A stretch of DNA of 49,389 nt. Source: a virus (taxonomy: Duplodnaviria; Caudoviricetes). The translations under genes and the position numbers were made by a program. The stretch lies in IMG/VR virus record IMGVR_UViG_3300038674_000709, positions 1 to 49,389 of that record. The stretch is one strand, 5' to 3'. This document shows positions 1 to 49,389 of this stretch, in pieces. A model generated the notes under the pieces. That model was not told the origin of the DNA, ran no database searches, and was given only the letters and a program-made list of their open reading frames with translations. The first letter of the stretch is position 1. The number at the start of each line of letters is the position of its first letter.

Positions 1-3000
1 AATGTATATTCAAGCATTGGATGCAACTGAAAATAGTTCATCCCGTTTATGGCCCTGTAGAGGTCCCTGTCGAATTCATACAATTGCGGCTTGCCGTTTA
101 CGATTACGCGGGCAATCGGCATCCCGCTTTTTCCTGAGTAATTTGGACGGTAAAGGTAAAGCATATCGGCAGGATCAATGTCGCCGGCTTCAATCAGGTC
201 CTTAACCTCTACGCCTAAATCCTCCAGTTGCTGTTCAATCTCTCCAATCGTGAAGGAAGTAACTTTGGTGGATGGGCGGATAAATTCCATCTGACTGCCC
301 ATGCCCTCGGCTTTACGCGCAACTTCGACCATCCGGTTGATTACAATCTGCTGCGCAGCGCGTTCGTAGAATCGAATCGCATACTCAAATGTGGTCTGGA
401 CAGGGTCTATGACCTGCCTGCCGGACCCGTCTTTGGTGCGTCTTTTAAGCGGGTCAGGCGTGTTCAGAAGCTTCTTGCCGCCAAGTTTGGCATCGTGCAG
501 CGATTCAACAGCCCGTTTCAAAGGAATGTACGTTTTGTACGAATTTACTATATTCCGGGCAGATTGCGGGGTTATGACCCCTGCATCGGCCAGCATCCAG
601 ATCAACGCATTATTGAATTCGGTTAAGAGCTTTGCAGCCTGTTCAAATCTGGCATTATGCAGTTTTTTGTAGTTGGCCTGGGCATCGATCTTTATAAGTC
701 CGGGGTTATGTCCTCTGCTCCAACTCTCAAGCGAATGACGGGAATAGGCATAAAGGACAAAGTCTTCGTATTCTTCCGGCTTGATTTCCGCGAGAACTTC
801 CTTCATAGAAGGACCAATCCGATCCATTTGCCCTGTCATCTTAAACACACCGTTTTCAAGGGCTTCGGTAGCATGTGTCGGGCCGGATTGTGTAAAGGCC
901 ATATACAATTCATAGGGGCTTGTACCCGCCTTGATGTCCAAACCAACCCGCCGGGCTTCTTTAACAAAACGGCTCAGAAAATGCCCTTCATCTTTCATGG
1001 CAGAGTATGCTCTGGCCATCGCTTTGTCGAATTTATGCTTGAATATCTGAGATTTGGGCACGCCGGCAGGCTCAGCCGGTTTTCCATCCCAGCTAATCTG
1101 GCTTTTCCCTCTGGCCAGACTGCCCTGCGCCCGCCACTGGTCAATCATCCTTTTTACCGTTGCAACGGGTTTCTGCCATTCCGGATGATTCGGCAGCCAA
1201 TCATTTTCAAAGAAATCGTAAAAATTCGGCGCAATCTGTTCGGCCCGATCGGTCGTCAGATAGACCCGCAGGAATTCGGCAAAGCCTTCTCTTGTCTGGC
1301 CGCGATTTGGCACATAGTCCAGTTCGCGGAGGTCCTTGCGAGCGACTGCGGATAGACCGCTTCTGCGAATGCCCGTCATCTTATCCAGATGATGAGCAAT
1401 CTCGTGAGACATAACCGCTAAATCGCCATAAAATCGGCTCTGTGTGCGCACAACTTCGGGTTTCCACCGATAAACTCCGGCATTCTGTTTGGATACTTTG
1501 CCCGACCGGATCACAACGCCGAACATCCGTTCGGCGGTCTTGAGAATCTCCATTGCGCTGACTTGTTTGATTTGGCCTTTGGCATCCAACTCCACCGGAA
1601 CGTCCAGGGGGACAGCCAGACCCGGATCAGATTCTTTCAGTTCAATTACCTGAACTATCGGCTCATTGAGTTTCTCAAGAACATCCGATTTGCCGATTGG
1701 AATAAAATAGCGCGTCTTCCATTTGATCTGTTCTGAAACAGCGCCGGCCTTGTCCAATTTGTCCTTATGATATTCATCCGCGCCTTCAATTTCTACCCGA
1801 TTTTCGCCTTGTATGCGAACCCGCTTGATGCGCCAATTGTTCGCCAAGACGACTTCCAACTGACCGGAAGCGACGCCGTCCAGGGCCTCCTTTGCTGTGA
1901 TGTGCGGTACATCTTCAGCTTTGCCTAACCCTCTCAACACGTCATTGATCCGGGCATTGTCCACGAATAATCCAAGATATTCATCGCCTGTTTCGGTAAC
2001 AGCGCGTCTGACCTTGGCTTCTTTGGGAAGTTTGTTCCAAATCGGCAAAACAGCCCCCGTAAGCAGGTGAACGGTCTGCTTACGGTATTTGGGCAGTTTC
2101 CGGACCTCCTCTGCCCAGCGCTCCTTTGCGGTTTCGGCAGTCAGAACTTTGTAGAATCCTTTGGTATTGCTGTCGAGCTTGTATTTTTCGATAAAATGGT
2201 AGTTTTTTTGATCAATCAAACGGTATTGGGGTATAATCCGTCCGGTTGCAGGGTCCGTATGATCCGCCGCATCCGTTACCGCATACACTTTGCCGTTCTC
2301 GGTTTCGACAAATTTGATAATCGGCCGTCCGGCTGTCTTATCCCCCTGATGCAGCCCTTCCCATGTTATCGGCTGAACCTTGTGAAACACACCCAATTTG
2401 ACGTGCTTTGTTACCGCTCCGGATTTATCGTGCTTAAAGACCGCCTGTTCGCTGATTTTTTCGATTTTAGAAGCCTTAATCGTCTCCAAACCGGTATCCA
2501 GCGAATCATTGGCAATCGCAAAATCAATTTTATCCTGATGACGTTTTTCAAATTCCTCAAAGACCCTATCCTGCGTCTCGATAGTCAGTGCAAGCGTGCG
2601 GTTTAAAAACTGCTCAATCTCAGGGGTGCGCTCTTTCAGCACACCATCTTTATCAAGCAGTTCAAGGCCCGTCATTTCCTGAAAACTTCCGATATCCAGA
2701 CCTTCCATCCTGCCGGCGGCGAGGTCTTCAAAAAATGTCCGCAAAGCATCTTTGGCCTGCTGACTTTCCAGGTTGTCGGATGCGGTAAAAACGCCCCGTG
2801 AGAAGGCTCCGCGTTCCCCCATGACCAAAGCCCCAAGCTGACTTAATCGGCGCGCAATAGTGCTGATAAAGCGTTTCTGACCTTTCACATCCGTAGTGAT
2901 CAAAGAAATCGTCGGAGCGGATTCCTGGAATGTCCGATGTGAACGCCCTAAGCCCTGCATGGCCTTGTTTGCACGCCATCCGGCCTGAAGCAGATAGTGA

Positions 3001-6000
3001 TGACGATGCTGCTGATTTTTGAAATTTTTGCCGGAATGATAACTGACGCCGGTTCCGCCTGCTTCCGAAAATATCAAAATGCGTTTTTGACCATTGAGGA
3101 AATGATCAATATCGGCTTCTCTGGCCTTTTTGCCGAGTTTTTCAACTGCCTTTCGCTTAAGCCCGTCCTCGCCGACCTTAGAAATCACCCGCCGCTTGCG
3201 GCTGGTCACTTCTGCAACCAACTCCGGACCAAAGTGGCTGATGATCATATCAATCGGACTGTCCGGCACCTGAATATCTTCCAGATCCCTGATGAGTTTA
3301 TCTCTTGCCGCCACCGCCTCTCGATTTAGAATCGGATTTCCATTGCTGTCAAGAGCAGGTCTGACCTTTAGATTGCCGTTTTCATCGATATGTTCCTCAT
3401 ATTGTTCCACCGGAAACACCTTCCGCACATAATCGATCAGTGTATCTCGCGGAGTCAGATCAAAATCCTCTAAATCATCCTGAGCCTCCATTCGCGCAAA
3501 CGCCCGCTCCTGGGCGGCTTCCATCGTATTGGTAAGCTGAATGATCGCAGAATGACCGTCTGTTAAGTCCTGCTCTATGGCTCGAATGACGGACGGCGTC
3601 TGCATTGCCGTCAAAATCTGATTGAAGAAACGCTGCTCGGCAGAGAAGAATGCAGCGCGCTTGCGGCCTGCAATACCCCCATCATGCCCCTGATTGGTAT
3701 CAGACAGGGCTTTGGTAAGATTCTTAAAGACAATCTGCCAGGCCTCTGCCAATCGGTTGTAAATGGCCCTCTGGTCGGATGAGAGGTTATGTTCAATCCG
3801 GTTGTATTTGACCGTTCCTTTCTCCGTTCCGTCGTTATAGGCCAGACTGCGGGCGATATACATCCCCATCGCCTTCATCGATTGGCTGAGGAGTTCCATT
3901 GCCGCTACGCCGCGTTCGGATACTTTGTTGATAAAATCAGCGGCTGAGCGGAATGGCGTACCATCTCCCCAAAGACCAAGCCGTGCGGCAAAACCGAGAT
4001 TTTCCACTTCCGTCGCTCCGGTAGCTGAGGCGTAGACTACTCTTGCGTTCGGCGACAGATTCTGCAATTCAACTCCTGCCATCGCCATCTGTGACGCTTT
4101 TTTATTGCCGTATCCAAGATTGCCCATGTTGTGGGCTTCGTCAAAGACAATCACACCATCAAAATCCTCGCCCAGCCACTCCGTCAATTGCGCCATGCGG
4201 GAAAGTTTGCCCTTTGAAGCAGGTTGTTTTAAAGTGTGGTAAGTGAAATAAAGAATTCCTTCCTTCGGCTTCACGGGTTCGCCTGATTTAGCCATGAACA
4301 CCTGCTTGGGGTCCTGGCCCATCGCTTCCCAATCGCGTTGGGCCTCAGCATACAGCTTGGGATTTTCAGAGATGATGACAGCTTTCCTGCGGCCCTGCAT
4401 CCAGTTATTCAGAATGATGCCTGCCAGTATCCGGCCTTTGCCAACACCGGTTCCGTCGCCATCCATATAGCCGCGCCGCATCCTGCCTTTCGGGGTATCG
4501 ACGAATTCCTGATGTGCTGCTTCCGCCTGGGCAATCGGGACAAGTTGGGCCTCTGATAAGACACCTTCCTCTATCAGCCGCTGCGGAATATGCAATTTGA
4601 CGTGATTATCGGGAACTTCCACAGATGCCATCGCCAGTGATTCAACCAGCGCCGAAGGATGTTTTTGGGCTCCCTTGAAATGGATTTTTTGGGGTCGATA
4701 TTCCGTAAAAAGCATGTCGCTGCCGGAGGCAGTTACTTTCTTTTCCTCCGCCTGGCGGCGTTCTGCGACCTGCTCCGATGGACCGGCCTGACCCTGCACT
4801 GAACCGTTGATAATTCCGTCAATATCCTGATCCGTCAGGTCCTCGATCACAGAGGCTTTGTCCATGTCTTTTGCATAGGCCGCCGCCTGAGGGGAATTGC
4901 GTACGTACATGTACGTTGATTTCAGATAGGGTTTTACCGCATCTCCCAGGTCTGCAACGACCTGCCCGGACCAATCGGCAAAAGTACGCATCCCAGCCTC
5001 GACGTACAGCAAACCTGCCTCGCCAAGCATCATCATCAATTCGGGATCAATGCCAGTATTAAGCTGGTTTTTCAGCTTTTCGGCAATCTGTTTTTTGAGT
5101 TCTTCGAGGCGTTTCTGCTTTTCGGCGGACAAAGCATCGGTGATCTTTACCTGTTTCTGCGTTCCCGCATCCAAATCCAGAGGTTTTCGACCAATATGTG
5201 CGCCGCTTCGTCCGGGGTGTGCGTCTCCTCCGGAAACGGTCCCTCGCCGTCCTCCGTTATGTCCAGAAGCACCTTTAACTGGTCCTTCGGCTTGAATTCC
5301 CCCAGAAACAGGACCTGATACAGAAGTTGTTCCTGATCCTGTGCCCACATCCCTTCCAGCGGATACGTCTGGAGAAACCACAGGGCCAGTTGGGTGGGAT
5401 ACATCGCGTACGGATTGGGGTCCTGGTTGGCCCTTTGTAGCATCCGCTTGCAAATCTGCGATACGGGTAACTGGTTTTCCTGAATGGGTTCTTGCATTTT
5501 TGACTCCTTCCAAATTATAAAGAAGTTGTTCGAGGCTGTCAACCGTCCCGCCTTTTGTATCGGTCGTGGGGCCGTTCTTGTCAATGACCAGCATTCGAGT
5601 GGGGAAATTCGTCCCATATTTTGAATATACCCCACGCGGAATTATCGCATGACCGACGACATTGTATTGTTTTTTTATCTCGGAAAGCCATTTAGCGAAC
5701 GAATTGGTTTCCTTGCCTTCTTTCAGCGGTGCGCCCATGATCGCGACAAGCCGTCCTCCATCCTGCAAGTATTTCAATGCCGCTTCAACATGGCGCTGAT
5801 CGGTGCCGAGGATTCTTTTATCTCCCATGCGCTGAGCCGCCCTTGAAAACGGTGGATTCATCAGGATGACCGTGGGTCTTTCATTCTCCGGCAGGATATT
5901 GTGAATCTGCTCAGCATCCTCGGTGGTCACCCGATTAAAGCCTATGCTCTTTAAAAGAGAGGCTCTGCGCTTCGATAATTCATTTACATTGACAGTTGCA

Positions 6001-7961
6001 CCTGCATTTTTTGCATGGATCGCCAATCCGCCCGTTCCCGCCGAAGGTTCCAGTACAATATCTTCGGAGTTGATATTCGCCAGCCATGCCGCCGCAAACG
6101 CGTAGTGCGGCGGTGTCGAGAATTGCTGCATTGATGCCTTTTCACCCGACCGGCTCTGTTGAGCGGGGATTCTGGACAGCACTTTTTGCAGTTCTCGCAG
6201 GGTTTCAACTGCCTGCTCGACGTTTACAGACGGATCGGTCATCTTTGACAGATAGGTATGAACGCCGGTTTCCAGTTCATCATAAGCATCGGATATACTC
6301 CATTTGCCTTCTCCGCGGCTGCCGCCATAGACACGGTTGGCCAGTTCGACAAAGTCTTTATGTGAAATACTGCCGTTATTTTGCAGCAATTTGCTGATTT
6401 CAGCAGTCAGGCTTTCGAGACGAGTCCTGCCATCGACAGTAAGCGGCTTCTGCGTTTGCTCTGTTTGAGCGGCAGGCATATCCGTATTCTCAATTTTTTC
6501 AGCAGCGTTGTCAGTGGCCGGTTGTACCTGATTTTCCGCTACGGAGTCGATTTTTGTTTCGGTATCCGGAACGGCTTGCTGACCTGCTTTTCTCGCCCGC
6601 AGACGTTCAGCCAAATCCCTGCGTTCCTGAGCCGACCAGCCGGTAATATCAACTTCCTCAAAATCGCTCCGGCTGGGCGATTCCGTATCGGCGATTTTAT
6701 CAGCCCACTGCGGCGTCATAGAGGCAATGAAGTCAAGTCCTTCATCCGTTTGCATAAACTTTTTGAAATTGGCGCGATGGCGATGATCGATGATCTTGTC
6801 GTACCCGGCAACCGCATATCCGGCCCCCATCCGGACACCGCCGGGAACAGTCAAAACAGTTAATTCAACCCCGATCTCCTCAAGGTCTTTCTTGAGCATT
6901 TTAGCGGTTAACAGCAATGGATTATCTTCATCAATTCCATAATTCTCAACCCCTGTTAGCCCTCTAAGGATCGTTCCGACCCGCTCTTCACCGTATTCTG
7001 CGAGCAGATTGGACCATCCGGCTTTCGTGGAAATCGTCTGAATAAATTCCGGTATAGTTATCTTCGGCTTTAACTTCTCTATGGCGGCATACAGCTTTTT
7101 TGAAAATGGCAGCTTGCTCAGCAGATAGCCGCCTCCTTTGGCGATTGCCCCTCCCGTTTCTTCGCTGAAGGACTCAATCACCTTATCGCCCCACGATTTC
7201 ATAACCGTAGCGGCCATTGATTCGTCTTCCCTAAGCCCCACCTGCATATCAGTGCGTCTTTCGATTGCATCTTCGGCGACTCTGGGAGCAAGCCCTATTG
7301 TTCCGCGAGCCGCAGCCCCGCCGGCCAATCCAACCGTTCCGATTGCCGCTTTTCCTGCAAGTGTCTGGCCATACTTACCCAGCAGTTTTGTCATTGCCGC
7401 CTTCGCCGGAGCGCTTCCAAGAGCCGCAATGCCGCCTGTCATTGCAAATTCAGACATCCAGGTCGGCAAAATACTAACGCCCTGGGCCACCTTGCCGCCA
7501 AAAGTAACACCGCGAATATCCGCTTCATAAAGACGGAGAATAAAATCCTCAACGCGCTTAATGTCGGATTGGCGGTCGTATGTGACCTCCTTCATCGCGG
7601 CATCATGATCAAAATTATTCCGCACAAGTGCGGCATCGTAATCGCCGACGACCTGATTCCAATTGAAATTTCTGTCCGATAAACGCTGTGCCGCCCATCG
7701 TACCTCCAGAGAATCCATAATGCCCTCAACGGCCCCGACAAAAGGAACCTTTTGCCCCAGTTTTGAGCCGGTCCATTCGTCCTTCAGCATTTCCTTAAAT
7801 CCCATCGGTCCGTAAAATGCTTTTTTCGCATACGCCTGGATGGTCATATTGTCCATAACAGGCTTTTCAGCATGACCGCCTTGCATGGTCGGCTGCTGAT
7901 CATCCGGGCCGAAGAATTTTCGTTTTGCCATCTCCAAGGAATCGTCAATGAGCGTTCGCAT
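1..7961 (-). CDS. Giant polyvalent/DarB-like virion-ejected protein: N6-adenine MTase + Strawberry-notch-type SF2 helicase + zincin metallopeptidase; 3'-truncated by the window, >2650 aa
   Basis: Starts ATG 7961 (MRTLIDDSLEMAKRK). Same frame carries EPSAGTGG (6050-6027), MNPPF (5861-5847), GDGTGVGKGR (4460-4431), DEAH (4142-4131), HEIAH (1406-1392) and reads open to base 1. The ORF track lists nothing in this frame, consistent with no stop inside the window. Confidence 0.88.
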   Translation of the reverse strand, partial: MRTLIDDSLEMAKRKFFGPDDQQPTMQGGHAEKPVMDNMTIQAYAKKAFYGPMGFKEMLKDEWTGSKLGQKVPFVGAVEGIMDSLEVRWAAQRLSDRNFNWNQVVGDYDAALVRNNFDHDAAMKEVTYDRQSDIKRVEDFILRLYEADIRGVTFGGKVAQGVSILPTWMSEFAMTGGIAALGSAPAKAAMTKLLGKYGQTLAGKAAIGTVGLAGGAAARGTIGLAPRVAEDAIERRTDMQVGLREDESMAATVMKSWGDKVIESFSEETGGAIAKGGGYLLSKLPFSKKLYAAIEKLKPKITIPEFIQTISTKAGWSNLLAEYGEERVGTILRGLTGVENYGIDEDNPLLLTAKMLKKDLEEIGVELTVLTVPGGVRMGAGYAVAGYDKIIDHRHRANFKKFMQTDEGLDFIASMTPQWADKIADTESPSRSDFEEVDITGWSAQERRDLAERLRARKAGQQAVPDTETKIDSVAENQVQPATDNAAEKIENTDMPAAQTEQTQKPLTVDGRTRLESLTAEISKLLQNNGSISHKDFVELANRVYGGSRGEGKWSISDAYDELETGVHTYLSKMTDPSVNVEQAVETLRELQKVLSRIPAQQSRSGEKASMQQFSTPPHYAFAAAWLANINSEDIVLEPSAGTGGLAIHAKNAGATVNVNELSKRRASLLKSIGFNRVTTEDAEQIHNILPENERPTVILMNPPFSRAAQRMGDKRILGTDQRHVEAALKYLQDGGRLVAIMGAPLKEGKETNSFAKWLSEIKKQYNVVGHAIIPRGVYSKYGTNFPTRMLVIDKNGPTTDTKGGTVDSLEQLLYNLEGVKNARTHSGKPVTRIADLQADATKGQPGPQSVRDVSHPTGPVVSPDVSAGRDVGTGSGTTSVSGPVSGGIQAEGPVKGASGHNGGRRGTVSGGDAHPGRSGAHIGRKPLDLDAGTQKQVKITDALSAEKQKRLEELKKQIAEKLKNQLNTGIDPELMMMLGEAGLLYVEAGMRTFADWSGQVVADLGDAVKPYLKSTYMYVRNSPQAAAYAKDMDKASVIEDLTDQDIDGIINGSVQGQAGPSEQVAERRQAEEKKVTASGSDMLFTEYRPQKIHFKGAQKHPSALVESLAMASVEVPDNHVKLHIPQRLIEEGVLSEAQLVPIAQAEAAHQEFVDTPKGRMRRGYMDGDGTGVGKGRILAGIILNNWMQGRRKAVIISENPKLYAEAQRDWEAMGQDPKQVFMAKSGEPVKPKEGILYFTYHTLKQPASKGKLSRMAQLTEWLGEDFDGVIVFDEAHNMGNLGYGNKKASQMAMAGVELQNLSPNARVVYASATGATEVENLGFAARLGLWGDGTPFRSAADFINKVSERGVAAMELLSQSMKAMGMYIARSLAYNDGTEKGTVKYNRIEHNLSSDQRAIYNRLAEAWQIVFKNLTKALSDTNQGHDGGIAGRKRAAFFSAEQRFFNQILTAMQTPSVIRAIEQDLTDGHSAIIQLTNTMEAAQERAFARMEAQDDLEDFDLTPRDTLIDYVRKVFPVEQYEEHIDENGNLKVRPALDSNGNPILNREAVAARDKLIRDLEDIQVPDSPIDMIISHFGPELVAEVTSRKRRVISKVGEDGLKRKAVEKLGKKAREADIDHFLNGQKRILIFSEAGGTGVSYHSGKNFKNQQHRHHYLLQAGWRANKAMQGLGRSHRTFQESAPTISLITTDVKGQKRFISTIARRLSQLGALVMGERGAFSRGVFTASDNLESQQAKDALRTFFEDLAAGRMEGLDIGSFQEMTGLELLDKDGVLKERTPEIEQFLNRTLALTIETQDRVFEEFEKRHQDKIDFAIANDSLDTGLETIKASKIEKISEQAVFKHDKSGAVTKHVKLGVFHKVQPITWEGLHQGDKTAGRPIIKFVETENGKVYAVTDAADHTDPATGRIIPQYRLIDQKNYHFIEKYKLDSNTKGFYKVLTAETAKERWAEEVRKLPKYRKQTVHLLTGAVLPIWNKLPKEAKVRRAVTETGDEYLGLFVDNARINDVLRGLGKAEDVPHITAKEALDGVASGQLEVVLANNWRIKRVRIQGENRVEIEGADEYHKDKLDKAGAVSEQIKWKTRYFIPIGKSDVLEKLNEPIVQVIELKESDPGLAVPLDVPVELDAKGQIKQVSAMEILKTAERMFGVVIRSGKVSKQNAGVYRWKPEVVRTQSRFYGDLAVMSHEIAHHLDKMTGIRRSGLSAVARKDLRELDYVPNRGQTREGFAEFLRVYLTTDRAEQIAPNFYDFFENDWLPNHPEWQKPVATVKRMIDQWRAQGSLARGKSQISWDGKPAEPAGVPKSQIFKHKFDKAMARAYSAMKDEGHFLSRFVKEARRVGLDIKAGTSPYELYMAFTQSGPTHATEALENGVFKMTGQMDRIGPSMKEVLAEIKPEEYEDFVLYAYSRHSLESWSRGHNPGLIKIDAQANYKKLHNARFEQAAKLLTEFNNALIWMLADAGVITPQSARNIVNSYKTYIPLKRAVESLHDAKLGGKKLLNTPDPLKRRTKDGSGRQVIDPVQTTFEYAIRFYERAAQQIVINRMVEVARKAEGMGSQMEFIRPSTKVTSFTIGEIEQQLEDLGVEVKDLIEAGDIDPADMLYLYRPNYSGKSGMPIARVIVNGKPQLYEFDRDLYRAINGMNYFQLHPMLEYT
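5147..5497 (-). CDS. Nested overprinted ORF (116 aa) inside the giant-protein linker
   Basis: GGAAGGAG SD 6 nt before ATG 5497; globular-looking product MQEPIQENQLPVSQ...WIWMRERRNR; the host frame here is G/P/S/T-rich low complexity. Confidence 0.6.
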   Translation of the reverse strand: MQEPIQENQLPVSQICKRMLQRANQDPNPYAMYPTQLALWFLQTYPLEGMWAQDQEQLLYQVLFLGEFKPKDQLKVLLDITEDGEGPFPEETHTPDEAAHILVENLWIWMRERRNR

Positions 7962-9084
7962 AAGTCCATCCGTCTTGTTTTAAGAGTTCCTTAAACCGCT
8001 TTTCAAACTGGGCATAACCGGCGTTCTTGCCTAATTCATCAAGAACAATTCGACCGTATATGTCCCCAAGAAGCTCAAGCGTAGCGCGTTCCGGATGTCG
8101 TTTGAGCAATTCAGCCTTGGCCTTTGGTGAAACAGTCTGACTATTCATAATCTCTTCAAAATGCTCCAGTACGGCCTGCTGAGGCTGCTGAGATTGAGAT
8201 GGACCGGGCTCCGGCACGTAACCGGCATCCTCCGGTATTCCCATTTGCTGCATATAGGCCCCGCTACCCTGCGGCATTCCCATCCTCTGATTATAGCCTG
8301 CACTGGCTGCCTGCTGATCCTGCGGATCATCCATATTGGCTTTTCGCAGCATGTTGTATCCGGCAATGATGCTCATTACCGCCTCAGTTACTCTTTTGGG
8401 ATCGGCTGTAATTATATTGCCGTCGGCATCCATCGTTGCCATCGCTTTGCCGATCTCCTGATAGAGTTTGGCAAAATCTGAAAAGCCGATTTGCAGCGCA
8501 TCGTCAAGCGGTCTGAGTCTTCCTCCGCCTTCAAGAAAAAAACGATTGCCCGTTTCAGGATCGATTATCAGATTCTTCCTGAATATGTCCATACCGGTCG
8601 GAGTATCATCATAGGATGGAACCGGCTGAATCCCAAGCAGCTTAGCCTCAAGCTGGCGAATGGCTTTTTGCCCCTGTTCAGGTGTCCATTGGCCGCTGGC
8701 AACCTGGTTTTGCACCCAGGCAATCCCTTGGGCATTTTTCTCCATTTCGCGCTTTTGCTGTTCGGTGTACTCGAACTGGATGCGGCCTTTGGTCAACTCA
8801 TCCTGAAAGGCCATCCGGTCCATGTATTGAGAATGGGCAGCCGTCTGCATCTGCATCGAATTGCGGTGTCCGGCTTCCTGCATCTGCATTTGTACAGCGC
8901 GATTGGCATGGCCTTCACTGAGCTGACTGCGTATGGACAGTTCCTGCAAATCCAGGGCGCGATCCCGCTGTCGCGTTGCCGTATCAAACTCCTGATTACG
9001 GTCCTTACGCTGGCCCTGTCCGATTGCGACCGCCATATTGCCGACATTTTGAATCGGCGGATCATGTCTGACCCGTATGCCCAT
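7945..9084 (-). CDS. Putative internal virion/ejection protein (Q/M-rich)
   Basis: 379 aa, SD AAGGAGG, helical Q/M/R-rich N-terminus, lies between tail genes and the giant protein. Confidence 0.55.
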   Translation of the reverse strand: MGIRVRHDPPIQNVGNMAVAIGQGQRKDRNQEFDTATRQRDRALDLQELSIRSQLSEGHANRAVQMQMQEAGHRNSMQMQTAAHSQYMDRMAFQDELTKGRIQFEYTEQQKREMEKNAQGIAWVQNQVASGQWTPEQGQKAIRQLEAKLLGIQPVPSYDDTPTGMDIFRKNLIIDPETGNRFFLEGGGRLRPLDDALQIGFSDFAKLYQEIGKAMATMDADGNIITADPKRVTEAVMSIIAGYNMLRKANMDDPQDQQAASAGYNQRMGMPQGSGAYMQQMGIPEDAGYVPEPGPSQSQQPQQAVLEHFEEIMNSQTVSPKAKAELLKRHPERATLELLGDIYGRIVLDELGKNAGYAQFEKRFKELLKQDGWTYANAH

Positions 9085-9095
9085 TTGATACCTCC

Positions 9096-9623
9096 TTAAA
9101 AAGCGTAGTTACCCGCTTGTTTGAGCAGTTCCAGATAAAATCCCATGTCCGGATATTCATCTTCCCGGCGTTCCATAAACGACAGTTTGTCACCACTGAG
9201 CGCCGTTTGCAGGTTGAGATGCTGGTTTTGCAGCCGCTCATTGACTAAGCTCATGGCCCGCGCCATAGCGCTGGCGTTTTGCTGCATTACAGCCGGTCGC
9301 ACGGAAGTGGAAGAAAGCCCGCTGTTGACAAGCGCCTGCTGCTGATGCGAACCGGCGATTCCATAAGCCCGCTGAATCTCGGAAAGTTCGGCCTGTCCCA
9401 TCCCCTGCAAGCTGGACATTGCATTGCTATAGCGGTCATCGTATCCCTGAAGAATCTCGCCATACCGCTGCTCGTTGGCATTCTTGGCCGAATCGTAAGC
9501 AGACTGCCAATCATTCATAATTTGCTTGGTCTGCTTCTGACGTTCCATCTGCTGTCGCCAGGTGTAATAGTCAGCTCCGCCGGCTTTGTAATAATTGTAT
9601 TTTACGCCGTCATAGGATGGCAT
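9096..9623 (-). CDS. Putative ejection/DNA pilot-like protein
   Basis: 175 aa, Q/A/S-rich helical protein with 'GLSSTS' segment, SD AAGGAG, podovirus ejection-gene position. Confidence 0.5.
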   Translation of the reverse strand: MPSYDGVKYNYYKAGGADYYTWRQQMERQKQTKQIMNDWQSAYDSAKNANEQRYGEILQGYDDRYSNAMSSLQGMGQAELSEIQRAYGIAGSHQQQALVNSGLSSTSVRPAVMQQNASAMARAMSLVNERLQNQHLNLQTALSGDKLSFMERREDEYPDMGFYLELLKQAGNYAF

Positions 9624-9635
9624 CGCCTATCTCCT

Positions 9636-10976
9636 TTATACCTTCTTAATGTTCTGATTGAATCGCGCATAGGATGAGAACTCATATCCTGCTATTTCAG
9701 AAGTAATATTCTGACTGTAAGCGCCCGAATGAACCGTATATACCGTATTGGCCGCAAGCGTTGCCTGCCCCGTCGTCGTTTGCACCGTTCCGACGCTTCC
9801 GCTGCGGTTCAGAGTGTAAATCAATGCATTGTCAGTGGCCCTTCTTACCTCAACCCGGACCCAGGAATTGCTGTTTACCGAAGACCGGCTGTGCCATGAT
9901 CGCATCGTCAGGTGCAGAGTCGATGGACTGGACAGGGTAAACACGCCGATCTGCTTCATGGTTCCGTCCTGAACCAATTGGCCGTACCCGTGAGCCGTAT
10001 TCTCGGATATGTTTGCAAGAGCATCCAAACCCGCTATGTTTTCTCCGGCATTGAAGGAATCAAAGCTGATTTTGACTTCATTATTGGCAATATCGATGAT
10101 TTTTCGCCATCCCGAATTGTAGGTCGAAGTCCCCGGCGTACCGGAGGGCATTTCACTCCATACCGGTTTGCCGCTGCCGCGCCACCGTCCCTGAATGCCG
10201 CCTGCATTGATCCGCAGTTGGTAGCGAGCGGCTGCCGCCGTCGATTCGGCTCCGTTTTCGCCGCTTAGAGTTATCTCTCCGGCAAGGATTTGACCCAGAT
10301 TGGCATTGATGGCCGACAATGCACCGGAAAGCAGAGCACCGGCCATAATCACCTTAAACGGCGACGCAGGAATGGCCTTGAGTCCCTCCCGCTTGCATAA
10401 AAGCCAGTTCCCGGCGGTCACATTGATCGCAGTTGCCACATCATTCGTGCCGACAAGATTGATCAATCCGCCGCTGCTTGTTCCATTCCAATACACATAA
10501 TCATTATTCATGCCTGCCGAGTTGCCGTTCACCGTGTACGTCACACCGGCAAACTTCAGCGTTCCTGCTGTCCACCTCAAATTTCCGGAAACCACGCTGA
10601 ATCGAACGCCTGCAATCTCCGGAATATCGTCGCTCCAAGCGCCGCCGTCAGAGCCGTCTTTGCCGTCCTGACCCGGCTGTCCGTCCTGTCCGTCTTCTCC
10701 ATCAGCGCCACGAATCTGGATCGGGTCAGACCATGCAACATCGTCGTCAATCGCTGCGGCCAGTTTGACGCTCATCCACTTGCTGTTGGCTGTAGCGGTC
10801 GTGGACCATCCGCCCGTTTCGCCGTTGCCAATGGGGTTAACGGGTTTTGCGCTCAGGTCCGCTTCATGGTATGTAACCCATAGGCTTTTGCCGTCCGAGA
10901 CATCCGATTCGCCGATCTGTTCGCGCAGAAGACGCAACTGCTGCTGAATCCGGGTTAAATCCTGTTCTAATGTCAT
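9636..10976 (-). CDS. Tail fibre/spike-like protein with collagen-like repeat
   Basis: GADGEDGQDGQPGQDGKDGSDG repeat and beta-rich C-terminus. Start placed at ATG 10976, which overlaps the upstream stop (ATGA). Confidence 0.65.
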   Translation of the reverse strand: MTLEQDLTRIQQQLRLLREQIGESDVSDGKSLWVTYHEADLSAKPVNPIGNGETGGWSTTATANSKWMSVKLAAAIDDDVAWSDPIQIRGADGEDGQDGQPGQDGKDGSDGGAWSDDIPEIAGVRFSVVSGNLRWTAGTLKFAGVTYTVNGNSAGMNNDYVYWNGTSSGGLINLVGTNDVATAINVTAGNWLLCKREGLKAIPASPFKVIMAGALLSGALSAINANLGQILAGEITLSGENGAESTAAAARYQLRINAGGIQGRWRGSGKPVWSEMPSGTPGTSTYNSGWRKIIDIANNEVKISFDSFNAGENIAGLDALANISENTAHGYGQLVQDGTMKQIGVFTLSSPSTLHLTMRSWHSRSSVNSNSWVRVEVRRATDNALIYTLNRSGSVGTVQTTTGQATLAANTVYTVHSGAYSQNITSEIAGYEFSSYARFNQNIKKV

Positions 10977-12877
10977 CGCGTCCGCACCTGTCCGAACCTG
11001 ATCGCCTGCCCTGTAATGCGTTCTATTCCCCATGTCTGGCCCGCACCTGCGTTTCCAATGCGGATGGCGGCAAATACCCCTCTGCCGCGAAAACGCTTCT
11101 GAAATGAACGTCCCGGAGCCTTAACCTGCCCTTTGAATGAGCTTGTGTTTGCGTCACATTTTTCAATAACGCGTTCCGCCGTGCTGTCCAGAAAAACCGC
11201 ATATTCGATGTGGTCAGAATCCGGTATAGAGCCGCCCGCTCCGCCTCCGGCTGTTATGAATGTAAGGCTGTTCAAAACTGCATACAGGTCATAGCCATCG
11301 CTGATCCGAATCGGCCCCAGCAATGCCCAGCTATTGACCGGCTGCATGGAGGGGTCGGCCAGACTGCCTGTGTCATCATCCTTTTGCTTGTCATCAAACG
11401 TGCGGATGTGCCCATCGGCACATCCGATCAACAGCTTGCGGTATTCCGGTTCGTCTGCGTTGTAAAAGTGCAGCGAATAAGCGGAATCTTCATCGGGGTA
11501 AACTTCCGGAAAAAAACCGCGTGTGACGGAATCATACCAGTAGTTCACGTTAGTGTTGGCCTGAACATCCGTTACGCTTATCAGAATCCCCTTACGAACC
11601 TGATCGTATTCCAGCACAATCCGCTGTGTCGCGGGATTGAGTTTCAGATCATCGGTAAACGTCGGTATGACATCCTCGTCAACCAATGCTTCCGGCCTGC
11701 CCAGCGGGTAAGGAATCCGATATAGACCGGTGGTGTCCAAAACATACAGATTTTTGCGGTCATCCTTGCACCAGGCATCTTTGCTGATTACGCCGACCGT
11801 ATCATCCAGGTTGTCCAGCGAACCCCCGAAGGCAGGATCACCTCGCATCACCCACAAAGCTCCTACCGAACCCCAAATACAGTAATCATCTCCATAAGGA
11901 ATGCACGCGGTTACAATATCGCCGATTTTGCCTGCAAGTGACTGCTGACCAGCGACCGGAGATTGGGCATCCTCAGAGGCATACAAGGCATCATACGGGT
12001 CATCCTGCCGGATCAGATACCATTGGTGCGGATCGGCGGCATTGCCGCTCAGCGCCAGCCGGTTTCGGTATCGTTTCAGGATTGTTGCCCTTTCGGTAAG
12101 TTCTCCATAAAATACCGTATCGCCCGCATAGGTCGTCCAGTTGTAATGGTGCGGAGTGGTTGGTTCTGTCACGTTGGCAGCGGCGACTGCGGCCATGCCT
12201 CCGCCTGTAAGCTGATAGCCTACTTCAAATGCTTCCTGCGAGATCGTACGGCCGTAAATCGTCGTTTTGTCCGGCGAAATATAGTCCACAATCATCTGAG
12301 CGCCGGTAATCGCCTGAGAGATCACAGAACCGCGAGCCGGATAATTGGTCATTTCCGGAACATCGATGCGCGTATTCATGAAATCCACAACTTTCCTTAT
12401 CCTGCCATTGACGATATAGACCTTCTGCTGATATTCCTCCATACTCAAAGGGGTATCGGTATCCAGCGTCAGTCCTTCCAGTTCAACCATGCGCGGCGGC
12501 TTTTCGCTGTTTTCATACCAGAACCTATTGTTTGCCGCCGCGCAAAGGCGTTTTCTGTAATTGACCGCTACCGGCATGTCTGTTTCGGCAACCGTCAAAA
12601 ACGTCAGAACACCACTGTCCTCATCTTCCATTCCGGCTTTTTTTGCGACAATTCGCCAATAATAGGCTGTGCTGAAGGACAATGTTACACGAGGGTCAAA
12701 GGCTTTTGCGAAAACCTGTCCGCGATATGCCGCCGTCGATTTCTCCTGCACATCCGTGAGAACTGCACTGAAATAGACCTCATAAAAATCGCTGTCTGCC
12801 GTATCCCGCCAGGACAACAGCGGTTTGACGGTTACATTGATCCATTGATCAGCCGGTATGAAATCACACAATGCCAT
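10973..12877 (-). CDS. Tail nozzle/stabilisation protein (P22 gp10 / T7 gp12-like), main part
   Basis: 634 aa beta-propeller-like composition ('YRNRLALSG', 'GDIVTACIPYGDDY'), tail-module position. Confidence 0.65.
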   Translation of the reverse strand: MALCDFIPADQWINVTVKPLLSWRDTADSDFYEVYFSAVLTDVQEKSTAAYRGQVFAKAFDPRVTLSFSTAYYWRIVAKKAGMEDEDSGVLTFLTVAETDMPVAVNYRKRLCAAANNRFWYENSEKPPRMVELEGLTLDTDTPLSMEEYQQKVYIVNGRIRKVVDFMNTRIDVPEMTNYPARGSVISQAITGAQMIVDYISPDKTTIYGRTISQEAFEVGYQLTGGGMAAVAAANVTEPTTPHHYNWTTYAGDTVFYGELTERATILKRYRNRLALSGNAADPHQWYLIRQDDPYDALYASEDAQSPVAGQQSLAGKIGDIVTACIPYGDDYCIWGSVGALWVMRGDPAFGGSLDNLDDTVGVISKDAWCKDDRKNLYVLDTTGLYRIPYPLGRPEALVDEDVIPTFTDDLKLNPATQRIVLEYDQVRKGILISVTDVQANTNVNYWYDSVTRGFFPEVYPDEDSAYSLHFYNADEPEYRKLLIGCADGHIRTFDDKQKDDDTGSLADPSMQPVNSWALLGPIRISDGYDLYAVLNSLTFITAGGGAGGSIPDSDHIEYAVFLDSTAERVIEKCDANTSSFKGQVKAPGRSFQKRFRGRGVFAAIRIGNAGAGQTWGIERITGQAIRFGQVRTR

Positions 12878-13104
12878 TATGAAACCTCAACTGTGGTTAC
12901 TTGACACATGGCAACAACGGGACCGCCCAGGCATTCATTGAACTGTTTGGCAAGGCCCGGCCGCTGGCCGCCACGGGCGCGTTGTCCCAGCACCTCACGG
13001 GGCCGGACATTCAGCATTCTCGGACTGGTGAAGCTGGGCTGTGTGGATGCGGCAAAATTGGTATTTTTGCCCTTCATCGGAAAATGAAACTGGATTTTGT
13101 ACAT
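12877..13104 (-). CDS. Small tail protein resembling the N-terminal segment of nozzle proteins
   Basis: 75 aa MYKIQFHFPMKG...QP...LNVRP...RGGQRPGL; TAATG coupling to the next gene. Confidence 0.55.
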   Translation of the reverse strand: MYKIQFHFPMKGKNTNFAASTQPSFTSPRMLNVRPREVLGQRARGGQRPGLAKQFNECLGGPVVAMCQVTTVEVS

Positions 13105-13105
13105 G

Positions 13106-13432
13106 CTAAACCCCGTATGGAATACCAAGCATCTTTTTTCCGTTCCACTGAATGCGCGTAGCAAGCGTTACCGGAGAGCCAAGCGACGGAATCCCCTCAT
13201 AGATTGGAATGTCATATTCACCTGCGGGAAGCCCTTTCGGAAGCGTTACCGGCCAGCCGTTTACGGTAGGATCAATTTCGCCCAAATCGATCACCGTATC
13301 GGCAATATCAACGGGTCTTGCCAGTTTTCGGGTTACGACGCTCCATGCCATGCTGTCAATGACGCGGACAAGCCGGATTTTGGGTGCTGTCAAGACAACC
13401 CCCACCTGACTGTATAGGTTAAAATGTGCCAT
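13106..13432 (-). CDS. Hypothetical virion protein
   Basis: 108 aa, tightly packed in the tail operon. Confidence 0.55.
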   Translation of the reverse strand: MAHFNLYSQVGVVLTAPKIRLVRVIDSMAWSVVTRKLARPVDIADTVIDLGEIDPTVNGWPVTLPKGLPAGEYDIPIYEGIPSLGSPVTLATRIQWNGKKMLGIPYGV

Positions 13433-13450
13433 ACTGTGTCTCTCAAGCGG

Positions 13451-14722
13451 TTATAATGAATATAGTCTTCTTAAAAGTCCTTTTCTGAACAAGCCCGGCC
13501 CAAGCACATGGCCGCGCAGGAGTCGCGGCGGACTGGCAGCAGCCGGCGATTCTCTGGGATCAAGAAAGGGAAATCCGCCGTTAAGTCCGTCTTCTCTGTT
13601 CCACACTGTGGTAAAATCCCAACCGTTGTAACTGCCCGGGTCCCGACCCTGAACCAATGACAGCCTCTGGCCGGTTGCACTGACGCTTGCGGCATCATCA
13701 CTGATCCAATAACAATTTTTCACTGCCTGGCTGATACCGGTGTCATTTCCGGTAAATTGCCCCACTGCATTACGTCCTGTTGTCAGCCCCATTGAATAGC
13801 AGTTTTCAATGCTCAGATTAACATCCTGGAATACAAATCCGATAAAGCCGCCTGCGTTATCACAGTTAGCGCCGCCAACGACATTCCCTAAAGCATAGCA
13901 GTCTTTGATCAGCGTACTGCCGGACCAGTTCGCCACAGCCCCGATCAGTCCGCCATGATTAATAATCGATGGCCGAGACGTCTGCCCGACCATCTGAACA
14001 TCAGACCAGCAGCGTTCGACGATTCCGCCGGAAATCCGCCCGATTAACCCACCCTGATTATTGAATCGCGCATAATGTATGCCTGTTGCAGAACAATCCC
14101 TTACAGTGGTCATGCCCCAGGCATCGCCGATCAGTGTTCCGGACTGCCCGTCACCGTAAATAATGCTGTTTCGCAAATGAAGATTTTCTATCCTGGCGTT
14201 TTGAACCTGCCCGAAAAAACCTCGATCCGGCGTGTAAGCGGTCGCGGATCGCCAGCCGGATACTTTGTGTCCCTTGCCGTCGTAAATGCCGGTAAACCGA
14301 TTACTGGACGTACCAATCGGGTAAGTTTCCCATGAAGGCATCTGCAAGTCATTTACCTGTTCATAGTGGGCGGCCAGCGTTGAAGGAGTATAGCGAATCA
14401 TGTATAATTCTCCATACTCCTCAATAGGAATAATGGCGGTTTCGACAACCAGATCGTCCGCCCATACGCCGCTGTGATCGATCCAGGCTTCTTTGGCGGG
14501 GAAGATGTACTCGGATTCGGTAATTGCTGAGAAAATCAGTAAATAATCATCAAAGACGACATCATAGACAAGCCAGTTCCAATGCACCAGGCCGACTTGT
14601 TCTTCCCAAGTAGTTATTATTCCGCCCTGAAGACTCGTGTATGTTCCCCAGTTATCCACATAGATGCCGTTCATGTACAAATGGTTCAATCCAGACACTC
14701 TTATAACAGGTGGTCGGGTCAT
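13451..14722 (-). CDS. GLUG-repeat (beta-helix) protein, probable receptor-binding/adhesin
   Basis: FTGIYDGKGHKV, repeated GGLIG/GGFIG...NCY motifs, GWDFTTVW C-terminal motif. Confidence 0.7.
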   Translation of the reverse strand: MTRPPVIRVSGLNHLYMNGIYVDNWGTYTSLQGGIITTWEEQVGLVHWNWLVYDVVFDDYLLIFSAITESEYIFPAKEAWIDHSGVWADDLVVETAIIPIEEYGELYMIRYTPSTLAAHYEQVNDLQMPSWETYPIGTSSNRFTGIYDGKGHKVSGWRSATAYTPDRGFFGQVQNARIENLHLRNSIIYGDGQSGTLIGDAWGMTTVRDCSATGIHYARFNNQGGLIGRISGGIVERCWSDVQMVGQTSRPSIINHGGLIGAVANWSGSTLIKDCYALGNVVGGANCDNAGGFIGFVFQDVNLSIENCYSMGLTTGRNAVGQFTGNDTGISQAVKNCYWISDDAASVSATGQRLSLVQGRDPGSYNGWDFTTVWNREDGLNGGFPFLDPRESPAAASPPRLLRGHVLGPGLFRKGLLRRLYSL

Positions 14723-15051
14723 AAATGCCCTCCCTGCGGCGCTTCAAACGCTTCCGGATACAGATCGCGAAGGCGGGCCTCTTGTTCGGCCAGCCGCTGA
14801 ATTTCTTTTTCAATCACCAAATCCGGATGCGCTTCTATATACCGCATTTGGATCTCAATCACTTCACGCATGGAAGCATGGCGCAGAGACGATTTGCCTT
14901 CAGCCATAATCTGCATTGGCTGTTCTGCAAGAAATTCCTGCGCTTTGTTTTTTTGCATAATAAGATAGGCTTCTGCGCCTTCTTTGCTGCTTAAATCAGC
15001 AATCCGGTTATTCAGTTCAGCCGCAACCTGTTTGATCGCATCATAATTCAT
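14719..15051 (-). CDS. Hypothetical protein (helical)
   Basis: 110 aa; its stop overlaps the next start. Confidence 0.55.
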   Translation of the reverse strand: MNYDAIKQVAAELNNRIADLSSKEGAEAYLIMQKNKAQEFLAEQPMQIMAEGKSSLRHASMREVIEIQMRYIEAHPDLVIEKEIQRLAEQEARLRDLYPEAFEAPQGGHL

Positions 15052-15057
15052 GAACGA

Positions 15058-15486
15058 TTATGTCCCAATCAGCGCTTCTGCTGCAAACCAGTTGACCCCG
15101 TCGGATATGCACCAATAAACCTTGTTATTGCCTGTACCGGCGTTGCCTTTGACAGTTCTGAGCGCTCCAAGGCCTGCTGAGGCGGCAGCGCCGAGACGGG
15201 CCACCAGTTCGGCTTGCGTCGGAACGGCGGTAATACTGCCCGTGGCAATCGGTGATCTCAAATTGCCTTCAAAATCAGCTTGCGTATAAACCCGGAAAGC
15301 ACAGGACGTATTTGATCCGCGATTGATATAGAGCCCGGCATTTTCTCCAATCAGTTGAAACAGGCAGCCGTCTCCATATCCATCCTTGCCATCCGGGGGC
15401 AACTGTTTGCCCATATCAAGCATGATGCCGATGCCGGGAATAATGCTCGGCGTAAATTCCCTGAATCTTGCTGCTTTATAACCCAT
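15058..15486 (-). CDS. Hypothetical virion protein (head fibre-like)
   Basis: 142 aa, GAGG SD, C-terminal 'WCISDGVNW' typical of phage fibre/decoration domains. Confidence 0.5.
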   Translation of the reverse strand: MGYKAARFREFTPSIIPGIGIMLDMGKQLPPDGKDGYGDGCLFQLIGENAGLYINRGSNTSCAFRVYTQADFEGNLRSPIATGSITAVPTQAELVARLGAAASAGLGALRTVKGNAGTGNNKVYWCISDGVNWFAAEALIGT

Positions 15487-15507
15487 AAAACACCTCAGCT
15501 TTCTGTG

Positions 15508-16308
15508 CTAAATATTGCCTTTGTAAACGGCGATCACTCCGCTGTCTGTATGCCTTACAGGTCGGCCCGGACCCTCAGCATAGCGCATATCAGAATTGTC
15601 GCCGTTATATCCTAAGTTTTGAGGAGCCATTGTCGTCTGATCTTCGCGGATTGCGCTGGTCAGAGCGGCCATAAAGTCGTCCCATTTGGGACCGCGCCCT
15701 TCATTTTCCGTTGTTTCCGCCGCCGCCAGACAGCTTTTCATGATACAGTCGCCATAAGCCATCCCGCCCAGCGGATAACGATGATCCTTGTCAAGTGCGT
15801 TAACCTGGACAATCTTGTTGTATCGAATCGTGTATTCACCATTGGGAATAGGATAGAAAATAATCTCGAAGCGCTGTCCTGCATCCTGGAAAACAGCCGT
15901 TCCCTTGGGCCTGATCGCCGCCAGCATGGGAGCCTGCCGCGTGGATGACAATTGCCGCATCCGGCGAATTTCGCCTTCTGAAACGATTCTGACATCCGGC
16001 CTGCGTCCGGCCTGGTAGGTCATATAATGGCTGTCAATGCCGCCAAAATCATCCGGAAGATCGTAATCGCCTTTATCCAACTCAGTTGTGACCGAATCAA
16101 TGTGCGTCAAAAAACTCCAACGGTGCGGCAGTTCTCCGTCATAGACCTTCGGCGGCTTATAAAATTGCCTCAGTCCTCTTTTAATGATCAGATCGATAAT
16201 AGCGGCTTCTTCATCTGACCAGTCATCAGAAGATAAGCTAAGGCCCAAGTAATGGGCCACAGCCTGTTTGAGTTCTTCATAGGTAACCGAAAGCGTGGAT
16301 TCGCTCAT
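15508..16308 (-). CDS. Head-tail adaptor (tail tubular protein A-like)
   Basis: Start MSESTLSVTYEELKQAVAHYLG; 'RWSFL', 'YDLPDDF', 'FYPIPNGEYTI' motifs. Confidence 0.7.
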   Translation of the reverse strand: MSESTLSVTYEELKQAVAHYLGLSLSSDDWSDEEAAIIDLIIKRGLRQFYKPPKVYDGELPHRWSFLTHIDSVTTELDKGDYDLPDDFGGIDSHYMTYQAGRRPDVRIVSEGEIRRMRQLSSTRQAPMLAAIRPKGTAVFQDAGQRFEIIFYPIPNGEYTIRYNKIVQVNALDKDHRYPLGGMAYGDCIMKSCLAAAETTENEGRGPKWDDFMAALTSAIREDQTTMAPQNLGYNGDNSDMRYAEGPGRPVRHTDSGVIAVYKGNI

Positions 16309-16312
16309 TTGG

Positions 16313-16849
16313 CTACTCCACCTCATCCAGATCATCTTCATGAATCAGCAGCGGAGCTTCCCCATCTTCCATCTCCACCGTGTAAAACAGTTCGCCGTCA
16401 TGCCGCTCAGCATCCAAAATCACGCCGTTTGCAGCTTGGCGTTTGTGTAAAAAACTGACCATCGTGCCTCTGGCAAGCACTCCTTCATATTCGGAGTGGC
16501 TTTCTGATTCACCAGGCAATGCTGCGATCTGGTCTGCTGCCGGATGGTCGGCTGTTTCATCCGATGTGTTTTGCTCGGCAACATAGCAGTTCAACTCCGG
16601 ATTAAATCCGGCTGTAAGGAGCAACTGGGCAACCAGACCTGCGGCAAGCGGGGCGCTGACCCGATCTAACAGCTTTTTAAGCGTTAAAAACACATCCACA
16701 ACATCCGCGGGAATAGACCTGCTGCGTGTCATTTGCCGGATCATATCCGCCGTTGGTTTGCCAAGTACGGCATCTGCATCTTTTTCCATGTCAATTGTCC
16801 TTATGCTTGGGTTTGTATGTTCCGTGGGTTTGCCGGGCTGAGACACCAA
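16313..16849 (-). CDS. Hypothetical protein
   Basis: 178 aa, GAGGG SD with TTG start, acidic C-terminal SH3-like segment. Confidence 0.55.
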   Translation of the reverse strand: MVSQPGKPTEHTNPSIRTIDMEKDADAVLGKPTADMIRQMTRSRSIPADVVDVFLTLKKLLDRVSAPLAAGLVAQLLLTAGFNPELNCYVAEQNTSDETADHPAADQIAALPGESESHSEYEGVLARGTMVSFLHKRQAANGVILDAERHDGELFYTVEMEDGEAPLLIHEDDLDEVE

Positions 16850-16883
16850 TTTGTCTCAGCCCCTCAAGCAAACCCAAACGTGA

Positions 16884-17954
16884 TTATGCTTCAGTAAAGC
16901 CGCCAAGTCCGCGGCACTGCCACTTCACGCCGTTCCATTCAAGACGGCTGTGCCCGGCAATGTTTTTAGCCACACTCAGCGTGTTGATATTTGTGCCTGC
17001 GGCAAAGCCCAGACCGCCGCCGGCGATTGTAATCGCCAGCCCCGCCGTGCCGGCGTTTGCTGTGCCTGCGGTCAGGCGGAATTCTTTTTCCATGCCCTGA
17101 AACGCACCGCCGGCCAGTGCGATAGTGGAAGCGGCGGCAAGTGATACGGTTCCGATGATTCGTGTGACACCCCCTGTCTGCGGAGCAGGAGTTACCGCCG
17201 CTCCGGACACCGGCATCACAAAATCGACCAGTCCGCTTTCTTTGCCGTCGTACAGATACGCAAGTACCGTCGGATTGCCGCTGATTACATAGATCGCTAT
17301 GATCGCCCCGTTCGTGGCGCTGATCTGGCGGTCCACCACAGCCGTATTATCCGTTCGTGAAACGATGGTGTAATCGCCTGTCTCGGCGTTTTGCCCCCCG
17401 ACCACCACGATCTTGTCGCCTGTGACGGCATTTGCGAATAAACCTGTTTTGCTGACGGTCCGCGTCGCGGTCGCATACGCTGCCGTGCCGTCGATACTGG
17501 AACCGATAATGCCGCCGGGACCGGCAGGCCGCGTCTGCAAGGCAAGCGCCGTTCCTCGACCCGTTATTCCGGCTTCGATAAAAAGGCCAGGTTGCCCCTG
17601 TGTCACACATGTCAATTGTGTCGCTTTCAGGATCGTCGAAATGCCGACCGCGATTTCAGCACATCCGCCCGGCAATGCAAGTTCAACCATCTGCATCCCT
17701 GTCGAACGCGCAGGGTAGTCCTGCGTCAATACACCGGCGAATGCCATCTTGTTGCTGCCATTGGGCTTTTCAATGACGCGAAGGCCCCGAGCGCCGAACT
17801 TATCGGTTGCCGCTTCGCCCGCGTCCACAGTTGTGTAATCAAGATTAAAGCACATCCCGTGACCTTTAAAGAGCGCCTCCGTACCGAGATACACAAAGAG
17901 GCCTTTCTCCATATAGGGCTGTTTGCGGTAATTAACTAAATTTCGCATACTCAT
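16884..17954 (-). CDS. Capsid decoration/cement protein
   Basis: 356 aa G/A/T-rich protein directly after the major capsid gene. Confidence 0.55.
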   Translation of the reverse strand: MSMRNLVNYRKQPYMEKGLFVYLGTEALFKGHGMCFNLDYTTVDAGEAATDKFGARGLRVIEKPNGSNKMAFAGVLTQDYPARSTGMQMVELALPGGCAEIAVGISTILKATQLTCVTQGQPGLFIEAGITGRGTALALQTRPAGPGGIIGSSIDGTAAYATATRTVSKTGLFANAVTGDKIVVVGGQNAETGDYTIVSRTDNTAVVDRQISATNGAIIAIYVISGNPTVLAYLYDGKESGLVDFVMPVSGAAVTPAPQTGGVTRIIGTVSLAAASTIALAGGAFQGMEKEFRLTAGTANAGTAGLAITIAGGGLGFAAGTNINTLSVAKNIAGHSRLEWNGVKWQCRGLGGFTEA

Positions 17955-17988
17955 GTCTGTTTCTCCAAAGCAGAGTTAATGTTTAGCG

Positions 17989-19053
17989 TTACTTTGAGAT
18001 AACCCAGTTTGCACGCCGGTTTATGCACATGAACTGATAAGCGTGGTCAACATGAGAAACCAGAACGCGGTGCTGATTGGGCGCTTTTTCAAAGGGCGTT
18101 TGCGCCATGTTGTCGCCTTTGCGAACCACCGGATAAAAGTAAGCCATATCAATGCCGTAGATCGGATCACTGGTATCGGCATCCAGGTATTCGGCATAGA
18201 CGATGGGCTTCTGCTTGAACACGATGTCGCCGTCAGGCGTAGAGCGCAGGCCGCTGGTGCGTCCGCTGTTCATCGGGGCAATATCGCGGCCAAGGTTTTC
18301 GTTCTGCGATTCGCCAATGTTTTCAAATTCCTCAACAGTCGCTTCATTGGCCAGGATAATACGCCGATCCGTCGTGTCGCCTTTGAATCCGGCCTGCTTT
18401 TTGGGGGTTTTCCAATTTGTTCGCCGGTGTGCACGCCGCATCTTGGTGATCAGGTCCGGCTTGGAAACTGCCGCATAACTGTCCGTATAGTTCTGGAACT
18501 GAGGCACTTTGGTCAGGTTCAGATTGGCAATAGTGCTAAAGCCAGCCGGGTATCCTCCGTTGAATCCGGCAACGGGATTTTTCACAATCCAGTACTTCAA
18601 GCCCCAGGGCGTAAAGTCGTCATCCGCATCGGGAGACTTAAAAAAGGCTTCTTCCATCGTCTCAATCATGCGCAAAAAGAGCGCCCGCTTTTTCGGCTTG
18701 ATGCAGTTTTCAATCATCTGCTCGCCGCGGTTAGCCCTCAGTTCCCCGATGGAATACGCCACATTGTCCGTCATCAGACAGAAATCGACCCGCAGCTTAT
18801 CGAGGTGATCGATCACAGTGATCACGTCTTCGTCGTATTCCCCGACGAACCGACTTCTTCCGCCGTGTTCGATCATCAAAATCTGGCCGATTCCAACGCC
18901 GCCGCCGATCTCCCGCAATCCGCCCTGCTTGGTCATGAAGAACGGCATTACGATGTAGTCATGCAGTTCCTGGGACACGTCCACTACGCCAACCTGAATG
19001 TTGTCATATGTCGTGGTCAGCAGGTCTGCAATCTGGTTATATTTAATACGCAT
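17989..19053 (-). CDS. Major capsid protein
   Basis: 354 aa, follows the scaffold gene; 'TPWGLKYWI', 'PIYGID', 'CINRRANWVI' resemble HK97-fold podovirus capsids. Confidence 0.8.
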   Translation of the reverse strand: MRIKYNQIADLLTTTYDNIQVGVVDVSQELHDYIVMPFFMTKQGGLREIGGGVGIGQILMIEHGGRSRFVGEYDEDVITVIDHLDKLRVDFCLMTDNVAYSIGELRANRGEQMIENCIKPKKRALFLRMIETMEEAFFKSPDADDDFTPWGLKYWIVKNPVAGFNGGYPAGFSTIANLNLTKVPQFQNYTDSYAAVSKPDLITKMRRAHRRTNWKTPKKQAGFKGDTTDRRIILANEATVEEFENIGESQNENLGRDIAPMNSGRTSGLRSTPDGDIVFKQKPIVYAEYLDADTSDPIYGIDMAYFYPVVRKGDNMAQTPFEKAPNQHRVLVSHVDHAYQFMCINRRANWVISK

Positions 19054-19082
19054 AGTTCTATTTCCTTCAGATTACCGGCTGT

Positions 19083-20012
19083 CTATTCCGCCAAAATCCG
19101 ACTTAGTTCACGTACGGACTGCTTGGCAACAGCCGCTTTTGTTGCTGGTTTCTGATTTCCGCCGCCCGGAAGCCCAATACTTGCACCGGCTCTTTTCCGC
19201 AGAGCCGCAGCCACATCGGTATTGCTTCTGGCGGTAACTGTTTGGCCGGTTACGTTGTAAACGGCACGCGCAAATAATGTTTCAATCGGCGGAGCTTGCT
19301 TGCCTGTGGCTCTGTAGCCTTCGCGCATGGCCGCCATCTCCGAAATGACTGCCGCCCTTTGCTTGAATTCCGCGCCGGATTGGTCGAGAGAGAGCGTCTG
19401 GCCCGTACCGAAAATGCCGAAAAACTCATCCCCCAAAGCGCCGATGCGTCTGTCAAAATCCTCAAACGCCCGGTCGCTTCCGGCAGTCTGCCTTAACTGA
19501 AGGTTTTCGGCTTCAAGCTGTTCCAGACGGCTGCCGATCTTATTGAGCCTTTCGATCATGCGCGGGTCAAAGCCTTCTTCCAATAAATCGTCGAACATCA
19601 GCTTCTCGGATTCTTTGGCAGCCGACGTCTCTTTGGCCGGCGTCAGATTGCCTGCATCCGTCCGTTTGGCGGCTTCCAGGGCCGCTACCGCCTTTTCCAA
19701 GTCCTTACCGGAACTGAATGCTCTGGCATCCGCGAGTGTAAAACCTGCTTTGACGGCACGTTCCAGAAGGGAATCATCAACCTTTGGCGTTCCATCATCT
19801 TTCGACGGATCGGATTTCACATCGATCCGGTTATCATCTTCCGATTCGGGCATCTCATCGTCCGCATCGGTTTGACTTTCATGTCCAAGTAAATCCGACA
19901 GGCTGTTGAGACTGTCCTTTAATTCTGCGGTCATTTCTTCGGGTGCTGTCTGCCGGACGTCATCCGTCGCAGGGTCCTGTGTAGGTTCATTCATGTTTTC
20001 ATCGTGAGCCAT
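19083..20012 (-). CDS. Capsid scaffolding protein
   Basis: 309 aa, acidic disordered N-terminus, coiled coil, basic C-terminal helix; precedes the capsid gene. Confidence 0.7.
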   Translation of the reverse strand: MAHDENMNEPTQDPATDDVRQTAPEEMTAELKDSLNSLSDLLGHESQTDADDEMPESEDDNRIDVKSDPSKDDGTPKVDDSLLERAVKAGFTLADARAFSSGKDLEKAVAALEAAKRTDAGNLTPAKETSAAKESEKLMFDDLLEEGFDPRMIERLNKIGSRLEQLEAENLQLRQTAGSDRAFEDFDRRIGALGDEFFGIFGTGQTLSLDQSGAEFKQRAAVISEMAAMREGYRATGKQAPPIETLFARAVYNVTGQTVTARSNTDVAAALRKRAGASIGLPGGGNQKPATKAAVAKQSVRELSRILAE

Positions 20013-20033
20013 TGCTGTACTCCTATTGTTGGT

Positions 20034-20402
20034 TTATCTGTTAAGCGGCGTCGGGTCTGCATAGCCCGCATTTCTGTCATATAATCCATGCGCACGGCAG
20101 TATGCCTTGCGATGCTGCGGACCGGTAAAAATCGGGTTTCCGTCCGGACTGTATTCGGTGGGAACACCGTGCATCGCATCGATTTTGCGCTTTTGCGGAA
20201 CATCATCCGGGTGTCCGCCGGCGGCATCCGACTCCATCGGCCAATTGCCCGGATGGTGTCGAAACCCGCGATGCTCAGCGCCCAGATCGCGATTCATGCC
20301 CTGACCGCATCGGCAGGTTTTCGGAATCTGCGAATCACGCATGGGGCGATGTTCTTCCGAACAATCCCCGCAATGAGAGCATGTAAAACAATAAACCGGC
20401 AT
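20034..20402 (-). CDS. FmdB-family zinc-ribbon protein
   Basis: MPVYCFTCSHCG...CRCGQGMNR. Confidence 0.75.
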   Translation of the reverse strand: MPVYCFTCSHCGDCSEEHRPMRDSQIPKTCRCGQGMNRDLGAEHRGFRHHPGNWPMESDAAGGHPDDVPQKRKIDAMHGVPTEYSPDGNPIFTGPQHRKAYCRAHGLYDRNAGYADPTPLNR

Positions 20403-20597
20403 TTAAGTTCTGCCTCCGCCGCTTAAAAGCCATCCAATCGTCAAGGTTAACAGAGAGATAACAAGCGTCGCCCAATGAGGCAGACGGTTCTTAACCCGCT
20501 CCAGAACGACATCGATTTTGTCGGTCCGAATTTCGAGTTGTCGTATCTTTTCTGAGTTTGTCGCGCATAAACTGTTGTCTTGATTTGTTGGTGTCAT
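20403..20597 (-). CDS. Small membrane protein (coiled coil + one TM; XhlA/holin-like)
   Basis: 64 aa with WATLVISLLTLTIGWLL hydrophobic helix; AAGGAG SD. Confidence 0.55.
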   Translation of the reverse strand: MTPTNQDNSLCATNSEKIRQLEIRTDKIDVVLERVKNRLPHWATLVISLLTLTIGWLLSGGGRT

Positions 20598-20607
20598 CCC
20601 AATCTCC

Positions 20608-22392
20608 TTACCCTGTCGGCCTGAACACGGAAGCGGCCTCGCTGGCTTGCGGTTTTCCGCCCAAAAGCGCCTGCATCATGATTTGATCTTTCCCCGGCTG
20701 GGTTGCACCTGGGCGGTTTACGCGTTCATAGGTGCGGGACGTAACCGGCGATTTCTGCGGCATTTCACCCACCGGCTGCGGCTGATGCTTCGGGTCTGCA
20801 TAAACCAGTATTTTGTCCAGTTCCGGAAGATTTCCCAACTCGCCGATGATGCGAAACAGCATCTCAAAATCCACGCCGATTCCCATTTGGCCCATCAGAG
20901 GCATCAGCGGCATCAGCATCTCGGCAAAAATCGTCCGAAGGGCCTGAAGTTTGGCCTCCGGCCCCTGATGCTGCAGCGAATACGGTTCAATCGTGATGTT
21001 GTATTCAAAAAAATCGTTTTCGTTGCGTTCGTCATCAGGTCCGAACTGATCCGGTACGGTCACATCATCAATAAAGGGAATGCGTTTGACCACCGGCACA
21101 TTGATCAAAGGGTCCGTCCAGATATAAAATGCAAGAGCTTTGCAAATACCGGTAACCCACTTGTACACTTTCTTCTGCATGCGCTGTATGCGCTGCGATG
21201 CCCCAGCCGACAGAAGATTGTCCTGTGTCGCCGTATCGCTCTGAGGACCCAAGCCGCCGAGGATTTCCAGGTTTCCCGCCATATAGCTGAACAGGTCTTT
21301 GACCTGAATCAAAAACGCCAGGTTTTCACCTTTAACGCCGCCGAAGTTGTATTCTCTGGCCTTGTCGGGATTATCCATCGGAACAGCCTGCCCATCGTCG
21401 GCATCCACGATCTTTTCGCCGTCTTTTTCCGCTCCGCGAGCCACTCCCAGCAGAGTCTTTTGACGCTCGGCCTGACGGCCGAGCTTGCGAAACAGCCGGT
21501 TTGCCAATTCGTGAAGGTCCGTCCAAATCGCCGTCAGACTCAATGGCATGGTATTGCCTTCCACGAAGTTAAAGCCGAGCAGGTGGTACGGCCCGGTCTC
21601 CACGCCGTACCAGTCGGTCACTTTAAGAACCTCTCCGAACGGATCGCCCGGATCGCCGCTGTCCAGACAGGTAACCACCTTATTCTGCCTTGGCAACCAA
21701 ACATCCCACAGGAAAACACGCTCTTCAAATTCATGCCGGGACGGAGTTTGCGGATCAGTGATACTGTGCACCTTTTCATCATTGCCGTGCAGTTCACCGG
21801 AAGCAATCAGCTTATCAGCTTTATCTTTGAACATCACTTTGGCGTGCTCCATCGTGACACAATACCGGTCGCCCATGAATTGCGCCTGCATGAGGTCATC
21901 TACCGTCATATCATGCACCCAGTCATCCAGCGAGACGGTCTTGGCAAACGGCTGGCCGCTGTTGTGCTGAATGCCCAGGTATTCCACCTGCGTAAGATTC
22001 AGCCCGCATTTGACGATTCCCATTGAGAACATCGCACTGTTGACGGCTTTTTCAAGGGTTTCATCGAGATTGATTTCGTTGACAATCAAGTGATTAACCG
22101 CCAGTTTAAGCCGTTCTACGATCTCCCGAAGCCCAGGAATGCTCGTGTGAATCGCCACGCGCGGGGCATTGGCAATCAGACGCTGAAGATAGATGTTCAG
22201 CGCCAGTTCGATCAGATTAACGGGGACTCGATCTTTTGCCCCGTTATCGGAATAGTGCTTTCCGACGTATTCCTCAATGGCCCTCTTGCGGTTGCGCCGG
22301 AACGGTTCAAGCTGGCCGTAGCTGTAGCCTGCCGCTTGAGACAAGTCCGCCACGCTGAAGCCATAACTGTTTTTTTCTTCCGTATCCCGCAT
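20608..22392 (-). CDS. Portal protein
   Basis: ~594 aa immediately after the terminase; 'VPVNLI', 'DTATQDNLL' (TAT motif of P22-like portals), Q/P-rich tail. Start taken at MRDTEEK. Confidence 0.8.
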   Translation of the reverse strand: MRDTEEKNSYGFSVADLSQAAGYSYGQLEPFRRNRKRAIEEYVGKHYSDNGAKDRVPVNLIELALNIYLQRLIANAPRVAIHTSIPGLREIVERLKLAVNHLIVNEINLDETLEKAVNSAMFSMGIVKCGLNLTQVEYLGIQHNSGQPFAKTVSLDDWVHDMTVDDLMQAQFMGDRYCVTMEHAKVMFKDKADKLIASGELHGNDEKVHSITDPQTPSRHEFEERVFLWDVWLPRQNKVVTCLDSGDPGDPFGEVLKVTDWYGVETGPYHLLGFNFVEGNTMPLSLTAIWTDLHELANRLFRKLGRQAERQKTLLGVARGAEKDGEKIVDADDGQAVPMDNPDKAREYNFGGVKGENLAFLIQVKDLFSYMAGNLEILGGLGPQSDTATQDNLLSAGASQRIQRMQKKVYKWVTGICKALAFYIWTDPLINVPVVKRIPFIDDVTVPDQFGPDDERNENDFFEYNITIEPYSLQHQGPEAKLQALRTIFAEMLMPLMPLMGQMGIGVDFEMLFRIIGELGNLPELDKILVYADPKHQPQPVGEMPQKSPVTSRTYERVNRPGATQPGKDQIMMQALLGGKPQASEAASVFRPTG

Positions 22393-22411
22393 CGCTTTAT
22401 CCTGTGGGCGC

Positions 22412-22458
22412 AAAAAAAGACGGCACACAGATGTACAGGCACCTGTATGCCGTCTTTT
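22412..22458 (-). terminator. Rho-independent terminator/attenuator in the portal 5' leader
   Basis: AAAAGACGGCATACAGGTG-CCTGTA-CATCTGTGTGCCGTCTTTTTTT: ~19-bp stem with U7. Confidence 0.8.
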
Positions 22459-22537
22459 GATTTGCGTTAATCGCCTCGTCGGGGATCAGCCGATTCCGCG
22501 AACCCTATATGTTTGATCAAAGAGCCACTTTCACAAG

Positions 22538-22566
22538 AACGTAATTTTTGTTACGTCTAAAGTCAA
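22538..22566 (-). promoter_or_regulatory. Sigma70 promoter of the morphogenesis operon, with operator
   Basis: TTGACT-17-TACGTT; CGTAA-N6-TTACG at 22540-22555. Confidence 0.7.
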
Positions 22567-22574
22567 GAGAAATA

Positions 22575-24503
22575 TTACCAGAAGTCCCGGCAATTTAGTT
22601 TTCTCAGCCGTTTGGCTGAACGGGCGGCAAAGCAGTTTTCCCGGTCCTGTGTCCTGTGCGGGCTATCGGATGCTTTGATCACCTCAAACGCTTTATTCAA
22701 CAGGGCATCAGCTATCACACGGTCCCCGTGACTGCTTTTCGCGCCAGAAGGATCGATGTTATTGTATTCCGCCGAATGCTCGACGGTGTTGCGGGTGGTA
22801 TAAATGTAGCTCATACATTCGTCAATTGCATCCGCAGACCGCTGAATAAAACTTTCTTCCTTTAAGGCCCGTCGATACGCCCCCAATAACCGCCGCTTGG
22901 GGTCAGGATTCAGGAAAAAGCCCGGTTTGTCCGTTGCTTTGTTAAATAGTCGGTCTTCGGCCCGCTGGTAATAAAAATTGCGATAGCCCGCCTCGACCAC
23001 AACCGTGCTGAAAATGGTTCCCGGACCCCCGCCGTCCCAGATCATATACGCTTCATTAAACCATTTTGCCAATGCAACAGCCATTTTCCCGTAGGATTCG
23101 GGCATAATCCAGGGGTTGACATACTCTGCGATCTTCTCCCGCGTAATCAGATCACCCACTGAAGCTGTCGAATTGCTCGCGCCGGTTCCATTGGAAATAT
23201 CAAACGCCGCTGCCGCCTGAAGCGAGCGCGGCGGTCTGCCGTCCGCGCCCGGCATAAACCATAGCCGCAGGGGACCGCCGTCCTGTTCAATAAACTCCAG
23301 CGGCTCAAGCGTATCCGGATCATACTCAAGGGTTCCGGTCAGCATGGGAGTTTTGCAGTAGGTTTTCTTGATGCGGTCAATGATTTCCCCCGAAAAGAAC
23401 ATCGAATCCGATGCGAACGGGTCCATGTCCAGTTCCTGAGCGATTTCCATCGGGTGCGATGACCGATCACACTCAAAGTCATACCACGGAGATCGAAGTT
23501 TGCCATCGAGCCGAAACGGATATTCCTCCGGAAACTGCACGACCGTATCCGTGCCGTAGAGTCTGACTTTCCCCCGAAAATTCTTGTCGTAAAGGTGCAA
23601 TTTACCATTGCGATAACAGTATAAGCCCCGCTGCTTGACCGGATGCAGGGTCCAGTGCAGGACCATCTTGGGCGTAATACCGTCATTCATTTTGCGGTAA
23701 AAGGCGTTATAACTGCCCTGATGTGTGGAGTTGTACAATCGGCAGTTGGTTACGTGCTGTGTGGAACTCATCAGGGCATCGGCATCCCGAATGGCGGCCA
23801 TCTCATCGATCAGCATGGACGTACAGCGGCCTCCGCGCGTGGCATCGCCGGTTGTCGAGCAGCCCGTGATTGTCGAATCGGTAAACTCATTTTTCAGCAG
23901 TAAGTGATTGTATTTAATCCTCGGCTTCATCCAAGAGGGTAAATGCTTGAGAATAAACAGCAGTTTCCAGAACAGACAATCCGGATCGTCGGTCTTATCA
24001 ACTTTGTCTTCAGTCTCGGAAATCAGGCGAAACGTCTGATACTCATGAAATAACAGCCGGTGCATATAAACAATCAGGTACATCCATGAAGCGCCCATAT
24101 CGCGGCTTTTTTCACTGCCCTGGTCCTGCCCTATATCGATGGCATTGGAAATCTGATCCAGCGTCACATCCTGGAACATATATGTAATAAACGGCACAAC
24201 GGTCGATTTCGGGATCAGCCGAGGGTCAAACGTGTAAACAAACAGATTGACCCAAAACAGCATATCGCGCCTGCACATCTGCCAAAGCTCCTGCTGAAAG
24301 GGAGCATTGTTCTGCGCCTTTTCGAGCAGCCGCAGCCGGTAAGCGATATTACCCCTGCGGGTCTTGATCTGCGGATTCGATTTCAAGATCGCCGCATAGC
24401 AGGGATATTTCGTCGCCAGCGTCCGATCCCATTTCGGACGCAAGCCGCTCAAGTAACTCAAGATTTGATCGACCGTCATCATTGCGTTTGCGTGAATCCT
24501 CAA
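22575..24503 (-). CDS. terL: Terminase large subunit (start uncertain)
   Basis: EKSRDMGASW Walker-A variant, MLIDE Walker B, 'FDISNGTG' and 'HGDRVIADAL' nuclease motifs. Confidence 0.88.
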   Translation of the reverse strand: MRIHANAMMTVDQILSYLSGLRPKWDRTLATKYPCYAAILKSNPQIKTRRGNIAYRLRLLEKAQNNAPFQQELWQMCRRDMLFWVNLFVYTFDPRLIPKSTVVPFITYMFQDVTLDQISNAIDIGQDQGSEKSRDMGASWMYLIVYMHRLLFHEYQTFRLISETEDKVDKTDDPDCLFWKLLFILKHLPSWMKPRIKYNHLLLKNEFTDSTITGCSTTGDATRGGRCTSMLIDEMAAIRDADALMSSTQHVTNCRLYNSTHQGSYNAFYRKMNDGITPKMVLHWTLHPVKQRGLYCYRNGKLHLYDKNFRGKVRLYGTDTVVQFPEEYPFRLDGKLRSPWYDFECDRSSHPMEIAQELDMDPFASDSMFFSGEIIDRIKKTYCKTPMLTGTLEYDPDTLEPLEFIEQDGGPLRLWFMPGADGRPPRSLQAAAAFDISNGTGASNSTASVGDLITREKIAEYVNPWIMPESYGKMAVALAKWFNEAYMIWDGGGPGTIFSTVVVEAGYRNFYYQRAEDRLFNKATDKPGFFLNPDPKRRLLGAYRRALKEESFIQRSADAIDECMSYIYTTRNTVEHSAEYNNIDPSGAKSSHGDRVIADALLNKAFEVIKASDSPHRTQDRENCFAARSAKRLRKLNCRDFW

Positions 24504-25053
24504 TCACTGATTTCGATGGTATGGTTTTGGCATAGATCGACTTGTAGAAGTCGGTTTGGTTTTCCTGGCTGCGCTGGACATGCAGCAGATAAAAGTAAGC
24601 GCCCGCCGATGGCGAATCTTTCGGGTCCGGGTCTTTCAGGCCGATATTGTTGAACACATAATCCACCACGTCCAAAGGCGAAACGTCCTTTGCACAATGA
24701 TTGAAGACGGCCTTGTCCAGTTTGCCGTCTTCGATCTCCTCCGAGTCGATCTGTTCCTCCGGCTGTCCCGGAAACACCACCGCCGCTCCGCCGGCCCGCT
24801 TGAACAATAGACGGTCAATCTCCGCCTGGGCCGCGCGGTTGGCCTGATCCTGATCGACCCAGTCTGTGGCATCGGTGAAGATGTCGCGGTATTTTTCCCG
24901 CGCCTGCGAAAAGTAGTGCCACACCCGCTCGGTCACATACGCCTGCTTTTTGGCAGCATAGTTCGGAGTTCGCGGAGGAATGTACTTGCCGATACCCGCA
25001 TCTTTCATCTCCTGAATACTCAATTTGATTCCGCCGTTTTTCATCTTTGCCAT
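24349..25053 (-). CDS. Probable terminase small subunit
   Basis: 234 aa directly upstream of and overlapping terL; own promoter. Confidence 0.55.
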   Translation of the reverse strand: MAKMKNGGIKLSIQEMKDAGIGKYIPPRTPNYAAKKQAYVTERVWHYFSQAREKYRDIFTDATDWVDQDQANRAAQAEIDRLLFKRAGGAAVVFPGQPEEQIDSEEIEDGKLDKAVFNHCAKDVSPLDVVDYVFNNIGLKDPDPKDSPSAGAYFYLLHVQRSQENQTDFYKSIYAKTIPSKSVIEDSRKRNDDGRSNLELLERLASEMGSDAGDEISLLCGDLEIESADQDPQG

Positions 25054-25074
25054 TCAGCCTTTCATCTGCGGGTC

Positions 25075-25103
25075 ATCTTAAACCGTAACTTTTGTTACGT
25101 CAA
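25075..25103 (-). promoter_or_regulatory. Sigma70 promoter of the terminase genes, with operator
   Basis: TTGACG-17-TAAGAT; CGTAA-N6-TTACG at 25084-25099. Confidence 0.75.
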
Positions 25104-25701
25104 CACCTGCGGTGAATTTTCCAGAAACCTGCACGCAAGGCGGCTGTTTTTGTGGACACAACAAGTCCACACATAGGAATGATTCCGAATAAGAATATTT
25201 AGCGAGCCGCTTTGTCCTGTCTATGAAATTGCAAGTCTTTTCCGCCGAGGTAAGTAGGATTCCGACCGCCGAAGCGGTCGGGGGCGTGGTAAAGATTTCG
25301 GCTTGCGTGGGGCCCTCCTTTTTCTGCTGCCGCTGCCCTGGCTTGAAAACCCTTCTAACTGCTGTAATGGTCCGTTCCCACCATCACGCCAATCTGTGTT
25401 TTTAGGCCAATATAGCGGGCGTACATGCTCCTCCTTGTGGGTATTAGATATTTAGGTACAAATACAGGCTTGTTTTACCCCTATTTCCCCCTTCTTTCGA
25501 GGTAGCTTGATGTCGGTTTATCCCTATGCCGCTGGAACGGATTTGACTTCACCCCATAGCGGTGTGAATAGGGCCATAACAAGGGCCAAATAGCGGGTTA
25601 ATGTCTTGCTGCTTGCGAATCCCCTTTGGCATTCTCTGGTATGTCTTACCCTCATTAGTGTGCTGGCTGGGTTTTGGCTAAACTGTCCTAAAAGTCTAAT
25701 C

Positions 25702-25755
25702 CGTAAATTTATTTACGTTTTTTCCCTTGACCTGTTGGATGGCACTTGGTAACTT
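25702..25755 (+). promoter_or_regulatory. Operator and sigma70 promoter of the plus-strand early operon
   Basis: CGTAA-ATTTAT-TTACG 25702-25717; TTGACC (25727)-17-TAACTT (25750). Confidence 0.7.
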
Positions 25756-25804
25756 GTAATTGTGGGTTGACAACTAACACTATTACAATCGAAAGGGTTA
25801 TTAA

Positions 25805-26041
25805 ATGCTTATCGTCCACCAGCAACTGACAAACATCCAAAACAAGGTATTCGCAACTACGGGCCTGTACAGTGAGCGGCTGTCTGACGGGTCGGAGGTC
25901 TTCAACGTGGTTACGACTATCGGCTCTCTGCGGTTTGAGAACGGCTCTGCAACGGACATGAATTCCGGAGTCAAACTGTACACGCTGACCAGTCAAAGCC
26001 TTCTGAAGTGTTTTCACGACTGCGAAATTGATCACCTGTAA
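25805..26041 (+). CDS. Hypothetical early protein
   Basis: 78 aa, GAAAGGGTTATTAA before ATG. Confidence 0.6.
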   Translation: MLIVHQQLTNIQNKVFATTGLYSERLSDGSEVFNVVTTIGSLRFENGSATDMNSGVKLYTLTSQSLLKCFHDCEIDHL

Positions 26042-26066
26042 ACACTGGCCGAAAGGGGTTATCACT

Positions 26067-26477
26067 ATGAAAACGATCACACTGAATGAATTCAATTCAC
26101 GATGCGGCGATGTCTGGACAACCATCTATATCAATCCTGAGTATGTCGGACTGCGTACCCTGCTGGACTACGATGAACGCTATGGCACGGTACTGCTGAT
26201 TGAAGGATTGTCCTTTGTCATTTCCGATAGTCCTGTTCGCCGTCTTGTTACGGGCGAATATGCTCAAAGGACCGTTGATTATCTGCTGGCCCACCGCATT
26301 AGCGGCCAGTCTTTCCCTGAACCGCGCTGCGCAGGGTATTTTCTGGAAAGCGCAGGCGTTTTTACCGCCTTTGACAATACTACCGGCGACTGCTGGATAG
26401 AAAGCTTTGACAATGAAGCCGATGCCAGAGCTTACGCACTGGGCGACGATTCCGTACTGGATAAGCTGGGAATTTAA
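26067..26477 (+). CDS. Hypothetical early protein
   Basis: MKTITLNEF start with GAAAGGGGTTATCACT RBS; C-terminal 'FTAFDNTTGDCWIESF'. Confidence 0.65.
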   Translation: MKTITLNEFNSRCGDVWTTIYINPEYVGLRTLLDYDERYGTVLLIEGLSFVISDSPVRRLVTGEYAQRTVDYLLAHRISGQSFPEPRCAGYFLESAGVFTAFDNTTGDCWIESFDNEADARAYALGDDSVLDKLGI

Positions 26478-26531
26478 CTAAAAAACTGCTGGCGTGTGCT
26501 GGCTTAATCGCACTTGAGAAAGGGTTATCAA

Positions 26532-27038
26532 ATGATGAACGTAGAAAATCTGATGTTTGGAAAAGCACTGCATCTGATGGGCAAAAATGAATCGCGGACA
26601 ATGTTCACACTTCTGGACGGCATGCGCAAACTGGGCAGGGAAGGACGGTATCTCAAAATCCACAATGAACCCTATATGCCGCTGACCATCGAGCTTGTTC
26701 AGGATGGTGTCAGGGGCTGTCCTGAAGGAACAATCATCCTCAGCATTGCGCACTACGGCCAGATGAACGGGGACTTAATGGCCGATCCCGAAATGACTTT
26801 CTTGGTCTGCGACAATGAGAAAACCCGGTACATCCGGCCTGTCTCATGGACAAATCACTACGCAGGGCGGCATGATGAATGCGCGGCATGGGCTGAAGAC
26901 GGGTCAATCAAAGGCTGGTACAACCGCCGTCTTGACTCTATGCTCTCATTTTCCAATATATGGATGCGCAATGTCAAAGCGCAGGGATTTCTCTGTATTG
27001 AGCAACTCATGAAGGATGAAACCGCCGCCTCTGCCTGA
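26532..27038 (+). CDS. DUF1249/DUF6908-like protein
   Basis: 'LKIHNEPYMPLTIE' and 'SIAHYGQMNGDLMADPEMTF' motifs; GAAAGGGTTATCAA RBS. Confidence 0.65.
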   Translation: MMNVENLMFGKALHLMGKNESRTMFTLLDGMRKLGREGRYLKIHNEPYMPLTIELVQDGVRGCPEGTIILSIAHYGQMNGDLMADPEMTFLVCDNEKTRYIRPVSWTNHYAGRHDECAAWAEDGSIKGWYNRRLDSMLSFSNIWMRNVKAQGFLCIEQLMKDETAASA

Positions 27039-27039
27039 A

Positions 27040-27107
27040 TGTCGAAACCCGTCCTTCAGGACGGGTCTGCGCTTCACTGGCTATGAGCGCACCGATGAGA
27101 CAAGCCG
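27040..27107 (+). ncRNA. Type II hammerhead ribozyme (variant core CCGAUGA)
   Basis: TGTC-GAAA-CCCGTCC/GGACGGG-TC^-TGCGCT/AGCGCA-CCGATGA-GACA; loop I TGGCT can pair with the 3' AGCCG pseudoknot. Confidence 0.8.
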
Positions 27108-27133
27108 CAAAACAACAATGATAAGGGGTTATC

Positions 27134-27784
27134 ATGAAAGCAAAAGAACGCGAAAATCTGGTTTTTAGCTGGGACGTATCCGACATCGTCGATAATGAGG
27201 TACGCTATCGACTGGAAAACTGGGAAGCGGGAACATGGGGGATTGAATCCGACGAGCCTGACGAAGAGGCAATCCGAAATGCCGTGTACAATTCATCATA
27301 CTTCTTTGAGGATGAATGGCAATTCCTGATTGATGCTTTGAATGAATTTCTTGGAGAACACGACTTTCTTAACGAGCCTCTGCTGGCAACCGTACGGAAC
27401 TTCGGCTGGCGCATGCAGGATGGGTTCAAAATTTTCACGGCTAAAAACGCCAAAGAGTTTCTTTGGGGATTACTGCCGAATACGGACTGCACGTTCTTTA
27501 TCCATTTCAAAGACGGTGAGCTTTCCATTCAAAACTACCATCACGACTCGCCCACCGGCAATGAGTGGTACTATGTCAAGCGGCTGCGGCCTGCCGTCGA
27601 GGAATCGGCAAAGAATAACTTCAAGAACGTATTCCGTTTAGTCCGCAAGCTGGTGTATGAGTTTAGCTGGTACTGCAATACGGAATCATTCAGATAATGC
27701 GGGGGCCGCTGTCCTACCCTTCAGGAGACAATTGACAATGCCCTGAATATGATCTCGCTGGAAGACCTCTACCGAGAACTCTAA
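27134..27784 (+). CDS. Hypothetical acidic early protein with internal in-frame TAA (27695-27697)
   Basis: 187 aa to the TAA, then 28 more in-frame codons to a TAA abutting the second hammerhead. Confidence 0.6.
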
Positions 27785-27855
27785 GCCGAAACAGGGGTTT
27801 TTCCCCTGTATGACCGGTATAGAACGTCTATCCGGCACTGATGAGGCAATGACGT
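27785..27855 (+). ncRNA. Type II hammerhead ribozyme (canonical core)
   Basis: GCC-GAAA-CAGGGG/CCCCTG-TA^-TG(A)CCGG/CCGGCA-CTGATGA-GGC; loop ACGTC pairs with GACGT 27851-27855. Confidence 0.85.
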
Positions 27856-27873
27856 ATTTGAAAGGATTGTCCG

Positions 27874-28155
27874 ATGGGCATAAGAGCGTACAGAGTAAAG
27901 CGAATTAAATATGCACAAGAGCCGCTGTTCAAAATCGGAGAACATCCGAACGTGGATTTCTGGATTGACCTGAATTGCAGTTTCGGATCGCTGAATGCGG
28001 CTTTTGAGATTGACAGGGATCTGCTGGAAGAACTGCTCAGCGACATCGAGCAGGCCAAAAAAGAACATGGTTTTGATGATGGCGATATTGACGTGCTGAA
28101 AGCCATGCTCGAAGAATGCGGCGACGAAGATTGTGTTACTTACCACTGTTTTTAA
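27874..28155 (+). CDS. Hypothetical acidic protein
   Basis: 93 aa, GAAAGGA RBS. Confidence 0.6.
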   Translation: MGIRAYRVKRIKYAQEPLFKIGEHPNVDFWIDLNCSFGSLNAAFEIDRDLLEELLSDIEQAKKEHGFDDGDIDVLKAMLEECGDEDCVTYHCF

Positions 28156-28168
28156 CTATGAAAGGACG

Positions 28169-28621
28169 ATGTATATGTACCGGCAAACGATTACTGAAGC
28201 ACTGCAAATGATCAAGCAGATTGCCTATGCGCAGGATGAAACAGGCAACCAGATTCACACCGATGGGATTATCCTGCTGTTGGAACAAGCCTGCGGCAAG
28301 CTGGAGAGGCCATTGCATGAAGGCGGCCTGCGCCCGATTGTACTGCTGATGTCTCCCGCACAAATCAGCAAACTGCAAAGATTATGCGTTGATGGCGGAG
28401 AAACCGAACAGGATTATCCGGCAATGGCACAGGTCTTGTTAAACGTGGCGATAAGCAGAGAACCGCAACGGAAAATGTCGCTTTCAGACCTTCGCGACGG
28501 CGGCGATTGTCCCCAGTGCGGGGCCGAAGAATCCATCGTCTATCATCGGGACAGCGGCAGAGATGATGAACACTATGAATGTGAAAAATGCGGCGAAACG
28601 TGGTACGTTGGGATTTTATGA
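28169..28621 (+). CDS. Hypothetical protein with C-terminal zinc ribbon
   Basis: CPQCG...CEKCGETW; GAAAGGA RBS before ATG 28169. Confidence 0.65.
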   Translation: MYMYRQTITEALQMIKQIAYAQDETGNQIHTDGIILLLEQACGKLERPLHEGGLRPIVLLMSPAQISKLQRLCVDGGETEQDYPAMAQVLLNVAISREPQRKMSLSDLRDGGDCPQCGAEESIVYHRDSGRDDEHYECEKCGETWYVGIL

Positions 28622-28705
28622 AAAAAGCCCGCCGATTGCGTTGAATCGACGAGCCACTTTGGGTTATCACGCCGTCCAGTGTATCTGCCGGACGGCACTT
28701 GTCAA
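28621..28705 (-). ncRNA. Predicted antisense sRNA gene (promoter, ~50-nt RNA, terminator)
   Basis: TTGACA (28705-28700)-16-TACACT (28683-28678); transcript starts about GUGAUAACCC (28670-28661), then hairpin GCTCGTCGATT/AATCGGCGGGC and U6. Confidence 0.65.
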
Positions 28706-28798
28706 GGACTAAGACATGGATTTTGGATTATGGATCATATTGGTCTTACTAACTTGGGCATTTTGGAAAAAATGCTGGAAAGGATAAGGGTTATCACA

Positions 28799-29438
28799 AT
28801 GCAGTTACACGAAGAATTCAGACCGAAAAACTGGCACAATGTAGTGGCACAGGCCAAAGTCATTGATCAGATTAACGCTCTGCGCTCGCGCGGTCTGGCC
28901 GGTCGCGCTTATTGGATCAGCGGCCAATCCGGAACCGGCAAAAACCACCATTGCCATGCTGCTGGCCTCCGAAGTCGCCGACCCGTTTTGCATTACAGAA
29001 CTTGATGCCGGACAGCTAACCCCCGCTATGGTCAGCCAGATCGAGCAGGAAATGACTTTTTACGGCTGGGGCGGCAAAGGCAGGGCCTACATCATCAACG
29101 AAGCACACGGCCTCAGAAAAGCCGCCATACGGCAATTGCTGGTGCTGTTAAAACGGCTGCCCAATCATGTGGCGATTATCTTTACGACCACTACAGAAGG
29201 TCAGGACATGCTGTTTGAAGACAATGAAGATACGGGGCCGCTATTGAGCCGCTGCGTTGAACTGCGCTTAAGCCGCCGAGACCTGGCAAAGCCGTTCGCC
29301 GAACGAGCCAAACAGATCGCTGAAAGCGTCGGTCTGGACGGACAGCCGCTGGAAAAATATGTCCGGCTGGTGCAATCATGCAAAAATAACCTGCGAACCG
29401 TCTTGCAGGAGATCGAAAAAGGAATAATGAATCAATGA
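28799..29438 (+). pseudogene. Clamp-loader/DnaX-like AAA+ ATPase, frameshifted in Walker A
   Basis: MQLHEEFRPKNW...GQSGTGK then TTIA...YIINEAH...LLSRC in the +1 frame; A5 run at 28940-28944 where A4 restores GKTT. Confidence 0.75.
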
Positions 29439-30193
29439 AACGAAAAAAGCCCACCAAAGCCGTCATTTACTGCCGCGTATCGGACTCCCGATACGCGGCG
29501 GAATCCGAATCGTGCCGGACACAGGAACAACTATGCCGTGCCTGGTGCCAATCCCAACAACTAACAGTCGTATGCTGCCACAGCGACAAGGCGATCAGCG
29601 GGGCCAAAGCAGACAACCGCCCCGGCCTGCAACATGCAATCCATGATGCCTGTCAGCACCGTGCCGTGCTGGTCGTGTACAGCCTGAGCCGATTTGCGCG
29701 CAATCTGAGAGAATGTCTGGAATTGGTGGATACGATCCATCGGAAGAATGCCGATTTTGCCAGTGTAAAAGAGAACTTTGATACCGCCAGTCCGTCCGGC
29801 GAACTGATTTTCCATATCTTCGCCGCCTTGCAGGAGTTTGAACGCCGGCAAATCGCACAGCGCACCCGCGATGCCATGCTGATCCATCAGGCCAATGGCC
29901 GGATCATGTCCGAACGGCTGCCCTACGGCTGCATGGTCGATCCGGCGGATTCGAGCAGAATGATTCCCAATCCGCACGAACAGAAAATCATGATGCGGGT
30001 GGCAAGCTGGCGGCAGCAGGGGTATAAACTGCGTGCGATAGCAGAGCGCCTTAACGCAGGCGGAGAAAAATTCGCCGCCCGCCCCGTCTGCGGCAAGCCC
30101 TCCAAATGGACGCATGGCCGCGTAGTATTCGTTCTGAAACGCGCCGAACAAGCGGGCCTGTACAAACCGTCCCGCCAGGAGCAAAACGCCTGA
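29435..30193 (+). CDS. Serine recombinase (resolvase domain + recombinase domain)
   Basis: AVIYCRVS catalytic Ser, 'RPGL', 'SLSRFARN', 'EFER', 'PYG'. Confidence 0.9.
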   Translation: MKRKKPTKAVIYCRVSDSRYAAESESCRTQEQLCRAWCQSQQLTVVCCHSDKAISGAKADNRPGLQHAIHDACQHRAVLVVYSLSRFARNLRECLELVDTIHRKNADFASVKENFDTASPSGELIFHIFAALQEFERRQIAQRTRDAMLIHQANGRIMSERLPYGCMVDPADSSRMIPNPHEQKIMMRVASWRQQGYKLRAIAERLNAGGEKFAARPVCGKPSKWTHGRVVFVLKRAEQAGLYKPSRQEQNA

Positions 30194-30200
30194 ATCGAGC

Positions 30201-30231
30201 AGGGCGGCCTTCTAAGGGGCCGTCCCTATTT
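30201..30231 (+). terminator. Hairpin terminator ending the early operon
   Basis: AGGGCGGCC-TTCTAAG-GGGCCGTCCCT followed by ATTT. Confidence 0.55.
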
Positions 30232-30270
30232 GCTGCAATCGAACACGTCCGAAGACGGTAGTTCGGCAAT

Positions 30271-30648
30271 CTAAATGTCCTTAGCCTTCTTTGAAAATAG
30301 GTATCCGATGATCGTTCCAAAAAGAACTCCGATGCTTGGATCAAACTTATCCAGATGGGAGAGTATGATTATACCCAAAACGATCACTATTACGGCTACC
30401 AGTTTAGCGACTAATTCGTATGTGTCTGATTTATGGTTCCTCGCAGTGAAGCTTTCGATTAAAGCCATCCCTTTGTCAGCAATGCGATTACCTTGTTCGC
30501 TCTGAAAAAACCTAAGCCAGGGAGCGCGAGAGTAACCAAAGCCTGAAAGCAAATTATCCATTTCTTCCGGGGGCAAACATGCTAACTCTTGCAGCAGTTC
30601 CATCCTGTGAGGAGTTTTGTTTTCTTCAACGTTTTCATCCATATCCAT
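30271..30648 (-). CDS. Low-GC moron, membrane protein with two C-terminal TM helices
   Basis: LVAVIVIVLGIIIL and IGVLFGTIIGYLF helices; start taken at MDMDEN. Confidence 0.6.
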   Translation of the reverse strand: MDMDENVEENKTPHRMELLQELACLPPEEMDNLLSGFGYSRAPWLRFFQSEQGNRIADKGMALIESFTARNHKSDTYELVAKLVAVIVIVLGIIILSHLDKFDPSIGVLFGTIIGYLFSKKAKDI

Positions 30649-30683
30649 ATTTCCTAAAATGAATTCATGCTTTACAAGCACTC

Positions 30684-30765
30684 AACAAAATAACCGCCTG
30701 TGGGTAAGGAGAATAGAAGTCTGTGAGACTTCCTGGGTTATTTGCCACAGGCGGCAAGAAGGAGG
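30684..30765 (-). ncRNA. Structured RNA element B (anti-SD hairpin, terminator-like)
   Basis: CTCCTTCTT-GCCGCCTGTGG...ATAACCC..hairpin..CTCCTT..CCACAGGCGGT-TATTTT; homologous to 31223-31305. Confidence 0.5.
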
Positions 30766-31155
30766 CTATTGATCAAATAACGAGCAAGACTTTGGCGGAC
30801 CTTGTTCCCTGAGCCAGGGCAGCAAGTTAAAATTTTTGCGTCCGGTTTCCAGCCAGTTTACCGGCTTTAAGGGTTCAAATTTATCTATGCCGCCGCCATC
30901 CAGACACCAGGTAATCCACGCCACCCCTTGCTCAAAAGATTCAAATTCTATGGGCAATTCCTGCTCAATAAACATACATGAACGCCGCGAAGACGTTTCA
31001 CCGATCAGATTTATCACATCTACAAATCTGCGGTTCATGCCTTGAACAGCCGATATTTGCAGATTCCCAAAATCGAAAAACAGACAGCCCCCGAAACCAA
31101 CGGTCTGCGCGTCTTCCCTGAAACCAAGCGATTTTAACAGTTCAATTGTTTTCAA
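30766..31155 (-). CDS. Hypothetical moron protein
   Basis: 129 aa, low GC, TTG start. Confidence 0.55.
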   Translation of the reverse strand: MKTIELLKSLGFREDAQTVGFGGCLFFDFGNLQISAVQGMNRRFVDVINLIGETSSRRSCMFIEQELPIEFESFEQGVAWITWCLDGGGIDKFEPLKPVNWLETGRKNFNLLPWLREQGPPKSCSLFDQ

Positions 31156-31222
31156 AATATATAGTTCGTAAGCGTTTTTCTCTGAACATCAGAAGACTTT
31201 TCTCCTGCCTTTTCCAGCTACC

Positions 31223-31339
31223 AAAAAAAAGACCGTCTATGGGCAGAAGGAGGATAGGACAGTGCGTCCTATTAGGGCTATCCCATAGACGGCAGAAGGA
31301 GCTTCATTGTAATATACCATAACGCTTATGCTTGCACAA
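31223..31339 (-). ncRNA. Structured RNA element A with promoter
   Basis: TTGTGC-17-TATATT promoter; CTCCTTCT-GCCGTCTATGGG-ATAGCCCT..hairpin..CTCCTT..CCCATAGACGGT-C-U8. Confidence 0.55.
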
Positions 31340-31361
31340 CCATAAAATCTAAAGTCTAATC

Positions 31362-31391
31362 AGAAAGGGCCTGCTGAGAAGCAGCAGGCCC
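31362..31391 (-). terminator. Terminator after the PEP-CTERM genes
   Basis: GGGCCTGCTG/CAGCAGGCCC 10-bp stem followed by TTTCT on the minus strand. Confidence 0.6.
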
Positions 31392-31409
31392 AATCCTTCT
31401 AATTGAACG

Positions 31410-31997
31410 TTAACGGCAGCGGGTGCGTCGTTTGCCATAAAGACAAATGCCGCCAACAGCAAAGAGCATCATTGTAGTGGGTTCGGGGATGATAGTTATG
31501 TTGTCGAGAACACTTGAGGCCCCTTGAGAATAAATTCTGATGTTAAATGCACTTCCATCAAGCCACAGGCCAGTCAAATAGGTATTCTGGTATGTCCAGC
31601 CGGGCTGGCAATAAACAGTGATATGGTTTATGTCTCCGGGAGCCGGATAATAGGCATTGATTGAGTCGATCTGCCCTCCAGTGAGAACGATAAAAGCATT
31701 ATGTGTAGCTTCTAATAGCCGCACACTTCCGCCGGAGAAGCGAAGTTGACTATTTTCCCACAATTTGATAGTGTCAAGCCCAGTTATGCCTGAGGCATAT
31801 GGTGATGTAGTATTCCGAATATCTATTATACTATTATCTCTGCCCCATATTGTACCTCCTCCCCCTCCTGTCATAATCAAGGTATCATTATTTTTAATTG
31901 TAATAGAATTGAAATAACCATCGCTAATCGTATGAGTGGTTGCAAGCACAGAGACACTCATTACAGCCGCCGATAAAATTACCATTAATGCTCTCAT
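31410..31997 (-). CDS. PEP-CTERM sorting-domain protein
   Basis: Signal peptide; C-terminal IPEPTTMMLFAVGGICLYGKRR. Confidence 0.9.
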   Translation of the reverse strand: MRALMVILSAAVMSVSVLATTHTISDGYFNSITIKNNDTLIMTGGGGGTIWGRDNSIIDIRNTTSPYASGITGLDTIKLWENSQLRFSGGSVRLLEATHNAFIVLTGGQIDSINAYYPAPGDINHITVYCQPGWTYQNTYLTGLWLDGSAFNIRIYSQGASSVLDNITIIPEPTTMMLFAVGGICLYGKRRTRCR

Positions 31998-32015
31998 TGC
32001 CTGTTCCCTTGCTAT

Positions 32016-32630
32016 TTATACCTTTTTTCGGCGCACTAACAGAGTACCCAAACAAAGTAATATCATTGTCGCCGGTTCCGGGATTACTTTGATGTTCTGC
32101 CAGACGGGGCCATAATCCAAATCGTTGATGAATTCGATTTTGAAATATGAACCGCTGTCCCACCAATGGCCCTCGATTCCCTTCATACGATCACCATTAA
32201 TCCATGACCATCCATCTCGTGCATGAATAAAAACGTTCTCATCGTTTGAGGGATATCGCATAGTTTTGATGTAATTGATACTTCCGCCCTTGAGGGTTGC
32301 TGTAGTATTTTGACCAATTTGGATGTATTCAGTTACGCCGCCAAGATAAAGCAGTTGGGCATTGTTGCCAAGCAGAATATCATATACGCCGCTGACACCC
32401 ATAATCAGAGGGGTTGATGTGGATTGTACAATCAGGCGGCCGTTGTCGCGAACCGAAATGTCCAATGCTCCGCCCCCGTCAACAATCAGAGGAATTTGGT
32501 AACTCCGCCACGTTACCCCATATTCATACTCGCCAGCGGTGATAAAACCGTCGCTGTAACCGGCAAAAACCGCCGGGATGCAGCAACCAAGCAGCAATAA
32601 AGGTGCAATTCTTTTCATCACTTTTTCCAT
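32016..32630 (-). CDS. PEP-CTERM sorting-domain protein
   Basis: Signal peptide; IPEPATMILLCLGTLLVRRKK. Confidence 0.9.
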   Translation of the reverse strand: MEKVMKRIAPLLLLGCCIPAVFAGYSDGFITAGEYEYGVTWRSYQIPLIVDGGGALDISVRDNGRLIVQSTSTPLIMGVSGVYDILLGNNAQLLYLGGVTEYIQIGQNTTATLKGGSINYIKTMRYPSNDENVFIHARDGWSWINGDRMKGIEGHWWDSGSYFKIEFINDLDYGPVWQNIKVIPEPATMILLCLGTLLVRRKKV

Positions 32631-33260
32631 TCTTAGCGAAGTATAACCCTATTTCCTTCGCCTCAGCAGAAGACTCCCAACACCAATCAATAGCAGACTC
32701 GCCGGTTCAGGGATGACTTTGACATTCATATAAACGGGATTGAATCCGAGTTCTGTTCTATTGATGAACTCAATATAAAATGGCACACCATTTGCGAGCC
32801 AGTTGCCCTGAATGCCTTTCAGGGGGTCGTTGTCAATCCACGACCAACTGTCTTTCTGAGCATGAATGAAGATATTTTCTGTGGTTCCATATTGGTAACT
32901 CGAAATTTCATTGATGCTTCCGCCCTTGAGAACAGTTACAGCATTATCGGTGCGAACGGAAATTAACCGTGTGACGCCGTTCAAGTATTCTAATTGTGCG
33001 TTGTTGAAAAGCAGTATATCATACACACCGCTGACATATCTTTGCAGCGGTGTTGAGGTGGATTTGACAATTAGGCGGCCGTAGTCGCGAACTTGAATGT
33101 CTAATGCGCCCCCACCATCGACAATCAAGGGAATTTGGTAATTCCGCCATACCACGCCATACTCGTATTCGCCAGCGGTGATAAAACCGTCGCTGTAACC
33201 GGCAAAAACCGCCGGGATGCAGCAACCAAGCAGCAATAAAGGTGCAATTCTTTTCATCAC
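32530..33260. repeat. 92-bp identical direct repeat (32530-32621 and 33169-33260)
   Basis: Identical signal-peptide/N-terminal coding sequence of the two PEP-CTERM paralogs. Confidence 0.9.
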
Positions 33261-33269
33261 ATTCTCCAT
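32649..33269 (-). CDS. PEP-CTERM sorting-domain protein (paralog of 32016-32630)
   Basis: Signal peptide; IPEPASLLLIGVGSLLLRRRK. Confidence 0.9.
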   Translation of the reverse strand: MENVMKRIAPLLLLGCCIPAVFAGYSDGFITAGEYEYGVVWRNYQIPLIVDGGGALDIQVRDYGRLIVKSTSTPLQRYVSGVYDILLFNNAQLEYLNGVTRLISVRTDNAVTVLKGGSINEISSYQYGTTENIFIHAQKDSWSWIDNDPLKGIQGNWLANGVPFYIEFINRTELGFNPVYMNVKVIPEPASLLLIGVGSLLLRRRK

Positions 33270-33345
33270 TCTTGAAAGTTAGCCGTGTGCAGGGTAATTC
33301 CCACACACGGCAATTATACACTTTTCATGTCGCCAAGTCAAGAAT

Positions 33346-36222
33346 TTACTCTAACTGGACTGTTCCGGTCTGCAATTCAACCAGATTCTGACAGACCGCA
33401 TCCATAAACTCCTGCCATAGCTGAGCGTCGATTTCCTGCTGAATCAGCGGGTCTTCCAGCCAAATTTGTTCCAGGAATACAATCGCCGAAGCCAGATCAA
33501 CCATCTGCTCCTGTACGGATTTCTGCTCAATGACAAGCGGTTCAGCCGTCGTTTCCATCATTGCCAACATTTGCATTTGTTCGCCACCGGACATTGTCTG
33601 CAAATCTTCTGAATACCAGCAGGCCCGCCAAAGCCACGGTGCATCCTCAAGGAAAAAGATCAGGTCGGCCAGATCAATGGCATGCGCACTGAGCCCCTGT
33701 GTTGCAAAGTTAAACTGATGTCCGTCCGGATACCACAGGGCCGTTTGCACAGAGGTAACATAGCCTGGGCTGTTCGGGTCGGTGCGGTATTCATAATCCG
33801 GGTTATTCGGATCGCTTAATGCGGTATCGTTGGGGTCATGCGCCCCAAAGAAGCGCGAAAAGCGGGCGAACTCTTCGAGATTAATCAATCCATCCGCATT
33901 AATGTCGTATGGGCTGGATACATCCATGTCGCAGGCGATCTCATACGCTCCCGCATCGACGGCATAGCCGGATTTTCTTGGTCTGCCGTCCATGTCCAAC
34001 TGCGTTTCATACAGCGCCATGAATTCAGGCGATTGGTCTGAGAGATACCTGCACGGGCTGCCCGGCGAGATTCGGACATTGTTGGGGTCGAAATACAAGA
34101 ATTCAGGATCGAGACTCGTATTGAAGTTAATGCTGTTTGCGTCTTCAATGCAGGAGTACATTGCCGCCTGATCTGCGGAAAAACCTACAAGGGCGGGGCC
34201 GCCATTGTGAAAAATAATCGAGTTGTAAATCTCCGGCAACTGGGTTCCCGCAAGAGCAACGCCTTCTGTGAAGTTATGCGATATTGTCACGTTCTGGAGA
34301 TAGGGTCTCTGCGGCGGATTCGCCATCATGAGACCTGCACGACCTTGGCGCAAAACGTCACTCTCCGACAGGACGCTATTGATAACAATGGGAACAGAGT
34401 TCAGGCTGTAGATGCCATATTGGCCGCTCTGCCGCACCCAAACGTTCTCCAGATAAAGCATCTTGCCTTCTCCGGTGTGCCGGATGCCGTCGGCTTCATT
34501 GTATCTGAAATTGACCCATTGGAATACGGCATTGCAGTTTTCTGTAAAAGCACCATAACCTAAGTTCTTAACAACGACGGAGTTAGCAACAGTAAAGTCA
34601 ACGTCCGATGCGTAAATACCTTGGCCGTCAAGTGCGCTTTCCGTAATTGTAAACCCGTCCAGAAGCGTATTATTACCCATCCGCAAAACCGTGGTATTGC
34701 GTTGCGTATCATTGATTTTGCCTGACAGAACGGCTTGATACCGCCTCGGATTGCGCAGGCCAAAATCACTGCCGCCTTTTGGGAAGCCTCCGTAAACGCT
34801 GATTTCATCCGGCAATACAAAACTATCATACGTATTCTCACCGGGTGTGTATGTATTTTGGGCGACATAGATTGAATTTACCTGCCCGCAAGGCGCAGAC
34901 CGAGCGTATTCCAGTGCATGCTGCAAATTGTTGTATGCTGTGCTCCATGATAACCCATTTCCGCCGGGAGCAACACTCTTATCCACATAAAGCACCTCGG
35001 GCGCGTCCTGCCAGCAGCAGACGGGCGTGTCCTTGGTTGCGATGGACAGTAGCCGCATTTCAGGAACAAGGATATTAGGATCACTGAGGGATGGCACGAG
35101 AATTGTGCCCCACAATTCAGCGACATTGTTCAGAACGCCTCCCGGTGCCGGGTTGCTGTCAACCGTCACTTCAAGTTGGCGACAAGCCCCTTGGCCAATA
35201 GGAATATCTCCGATTTCCCAACGATAATAGTGTTCCTGACTGTTGTAATTCTCATCAATTATCAGTGGGTTCATGCTAAGTATGAAATTGTAACGGACAT
35301 TTTTAGGCAGCCAGTCGATAATGACGGTGTCCTGCAATGTCTGATCGGAATTATTGGTAAAGCACAGACTGTAAGTGAAGGTAGTATCCGGATTTATGCA
35401 TTGACCAAAAAGACCATCATCCTTTGTGAACGCATAGCACTGAATTGCGCCGACAATGGCATCTTCAATCTCGATGCCTCCTGATCCTACTTGGTTAAAG
35501 AGCGTGCCTCCGGTTGCCGCCGTGATCTCGCTGGCCTGTCGGCGGTTATGATACAATTCATTCAGGCCGTTGTATTGGTCTAATGCGTTCAGTGCAAAGA
35601 CCTTAATCGATTGTGAAGCCAGCGCAATGATGGTGCCATCGAGTGACGGATAGTAAGGATTATCAATATCATCATGGCCGGGTGCGTCACCTGCCCAAAT
35701 CAAAATTCTGTCTGCTACTTGCCGACCCTTGAATCCAAGATTGCCAGCCGTTGTAGTCCAGTTATTCGCAATACTGACCATAGCCTTCAGTTGGCTTTCG
35801 GGATGATCCCCACCATCCCCAGTTGTAAGTCCATCAATTGCATCCCGCACGTTCTGGATATTGGATGTGAACGGTTGAACCAGATTCACGCCGTAAGCTG
35901 CATAATTGCCGCCATCATCATAATTCCTGTAATCGGCCACACTAAACATGATTGTGTCAGGACAGGAATCGGCCTCAATTGCGGCAATGATGCCCTCAAA
36001 AGCAGTCTTGATGCTGTTGATGCCTCCCATGCTGCCTGTCGTATCTACCAAAAACAGCACATCGGTCACCGCAAAGCTATGGATGCTGCAAAAAACGAGG
36101 AGAGTTAAAATGAGGAATAATCTCTTGGCTCCATATCCTGCGTTTCTCCTGTCCCTGCTTGCCGCTTTTCCTGCAATGAGATTGATTTTGCAACAATCTC
36201 CTGTTACCATCTTGGTTTTCAT
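33346..36222 (-). CDS. Secreted VWA + DUF11-like + right-handed beta-helix + dockerin-like protein
   Basis: FLVDTTGSM (DxTGS MIDAS), 'IIDWLP' DUF11-like segment, 'LYVD..A..GGNGLSW..AY..LQ.AL', 'DMDG.PR...VDAGAYE', 'DINADG.INL.EF'. GGGAGG SD before ATG 36222; in-frame upstream ATG at 36291. Confidence 0.8.
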   Translation of the reverse strand: MKTKMVTGDCCKINLIAGKAASRDRRNAGYGAKRLFLILTLLVFCSIHSFAVTDVLFLVDTTGSMGGINSIKTAFEGIIAAIEADSCPDTIMFSVADYRNYDDGGNYAAYGVNLVQPFTSNIQNVRDAIDGLTTGDGGDHPESQLKAMVSIANNWTTTAGNLGFKGRQVADRILIWAGDAPGHDDIDNPYYPSLDGTIIALASQSIKVFALNALDQYNGLNELYHNRRQASEITAATGGTLFNQVGSGGIEIEDAIVGAIQCYAFTKDDGLFGQCINPDTTFTYSLCFTNNSDQTLQDTVIIDWLPKNVRYNFILSMNPLIIDENYNSQEHYYRWEIGDIPIGQGACRQLEVTVDSNPAPGGVLNNVAELWGTILVPSLSDPNILVPEMRLLSIATKDTPVCCWQDAPEVLYVDKSVAPGGNGLSWSTAYNNLQHALEYARSAPCGQVNSIYVAQNTYTPGENTYDSFVLPDEISVYGGFPKGGSDFGLRNPRRYQAVLSGKINDTQRNTTVLRMGNNTLLDGFTITESALDGQGIYASDVDFTVANSVVVKNLGYGAFTENCNAVFQWVNFRYNEADGIRHTGEGKMLYLENVWVRQSGQYGIYSLNSVPIVINSVLSESDVLRQGRAGLMMANPPQRPYLQNVTISHNFTEGVALAGTQLPEIYNSIIFHNGGPALVGFSADQAAMYSCIEDANSINFNTSLDPEFLYFDPNNVRISPGSPCRYLSDQSPEFMALYETQLDMDGRPRKSGYAVDAGAYEIACDMDVSSPYDINADGLINLEEFARFSRFFGAHDPNDTALSDPNNPDYEYRTDPNSPGYVTSVQTALWYPDGHQFNFATQGLSAHAIDLADLIFFLEDAPWLWRACWYSEDLQTMSGGEQMQMLAMMETTAEPLVIEQKSVQEQMVDLASAIVFLEQIWLEDPLIQQEIDAQLWQEFMDAVCQNLVELQTGTVQLE

Positions 36223-36485
36223 ATAAACCTCCCTAAAACAAAGTTGTCCCCCCATCTGTTTAATAAAGCTCTCAGTCAAATTTACAACCATTTATTTCAT
36301 GCAGCCTCCTTTCTTGTGTAATCCCTTTCATTTTTAGAAAATCCGGGCTGCACAAAGAAAGAACCCCTTCACCGAATCCTTTCGCAGCCCGGCACTATTT
36401 AGTTGTCAATATGCCGGATGGTATGAACCCAGAGAACACACCATTCCGGCAAACCGCACTATGGCGGCGGCAGAAAATTGTAGTA

Positions 36486-36716
36486 GTTTGCAGCGGAACT
36501 CGTAGAAATGTTAAGGAGCGCCGACTGCAAACGCTCGTACAAGGTTCGCCAGAACCCGTGAGGAACGCCGCAAGACGGCGCCCCAACTTGGGGCACCGGC
36601 TTCTACGTTTCCTCGTTACATAAACTGGCGATTTAGTACGAAACGCTCAAAGTCCAGTGGACTTTCGATATTTAATTGTCACGATCAAAATACTACCCTC
36701 CGGAATACTTTGTCAA
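36486..36716 (-). ncRNA. C4/CI-like antisense RNA unit 1 (promoter, leader, structured core 36536-36640, downstream hairpin)
   Basis: Nested stems CGTAC/GTACG, TCGCCAG/CTGGCGA, GAGGAA/TTCCTC, CGGTGCCCC/GGGGCGCCG; unpaired CGTAGAA complementary to 36501-36507. Confidence 0.55.
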
Positions 36717-36732
36717 TCAAAAAATATTGTGT

Positions 36733-36956
36733 GTGGCAGATGCTCAAAGAATTGTTGAGGCACTGCCACGCATCCTGTTGAGGCCTGCGACAGCCTGAAT
36801 CGGAACACGTAAACAGTGCCCCGATTTGGGGCACTGGCTCTGTGCATTTCCGATTCATTGAATGTCGCAGTTTCAACAGGAACGCTTCAAAGTCCAGTGG
36901 ACTTTCAAATATTAAATTGTCGTTAATAGCATAGTAAATTGCCTATAGCAGGTCAA
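36733..36956 (-). ncRNA. C4/CI-like antisense RNA unit 2
   Basis: TTGACC-17-TATGCT; stems CCTGTTGA/TCAACAGG, CTGCGACA/TGTCGCAG, TGAATCGGAA/TTCCGATTCA, CAGTGCCCC/GGGGCACTG; shares a ~40-nt leader with unit 1. Confidence 0.55.
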
Positions 36957-36986
36957 TTAAAAAAACATCGCCGGAAAACCACAAAT

Positions 36987-37193
36987 CTAAGTAATGCTTC
37001 CACAAGGCTTTACACGCTTGCTGTTCTTTTGGGCCTCCCACAAAAACCGTCCGGCTTTTTCCGGATCGGCACACTTTAGAGCGTACGCAAGCTGCCATCG
37101 CTCGGCCAGCGTGCAATGCACAACATGCGTTCGGCAACCGGCATACGTCCTGCAAATCGGATAGCTCAGATGCTTTTTGATGATGTCGTTCAT
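36987..37193 (-). CDS. Hypothetical protein
   Basis: 68 aa Cys-containing ORF after the lysis-like genes; weak support. Confidence 0.35.
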   Translation of the reverse strand: MNDIIKKHLSYPICRTYAGCRTHVVHCTLAERWQLAYALKCADPEKAGRFLWEAQKNSKRVKPCGSIT

Positions 37194-37260
37194 GGGTTTT
37201 GCCTGAAAATGCCCTGCCCGCCGTTCGCGAAGCGGACAGGGCCGGTCCTAAGATTTCCCC

Positions 37261-37554
37261 TTACCGATCCGGTTGAGGGGTTTTAACTGCCTTCAATTCC
37301 GCCGCAGCCCGTACCAGCGCGGCCAGTTCATTCTTGTGGATCAGGAAATACCCTCCCATATCGAGCATAAGCATTTCATTCGATCCGTAAATCCCTACGG
37401 GGATGGGCTTGTTGGTTTGGACGTACAGTGATCCAAGACATTCTTCAGGAATCGGGCTACCGGATTGAATCACCACCCGCGTCTTCGAGCATCCAGCCGT
37501 ACTTAGCCAGCAGAGCGTCAAGATCAACATCCGCATTAGGAATTTTGCCTTCAT
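37261..37554 (-). CDS. Lipoprotein (possible spanin component)
   Basis: MKAKFLMRMLILTLCWLSTAG-C lipobox; overlaps the upstream small ORF. Confidence 0.55.
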   Translation of the reverse strand: MKAKFLMRMLILTLCWLSTAGCSKTRVVIQSGSPIPEECLGSLYVQTNKPIPVGIYGSNEMLMLDMGGYFLIHKNELAALVRAAAELKAVKTPQPDR

Positions 37555-37654
37555 ACGCCAAGACCTCATTTGTGGCCGTCAGCAGGTCCTTCAGCAGCCG
37601 ATACAGCATTTCGGCTATCAGCGGAACCAGCAGTTTCAGCAGTGACATCCACAT
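37457..37654 (-). CDS. Small membrane-anchored protein (possible spanin component)
   Basis: 65 aa with hydrophobic N-terminus, AAAGGGG SD; overlapped by the lipoprotein ORF as in Rz/Rz1. Confidence 0.45.
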   Translation of the reverse strand: MWMSLLKLLVPLIAEMLYRLLKDLLTATNEVLAYEGKIPNADVDLDALLAKYGWMLEDAGGDSIR

Positions 37655-38018
37655 GAACCGTCACCCCTTTCTTTTTCTCAAGAATCCGCTCGATCAGGCT
37701 GCGCGCCTTGTCGTACGACCACGAGCGGATTATGTCCCTGATCACCGGGTCGGCTGCCGACTGCACCGCCGCATCCAGAGCCAATCGCACGGCCTCGAAA
37801 CATTCGTCCCTGGTCAGCTTTCCGTCGGCATTCGAGCGCTTCCACCATTCGACATACTCAAGCTGGATTTTGTCCACGCCGATCCGCAGAGCTTCGAGCG
37901 CTTTTGCATAGCGCTCGTCATCCTCGTACCGGGCAAGAATCCTTGCCATGATCGCCGAGACAAGACCGCCAACGACCAGCACCGCAACTGCAATTACAAC
38001 ATTCAACACTGTTCCCAT
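37566..38018 (-). CDS. Holin-like membrane protein
   Basis: N-terminal TM helix followed by a helical soluble domain; GAAAGGA SD. Confidence 0.45.
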   Translation of the reverse strand: MGTVLNVVIAVAVLVVGGLVSAIMARILARYEDDERYAKALEALRIGVDKIQLEYVEWWKRSNADGKLTRDECFEAVRLALDAAVQSAADPVIRDIIRSWSYDKARSLIERILEKKKGVTVHVDVTAETAGSADSRNAVSAAEGPADGHK

Positions 38019-38059
38019 AACTTCATCCTTTCTGGTTACTATACTCTCCTTACAAGGAG

Positions 38060-38168
38060 TTATTTTCCCTTACTGATTATATTATCTTGTACTGTACTGT
38101 TATGTAGTCCTGACAGTGTCCCGACGCTATCCGGAAGGCATCCGGAAGGCATCCGGACATCATCCGGA
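38060..38168. repeat. Iteron array plus AT-rich segment (putative phage origin)
   Basis: ATCCGGA at 38129, 38140, 38151, 38162 and degenerate GTCCYGA at 38107, 38118 (11-bp period), next to AT-rich 38060-38105. Confidence 0.7.
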
Positions 38169-38495
38169 AACACGTTCCAGCCACCCGATTTTGGGATCGC
38201 AAAGAACAACAAATGCCAGCGCAAAGATCGCTTCCGGAAAGCCCGTCATGACCGCCAGATCGTCCGCATCGAGCGGGCCGTCTTCATCGGCCAAAAGTCC
38301 CCGAACCGGCATTTTGGAAGCGATCTCCACAATCAGCACCCATGCGCAAAACAATTCGACCGCACGTTCGTGCGCTGCAACGCGCCGATACCCTTTTCCG
38401 TCCATCTTGTTCGGCAGCGCCACCCATCGGGGATTGGTGCATTTACGCATATCCGCCTTTTCAAAGTGCATTGCATAATCTTTGACCTGATACAT
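38060..38495 (-). pseudogene. Replication initiator (lambda O/replisome-organiser-like), apparently frameshifted at 38168-38170
   Basis: wHTH-like N-terminus; removing one base gives ...PDDVRMPSG...LHNSTVQDNII to TAA 38060-38062; contains iterons. Confidence 0.55.
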
Positions 38496-39338
38496 CTATT
38501 CCGTCCAGAACCGGGTATTTTCGACTACGGCAAGAACCGCCGGTTTTGTTGCTCCCGCCTGATACCACTGGCGGACGTCTTTGTGACGAGGCGGCTTAAT
38601 CACTCTGACGCTGCGTACAAACGGCGATACGGCTTTGGCCAGCAACAGGGCCCCCTCTTGCCCAGGACGCCACAGAGAGCCGTCTGGACGCTTCTTGGGC
38701 TCGTCTTTATCGGCCATGATGATTACATGCCGTCGCCGCACACTGAGGAACTTCAGGATGGCTTCTGTTCCCGCCGAACACGAAGGTCTTCCTATGGCAC
38801 TGAAACCCAGGTCCAGCATCGCCGCACAGTCGCTTTCACCTTCGCAGATGTAAAGATCATCATCTGATTTGCATGACACGCAAATCGGCCAATAAATGCC
38901 AAGCTGCGATCCCGGCACGCAAAACTTGCCGCCCTTTGGCGCGCGCAGTTTGACACCGATCACCCGGTCCAGCCCGTTGCGCATGGGAAAGGTGTAATTA
39001 ACTCCATCATACCCGATTTCCAATTCGCGCAGCGCCGCCGGTGAAACGCCAAGCTGCCCTGCAAGTCTTCGGCAAAGCGCATCCGTACATCGGAGTTTGT
39101 ACCGGTTCATCAATGCGTACATATCAGCCGGAGATTTTTTCTTCGGTTCCGGCTTAGGCAGCGGCTTTATCAGGGGCGCACTTAACCGGTGAAGCCATCC
39201 GCCGTTTTTGGTTTTAACTGCCGATTCCACCCGCATACAGATCGCCATCCTGCCATCGGCGGTCATGCCACACCAATCCGGATGATCGCATACCGGACAA
39301 CGGTTGTTCTTTGAGACGCGGATCATGCTAATCCTCAA
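38496..39338 (-). CDS. DNA primase (zinc-binding + TOPRIM)
   Basis: CPVCDHPDWC; ICEGESD; ADKD; KDVRQW. Confidence 0.85.
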   Translation of the reverse strand: MRISMIRVSKNNRCPVCDHPDWCGMTADGRMAICMRVESAVKTKNGGWLHRLSAPLIKPLPKPEPKKKSPADMYALMNRYKLRCTDALCRRLAGQLGVSPAALRELEIGYDGVNYTFPMRNGLDRVIGVKLRAPKGGKFCVPGSQLGIYWPICVSCKSDDDLYICEGESDCAAMLDLGFSAIGRPSCSAGTEAILKFLSVRRRHVIIMADKDEPKKRPDGSLWRPGQEGALLLAKAVSPFVRSVRVIKPPRHKDVRQWYQAGATKPAVLAVVENTRFWTE

Positions 39339-40113
39339 ACATCATCATGCACTGGTTATCGTCGGCTCTAATCGCTTTTCGATCACGATCAAGCCACCAT
39401 TCCCAATATTCCTGCGGGGTGCTGAACTTGAATCTTTTACTTGAATCCGGCTTATAAGTGGCTTTAATGGCTTTTTCCCATGCCTGTGCAAGTCGCGGCC
39501 AGCGTTGCATTTCTCGCGCAATACTCAGGCTGTCTTTCTTCATAGGACACAAAACACAGCCAAGCCGCTTGAATCCTTCGTCATAAAGTCTGCAATACGA
39601 AAGCCGATTTTTCCTGATGAAATTCCAAACATCATGCTCCGTCCAGTCGATAATGGGATGCAGCATCCAGGTTCGTTTTCGTCTGAATTGCGCCTCGAAC
39701 ATCCGCCTCTTTGCTCTTCGGTTGCTCTCCGCCCAACGCACCCCGGTGATTATTATTCGACCTGCCCCGTTCCCTTCTTTCAGGACTTCACAGCAGAACC
39801 GGGCATTTCGGCGTGGAGGCATTCCTTTCTTGCGAATAAGCTGCCACATTGTCATTTTGGGCTTTTCGATCCGTATTTCAGGGTGCGTCCGTACAAAATA
39901 CACAAGCTCCGGCGGATCGCACGTCGTAAGATAGTGATGTGCTGTAAACTTAATTCCGGCTCTTTTTGCAAGTTCCAGAATTACCACCGAATCCTTGCCT
40001 CCGGAAAATGACAGATGGTATCCATTCTCACACAAATTAAGCGCTGCATTTTCAAACTCCCTCATGCGTCCTATCGCTCTGTCTTCAAGTTGTCCAAAAA
40101 GCGTATTGCTCAC
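39328..40113 (-). CDS. Phosphoadenosine phosphosulfate (PAPS) reductase-family protein
   Basis: SFSGGKDS PP-loop, RFCC..LK, GVRWAES, RLGCVLCP. Confidence 0.9.
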   Translation of the reverse strand: MSNTLFGQLEDRAIGRMREFENAALNLCENGYHLSFSGGKDSVVILELAKRAGIKFTAHHYLTTCDPPELVYFVRTHPEIRIEKPKMTMWQLIRKKGMPPRRNARFCCEVLKEGNGAGRIIITGVRWAESNRRAKRRMFEAQFRRKRTWMLHPIIDWTEHDVWNFIRKNRLSYCRLYDEGFKRLGCVLCPMKKDSLSIAREMQRWPRLAQAWEKAIKATYKPDSSKRFKFSTPQEYWEWWLDRDRKAIRADDNQCMMMFED

Positions 40114-41825
40114 GCACCCTCCTTCAACAGCATGTCCAGATTGTTTGGCTTTCGCCAGCCGTTCTTCTGGAACGCCGTAATCACTTTGCCGGCGGCTTCA
40201 AACGAGATCTAGTCAGGGTCAATCCCGCGTTTGCGCAGGAATGAAGCCTGTTTTAAGCTGCATTTTCTCTCACGAATCCGCTGAAAGGTCGCATCCAGAA
40301 GCTGATTGGCATGGGAAAACGACAGATACGCATTGCCGTCTTCACTTTGAACAGGGCCGGAGGGGTCTATCCCGAATTTTCGCAGCGTCTCAATTTGCTT
40401 ATGTGTGGCGGGTTTGCCCTTGTGCCAGGCCGGTTCGCGGCCCGGCTCGATATCAAAAACATCAAATGGGTTAATCGCTGCCGTTGAATACTGAGCCCGA
40501 ATGCGGATACGTTCCCGAATAGCCGCCTCGTCTTTTCGGGACCGCTCTTTTTTGATCTCCCGTTCGGCTTTGGCAAGTTCGGTCAGCACATCGGCGGGCT
40601 TTCCTGTTTTTTCCAGGTTTTTTTTCGCCCTGGTCACAATATCGTCATCGTAATTGCCGCCGAGAATGTCGGCGGCATGGATCAGCTTGTGTTTGCCCGA
40701 ATTACCGACAAAGTCAATGATTTCAACGCGTGGCTTTTGGGAATACCCGATCAGCCGTTTTCGTCCTTCTGCATCATCGTCGCCCAACTTGCCCAGTTTA
40801 TGCGCAATTGCCGCTGCCGGGCGCGTGCCGCGACCTGCCATCTGCGTGTAAAGACAGCGGCTTTTGGTCGGGCGTGCCATAACAACAACTTCCACATCCG
40901 GATCGTCAAAGCCTTCGGTTGCTACCCCGACGTTGACCAGATACTGAAATTTGCGTTCGGCGTAATCGGAAAACATCTTGCGGCGGATTTCTTTGGGTGT
41001 TCCGCCATGAACAAATTTGGCCGCATTGGATTTGTACCGGTTGATTATCTCTGCCAGCCGTTCGGCCTGGGCAACGGAAGCGGCAAAAATCAACGTCTTT
41101 CGGTCTTTGCACAATTCCACCGTTGGATGTGTAATCGCGTGCAGATTCTCTTCAAATTCAAGGACTTCGGCCAACTCGCGTCCGTTGAGATCACCGGCTG
41201 TCGTTTTAATCCCGGACAGATCGAGGTCTTTGACATAAACAGCTTGCTGAGTGATCGGCACAAGCCAGCCGTCGCTAATGCCGTCACGTATATCATACTC
41301 AAACGCAATCGAATGGAAGACTTTGCCAAGCGCCTCTTCGTCCATCCGATCCGGGGTTGCGGTCACGCCTAAAATCTTCAGCTTCGGATTTTGTTTAAAA
41401 TAATCAATAACCCGTCTATAGCTTGCCGCAGTCGCATGGTGCGCTTCGTCAATGATCAGGAGGGAGAATTCATCGGGTTTGAAATCTTCCATTCGGCCCA
41501 ATTCGCTGCGGCCTGCGTTAAGGGTCTGCACGCTTGATACGACGATCTCACTCTTAAAATATCCCCGGTGTGCCCAGCTTTGGCCCATCTCCACATCCGC
41601 ATGAACCCCTGTCACGGCGGCCATCTTGTCGCGGCCCTGATAGATCAATTCTTCGCGATGCGCAACCATCATAGCTCTTCCGTGAGGAAGAAAGTCTTTT
41701 GTCACATGAGAAAAATAGACCGTTTTGCCAAGTCCGGTCGCCATCACCGTCAGGACCGATGAATGCTTCAAAAATTCTTCATGTGTGCGATGAACCGCTT
41801 CGCGCTGATAGGGTCGAAGTTCCAC
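40110..41825 (-). CDS. DEAD/DEAH-box helicase with premature TAG at 40209-40211
   Basis: ATGLGKT, DEAHH, TATP, QMAGRGTR; the frame continues past TAG as ISFEAAGKVITAFQKNGWRKP to a TGA coupled to the next GTG. Confidence 0.85.
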
Positions 41826-41828
41826 TTT

Positions 41829-42047
41829 TCAGCCTCCTGTCGATTTGTCCGATGATTTTGCAACAGTGGCCTCTTTCAGCGCTTTGCGGCAGGTTTTGCA
41901 AATCCTGTTGGGGCGTTCGGTTGACTCGCCTCCGGTGCCTACCATCAACCCGCACCCTAATTGAATCACCCCATTGCCGCATCCGAATACCACATGCCCG
42001 ATTCCGTTTGTAATCTGCCAAAATTTAACATCCGCAAGGTCTGCCAT
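41829..42047 (-). CDS. Hypothetical Cys-rich small protein
   Basis: 72 aa, GAGGG SD, CxxC. Confidence 0.55.
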   Translation of the reverse strand: MADLADVKFWQITNGIGHVVFGCGNGVIQLGCGLMVGTGGESTERPNRICKTCRKALKEATVAKSSDKSTGG

Positions 42048-42055
42048 TTCACCCT

Positions 42056-42940
42056 CTATTTCAATTCCTGGGGGGCCGCTTTGTAGGATTCTTCATTCAG
42101 AAACCCCGCTCCCTTGCAGCCGCTGCATTTGTCACTGTCTTGACCGCCACAATACGGACAGACCGCATACGGCACTGCAAAACGAAACTGGCGACGCATA
42201 TTTGCAAGCGCAATTTCAAAAGGATTCCAGCGAAACCAGGACCATAAGTCGCTGTTTGCAGTAATAGCCTCTTTGACTTCGGATTTGATGCGGTCAATGC
42301 GGTTGAGATACTCTTTGATTTCCCCTGCACGCAAGAAAACGGCGGCCAGATGGTCCGGTACTGTCTGATTGGCAGCATCCCTCACGGGTGCGGTTTCCCT
42401 GACAGGCTCAGAGGTGGTTTCCGGCGCAGTGCCGTCATGCGTTTTGATTGCGGACTGCGCTCGTCTGATACGTGACGTTTCGCCACCTATCGGAGTTTGA
42501 AGCTCCGGAATATCTGTCCGCAGTTGCCGATAATACCGCTGGCTCATGCCGGTCATTTTCGCTTTTTCCAAATCGGGCAAGAGCTTCCATTCTTCATCCT
42601 GCTCCACCACACGGACGCTGTTGATTTTTGCCGCCTTATCCCGACGAAGGCCGTGACATTCATTAGCCGACAGGGACAGCCGGATTGCATCACGTACCGT
42701 TCCATGTGTGACTTTGACGGATAAAGCCTTTAATCCGATCTCTTTAGCGGCAAAAAACCTGTGAAACCCGTCCCATAGCCAGTAAGTCATTCCGTCAAAT
42801 ACCGCTTCAATCGGCGGAAACTTCACCCCTTCGCGCATAAGGTCGGCATACGACCGCTGTGTCTCAATGCACAATGTGCGCTGCTGTGTCTTGCCATCAA
42901 TTCTGATAAGAGATAATGGGATTTCAATCATCTTTTTCAT
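42056..42940 (-). CDS. ParB/Srx-like N-terminal domain protein with C-terminal zinc finger
   Basis: FPPI...DGFHR...AN..HG; CPYC...CSGCKG. Confidence 0.8.
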   Translation of the reverse strand: MKKMIEIPLSLIRIDGKTQQRTLCIETQRSYADLMREGVKFPPIEAVFDGMTYWLWDGFHRFFAAKEIGLKALSVKVTHGTVRDAIRLSLSANECHGLRRDKAAKINSVRVVEQDEEWKLLPDLEKAKMTGMSQRYYRQLRTDIPELQTPIGGETSRIRRAQSAIKTHDGTAPETTSEPVRETAPVRDAANQTVPDHLAAVFLRAGEIKEYLNRIDRIKSEVKEAITANSDLWSWFRWNPFEIALANMRRQFRFAVPYAVCPYCGGQDSDKCSGCKGAGFLNEESYKAAPQELK

Positions 42941-42955
42941 TGTCCTGATCCTTTG

Positions 42956-43420
42956 CTAAACTGTGATGACACGGTTGATATAGAGACGGCGCCCGTATTC
43001 AGCAATCAGAATGGCATCCGCCTTGCCGTGCGTAATCTTCTCATCCGGAAAAAGCTGCTGGGCCTTGCTTTTCGTTACGTTCTTGTTGCCCTTTGACGCA
43101 CAATCCATATTCTTCTGCCATGTATGCGGGCTGATTTCCTGAAACGGAATTTTCAGCGCCGTCAGAACGCCTCTGATAAATCCGAACCCGTTTCCGAATT
43201 TGAACGTGCTGGAAACACCCTGTTTGGGCATGGCATGTACTTTTTCCAGGTATGCCATCCTGATCTGCGGCGCAAATTCGGCAACTGCATCTGCAATATC
43301 ACGTTCGGTATTCCTGCTGAATTCGATAATCTGTATTACTGCGCCGCTCAGGGTCATTACACACGCTGCTCCGTTGGCCCCCGGATCGATCCCAAGCACA
43401 AAAGTCTGTAACACATCCAT
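42956..43420 (-). CDS. RuvC-like Holliday junction resolvase
   Basis: LGIDPG, YLEKV, 'STFKFG', ADAILIA. Confidence 0.85.
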   Translation of the reverse strand: MDVLQTFVLGIDPGANGAACVMTLSGAVIQIIEFSRNTERDIADAVAEFAPQIRMAYLEKVHAMPKQGVSSTFKFGNGFGFIRGVLTALKIPFQEISPHTWQKNMDCASKGNKNVTKSKAQQLFPDEKITHGKADAILIAEYGRRLYINRVITV

Positions 43421-43433
43421 ACAATCTCATCCG

Positions 43434-43616
43434 TCATTCTGCATTTTGATCAAACACATCCATCAAATATTCAGCGATCTCTTTTGGATCGCGTTTGCTC
43501 TCGAATCCGCGGCGACAGGCCCGCTCAATCAGCGCGCCTGTGAACAACGGGATTCGGCGCGGCAGCCATGCACGCACTTTTTCCCTGTAAATTCCGTACT
43601 CGTCAGATGAACCCAC
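43434..43616 (-). CDS. Hypothetical protein
   Basis: 60 aa, GAGG SD with GTG start, packed in the operon. Confidence 0.5.
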   Translation of the reverse strand: MGSSDEYGIYREKVRAWLPRRIPLFTGALIERACRRGFESKRDPKEIAEYLMDVFDQNAE

Positions 43617-43618
43617 TG

Positions 43619-44767
43619 TTAATCCTCACCGCTGTCCTGCTCAGTTTCTGTGTCCGAAGATACGTCTATCATTGCGGCTGATTGTTTTCGCCGTGATTTT
43701 GTCGGGCTGTTAACGCCCATTGTTTCGATCATTTCGCAGGTAAATCGCGCGGCCGGAGGCTTTCTGTCATAGGTGCAAACACTGCCGCAAATCGGCCCTT
43801 TGGCTTTTACCCAGGCCGTGGCTGCTTTTTTGCGCCGGGAGACGCTGGCAAGATCATAAGCCAGTTTATCAATGAACAGACGCGGACCATCGGCAATTTC
43901 GGCAGCCGCCAGATGGCGCATCCGACAGAAATACACCATGTCGCATTGAGAGCATTTGGTTTCGGTCGGCCAGCACTCCTGCGAATTGTTCAGAAACAGC
44001 CGTGCCGCTTGTTCGATCCGGTTTTCAAATGCCATCATGTGAGTCAAATGCGGCGTTCGCGGATGTTCGCTGCTGCGGCTGTATCTGGCGTATGCGCGTG
44101 TTCCATAGCGGCACTCCTGATACCACCAATGGATCGTCTCGACCTGGGCGTAACAGTCCTGCTTCCACAGCACGCATGCGCCGCACTGGCCTTGAAATGA
44201 ATCGGCGGCCTCGGAATTGGTCCGTTGTTTATACCCGCTCTTCCAATCCCATACGTGAAGGCTTTGATTGATACCCTGAGCAAGCAGGTCAATCCGCATG
44301 GCAACGATAACGGCAGGTCTGGATGCTGTTTGCGGGAACAATTCAAAGGACAACTGGATTTCAGTGCCGATGACGCGAACGTGCAGGTCAGCAAGTTGAT
44401 CGGCGATGTAGCGCCCCGCACGAATCGCGTCCGGCTGTAAGTCCGGACGGATCTTCGGCATGTTCTCCGTGATCCAATCCGGTATCAATTCCAGATTACC
44501 GCCGCACTCTTTGAAAGCGGCATCAACAATATCATGAATGACAATCCCGGTCTGGCAAAGTTCGTTACTTGTTCCGCATTCCGCCAGAGCCTCCATCTGT
44601 TCAACGATGGCAGGCTCTGCATCTGCGATACGCTCTTTCTCCCACGCAAACACCGTCTGCCCGGCAGTCTGAGCTTTTAACGCGCTAAACAGCATGGAAA
44701 GATACCCCTGCTGAGGACAGGCGGCATACTTTTCGAGAAAACTGCGATCCAGGACAATCGGTTCCAT
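43619..44767 (-). CDS. PD-(D/E)xK exonuclease (RecE/AddB-like)
   Basis: CP..., G..IH, E, RIDL, DWKSG, Q, CSQC...C. Start ATG 44767 coupled by TGATG. Confidence 0.75.
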   Translation of the reverse strand: MEPIVLDRSFLEKYAACPQQGYLSMLFSALKAQTAGQTVFAWEKERIADAEPAIVEQMEALAECGTSNELCQTGIVIHDIVDAAFKECGGNLELIPDWITENMPKIRPDLQPDAIRAGRYIADQLADLHVRVIGTEIQLSFELFPQTASRPAVIVAMRIDLLAQGINQSLHVWDWKSGYKQRTNSEAADSFQGQCGACVLWKQDCYAQVETIHWWYQECRYGTRAYARYSRSSEHPRTPHLTHMMAFENRIEQAARLFLNNSQECWPTETKCSQCDMVYFCRMRHLAAAEIADGPRLFIDKLAYDLASVSRRKKAATAWVKAKGPICGSVCTYDRKPPAARFTCEMIETMGVNSPTKSRRKQSAAMIDVSSDTETEQDSGED

Positions 44768-45606
44768 CAGTCGCCTCCCGCCATGAGACTGTCCAGATAC
44801 GTCTTGCACTTTTGGACCATCGGCATCGTCCATTTCTCCTGCTTATCCACATCGGATTCATTGCAGGCTAATCCCAATGCCGCCATCTCCTTAAAATGAG
44901 TTGCCGAAACCGCATCCGCCGGGTCCAATCGCATCCACTCACAAAATGCGTTGTACAACCCTTTCAGAGACACCTTGACCAGATTGGCATCAGAGACCGG
45001 GTTAACAGACGGCAGCGCCCCCGGGCCCGCCCGGTCCGTTACCGGTTGCTCGGCAGGCGCCGGGTGTTGTCTGCGTTGTTAGCGCGGCGGCGTGTCGCAT
45101 GTGGGCTGCGGCAGCATGTCATCTTCTTCGATCTCCTGAGTGATATGAATGCCCTGCATGACTTCAGGCCACCCGTCACGCAAGCCGAATCCGAGCGCCC
45201 TGTACCGCTTCATACGCGTTTCATATTCGCGCCAAGGCCCTGACTTACCGATCAGATTCGCTTTTTTGGCGTCTTCATGAGAAAACTGCCGTTCAATCGG
45301 TTTGGCTTGATCTTTCCGTTTTCCCTTAAAATAAGCCGTTCCGTTCTCAAACCATTCCTCGATGTACTCGCAAAGACCGCTTTTACGTACCAACCCCAGC
45401 GCCAAATCACCATCGACGGTAGGCGTGGTTCCTTTGTAGGTGATCCCTTTCAGAGAGGCCATCGGCCCGATCCCAAGCTCGTCGCCATACTGAATGATGC
45501 AAAGAATCTGCTCGACCGTCAGCTTCTTGTCTCTTGTCGCTCGTATGCCTGCTTTTGCCGCACATTCGGCAAAACTCAGCATGTCCTGATACGTGCTGAA
45601 TTTCAT
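44767..45606 (-). CDS. RecT-like single-strand annealing protein with internal TAA at 45079-45081
   Basis: 'IQYGDELGIGPM', 'DAKKANL..K.GPW..Y..RM..YRA'; the frame continues after TAA into the 44767-44973 ORF. Confidence 0.7.
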
Positions 45607-46640
45607 AACCTGCTCTCCATGAAAATCTGTACCAAAAGTTCTCTGAATGCTTTTTCTGCGGTCTGCTGCACTATTCCGTTGCCTGTAAGTCGAAGGCGGT
45701 CCACCCGACAGGCCATCCCATGAGTTGTTCGACCCAGTCCGGGTTCAATTGTCCGCGGCTTTTCCCAGTCAAATTGCTCGCATCCGGGTCGTGCCGGCCA
45801 TCTTCCACAACCGCGCACAGATAATGCTTCTTCTTCATTGTTAGCTGACTCCTGCTTCCTTTTGGGCCGGTCCCCTTCCATTCGCTGCTGCGTGGTGTGG
45901 GCCAGTTGACCATATCGATCAGGGATTCGCCCGTATGCGCTCCCCGTCTTTTTTTCTGAATGTAGGTCTCCGATGTCCCCCGCGTTGCATCGCAGGTATT
46001 CGGGGTCGCCCAGTTGCCCTGATCTCGCAATTTGTAATGGCCGTTCTTCCCCTGGGCATTGAGGTTGTCCATAAATCCGCCCTCGCCATCGCTGGAATTG
46101 GGCGTTCTCCAGGCCGAGAATGAAGACCCGCTGGCGTTTATGCGGAGCGCCGATTTCCTCCGCCGAATACAATCCCCACGACGCTGTGTAACCTCTCTCT
46201 TCCAAATCTCTGAGGACATACAGCAGTACCGGCGTTCCGTCGAGACATTTTGTGGTAATGATGCCCGGCACGTTTTCAAGGAAAACAAGGGCAGGTCGGC
46301 ACAATCGAATGCCGCCTGCAATGAACGGCCACAGGTGTCTTGGATCAGTCGTTGCAAGGCCCTTTCCAGCACAACTGAACGGCTGGCAAGGAAAGCCCGC
46401 TGTGAGGACATCATAACATCCGTGAGCCTGCCGATAAGGGAAGGTTTTAACATCCGGCCACACAGCGTCGAGAGCCAGCCGACCCGTTTGAGCCTTTTCA
46501 ACCAGATTTGCGATGGCGTAGGCTTCGATCTCCACAGCACAGATTCGGCAAGGAGTTCGGAGAGCTTTTTCAACGGCTCTGTCGAGCATCGCTGATCCGG
46601 TTGCCAGTGACAGTATTCGGAGGTAATCGGCACGATCCAC
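45603..46640 (-). CDS. C5-cytosine DNA methyltransferase (alpha chain)
   Basis: AGFPCQPFS, ENV, HKRQRVF, 'RLRLTGNG'; motif I degenerate (SLATGSAM). Start GTG 46640. Confidence 0.85.
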   Translation of the reverse strand: MDRADYLRILSLATGSAMLDRAVEKALRTPCRICAVEIEAYAIANLVEKAQTGRLALDAVWPDVKTFPYRQAHGCYDVLTAGFPCQPFSCAGKGLATTDPRHLWPFIAGGIRLCRPALVFLENVPGIITTKCLDGTPVLLYVLRDLEERGYTASWGLYSAEEIGAPHKRQRVFILGLENAQFQRWRGRIYGQPQCPGEERPLQIARSGQLGDPEYLRCNAGDIGDLHSEKKTGSAYGRIPDRYGQLAHTTQQRMEGDRPKRKQESANNEEEALSVRGCGRWPARPGCEQFDWEKPRTIEPGLGRTTHGMACRVDRLRLTGNGIVQQTAEKAFRELLVQIFMESRL

Positions 46641-46642
46641 AC
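45671..46642 (-). CDS. Overprinted MTase partner (beta chain) in an alternative frame
   Basis: 323 aa with W(R/A/P)TP repeats and C-terminal LNPDWVEQLMGWPVGWT (motif IX-like). Confidence 0.7.
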   Translation of the reverse strand: MWIVPITSEYCHWQPDQRCSTEPLKKLSELLAESVLWRSKPTPSQIWLKRLKRVGWLSTLCGRMLKPSLIGRLTDVMMSSQRAFLASRSVVLERALQRLIQDTCGRSLQAAFDCADLPLFSLKTCRASLPQNVSTERRYCCMSSEIWKREVTQRRGDCIRRRKSALRINASGSSFSAWRTPNSSDGEGGFMDNLNAQGKNGHYKLRDQGNWATPNTCDATRGTSETYIQKKRRGAHTGESLIDMVNWPTPRSSEWKGTGPKGSRSQLTMKKKHYLCAVVEDGRHDPDASNLTGKSRGQLNPDWVEQLMGWPVGWTAFDLQATE

Positions 46643-46650
46643 GATGGTTC

Positions 46651-46902
46651 CTATTTCTCGTAGAGCGGCTCACTGTTTTTCCGGCAGCGGTTGACAATTT
46701 CGACCAGTTGCTGGTAGGAGTATTTTTTCCGACCGCCCACAAGGACCGGTTGGAGTCCGTGATTGGCGCAGATCTTCGCTACATTGCGGTAAAATTCCTC
46801 CCTGGTGATATTCAGCGCTTTGGCCGCCTGCTGCGGATCAACCAAAAGCGGAGTTAACTTATGATCATCTATGATTTTTGGAGTTGACATTTCGTTTCTC
46901 AT
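46651..46902 (-). CDS. Excisionase-like HTH protein
   Basis: 'LVDPQQAAKALNITREEFY...VGGRKKY' wHTH pattern. Confidence 0.6.
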   Translation of the reverse strand: MRNEMSTPKIIDDHKLTPLLVDPQQAAKALNITREEFYRNVAKICANHGLQPVLVGGRKKYSYQQLVEIVNRCRKNSEPLYEK

Positions 46903-47138
46903 CGCTTATCCTGTCTTGTCAATGATGTTAGGATGTCACTTATCTGCCGGGTAGAATTGAGACTGTTTTTGATATTGGCCGTCTCATAAGCTGCATAGCC
47001 CAATTCGATCAGAGTACGGGCGGCCAAAGAACGGTTCGCCTTTCCCCCCAGAAGAGATTTGATGATGTCCAGTTTTTGGATGTGTGTATCTGTGAGCGAC
47101 AGCCCGATAACCATGATTTTATTTGCTTCGTTGCTCAT
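46899..47138 (-). CDS. Cro-like/ribbon-helix-helix regulator
   Basis: First gene divergent from the repressor; 'IGLSL...NRSLAARTLIE'. Confidence 0.55.
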   Translation of the reverse strand: MSNEANKIMVIGLSLTDTHIQKLDIIKSLLGGKANRSLAARTLIELGYAAYETANIKNSLNSTRQISDILTSLTRQDKR

Positions 47139-47160
47139 ACAATGGTGCCAGGAATAACTA

Positions 47161-47259
47161 CGTAACATTATTTACGTTTTCCAAGATAATACGGCAACTT
47201 TTCCGTAAATCAACCATTGTTATAAAAAAATTTTACCGAGCGGCGTAACTCTTTTTACG
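47161..47259. promoter_or_regulatory. Immunity region with two operators
   Basis: CGTAA-N6-TTACG at 47161-47176 and 47244-47259 between divergent regulators. Confidence 0.75.
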
Positions 47260-47286
47260 TGGCGTGTTTACGGGAGAAAAGATTTT

Positions 47287-47847
47287 ATGAAATACCAGTT
47301 TGACCCACAAAAATTTGCCGTGCAGTTGGCCAAGTCCGGTTTAACCAACCTTGAGTTCGCAGAAAAAACCGGCGTTCACCGCACCAAAGTCAGCCAGTAC
47401 AAAAAGGGGCAAAAGGAGTGTAAGAATCCAAAACTGGATAGAATGAGACAGTTTGCGAAAGTTTTGGGATGCCGTTTGGAGGATATTGTAGTTGTAGATA
47501 AGCCGGAAACCGAAGAATCCGCTCCTGCTGTGATGACCCCGCTTGAAGCACTGGAGAATATCTCAATCGTTATCGAGTACACCGCGCACGGTGTACGGTC
47601 ACTGCAAGTGGATAATGAACTGCGATGGACCAGTTCCGATAATGTGCTGGTTAATGCCGCTTCAACCGCGAAGGCTTCTTTTCAGTTGCCAAGGGCACTG
47701 GCCGAGTATGTTGTGGCTGCGATGTCGGCCGGGTTAGATATAACAGGTCAAGATCGGCTTGCCGCGCAAGCAATTGTCGCCTCTGCTGGAGCGATGCAAG
47801 CAAGGCGTCGCAGAACGAAACATCATCCTGGCGAAGAAGTGATATGA
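47287..47847 (+). CDS. XRE-family HTH repressor (CI-like)
   Basis: 'GLTNLEFAEKTGVHRTKVSQY...P..D....FAKVLGC'. Confidence 0.8.
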   Translation: MKYQFDPQKFAVQLAKSGLTNLEFAEKTGVHRTKVSQYKKGQKECKNPKLDRMRQFAKVLGCRLEDIVVVDKPETEESAPAVMTPLEALENISIVIEYTAHGVRSLQVDNELRWTSSDNVLVNAASTAKASFQLPRALAEYVVAAMSAGLDITGQDRLAAQAIVASAGAMQARRRRTKHHPGEEVI

Positions 47848-48014
47848 TCTCTGCAATTACTTTTTCTTTGTCGAACTGAAACGACATACAGGCCCCATTC
47901 CCAAGTTGTCAGTCACTCGCCGTTTAGCGACGCCACCCTGTGAAAATTTACCTATTTTAACGGTATTTTTCAAGTAAATTTCCCTCTGGACAATGAGGAT
48001 TTGACGATTTTTGT

Positions 48015-49229
48015 TTATCCGTACTTCTTAGCGAACTCTGCTGCTTTTTCCTGACGCAATCTCGCGTAAATCTTACTTGTGTCAATATCTTTGTGGCCCA
48101 ACGCAGCAGCAGCGGCTTCAAGACCTCCTATTTCTCTTGCTTGGTCACCTAATGCGTGTCGCAGTTGATATGGAAACCACCTGTTTAATTCCGGGTTTGC
48201 TTTTTCTGCTTTATCAAGCATCCGGTCTATTGCCTTACGATATGAGTCTGTATTGTAACAGGGCCCTAACTTTCGTGGTTTTGGCTCGCGATTCTTCTGC
48301 TTACCATACAATGGCGTTTTCCGCTGCTCACGCAATTTGCTTAATCGCTGACGCTCTGATTCTTCTGGTTTAAATAGGTATTCATCTTGATTACGAAGCA
48401 GGTATCTGGCAAGTATCGCTTGGGCTTGTGGCCCCAAAAAAATTTCACGTTTATACTTTTTGCCTCGCCACTTATTTTTATGTCGCTCTGGTCTGTAGCA
48501 CCAAGGGTCCACTTGCCGGTCAATCATTCGCGGTTTCATCTGGCATAACTCATCTGGTCTCATACCCGTCAGCAGGTGTACATGTACCATATCGGCAAGC
48601 ACCTGTGTTGCATAAGGCATTATGGCATCAACCGAATCTAATTCCGCAGGTTGAACTTCTGGATGGACAATAACATCCTTACAAAAGCCTTCCTTTAAAC
48701 CATCCACGGACAGCAAACCATAGAACACGGTAGAACTCACGAGTGTTCTCTTTGAGGCCCACTTGAACATGCGTTTGATAATGCTGATGCGTCGATTGAT
48801 CTCATTGAGGCAAAGTCTTTTGCTGTGTCGCATTGCATCCTGCACCTCAATCAATTCGAGCGGTGTCATATCCTCAAGCTCTAATGCGCCATGCAGATCG
48901 ATCAAGGGACGCAGGGACAGATCAATTTTGCTCTGTTCCTTTTCACAATAATATCCCTCTGACCATTCTTTGTAGATACCACAGAGATCATTGACTGTCC
49001 GGCACATGGCACGCTTCTGCACCTGTGCTTTTTTCGGATCATCTTTGACTCGATATTGCTTGAGAATCAGCCTTGCACACTCTTCAGCAACAGCGCGGTC
49101 CTTTGTCGCCTTTTTTTGTCCTTTTGGGATCATTGCAAGGCAGACCGGCTCTTGTCCACCAGGCAGCCTGACTCTCCAATACCAACGTTCATTTCGGGGG
49201 TAAAATGACCCTGGCAGTTTACTTTTCAT
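48015..49229 (-). CDS. int: Tyrosine integrase
   Basis: GMRPDEL (R), HKNK (K), YQLRH, LGH, IYA (Y); adjacent to the tRNA. Confidence 0.92.
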   Translation of the reverse strand: MKSKLPGSFYPRNERWYWRVRLPGGQEPVCLAMIPKGQKKATKDRAVAEECARLILKQYRVKDDPKKAQVQKRAMCRTVNDLCGIYKEWSEGYYCEKEQSKIDLSLRPLIDLHGALELEDMTPLELIEVQDAMRHSKRLCLNEINRRISIIKRMFKWASKRTLVSSTVFYGLLSVDGLKEGFCKDVIVHPEVQPAELDSVDAIMPYATQVLADMVHVHLLTGMRPDELCQMKPRMIDRQVDPWCYRPERHKNKWRGKKYKREIFLGPQAQAILARYLLRNQDEYLFKPEESERQRLSKLREQRKTPLYGKQKNREPKPRKLGPCYNTDSYRKAIDRMLDKAEKANPELNRWFPYQLRHALGDQAREIGGLEAAAAALGHKDIDTSKIYARLRQEKAAEFAKKYG

Positions 49230-49238
49230 GCGGTTCTC

Positions 49239-49274
49239 CTATCTACAGTTGATCTACACTACTATCTACAGTTG
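49239..49274. repeat. Putative integrase arm-type sites
   Basis: CTATCTACAGTTG at 49239 and 49262, plus ATCTACACT at 49252. Confidence 0.6.
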
Positions 49275-49307
49275 CGATTCCGCCCCGAAAAAACCTCGTT
49301 TTTTGAC

Positions 49308-49381
49308 TACGCCCGGCAGGATTCGAACCTGCGGCCTTCGGTTTAGGAAACCGACGCTCTATCCTACTGAGCTACGAGCGC
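49308..49381 (-). tRNA. tRNA-Arg(CCT), no encoded CCA; prophage attachment site
   Basis: GCGCTCG acceptor, AGCTCAGTAGGATAGAGC D-arm, TCGGT-TTCCTAA-ACCGA anticodon arm, GGTTCGAATCC T-arm. Confidence 0.97.
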
Positions 49382-49389
49382 AAAATACT

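Follow-up and report, generated by a model that had tools for sequence, protein, structure and literature searches.

A candidate phage small RNA complementary to a tag shared by five translation starts of an inverted cassette

The sequence of the virus record IMGVR_UViG_3300038674_000709 provides good support for a minus-strand small RNA gene with an exposed 5' end that is complementary to five tagged translation starts. We analyzed the complete record (49,389 nt, referred to as the window), for which such a gene had been proposed in the original prediction. In our judgment, this unit probably gives rise to an antisense RNA of about 50 nt, which acts in trans and, by pairing with the five tagged starts, prevents initiation there.

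The phage, its inverted cassette and the start tag

The window is a temperate phage genome with a tyrosine integrase (48015–49229) and a repressor-like gene (47287–47847); its terminase and capsid genes are located on the minus strand. We infer a planctomycete host, probably a member of the Phycisphaerae, because terminase matches at E ≤ 1e-60 were obtained in 7 of 401 Phycisphaerae genomes, because the named relatives of its AAA ATPase come from Planctomycetota and because PEP-CTERM genes are present on the phage. Upstream of the small terminase, a cassette of eight genes (g1–g7 and a serine recombinase; 25805–30193, plus strand) is oriented opposite to the rest of the genome. Relatives carry a cassette at the same place, and its end is usually formed by an AAA ATPase, a serine recombinase or both.

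Five cassette genes are important for the present analysis, all of them on the plus strand. No Pfam or NCBIfam family was detected for g1 (25805–26041, 78 aa), g2 (26067–26477, 136 aa) and g4 (27134–27697). In contrast, g3 (26532–27038) belongs to DUF6908 and g7 (28799–29438) encodes a clamp-loader-like AAA ATPase, which is frameshifted near 28940. Searches of Pfam, NCBIfam, folds and the Atlas revealed no function for g1–g4; in the Atlas search a named family was absent for g2 and g4, and with the structural model of g3 (pLDDT 86) neither PDB nor BFVD yielded a fold match at E ≤ 0.001. The originally proposed toxic or host-takeover nature of the targets, and a role of the RNA in immunity, thus received no support from our results. 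The frameshift in g7, together with a g4 product that falls 29 residues short of its relative, suggests that decay or mis-assembly may have affected this copy of the cassette. Among public sequencing runs, three DNA runs from one study and no RNA run were listed as containing this sequence, which has no bearing on expression. The contigs of these three runs, the best of which may be the source sample, did not differ from the window across the small RNA unit or the g7 frameshift.

The sequence GGGTTATYA occurs seven times in the window. This is considerably more than the 0.56 copies expected, and none of 100 shuffled windows reached seven copies. Five of them (25795–25803, 26056–26064, 26522–26530, 27126–27134, 28788–28796; plus strand) precede the ATGs of g1, g2, g3, g4 and g7 at 25805, 26067, 26532, 27134 and 28799, with the fourth overlapping the ATG of g4. 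These data confirm the placement of GGGTTAT(C/T)A before five starts, as originally proposed. Each of the five tags directly follows AAG or AAGG and thus separates this Shine-Dalgarno core from the start codon. The GGG part can itself act as Shine-Dalgarno sequence, and the TTATCA spacer is the private part of the tag. Among the longest repeats, which are those listed, we found no extended inverted repeats at the tagged starts. Tagged starts account for five of the eight cassette starts (g5, g6 and the serine recombinase are untagged) versus none of 37 starts elsewhere, and a post hoc Fisher test against this hand-made list yielded p = 4.6e-5.

The two other copies are of a different kind. The sixth one (28661–28669) is indeed, as had been noted before, the one cassette copy away from any start. 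In the DNA it has the same orientation as the tags, but it is read from the opposite strand; unlike the other five copies, it is not preceded by AAG, and it opens only a 27-codon frame. The seventh copy (34948–34956, minus strand) lies inside a coding sequence, which corresponds to chance level.

We also considered whether the tag is a host ribosome site or reflects an altered anti-Shine-Dalgarno sequence, and rejected this explanation. All 12 loci read for the likely host family showed the canonical 16S 3' end, GATCACCTCCTTTC. In the 70 genomes of the family holding the closest terminase, the pattern RGGGTTATYA-N0-3-ATG was rare (0–7 per genome, with 43 genomes having any), which is near the reversed-pattern control. 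The tag is therefore distinct from the common ribosome-binding site (RBS) of the likely host, a match to which had been named beforehand as speaking against the small RNA.

The minus-strand unit and its predicted pairing

On the minus strand the sixth copy is part of a compact unit. A sigma-70-like promoter (TTGACA-16-TACACT, 28678–28705), classified by its consensus match alone (10/12), consists of TTGACA at 28705–28700 and TACACT at 28683–28678 with 16 nt between them. It is followed by GTGATAACCC (28670–28661), which starts 7–8 nt after TACACT, by a hairpin (28655–28626) and by a U6 stretch. The sixth copy thereby coincides exactly with the predicted +1 of the unit. Promoter, seed, hairpin and U6 were found as originally described, but the stem of the intrinsic terminator (28620–28655, minus strand) involves 12 pairs including three G·U pairs rather than 11 base pairs. 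These G·U pairs are mismatches when read on the plus strand, and the hairpin is stable on the minus strand only. For the 96-nt region we calculated fold z-scores of −3.88 for the minus strand versus −0.83 for the plus strand. The predicted small RNA of about 50 nt (28620–28672, minus strand), which comprises an unpaired 5' seed, the terminator hairpin and U6, had a fold energy of −17.9 kcal/mol (z −3.21), and 2 of 200 shuffles were as good. Its first 11 nt were predicted to be unpaired with probabilities of 0.77–1.0, and the same range was obtained per base for the seed GUGAUAACCC (28661–28670, minus strand), which is the complement of the start tag.

When we scanned both strands of the 49-kb contig at strict thresholds (14 promoter-like sites matching at least 10/12, 24 terminators at ≤ −12 kcal/mol), a single compact promoter–terminator unit was detected and this unit is the one that bears the seed. 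Looser thresholds gave a second compact unit, which is seedless and located inside g7. An Rfam search over 28615–28710 yielded no match up to E 5, C4 included. A perfect 7-bp inverted repeat with a 12-nt centre (28671–28696), which the original prediction did not mention, extends over the promoter spacer, the −10 element and +1. It could serve as an operator, or it could form the 5' stem if the RNA is longer. A role as operator of the repressor was rejected, since second copies did not exceed chance level and were absent from the repressor region. Because this palindrome covers −10 and +1, constitutive expression of the RNA is not established.

To describe the predicted pairing, we ranked the duplex energies of the RNA 5' end with 45 starts. 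Here, the five tagged starts occupied ranks 1–5, with duplexes of 9–11 bp: g4 (−17.8 kcal/mol, 11 bp), g7 (−17.7 kcal/mol, 10 bp), g2 (−17.5 kcal/mol, 10 bp), g3 (−14.3 kcal/mol, 9 bp) and g1 (−12.1 kcal/mol, 9 bp including one G·U). The best untagged starts followed on ranks 6 and 7 with −11.5 and −11.0 kcal/mol. Thus, g1 is a marginal target, since its value is barely above that of the best untagged start.

The tag, its position, the promoter-like and terminator elements and the exact 5' complement can be read directly from the DNA, and from these features we infer transcription, pairing in vivo and repression. The unit (28705–28620, minus strand) would produce the RNA of about 50 nt with its unpaired 5' end, and this end would form 9–11 bp with the tag common to g1, g2, g3, g4 and g7. 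Since the duplex would cover the Shine-Dalgarno GGG and the spacer, the 30S subunit is expected to be occluded from all five starts at once. The UUAUCA part of the spacer would provide specificity for phage over host genes. As to timing, we favour a scenario in which the cassette is damped in the lysogen or soon after infection, possibly gated by the palindrome over the −10 element. Hfq (PF17209) was found in none of the 70 genomes of the inferred host family, some of which may be incomplete, with the control positive in 5 of 14; pairing would therefore occur unaided or via another chaperone.

Relatives and a candidate second case

No homologue of the RNA was found by pattern scans or at the cassette, AAA-ATPase, terminase, DUF6908 and metagenome loci, and for this reason there is no compensatory seed/tag change to report. 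Among 15 related cassettes, some of which are distant and one of which (L252) ends before the matching position, neither the tag nor the compact antisense unit was present in any (0/15 for both). Consequently, we found no relative that has this tag but lacks the unit, which had been named beforehand as an observation speaking against the small RNA. The joint absence would fit a recently gained pair of tag and antitag, not covariation. Several related cassettes repeat an RBS 8-mer of their own two to five times without an antisense unit; in L314, for instance, AAAGGAGA occurs five times. No convincing unit was detected in 58 AAA-ATPase loci. The same was true of a set of 116 terminase and DUF6908 loci, of which those of at least 6 kb were considered, and of the stretch upstream of the AAA gene in 13 out of 18 metagenome loci. 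A search of 401 genomes of the class and 401 of the order returned distant relatives only. A close relative (a prophage on a contig of up to 206 kb, with g3 92% identical) was found in ENA/Logan.

Pattern searches of viral and genome contigs for promoter plus seed, in which the genome scan covered 121 of about 130 stretches, gave at least 174 matches, three of them with a terminator and one of these also with tags. For terminator plus seed, 118 of about 150 matches were listed, 34 with a hairpin and one with a promoter. The latter is the sequence of an unrelated phage (L039), which is the sole further candidate among the at least 174 and the 118 listed matches. In this phage, TTGACA-17-TAAACT is combined with the identical 9-mer and with a strong terminator. 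On its other strand, two starts are preceded by an exact tag and one by a partial tag. These tags follow G runs, which would lengthen the pairing with CUCC of its RNA. However, this case is ambiguous because the reversed copy doubles as RBS and ATG of an 81-aa open reading frame, because the seed is buried in a stem in the predicted fold and because one of five RGRGGGTTA copies has no start after it.

Competing explanations and known systems

According to an alternative explanation, the tag is a start-associated repeat, which originates from an RBS block copied during cassette building or is recognised by a protein or the ribosome. The sixth copy would then be a dead start (GGGTTATC-ACG, not -ATG), flanked by coincidence by a promoter-like site and by a terminator that serves as insulation against read-through on the minus strand. 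Such a terminator would be useful regardless, since transcription of the remaining genome runs in this direction. The RBS blocks repeated by the relatives without an antisense unit, for instance the five copies in L314, point in the same direction, and so do the L039 copy preceding an ATG with its reading frame and the cluster K mycobacteriophages described below, where start motifs persist in phages lacking the reversed loop. However, the repeats of the relatives are mostly Shine-Dalgarno cores, whereas here the spacer is the conserved part. Moreover, a dead start without an upstream AAG and with a 27-codon frame would have to fall exactly on the +1 of the sole strict compact unit in 49 kb. 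We consider this explanation unlikely.

Even less probable, in our view, is that the unit functions as attenuated late leader, for which lambda PR'/6S provides the model. Here, the palindrome would shut the promoter until the lytic switch and the short RNA would then turn off translation of the early cassette; the pairing would be the same, possibly with an RNA of about 85 nt carrying an upstream stem. The promoter is directed at the terminase, which is 3.6 kb distant, and at the virion genes, and the palindrome lies over −10 and +1. The longer form also has its better fold on the minus strand, where the seed stays mostly open (0.77–0.99 for the last eight bases). In phage Adephagia, the gap between genes 92 and 93 contains the reversed motif, and late transcription appears to begin in this gap according to the available text of the source (PMC11373665). 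On the other hand, a separate promoter-like site (TTGACG-17-TAAGAT, 25103–25075, minus strand) directly precedes the small terminase, the palindrome has neither a second copy beyond chance nor a copy in the repressor region, and no antiterminator came to light. Finally, the tags might result from local composition and the unit might be coincidental. Promoter-plus-9-mer matches are common in large collections, as indicated by the at least 174 matches mentioned above, but the shuffled windows never reached seven copies, and the positional bias of the tags and the strand-specific hairpin also argue against chance, which we regard as very improbable.

The proposed antisense RNA resembles known phage regulators in part. 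The small RNAs c4 (P1/P7) and sar (P22) pair near the RBS of the phage's own mRNA and block translation; they act on one antirepressor transcript, and the complementary parts of c4 lie in loops (PMC12197685, available text). The RNA described here likewise has predicted complementarity of 9–11 bp to the RBS region of the phage's own mRNAs. In contrast, it would employ one 5' seed against five unrelated genes (three without Pfam family, DUF6908 and the AAA ATPase), and there is no antirepressor among these targets. Bacterial small RNAs of the RybB type involve an unpaired 5' seed of about 10 nt, an intrinsic terminator and several targets at translation starts; they are Hfq-dependent and bind to imperfect sites of host mRNAs. 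Our candidate shares the predicted unpaired 5' seed and the intrinsic terminator with a U tail, but its targets would be genes of the phage itself that carry a standardised site, and no Hfq was detected in the 70 genomes of the likely host family. A literature search, which left subscription papers mostly outside its range, retrieved no paper on a phage RNA directed against a shared start tag.

The closest parallel is the start-associated sequence (SAS) of cluster K mycobacteriophages. As described in the available text of the source (PMC3203893), SAS is an asymmetric motif (13 nt, consensus GGGATAGGAGCCC, 11–19 copies) at the RBS position of non-structural genes, which is conserved beyond its 16S-pairing part and rare in the host. 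A subset of the copies has extended 17-bp inverted repeats upstream, and four K1 phages carry a single reversed copy remote from any start (PMC3203893). In the accessible parts of the papers of 2011, 2024 and 2025 its function is undetermined (PMC3203893, PMC11373665, PMC12699233). We located the reversed copy of Adephagia (58682–58694 of its record) and Anaya in the gap between genes 92 and 93, where a stable hairpin (z −6.23 and −3.42, respectively) presents it in its loop; for Adephagia, this is the gap in which late transcription appears to begin. The homologous gap region was present in 193 phage records. Exact CUCCUAUC was found in the loop of 6 of 14 cluster K phages examined and was predicted to be unpaired (0.97–1.0). 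The other eight phages lack an exact antisense loop, among them Pixie, which has start motifs, and for TM4 and Pixie there was no reversed match in the last 3.5 kb. In an alignment of the gap from 12 phages, the stems were kept, with 9 of 27 pairs changed on both sides and a covariation term of −0.01, and the loop differed in six.

Like SAS, the tag of our phage has one orientation, sits a few nucleotides before the starts of non-structural genes and is rare in the likely host, and one copy off any start (28661–28669) could yield the complement. Unlike SAS, with its 13 nt, 11–19 copies and a host of another phylum, GGGTTATYA comprises 9 nt at five genes, and extended 17-bp inverted repeats are missing among the longest repeats listed here. 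Moreover, the reversed copy is the 5' seed of a stand-alone promoter–terminator unit rather than a hairpin loop as in K1 phages. Taken together, this comparison suggests that the analogy is real but partial and that start motifs can persist without the loop.

Tentatively, and with somewhat less than even confidence, we propose that phages build regulons from RNA only, in which a private tag in the RBS spacer of unrelated genes is combined with one anti-tag RNA. In the present case, this would take place in a planctomycete host lacking Hfq, with the message cut to gene size by hammerheads, and the cluster K SAS would be accounted for in the same way, via the reversed copy in the hairpin loop. 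The known phage antisense RNAs c4 and sar control one transcript; here, if the proposal is true, a set of unrelated genes would be controlled by a repressor that is made solely of RNA, can be rewired by nine base changes and is apparently Hfq-independent. Since K1 mycobacteriophages show the same layout, the question of SAS function becomes testable in a laboratory phage–host pair.

Two hammerhead motifs were detected on the plus strand next to g4. A type II hammerhead ribozyme with full core (27784–27855) lies between g4 and g5; its three stems and the conserved core (CUGANGA / GAAA / UH) are present, and its fold z-score is −3.42. In a 301-nt scan it matched the whole Rfam model RF02276 with 26.1 bits (E 0.0023), which is below the gathering score of 37, and the hammerhead of the relative L252 reached 46.8. 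A type II hammerhead-like motif with the variant core CCGAUGA (27040–27104) upstream of g4 was found by a descriptor scan and not in the Rfam scan. The descriptor has a low sensitivity, as it missed the Rfam-confirmed motif of L252. Clustered hammerheads of prophages flank single genes or short gene blocks (PMC3088659, available text). Similarly, the two motifs of our phage flank g4; this parallel relates to them and not to the antisense unit.

Hammerhead motifs around gene g4 and in other cassettes

Inspection of the cassette showed that g4 is bracketed by two type II hammerhead motifs on the plus strand. The downstream motif (27784-27855) carries the full core and matches Rfam family RF02276 with a score under the gathering threshold, and the upstream one (27040-27104) has the variant core CCGAUGA. 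Hammerhead motifs were again present in related or similar cassettes of other phages (L252, L238, L039). The L252 hammerhead (1936-2007, minus strand) scored 46.8 bits, which is above the Rfam cut-off. The minus-strand candidates in L238 (about 5260-5200) and L039 (about 6530-6480) were identified by visual inspection alone, and Rfam reported neither of them.

Reading frames of g4 and g7 and the ATPase family

The g4 frame (27134-27786) stops at 187 amino acids vs 216 in its relative P0191, and the AAA ATPase gene g7 (28799-29438) carries a frameshift near 28940. These alterations reflect either decay or an assembly error. The L004 gene at 5646-6281 (minus strand) and its relatives form a family of stand-alone clamp-loader-like AAA ATPases of about 212 amino acids, which comprises 3427 proteins at E<=1e-20. 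In these phages, a serine recombinase often comes next after the ATPase, in the region upstream of the terminase.

Further tag-like blocks and hairpin regions

A second promoter-9-mer-terminator unit, sharing a common core with that of the window, was found in the unrelated phage L039 (6001-6100, plus strand), where it overlaps the start of an ORF. In L252, three starts (about 1010-650, minus strand) have in common a spacer block resembling GCT(G/T)(G)AAYTATG; this contig ends before the expected place of an antisense unit. In cluster K mycobacteriophages, the gap between genes 92 and 93 holds a conserved non-coding multi-hairpin region (L504 30560-30800, corresponding to Adephagia 58559-58799), which has homologues in L505 and L508-L517 and is present in 193 records. 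The loop of its second hairpin is variable; of the 12 sequences aligned, 6 have the anti-SAS as this loop.

Other minus-strand genes of the window

A partial tag, GGGTTATA, lies upstream of the gene at 32016-32630. Three small genes at 31410-33269 resemble one another, two of them with a PEP-CTERM match, and a gene of 981 amino acids occupies 33346-36291; homologues of these genes adjoin the L236 cassette. At 45603-46742, two long same-strand frames (379 and 323 amino acids) overlap, and the motifs of the 379-residue frame suggest a DNA cytosine methyltransferase.

Follow-up and report, generated by a model that had tools for sequence, protein, structure and literature searches.

C4 RNAs typically lie upstream of antirepressor (icd/ant) genes, whereas kissing-loop riboswitches (purine, lysine, cobalamin) combine a multi-way junction with a loop-loop closure that overlaps a terminator. 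A UUGGCG loop motif is reportedly named in the title of a 1998 article by Asano on the plasmid ColIb-P9. The P4 CI RNA is encoded in a leader, has complementary partners both upstream and downstream, and gives premature termination as its output (PMC4825925), and another article cites CI and C4 as RNase P substrates (PMC5499578). The pyr leader of B. subtilis, controlled by PyrR, is described as an anti-antiterminator (1:2), an antiterminator (2:3) and a terminator (3:4), with ON as the default state (PMC4347634), and plasmid loop-loop antisense systems use kissing hairpins in which an interior loop sits beneath the tip (PMC3753616).

The window analyzed here is the whole 49,389-nt virus record IMGVR_UViG_3300038674_000709, which contains integrase, tRNA-Arg, repressor, terminase, and major head genes and, judged by this gene content, is a temperate phage. 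Its minus strand carries two repeat units. On comparative grounds, each belongs to a family of structured leaders of about 180 nt that occur in multiple copies close to promoters and have no match in Rfam. Like a PyrR-type attenuator, this leader follows the 1:2 / 2:3 / 3:4 logic with a predicted default ON state, and these exclusive pairings are kept across homologs in a position between a promoter and a same-strand gene; unlike PyrR leaders, its antiterminator appears to be locked by variable kissing arms, and no pyrimidine genes were found among the scanned cargo. As in P4 CI and P1/P7 C4, one leader contains partners upstream and downstream (segment 2 with 1, segment 3 with 4), and the 2:3 fold is of tRNA-like topology. 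However, it shows no exposed a'/b' boxes with covarying targets, gives no Rfam match, and is mostly chromosomal, ahead of surface-protein and restriction-modification (RM) genes instead of immunity or antirepressor genes. With the pT181 attenuator, ColIb-P9 Inc/repZ, pMU720, and R1 CopA/CopT it shares kissing hairpins of this build, and its commonest loop-B code is UUGGCG, the motif said to be named in the 1998 title. In contrast to these plasmid systems, the two kissing partners are encoded on one strand and sit in a single transcript, an antisense promoter is not enriched, and the cargo is not a replication initiator. Finally, it resembles kissing-loop riboswitches in having a multi-way junction closed by loop-loop pairing that overlaps a terminator, but its junction and loop sequences vary and its cargo has no common metabolite.

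No Rfam model of a known riboswitch class, PyrR, or the T-box matched the element. In the window no match to the element reached the gathering score, and none was found to E 10 in 36200-37300; the same held to E 0.1 for the element in 20 homolog loci, where a SAM-I/IV match in L227 lies elsewhere in the locus. As regards a trp-type leader-peptide attenuator, there was no conserved leader ORF over segment 1 in 156 copies, and starts led by a Shine-Dalgarno site were scattered, with at most 17 of the 156 copies in any 20-nt bin. Searches of open-access papers turned up no description of the motif; subscription papers or bioRxiv supplements may contain it.

Both leader units sit between small phage genes and a cargo block composed of one VWA/DUF11/beta-helix gene and three PEP-CTERM genes (cf. 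Table 1). Since the named homologs of the VWA protein come from Anaerohalosphaeraceae, this is the likely host family, and the phage likely acquired its two leader copies together with the surface-protein cassette. Separate searches of viral contigs for the VWA protein and for the apical-hairpin pattern gave no match. The first-pass annotation had described two tandem units, each with a sigma-70 promoter, a shared leader palindrome, and a common nested fold, and this description was borne out: the units are 240 nt apart, the palindrome recurs at P0 of both and nowhere else in the window, and folding predicted a stable nested rod for each (z -5.8 and -9.9). The two promoters, compared with 1.2 expected, are weak evidence taken alone, but are supported by the family-level test given below.

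Table 1. Coordinates of the leader units and cargo genes in the window
Feature	Position	Strand	Basis
Unit 2 sigma-70-like promoter (-35 36951-36956, -10 36928-36933)	36928..36956	-	family-wide -35/-10 at fixed distance
Unit 2 conserved single-stranded 5' motif, predicted +1 to +12	36910..36921	-	
Unit 2 hairpin P0 (36889-36905, leader palindrome), overlapping segment 1 (36879-36899)	36879..36905	-	
Unit 2 P1 5' arm and kissing loop A	36861..36882	-	
Unit 2 segment 2, holding the proposed guide; partner is segment 1 or segment 3	36828..36851	-	
Unit 2 segment 3; partner is segment 2 or segment 4	36802..36822	-	
Unit 2 hairpin B: loop B (36782-36795) and P1 3' arm	36773..36795	-	
Unit 2 segment 4 (36757-36775) without clean U-tract, then segment 5 (36733-36745), which re-pairs with segment 4	36733..36775	-	
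Unit 1 sigma-70-like promoter	36687..36716	-	window scan and family-level promoter test
Unit 1 5' motif (36669-36680), hairpin P0 (36649-36665, leader palindrome), segment 1 (36640-36659)	36640..36680	-	
Unit 1 P1 5' arm and kissing loop A	36622..36642	-	
Unit 1 segment 2, holding the proposed guide	36590..36612	-	
Unit 1 segment 3	36562..36584	-	
Unit 1 hairpin B: loop B (36543-36556) and P1 3' arm	36534..36556	-	
Unit 1 segment 4 (36515-36536), weak U-tract, and segment 5 (36487-36501)	36487..36536	-	
Second leader module, three hairpins; the last (36343-36393) contains the third proposed target	36343..36475	-	
First cargo gene, secreted VWA/DUF11/beta-helix protein, likely start 36222	33346..36291	-	
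Three PEP-CTERM genes (32649-33269, 32016-32630, 31410-31997), likely one operon with the VWA gene	31410..33269	-	

Several further features of this region were recorded. The second leader module has no Rfam match, and a comparable module of two or three hairpins between element and gene recurs in long leaders (L035, L115, L117, L168, L186). A copy of the 5' motif lies at 36404-36393, ahead of the last hairpin before the VWA gene, with a weak model match there (E 2.7). At 36292-36312, a strong Shine-Dalgarno site is followed by a two-codon mini-ORF abutting the VWA frame, and similar mini-ORFs are present at L035, L117, L178, and L201. The PEP-CTERM cargo adjoins an opposite-strand block (26514-30193) with DUF6908, a clamp-loader-like ATPase, and a serine recombinase, and the early region of the phage includes a PAPS reductase-family gene and a C5 cytosine methylase (39328-40113 and 45603-46742).

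The window leader was also found on other, deeper contigs with differing continuations, which indicated a multi-copy host element. Scanning the species genomes for the palindrome yielded 64 loci, 17 of which held the leader in the same context (16 in planctomycete-titled records, one in an untitled bacterium), and 14 metagenome loci provided further copies. A first covariance model, built from 19 copies, matched 42 of 70 host-family genomes, with up to nine matches per genome, sometimes in tandem, and 7 of 101 genomes of that family's phylum. A second model matched 22 of the 151 genomes sampled from the host family's class, 32 of 121 genomes of Verrucomicrobiota (the phylum of a Lacunisphaera record) and 3 of 101 of Bacteroidota (the phylum of a Bacteroidia record), and none of 424 genomes in four phyla (101 Acidobacteriota, 101 Bacillota, 121 Pseudomonadota, and 101 Chloroflexota), the phylum names being taken from record titles. 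Remote members are probably under-counted, as the search relied on these two models and no broader one. Distant copies retain the whole layout. The element was also present on two viral contigs. The palindrome search in viral contigs and a blastn comparison with cultured phages and plasmids returned no match. The 5' motif did not suffice to identify the element: at none of 29 motif loci taken genome-wide did the model match below E 0.99, and motif counts exceeded the control in only two of five genomes.

Other observations concern the genomic behavior of these sequences. Twelve further palindrome matches in unrelated context were read as chance. In records of Vicingaceae, Flavobacteriales, and Pigmentiphaga, the same 17-nt palindrome forms the core of multi-copy REP-like repeats in another context (L014, L016, L021-L024, L027-L031, and similar loci). 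New combinations of promoter, rod, and downstream gene seem to have arisen among copies, with conserved segments switched (L013, L025, L048, L072, L076, L080), and two natural deletion derivatives (L071:3909-3969 and L193:2487-2620) were noted, one without segments 2-3 and the other without the central arm but with both kissing loops. General integration at tRNA sites was ruled out by the presence of a single tRNA gene among 60 loci. A SAM-I/IV riboswitch above the gathering score and a tRNA-Thr lie near one copy from the Verrucomicrobiota phylum (L227:3012-3120).

At the family level, a sense promoter was found in 83 of 156 copies compared with 17 after shuffling, with -35 and -10 peaks at a fixed distance and a predicted start just before the 5' motif. 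Antisense promoters, scored as sigma-70-type sites only, were not enriched (19 of 156 vs 29 shuffled) and showed no positional peak. A same-strand ORF was called behind 118 of the 136 elements listed, and most of the others lie close to where a contig or locus stops. Within the host family, the strand of the following gene almost always agrees with that of the element, and this gene usually starts 20-130 nt away with a hydrophobic N-terminus. Among the 88 downstream proteins scanned out of the 118 called (duplicates and doubtful ones omitted), 37 were of the DUF11/beta-helix or related type, 6 PEP-CTERM, 2 dockerin, 4 restriction-modification-type, and 5 others, and 34 had no match. Outside the host family, 44 first or second genes were scanned out of 63 called, and they included 5 methylases, 3 nucleases, 4 LuxR-type, and 2 PEP-CTERM proteins, with 19 giving no match. 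A restriction-modification methylase is the first or second cargo gene at L131, L140, L150, L217, L254, L258, L259, and L265. The upstream ORFs are mutually unrelated, and no regulator or recombinase recurred in the 71 of 114 that were scanned.

Across 103 diverged copies the four segments pair as 1:2, 2:3, and 3:4, and the changes between aligned copies point to the preservation of two mutually exclusive folds, one with 2:3 and the other with 1:2 and 3:4. Two alignments, both fitted to the 2:3 fold, were analyzed: a non-redundant set of 85 copies (63% identity; 88 aligned, minus one truncated, one identical, and one near-identical row) and a set of 103 copies (49% identity; 107 aligned, minus two reverse-strand and two redundant rows). 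For the 2:3 fold, fourteen pairs in the 85-copy set exceeded every tree-simulated null value: five of eight pairs in P1, seven of nine in P3, one in P0, and one in hairpin B. The loop A:B register also covaried, though absent from the model (E 0.1, 0.75, and 1.0), and the combined 2:3 structure was paired in 95.5% of cells, compared with 78.0% in shuffled alignments of the same set. Since P1, P3, and the two loops covary and the combined structure pairs above shuffles, the rod of the first-pass annotation seems better drawn as a four-way junction in which two side loops pair. A 4-pair stem below loop A is possible in 62 of 85 copies, and the commonest covarying loop codes are CGCCAR (A) and YUGGCG (B). 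Thus drawn, the 2:3 fold is locked by the variable stems P1 and P3 and by the loop A:B pairing, and these stems and kissing loops are the variable, address-like parts of the leader.

The 3:4 fold, which is likewise absent from the model, was paired in 94.3% of cells vs 89.2% after shuffling and 39-60% when the segments were slid, and one position of segment 4 carries A only opposite U (12 of 85 copies), never opposite C (0 of 52). Individual terminator pairs did not reach significance against the tree null (85 copies; best E 19-68), because several partners hold these bases, and support for 3:4 comes from aggregate tests. When each segment was compared with its own and the median foreign partner, the own partner was better in all 103 copies for both 3:4 and loops A:B and in 98 of 103 for 1:2, whereas three control pairings were null in these permutation tests, which are not fully phylogeny-corrected. 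This preference persisted in 47 copies added after the family-level search. A U-tract follows the 3:4 helix in 76 of 85 copies and in 81 of the 103 in the larger set, both window units being among the 22 without one. Furthermore, as seen by eye, subfamilies with an altered leader alter segment 2 in step, and an extended segment 3 is accompanied by an extended segment 4. A YUNR count (84 of 103) and a count of hairpin-B lengths had no control and were left unused.

These folds led us to propose that the leader is probably a transcription attenuator that would be ON by default and OFF upon capture of a variable arm. Transcription would start from the upstream promoters and, in the OFF state, end at the U-tract; in the nascent RNA, 1:2 is predicted to pair first and to be replaced by the 2:3 antiterminator, and blocking of the A arm would flip the balance to 1:2 with the 3:4 terminator. 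In folds of growing prefixes, 1:2 dominated at complete segment 2 in 73 of 85 copies, and 2:3 did so once segment 3 appeared. The 2:3 fold was more stable by about 13 kcal/mol on average, which predicts ON as the default, and in equilibrium folds with no blocker the terminator won in a single copy of the 85. Blocking the A arm gave the terminator in 67 of 85, both window units included, and blocking the B arm did so in 51 of 85, whereas blocking the leader or a single loop produced it in 1 to 7, which indicates that the variable arms hold the switch ON. The output step of the two phage copies is the least certain part of this proposal, because they belong to the minority of copies lacking a clean U-tract. 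In full-leader folds that include segment 5, both units formed 4:5 and not 3:4, even with the A arm blocked; since segment 4 re-pairs with segment 5 and 3:4 was not recovered, the window copies may act by pausing, by factor-assisted termination, or as a weakened switch. Folding did not reproduce a relay leading from unit 1 via the downstream hairpins, and this idea was rejected.

Our leading guess for the trigger, held tentatively and modeled on C4 and CI, is that the element's own terminated or processed 3' half would kiss loop A in trans, giving locus-specific negative feedback. Each code is known from no sequence other than the element itself, and the isolated 3' half is predicted to take the terminator fold with hairpin B at its tip (82 and 79 of 85 copies). 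In co-folding, binding to the nascent 5' half reached -10 kcal/mol or better for a copy's own 3' half in 69 of 85 cases and for a foreign one in 11 of 340, a difference that follows from the cis complementarity and serves as a plausibility check only. Against a trans trigger counts the advantage of the cis partner over a trans RNA; full co-folds with the own 3' half gave a nascent terminator in only 23 of 85 copies. The lack of an enriched antisense promoter also counts against it, and so does the sharing of kissing codes: two copies of one genome had the same code in 26% of 88 pairs, compared with 17% for copies of different genomes, and orthogonality of loop codes within genomes was not seen. 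A protein or small molecule that stabilizes 1:2 is a rather doubtful trigger in our judgment, and kinetic partition alone would be an equally doubtful one.

An effector switch would have the architecture of the proposed attenuator and differ in the trigger alone: a PyrR-like protein, a metabolite, or an ion would set termination by binding either to the 1:2 hairpin or to the four-way junction with its kissing loops, with no trans RNA involved. We regard this as unlikely. It has in its favor the 1:2 / 2:3 / 3:4 logic ascribed to PyrR (PMC4347634), the retention across phyla of the single-stranded 5' motif and of the short stems flanking both loops, and the existence of tandem copies; however, the leader hairpin and segments 1-4 vary between subfamilies and leave few invariant unpaired bases for a pocket, the cargo has no common pathway, no regulator family recurs in the 71 upstream ORFs, and blocking the leader did not flip the fold.

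Less probable still, the product would be an independent small RNA of about 180 nt that ends at the U-tract, with the alternative pairings only aiding its folding and with a fixed leak or separate promoters accounting for expression of the downstream genes. The element does possess its own promoter, a terminator-like end, and a tRNA-like topology, the cargo outside the host family is heterogeneous, and some long leaders contain additional promoter-like sites downstream. Yet the spacing, strand, and hydrophobic N-terminus of the next gene in the host family count against this reading, and the stable fold sequesters segment 3, which the terminator requires, so that the two cannot coexist.

Improbable to a further degree is a DNA-level element, that is, a non-autonomous mobile repeat or a recombination site with the palindrome as operator or crossover point. 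Such an element would be multi-copy and patchy with unrelated upstream genes, as observed, and would agree with the apparent reassortment of promoter, rod, and gene and with the repeats in unrelated taxa that have the same palindrome as their core. In contrast, the G-U-tolerant covariation in two folds, the strand-specific U-tract, and the fixed promoter distance argue for RNA, some subfamilies replace the palindrome, and no recombinase recurs in the 71 upstream ORFs.

It had also been suggested at the outset that each unit is a modular, guide-swappable RNA of the C4 type, with a variable unpaired segment directed at short boxes and with surface proteins in place of an antirepressor under its control. 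The second half of this suggestion held: the leader is modular, with covarying, copy-variable parts, it precedes surface-protein genes, and no antirepressor family occurred among the 88 and 44 downstream proteins scanned. The guide/target pairs did not hold. All three complementarities can be read in the sequence, but they are at chance level: within 267 nt of downstream sequence, 40 of 81 other loci offer the unit 1 guide a run of at least 8 pairs, and 16 of 81 offer the unit 2 guide one of at least 9. Comparison of own with foreign downstream regions gave z about 1 (82 loci), another test gave z -1.4, and the guide segments instead pair with the upstream leader of their own copy (z -6). In the predicted fold most of the supposedly unpaired segment is base-paired, and the segment belongs to segment 2 as a semi-conserved portion of it. 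The Rfam models C4 (RF01695), c4-2, and c4-a1b1 had no match in the window, in 36200-37300 to E 10, or in the 20 homolog loci. Action of C4-like RNAs through short unpaired guides on 36501-36507, 36740-36749, and 36349-36357 is thus highly improbable despite the three complementarities, given the missing C4-type match, the missing guide/target covariation, and a third target that is the conserved arm of its own hairpin in loci with different guides.

This structured leader class, which extends over Planctomycetota, Verrucomicrobiota, and some Bacteroidota, is missing from Rfam 15, and a temperate phage carries this leader control along with its cargo. Both states of the proposed switch are visible in natural covariation, which makes direct mutational tests possible. 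It may give initial access to the way in which poorly studied bacteria dose surface-protein and restriction-modification genes gained by horizontal transfer. If the trans trigger is true, the family would be a natural library of orthogonal RNA-only attenuators. It is conceivable, if on the doubtful side, that these are widespread self-addressed RNA attenuators, in which each copy would encode a target arm and its own antisense inhibitor (the terminated or cleaved 3' half), with stems and loops as locus codes. On that reading, newly arrived DNA, such as a phage or a surface or RM cassette, would receive a burst of expression followed by shutdown as its own leader RNA accumulates; this would need neither a protein nor a counter-transcript, and several orthogonal copies could share one genome.
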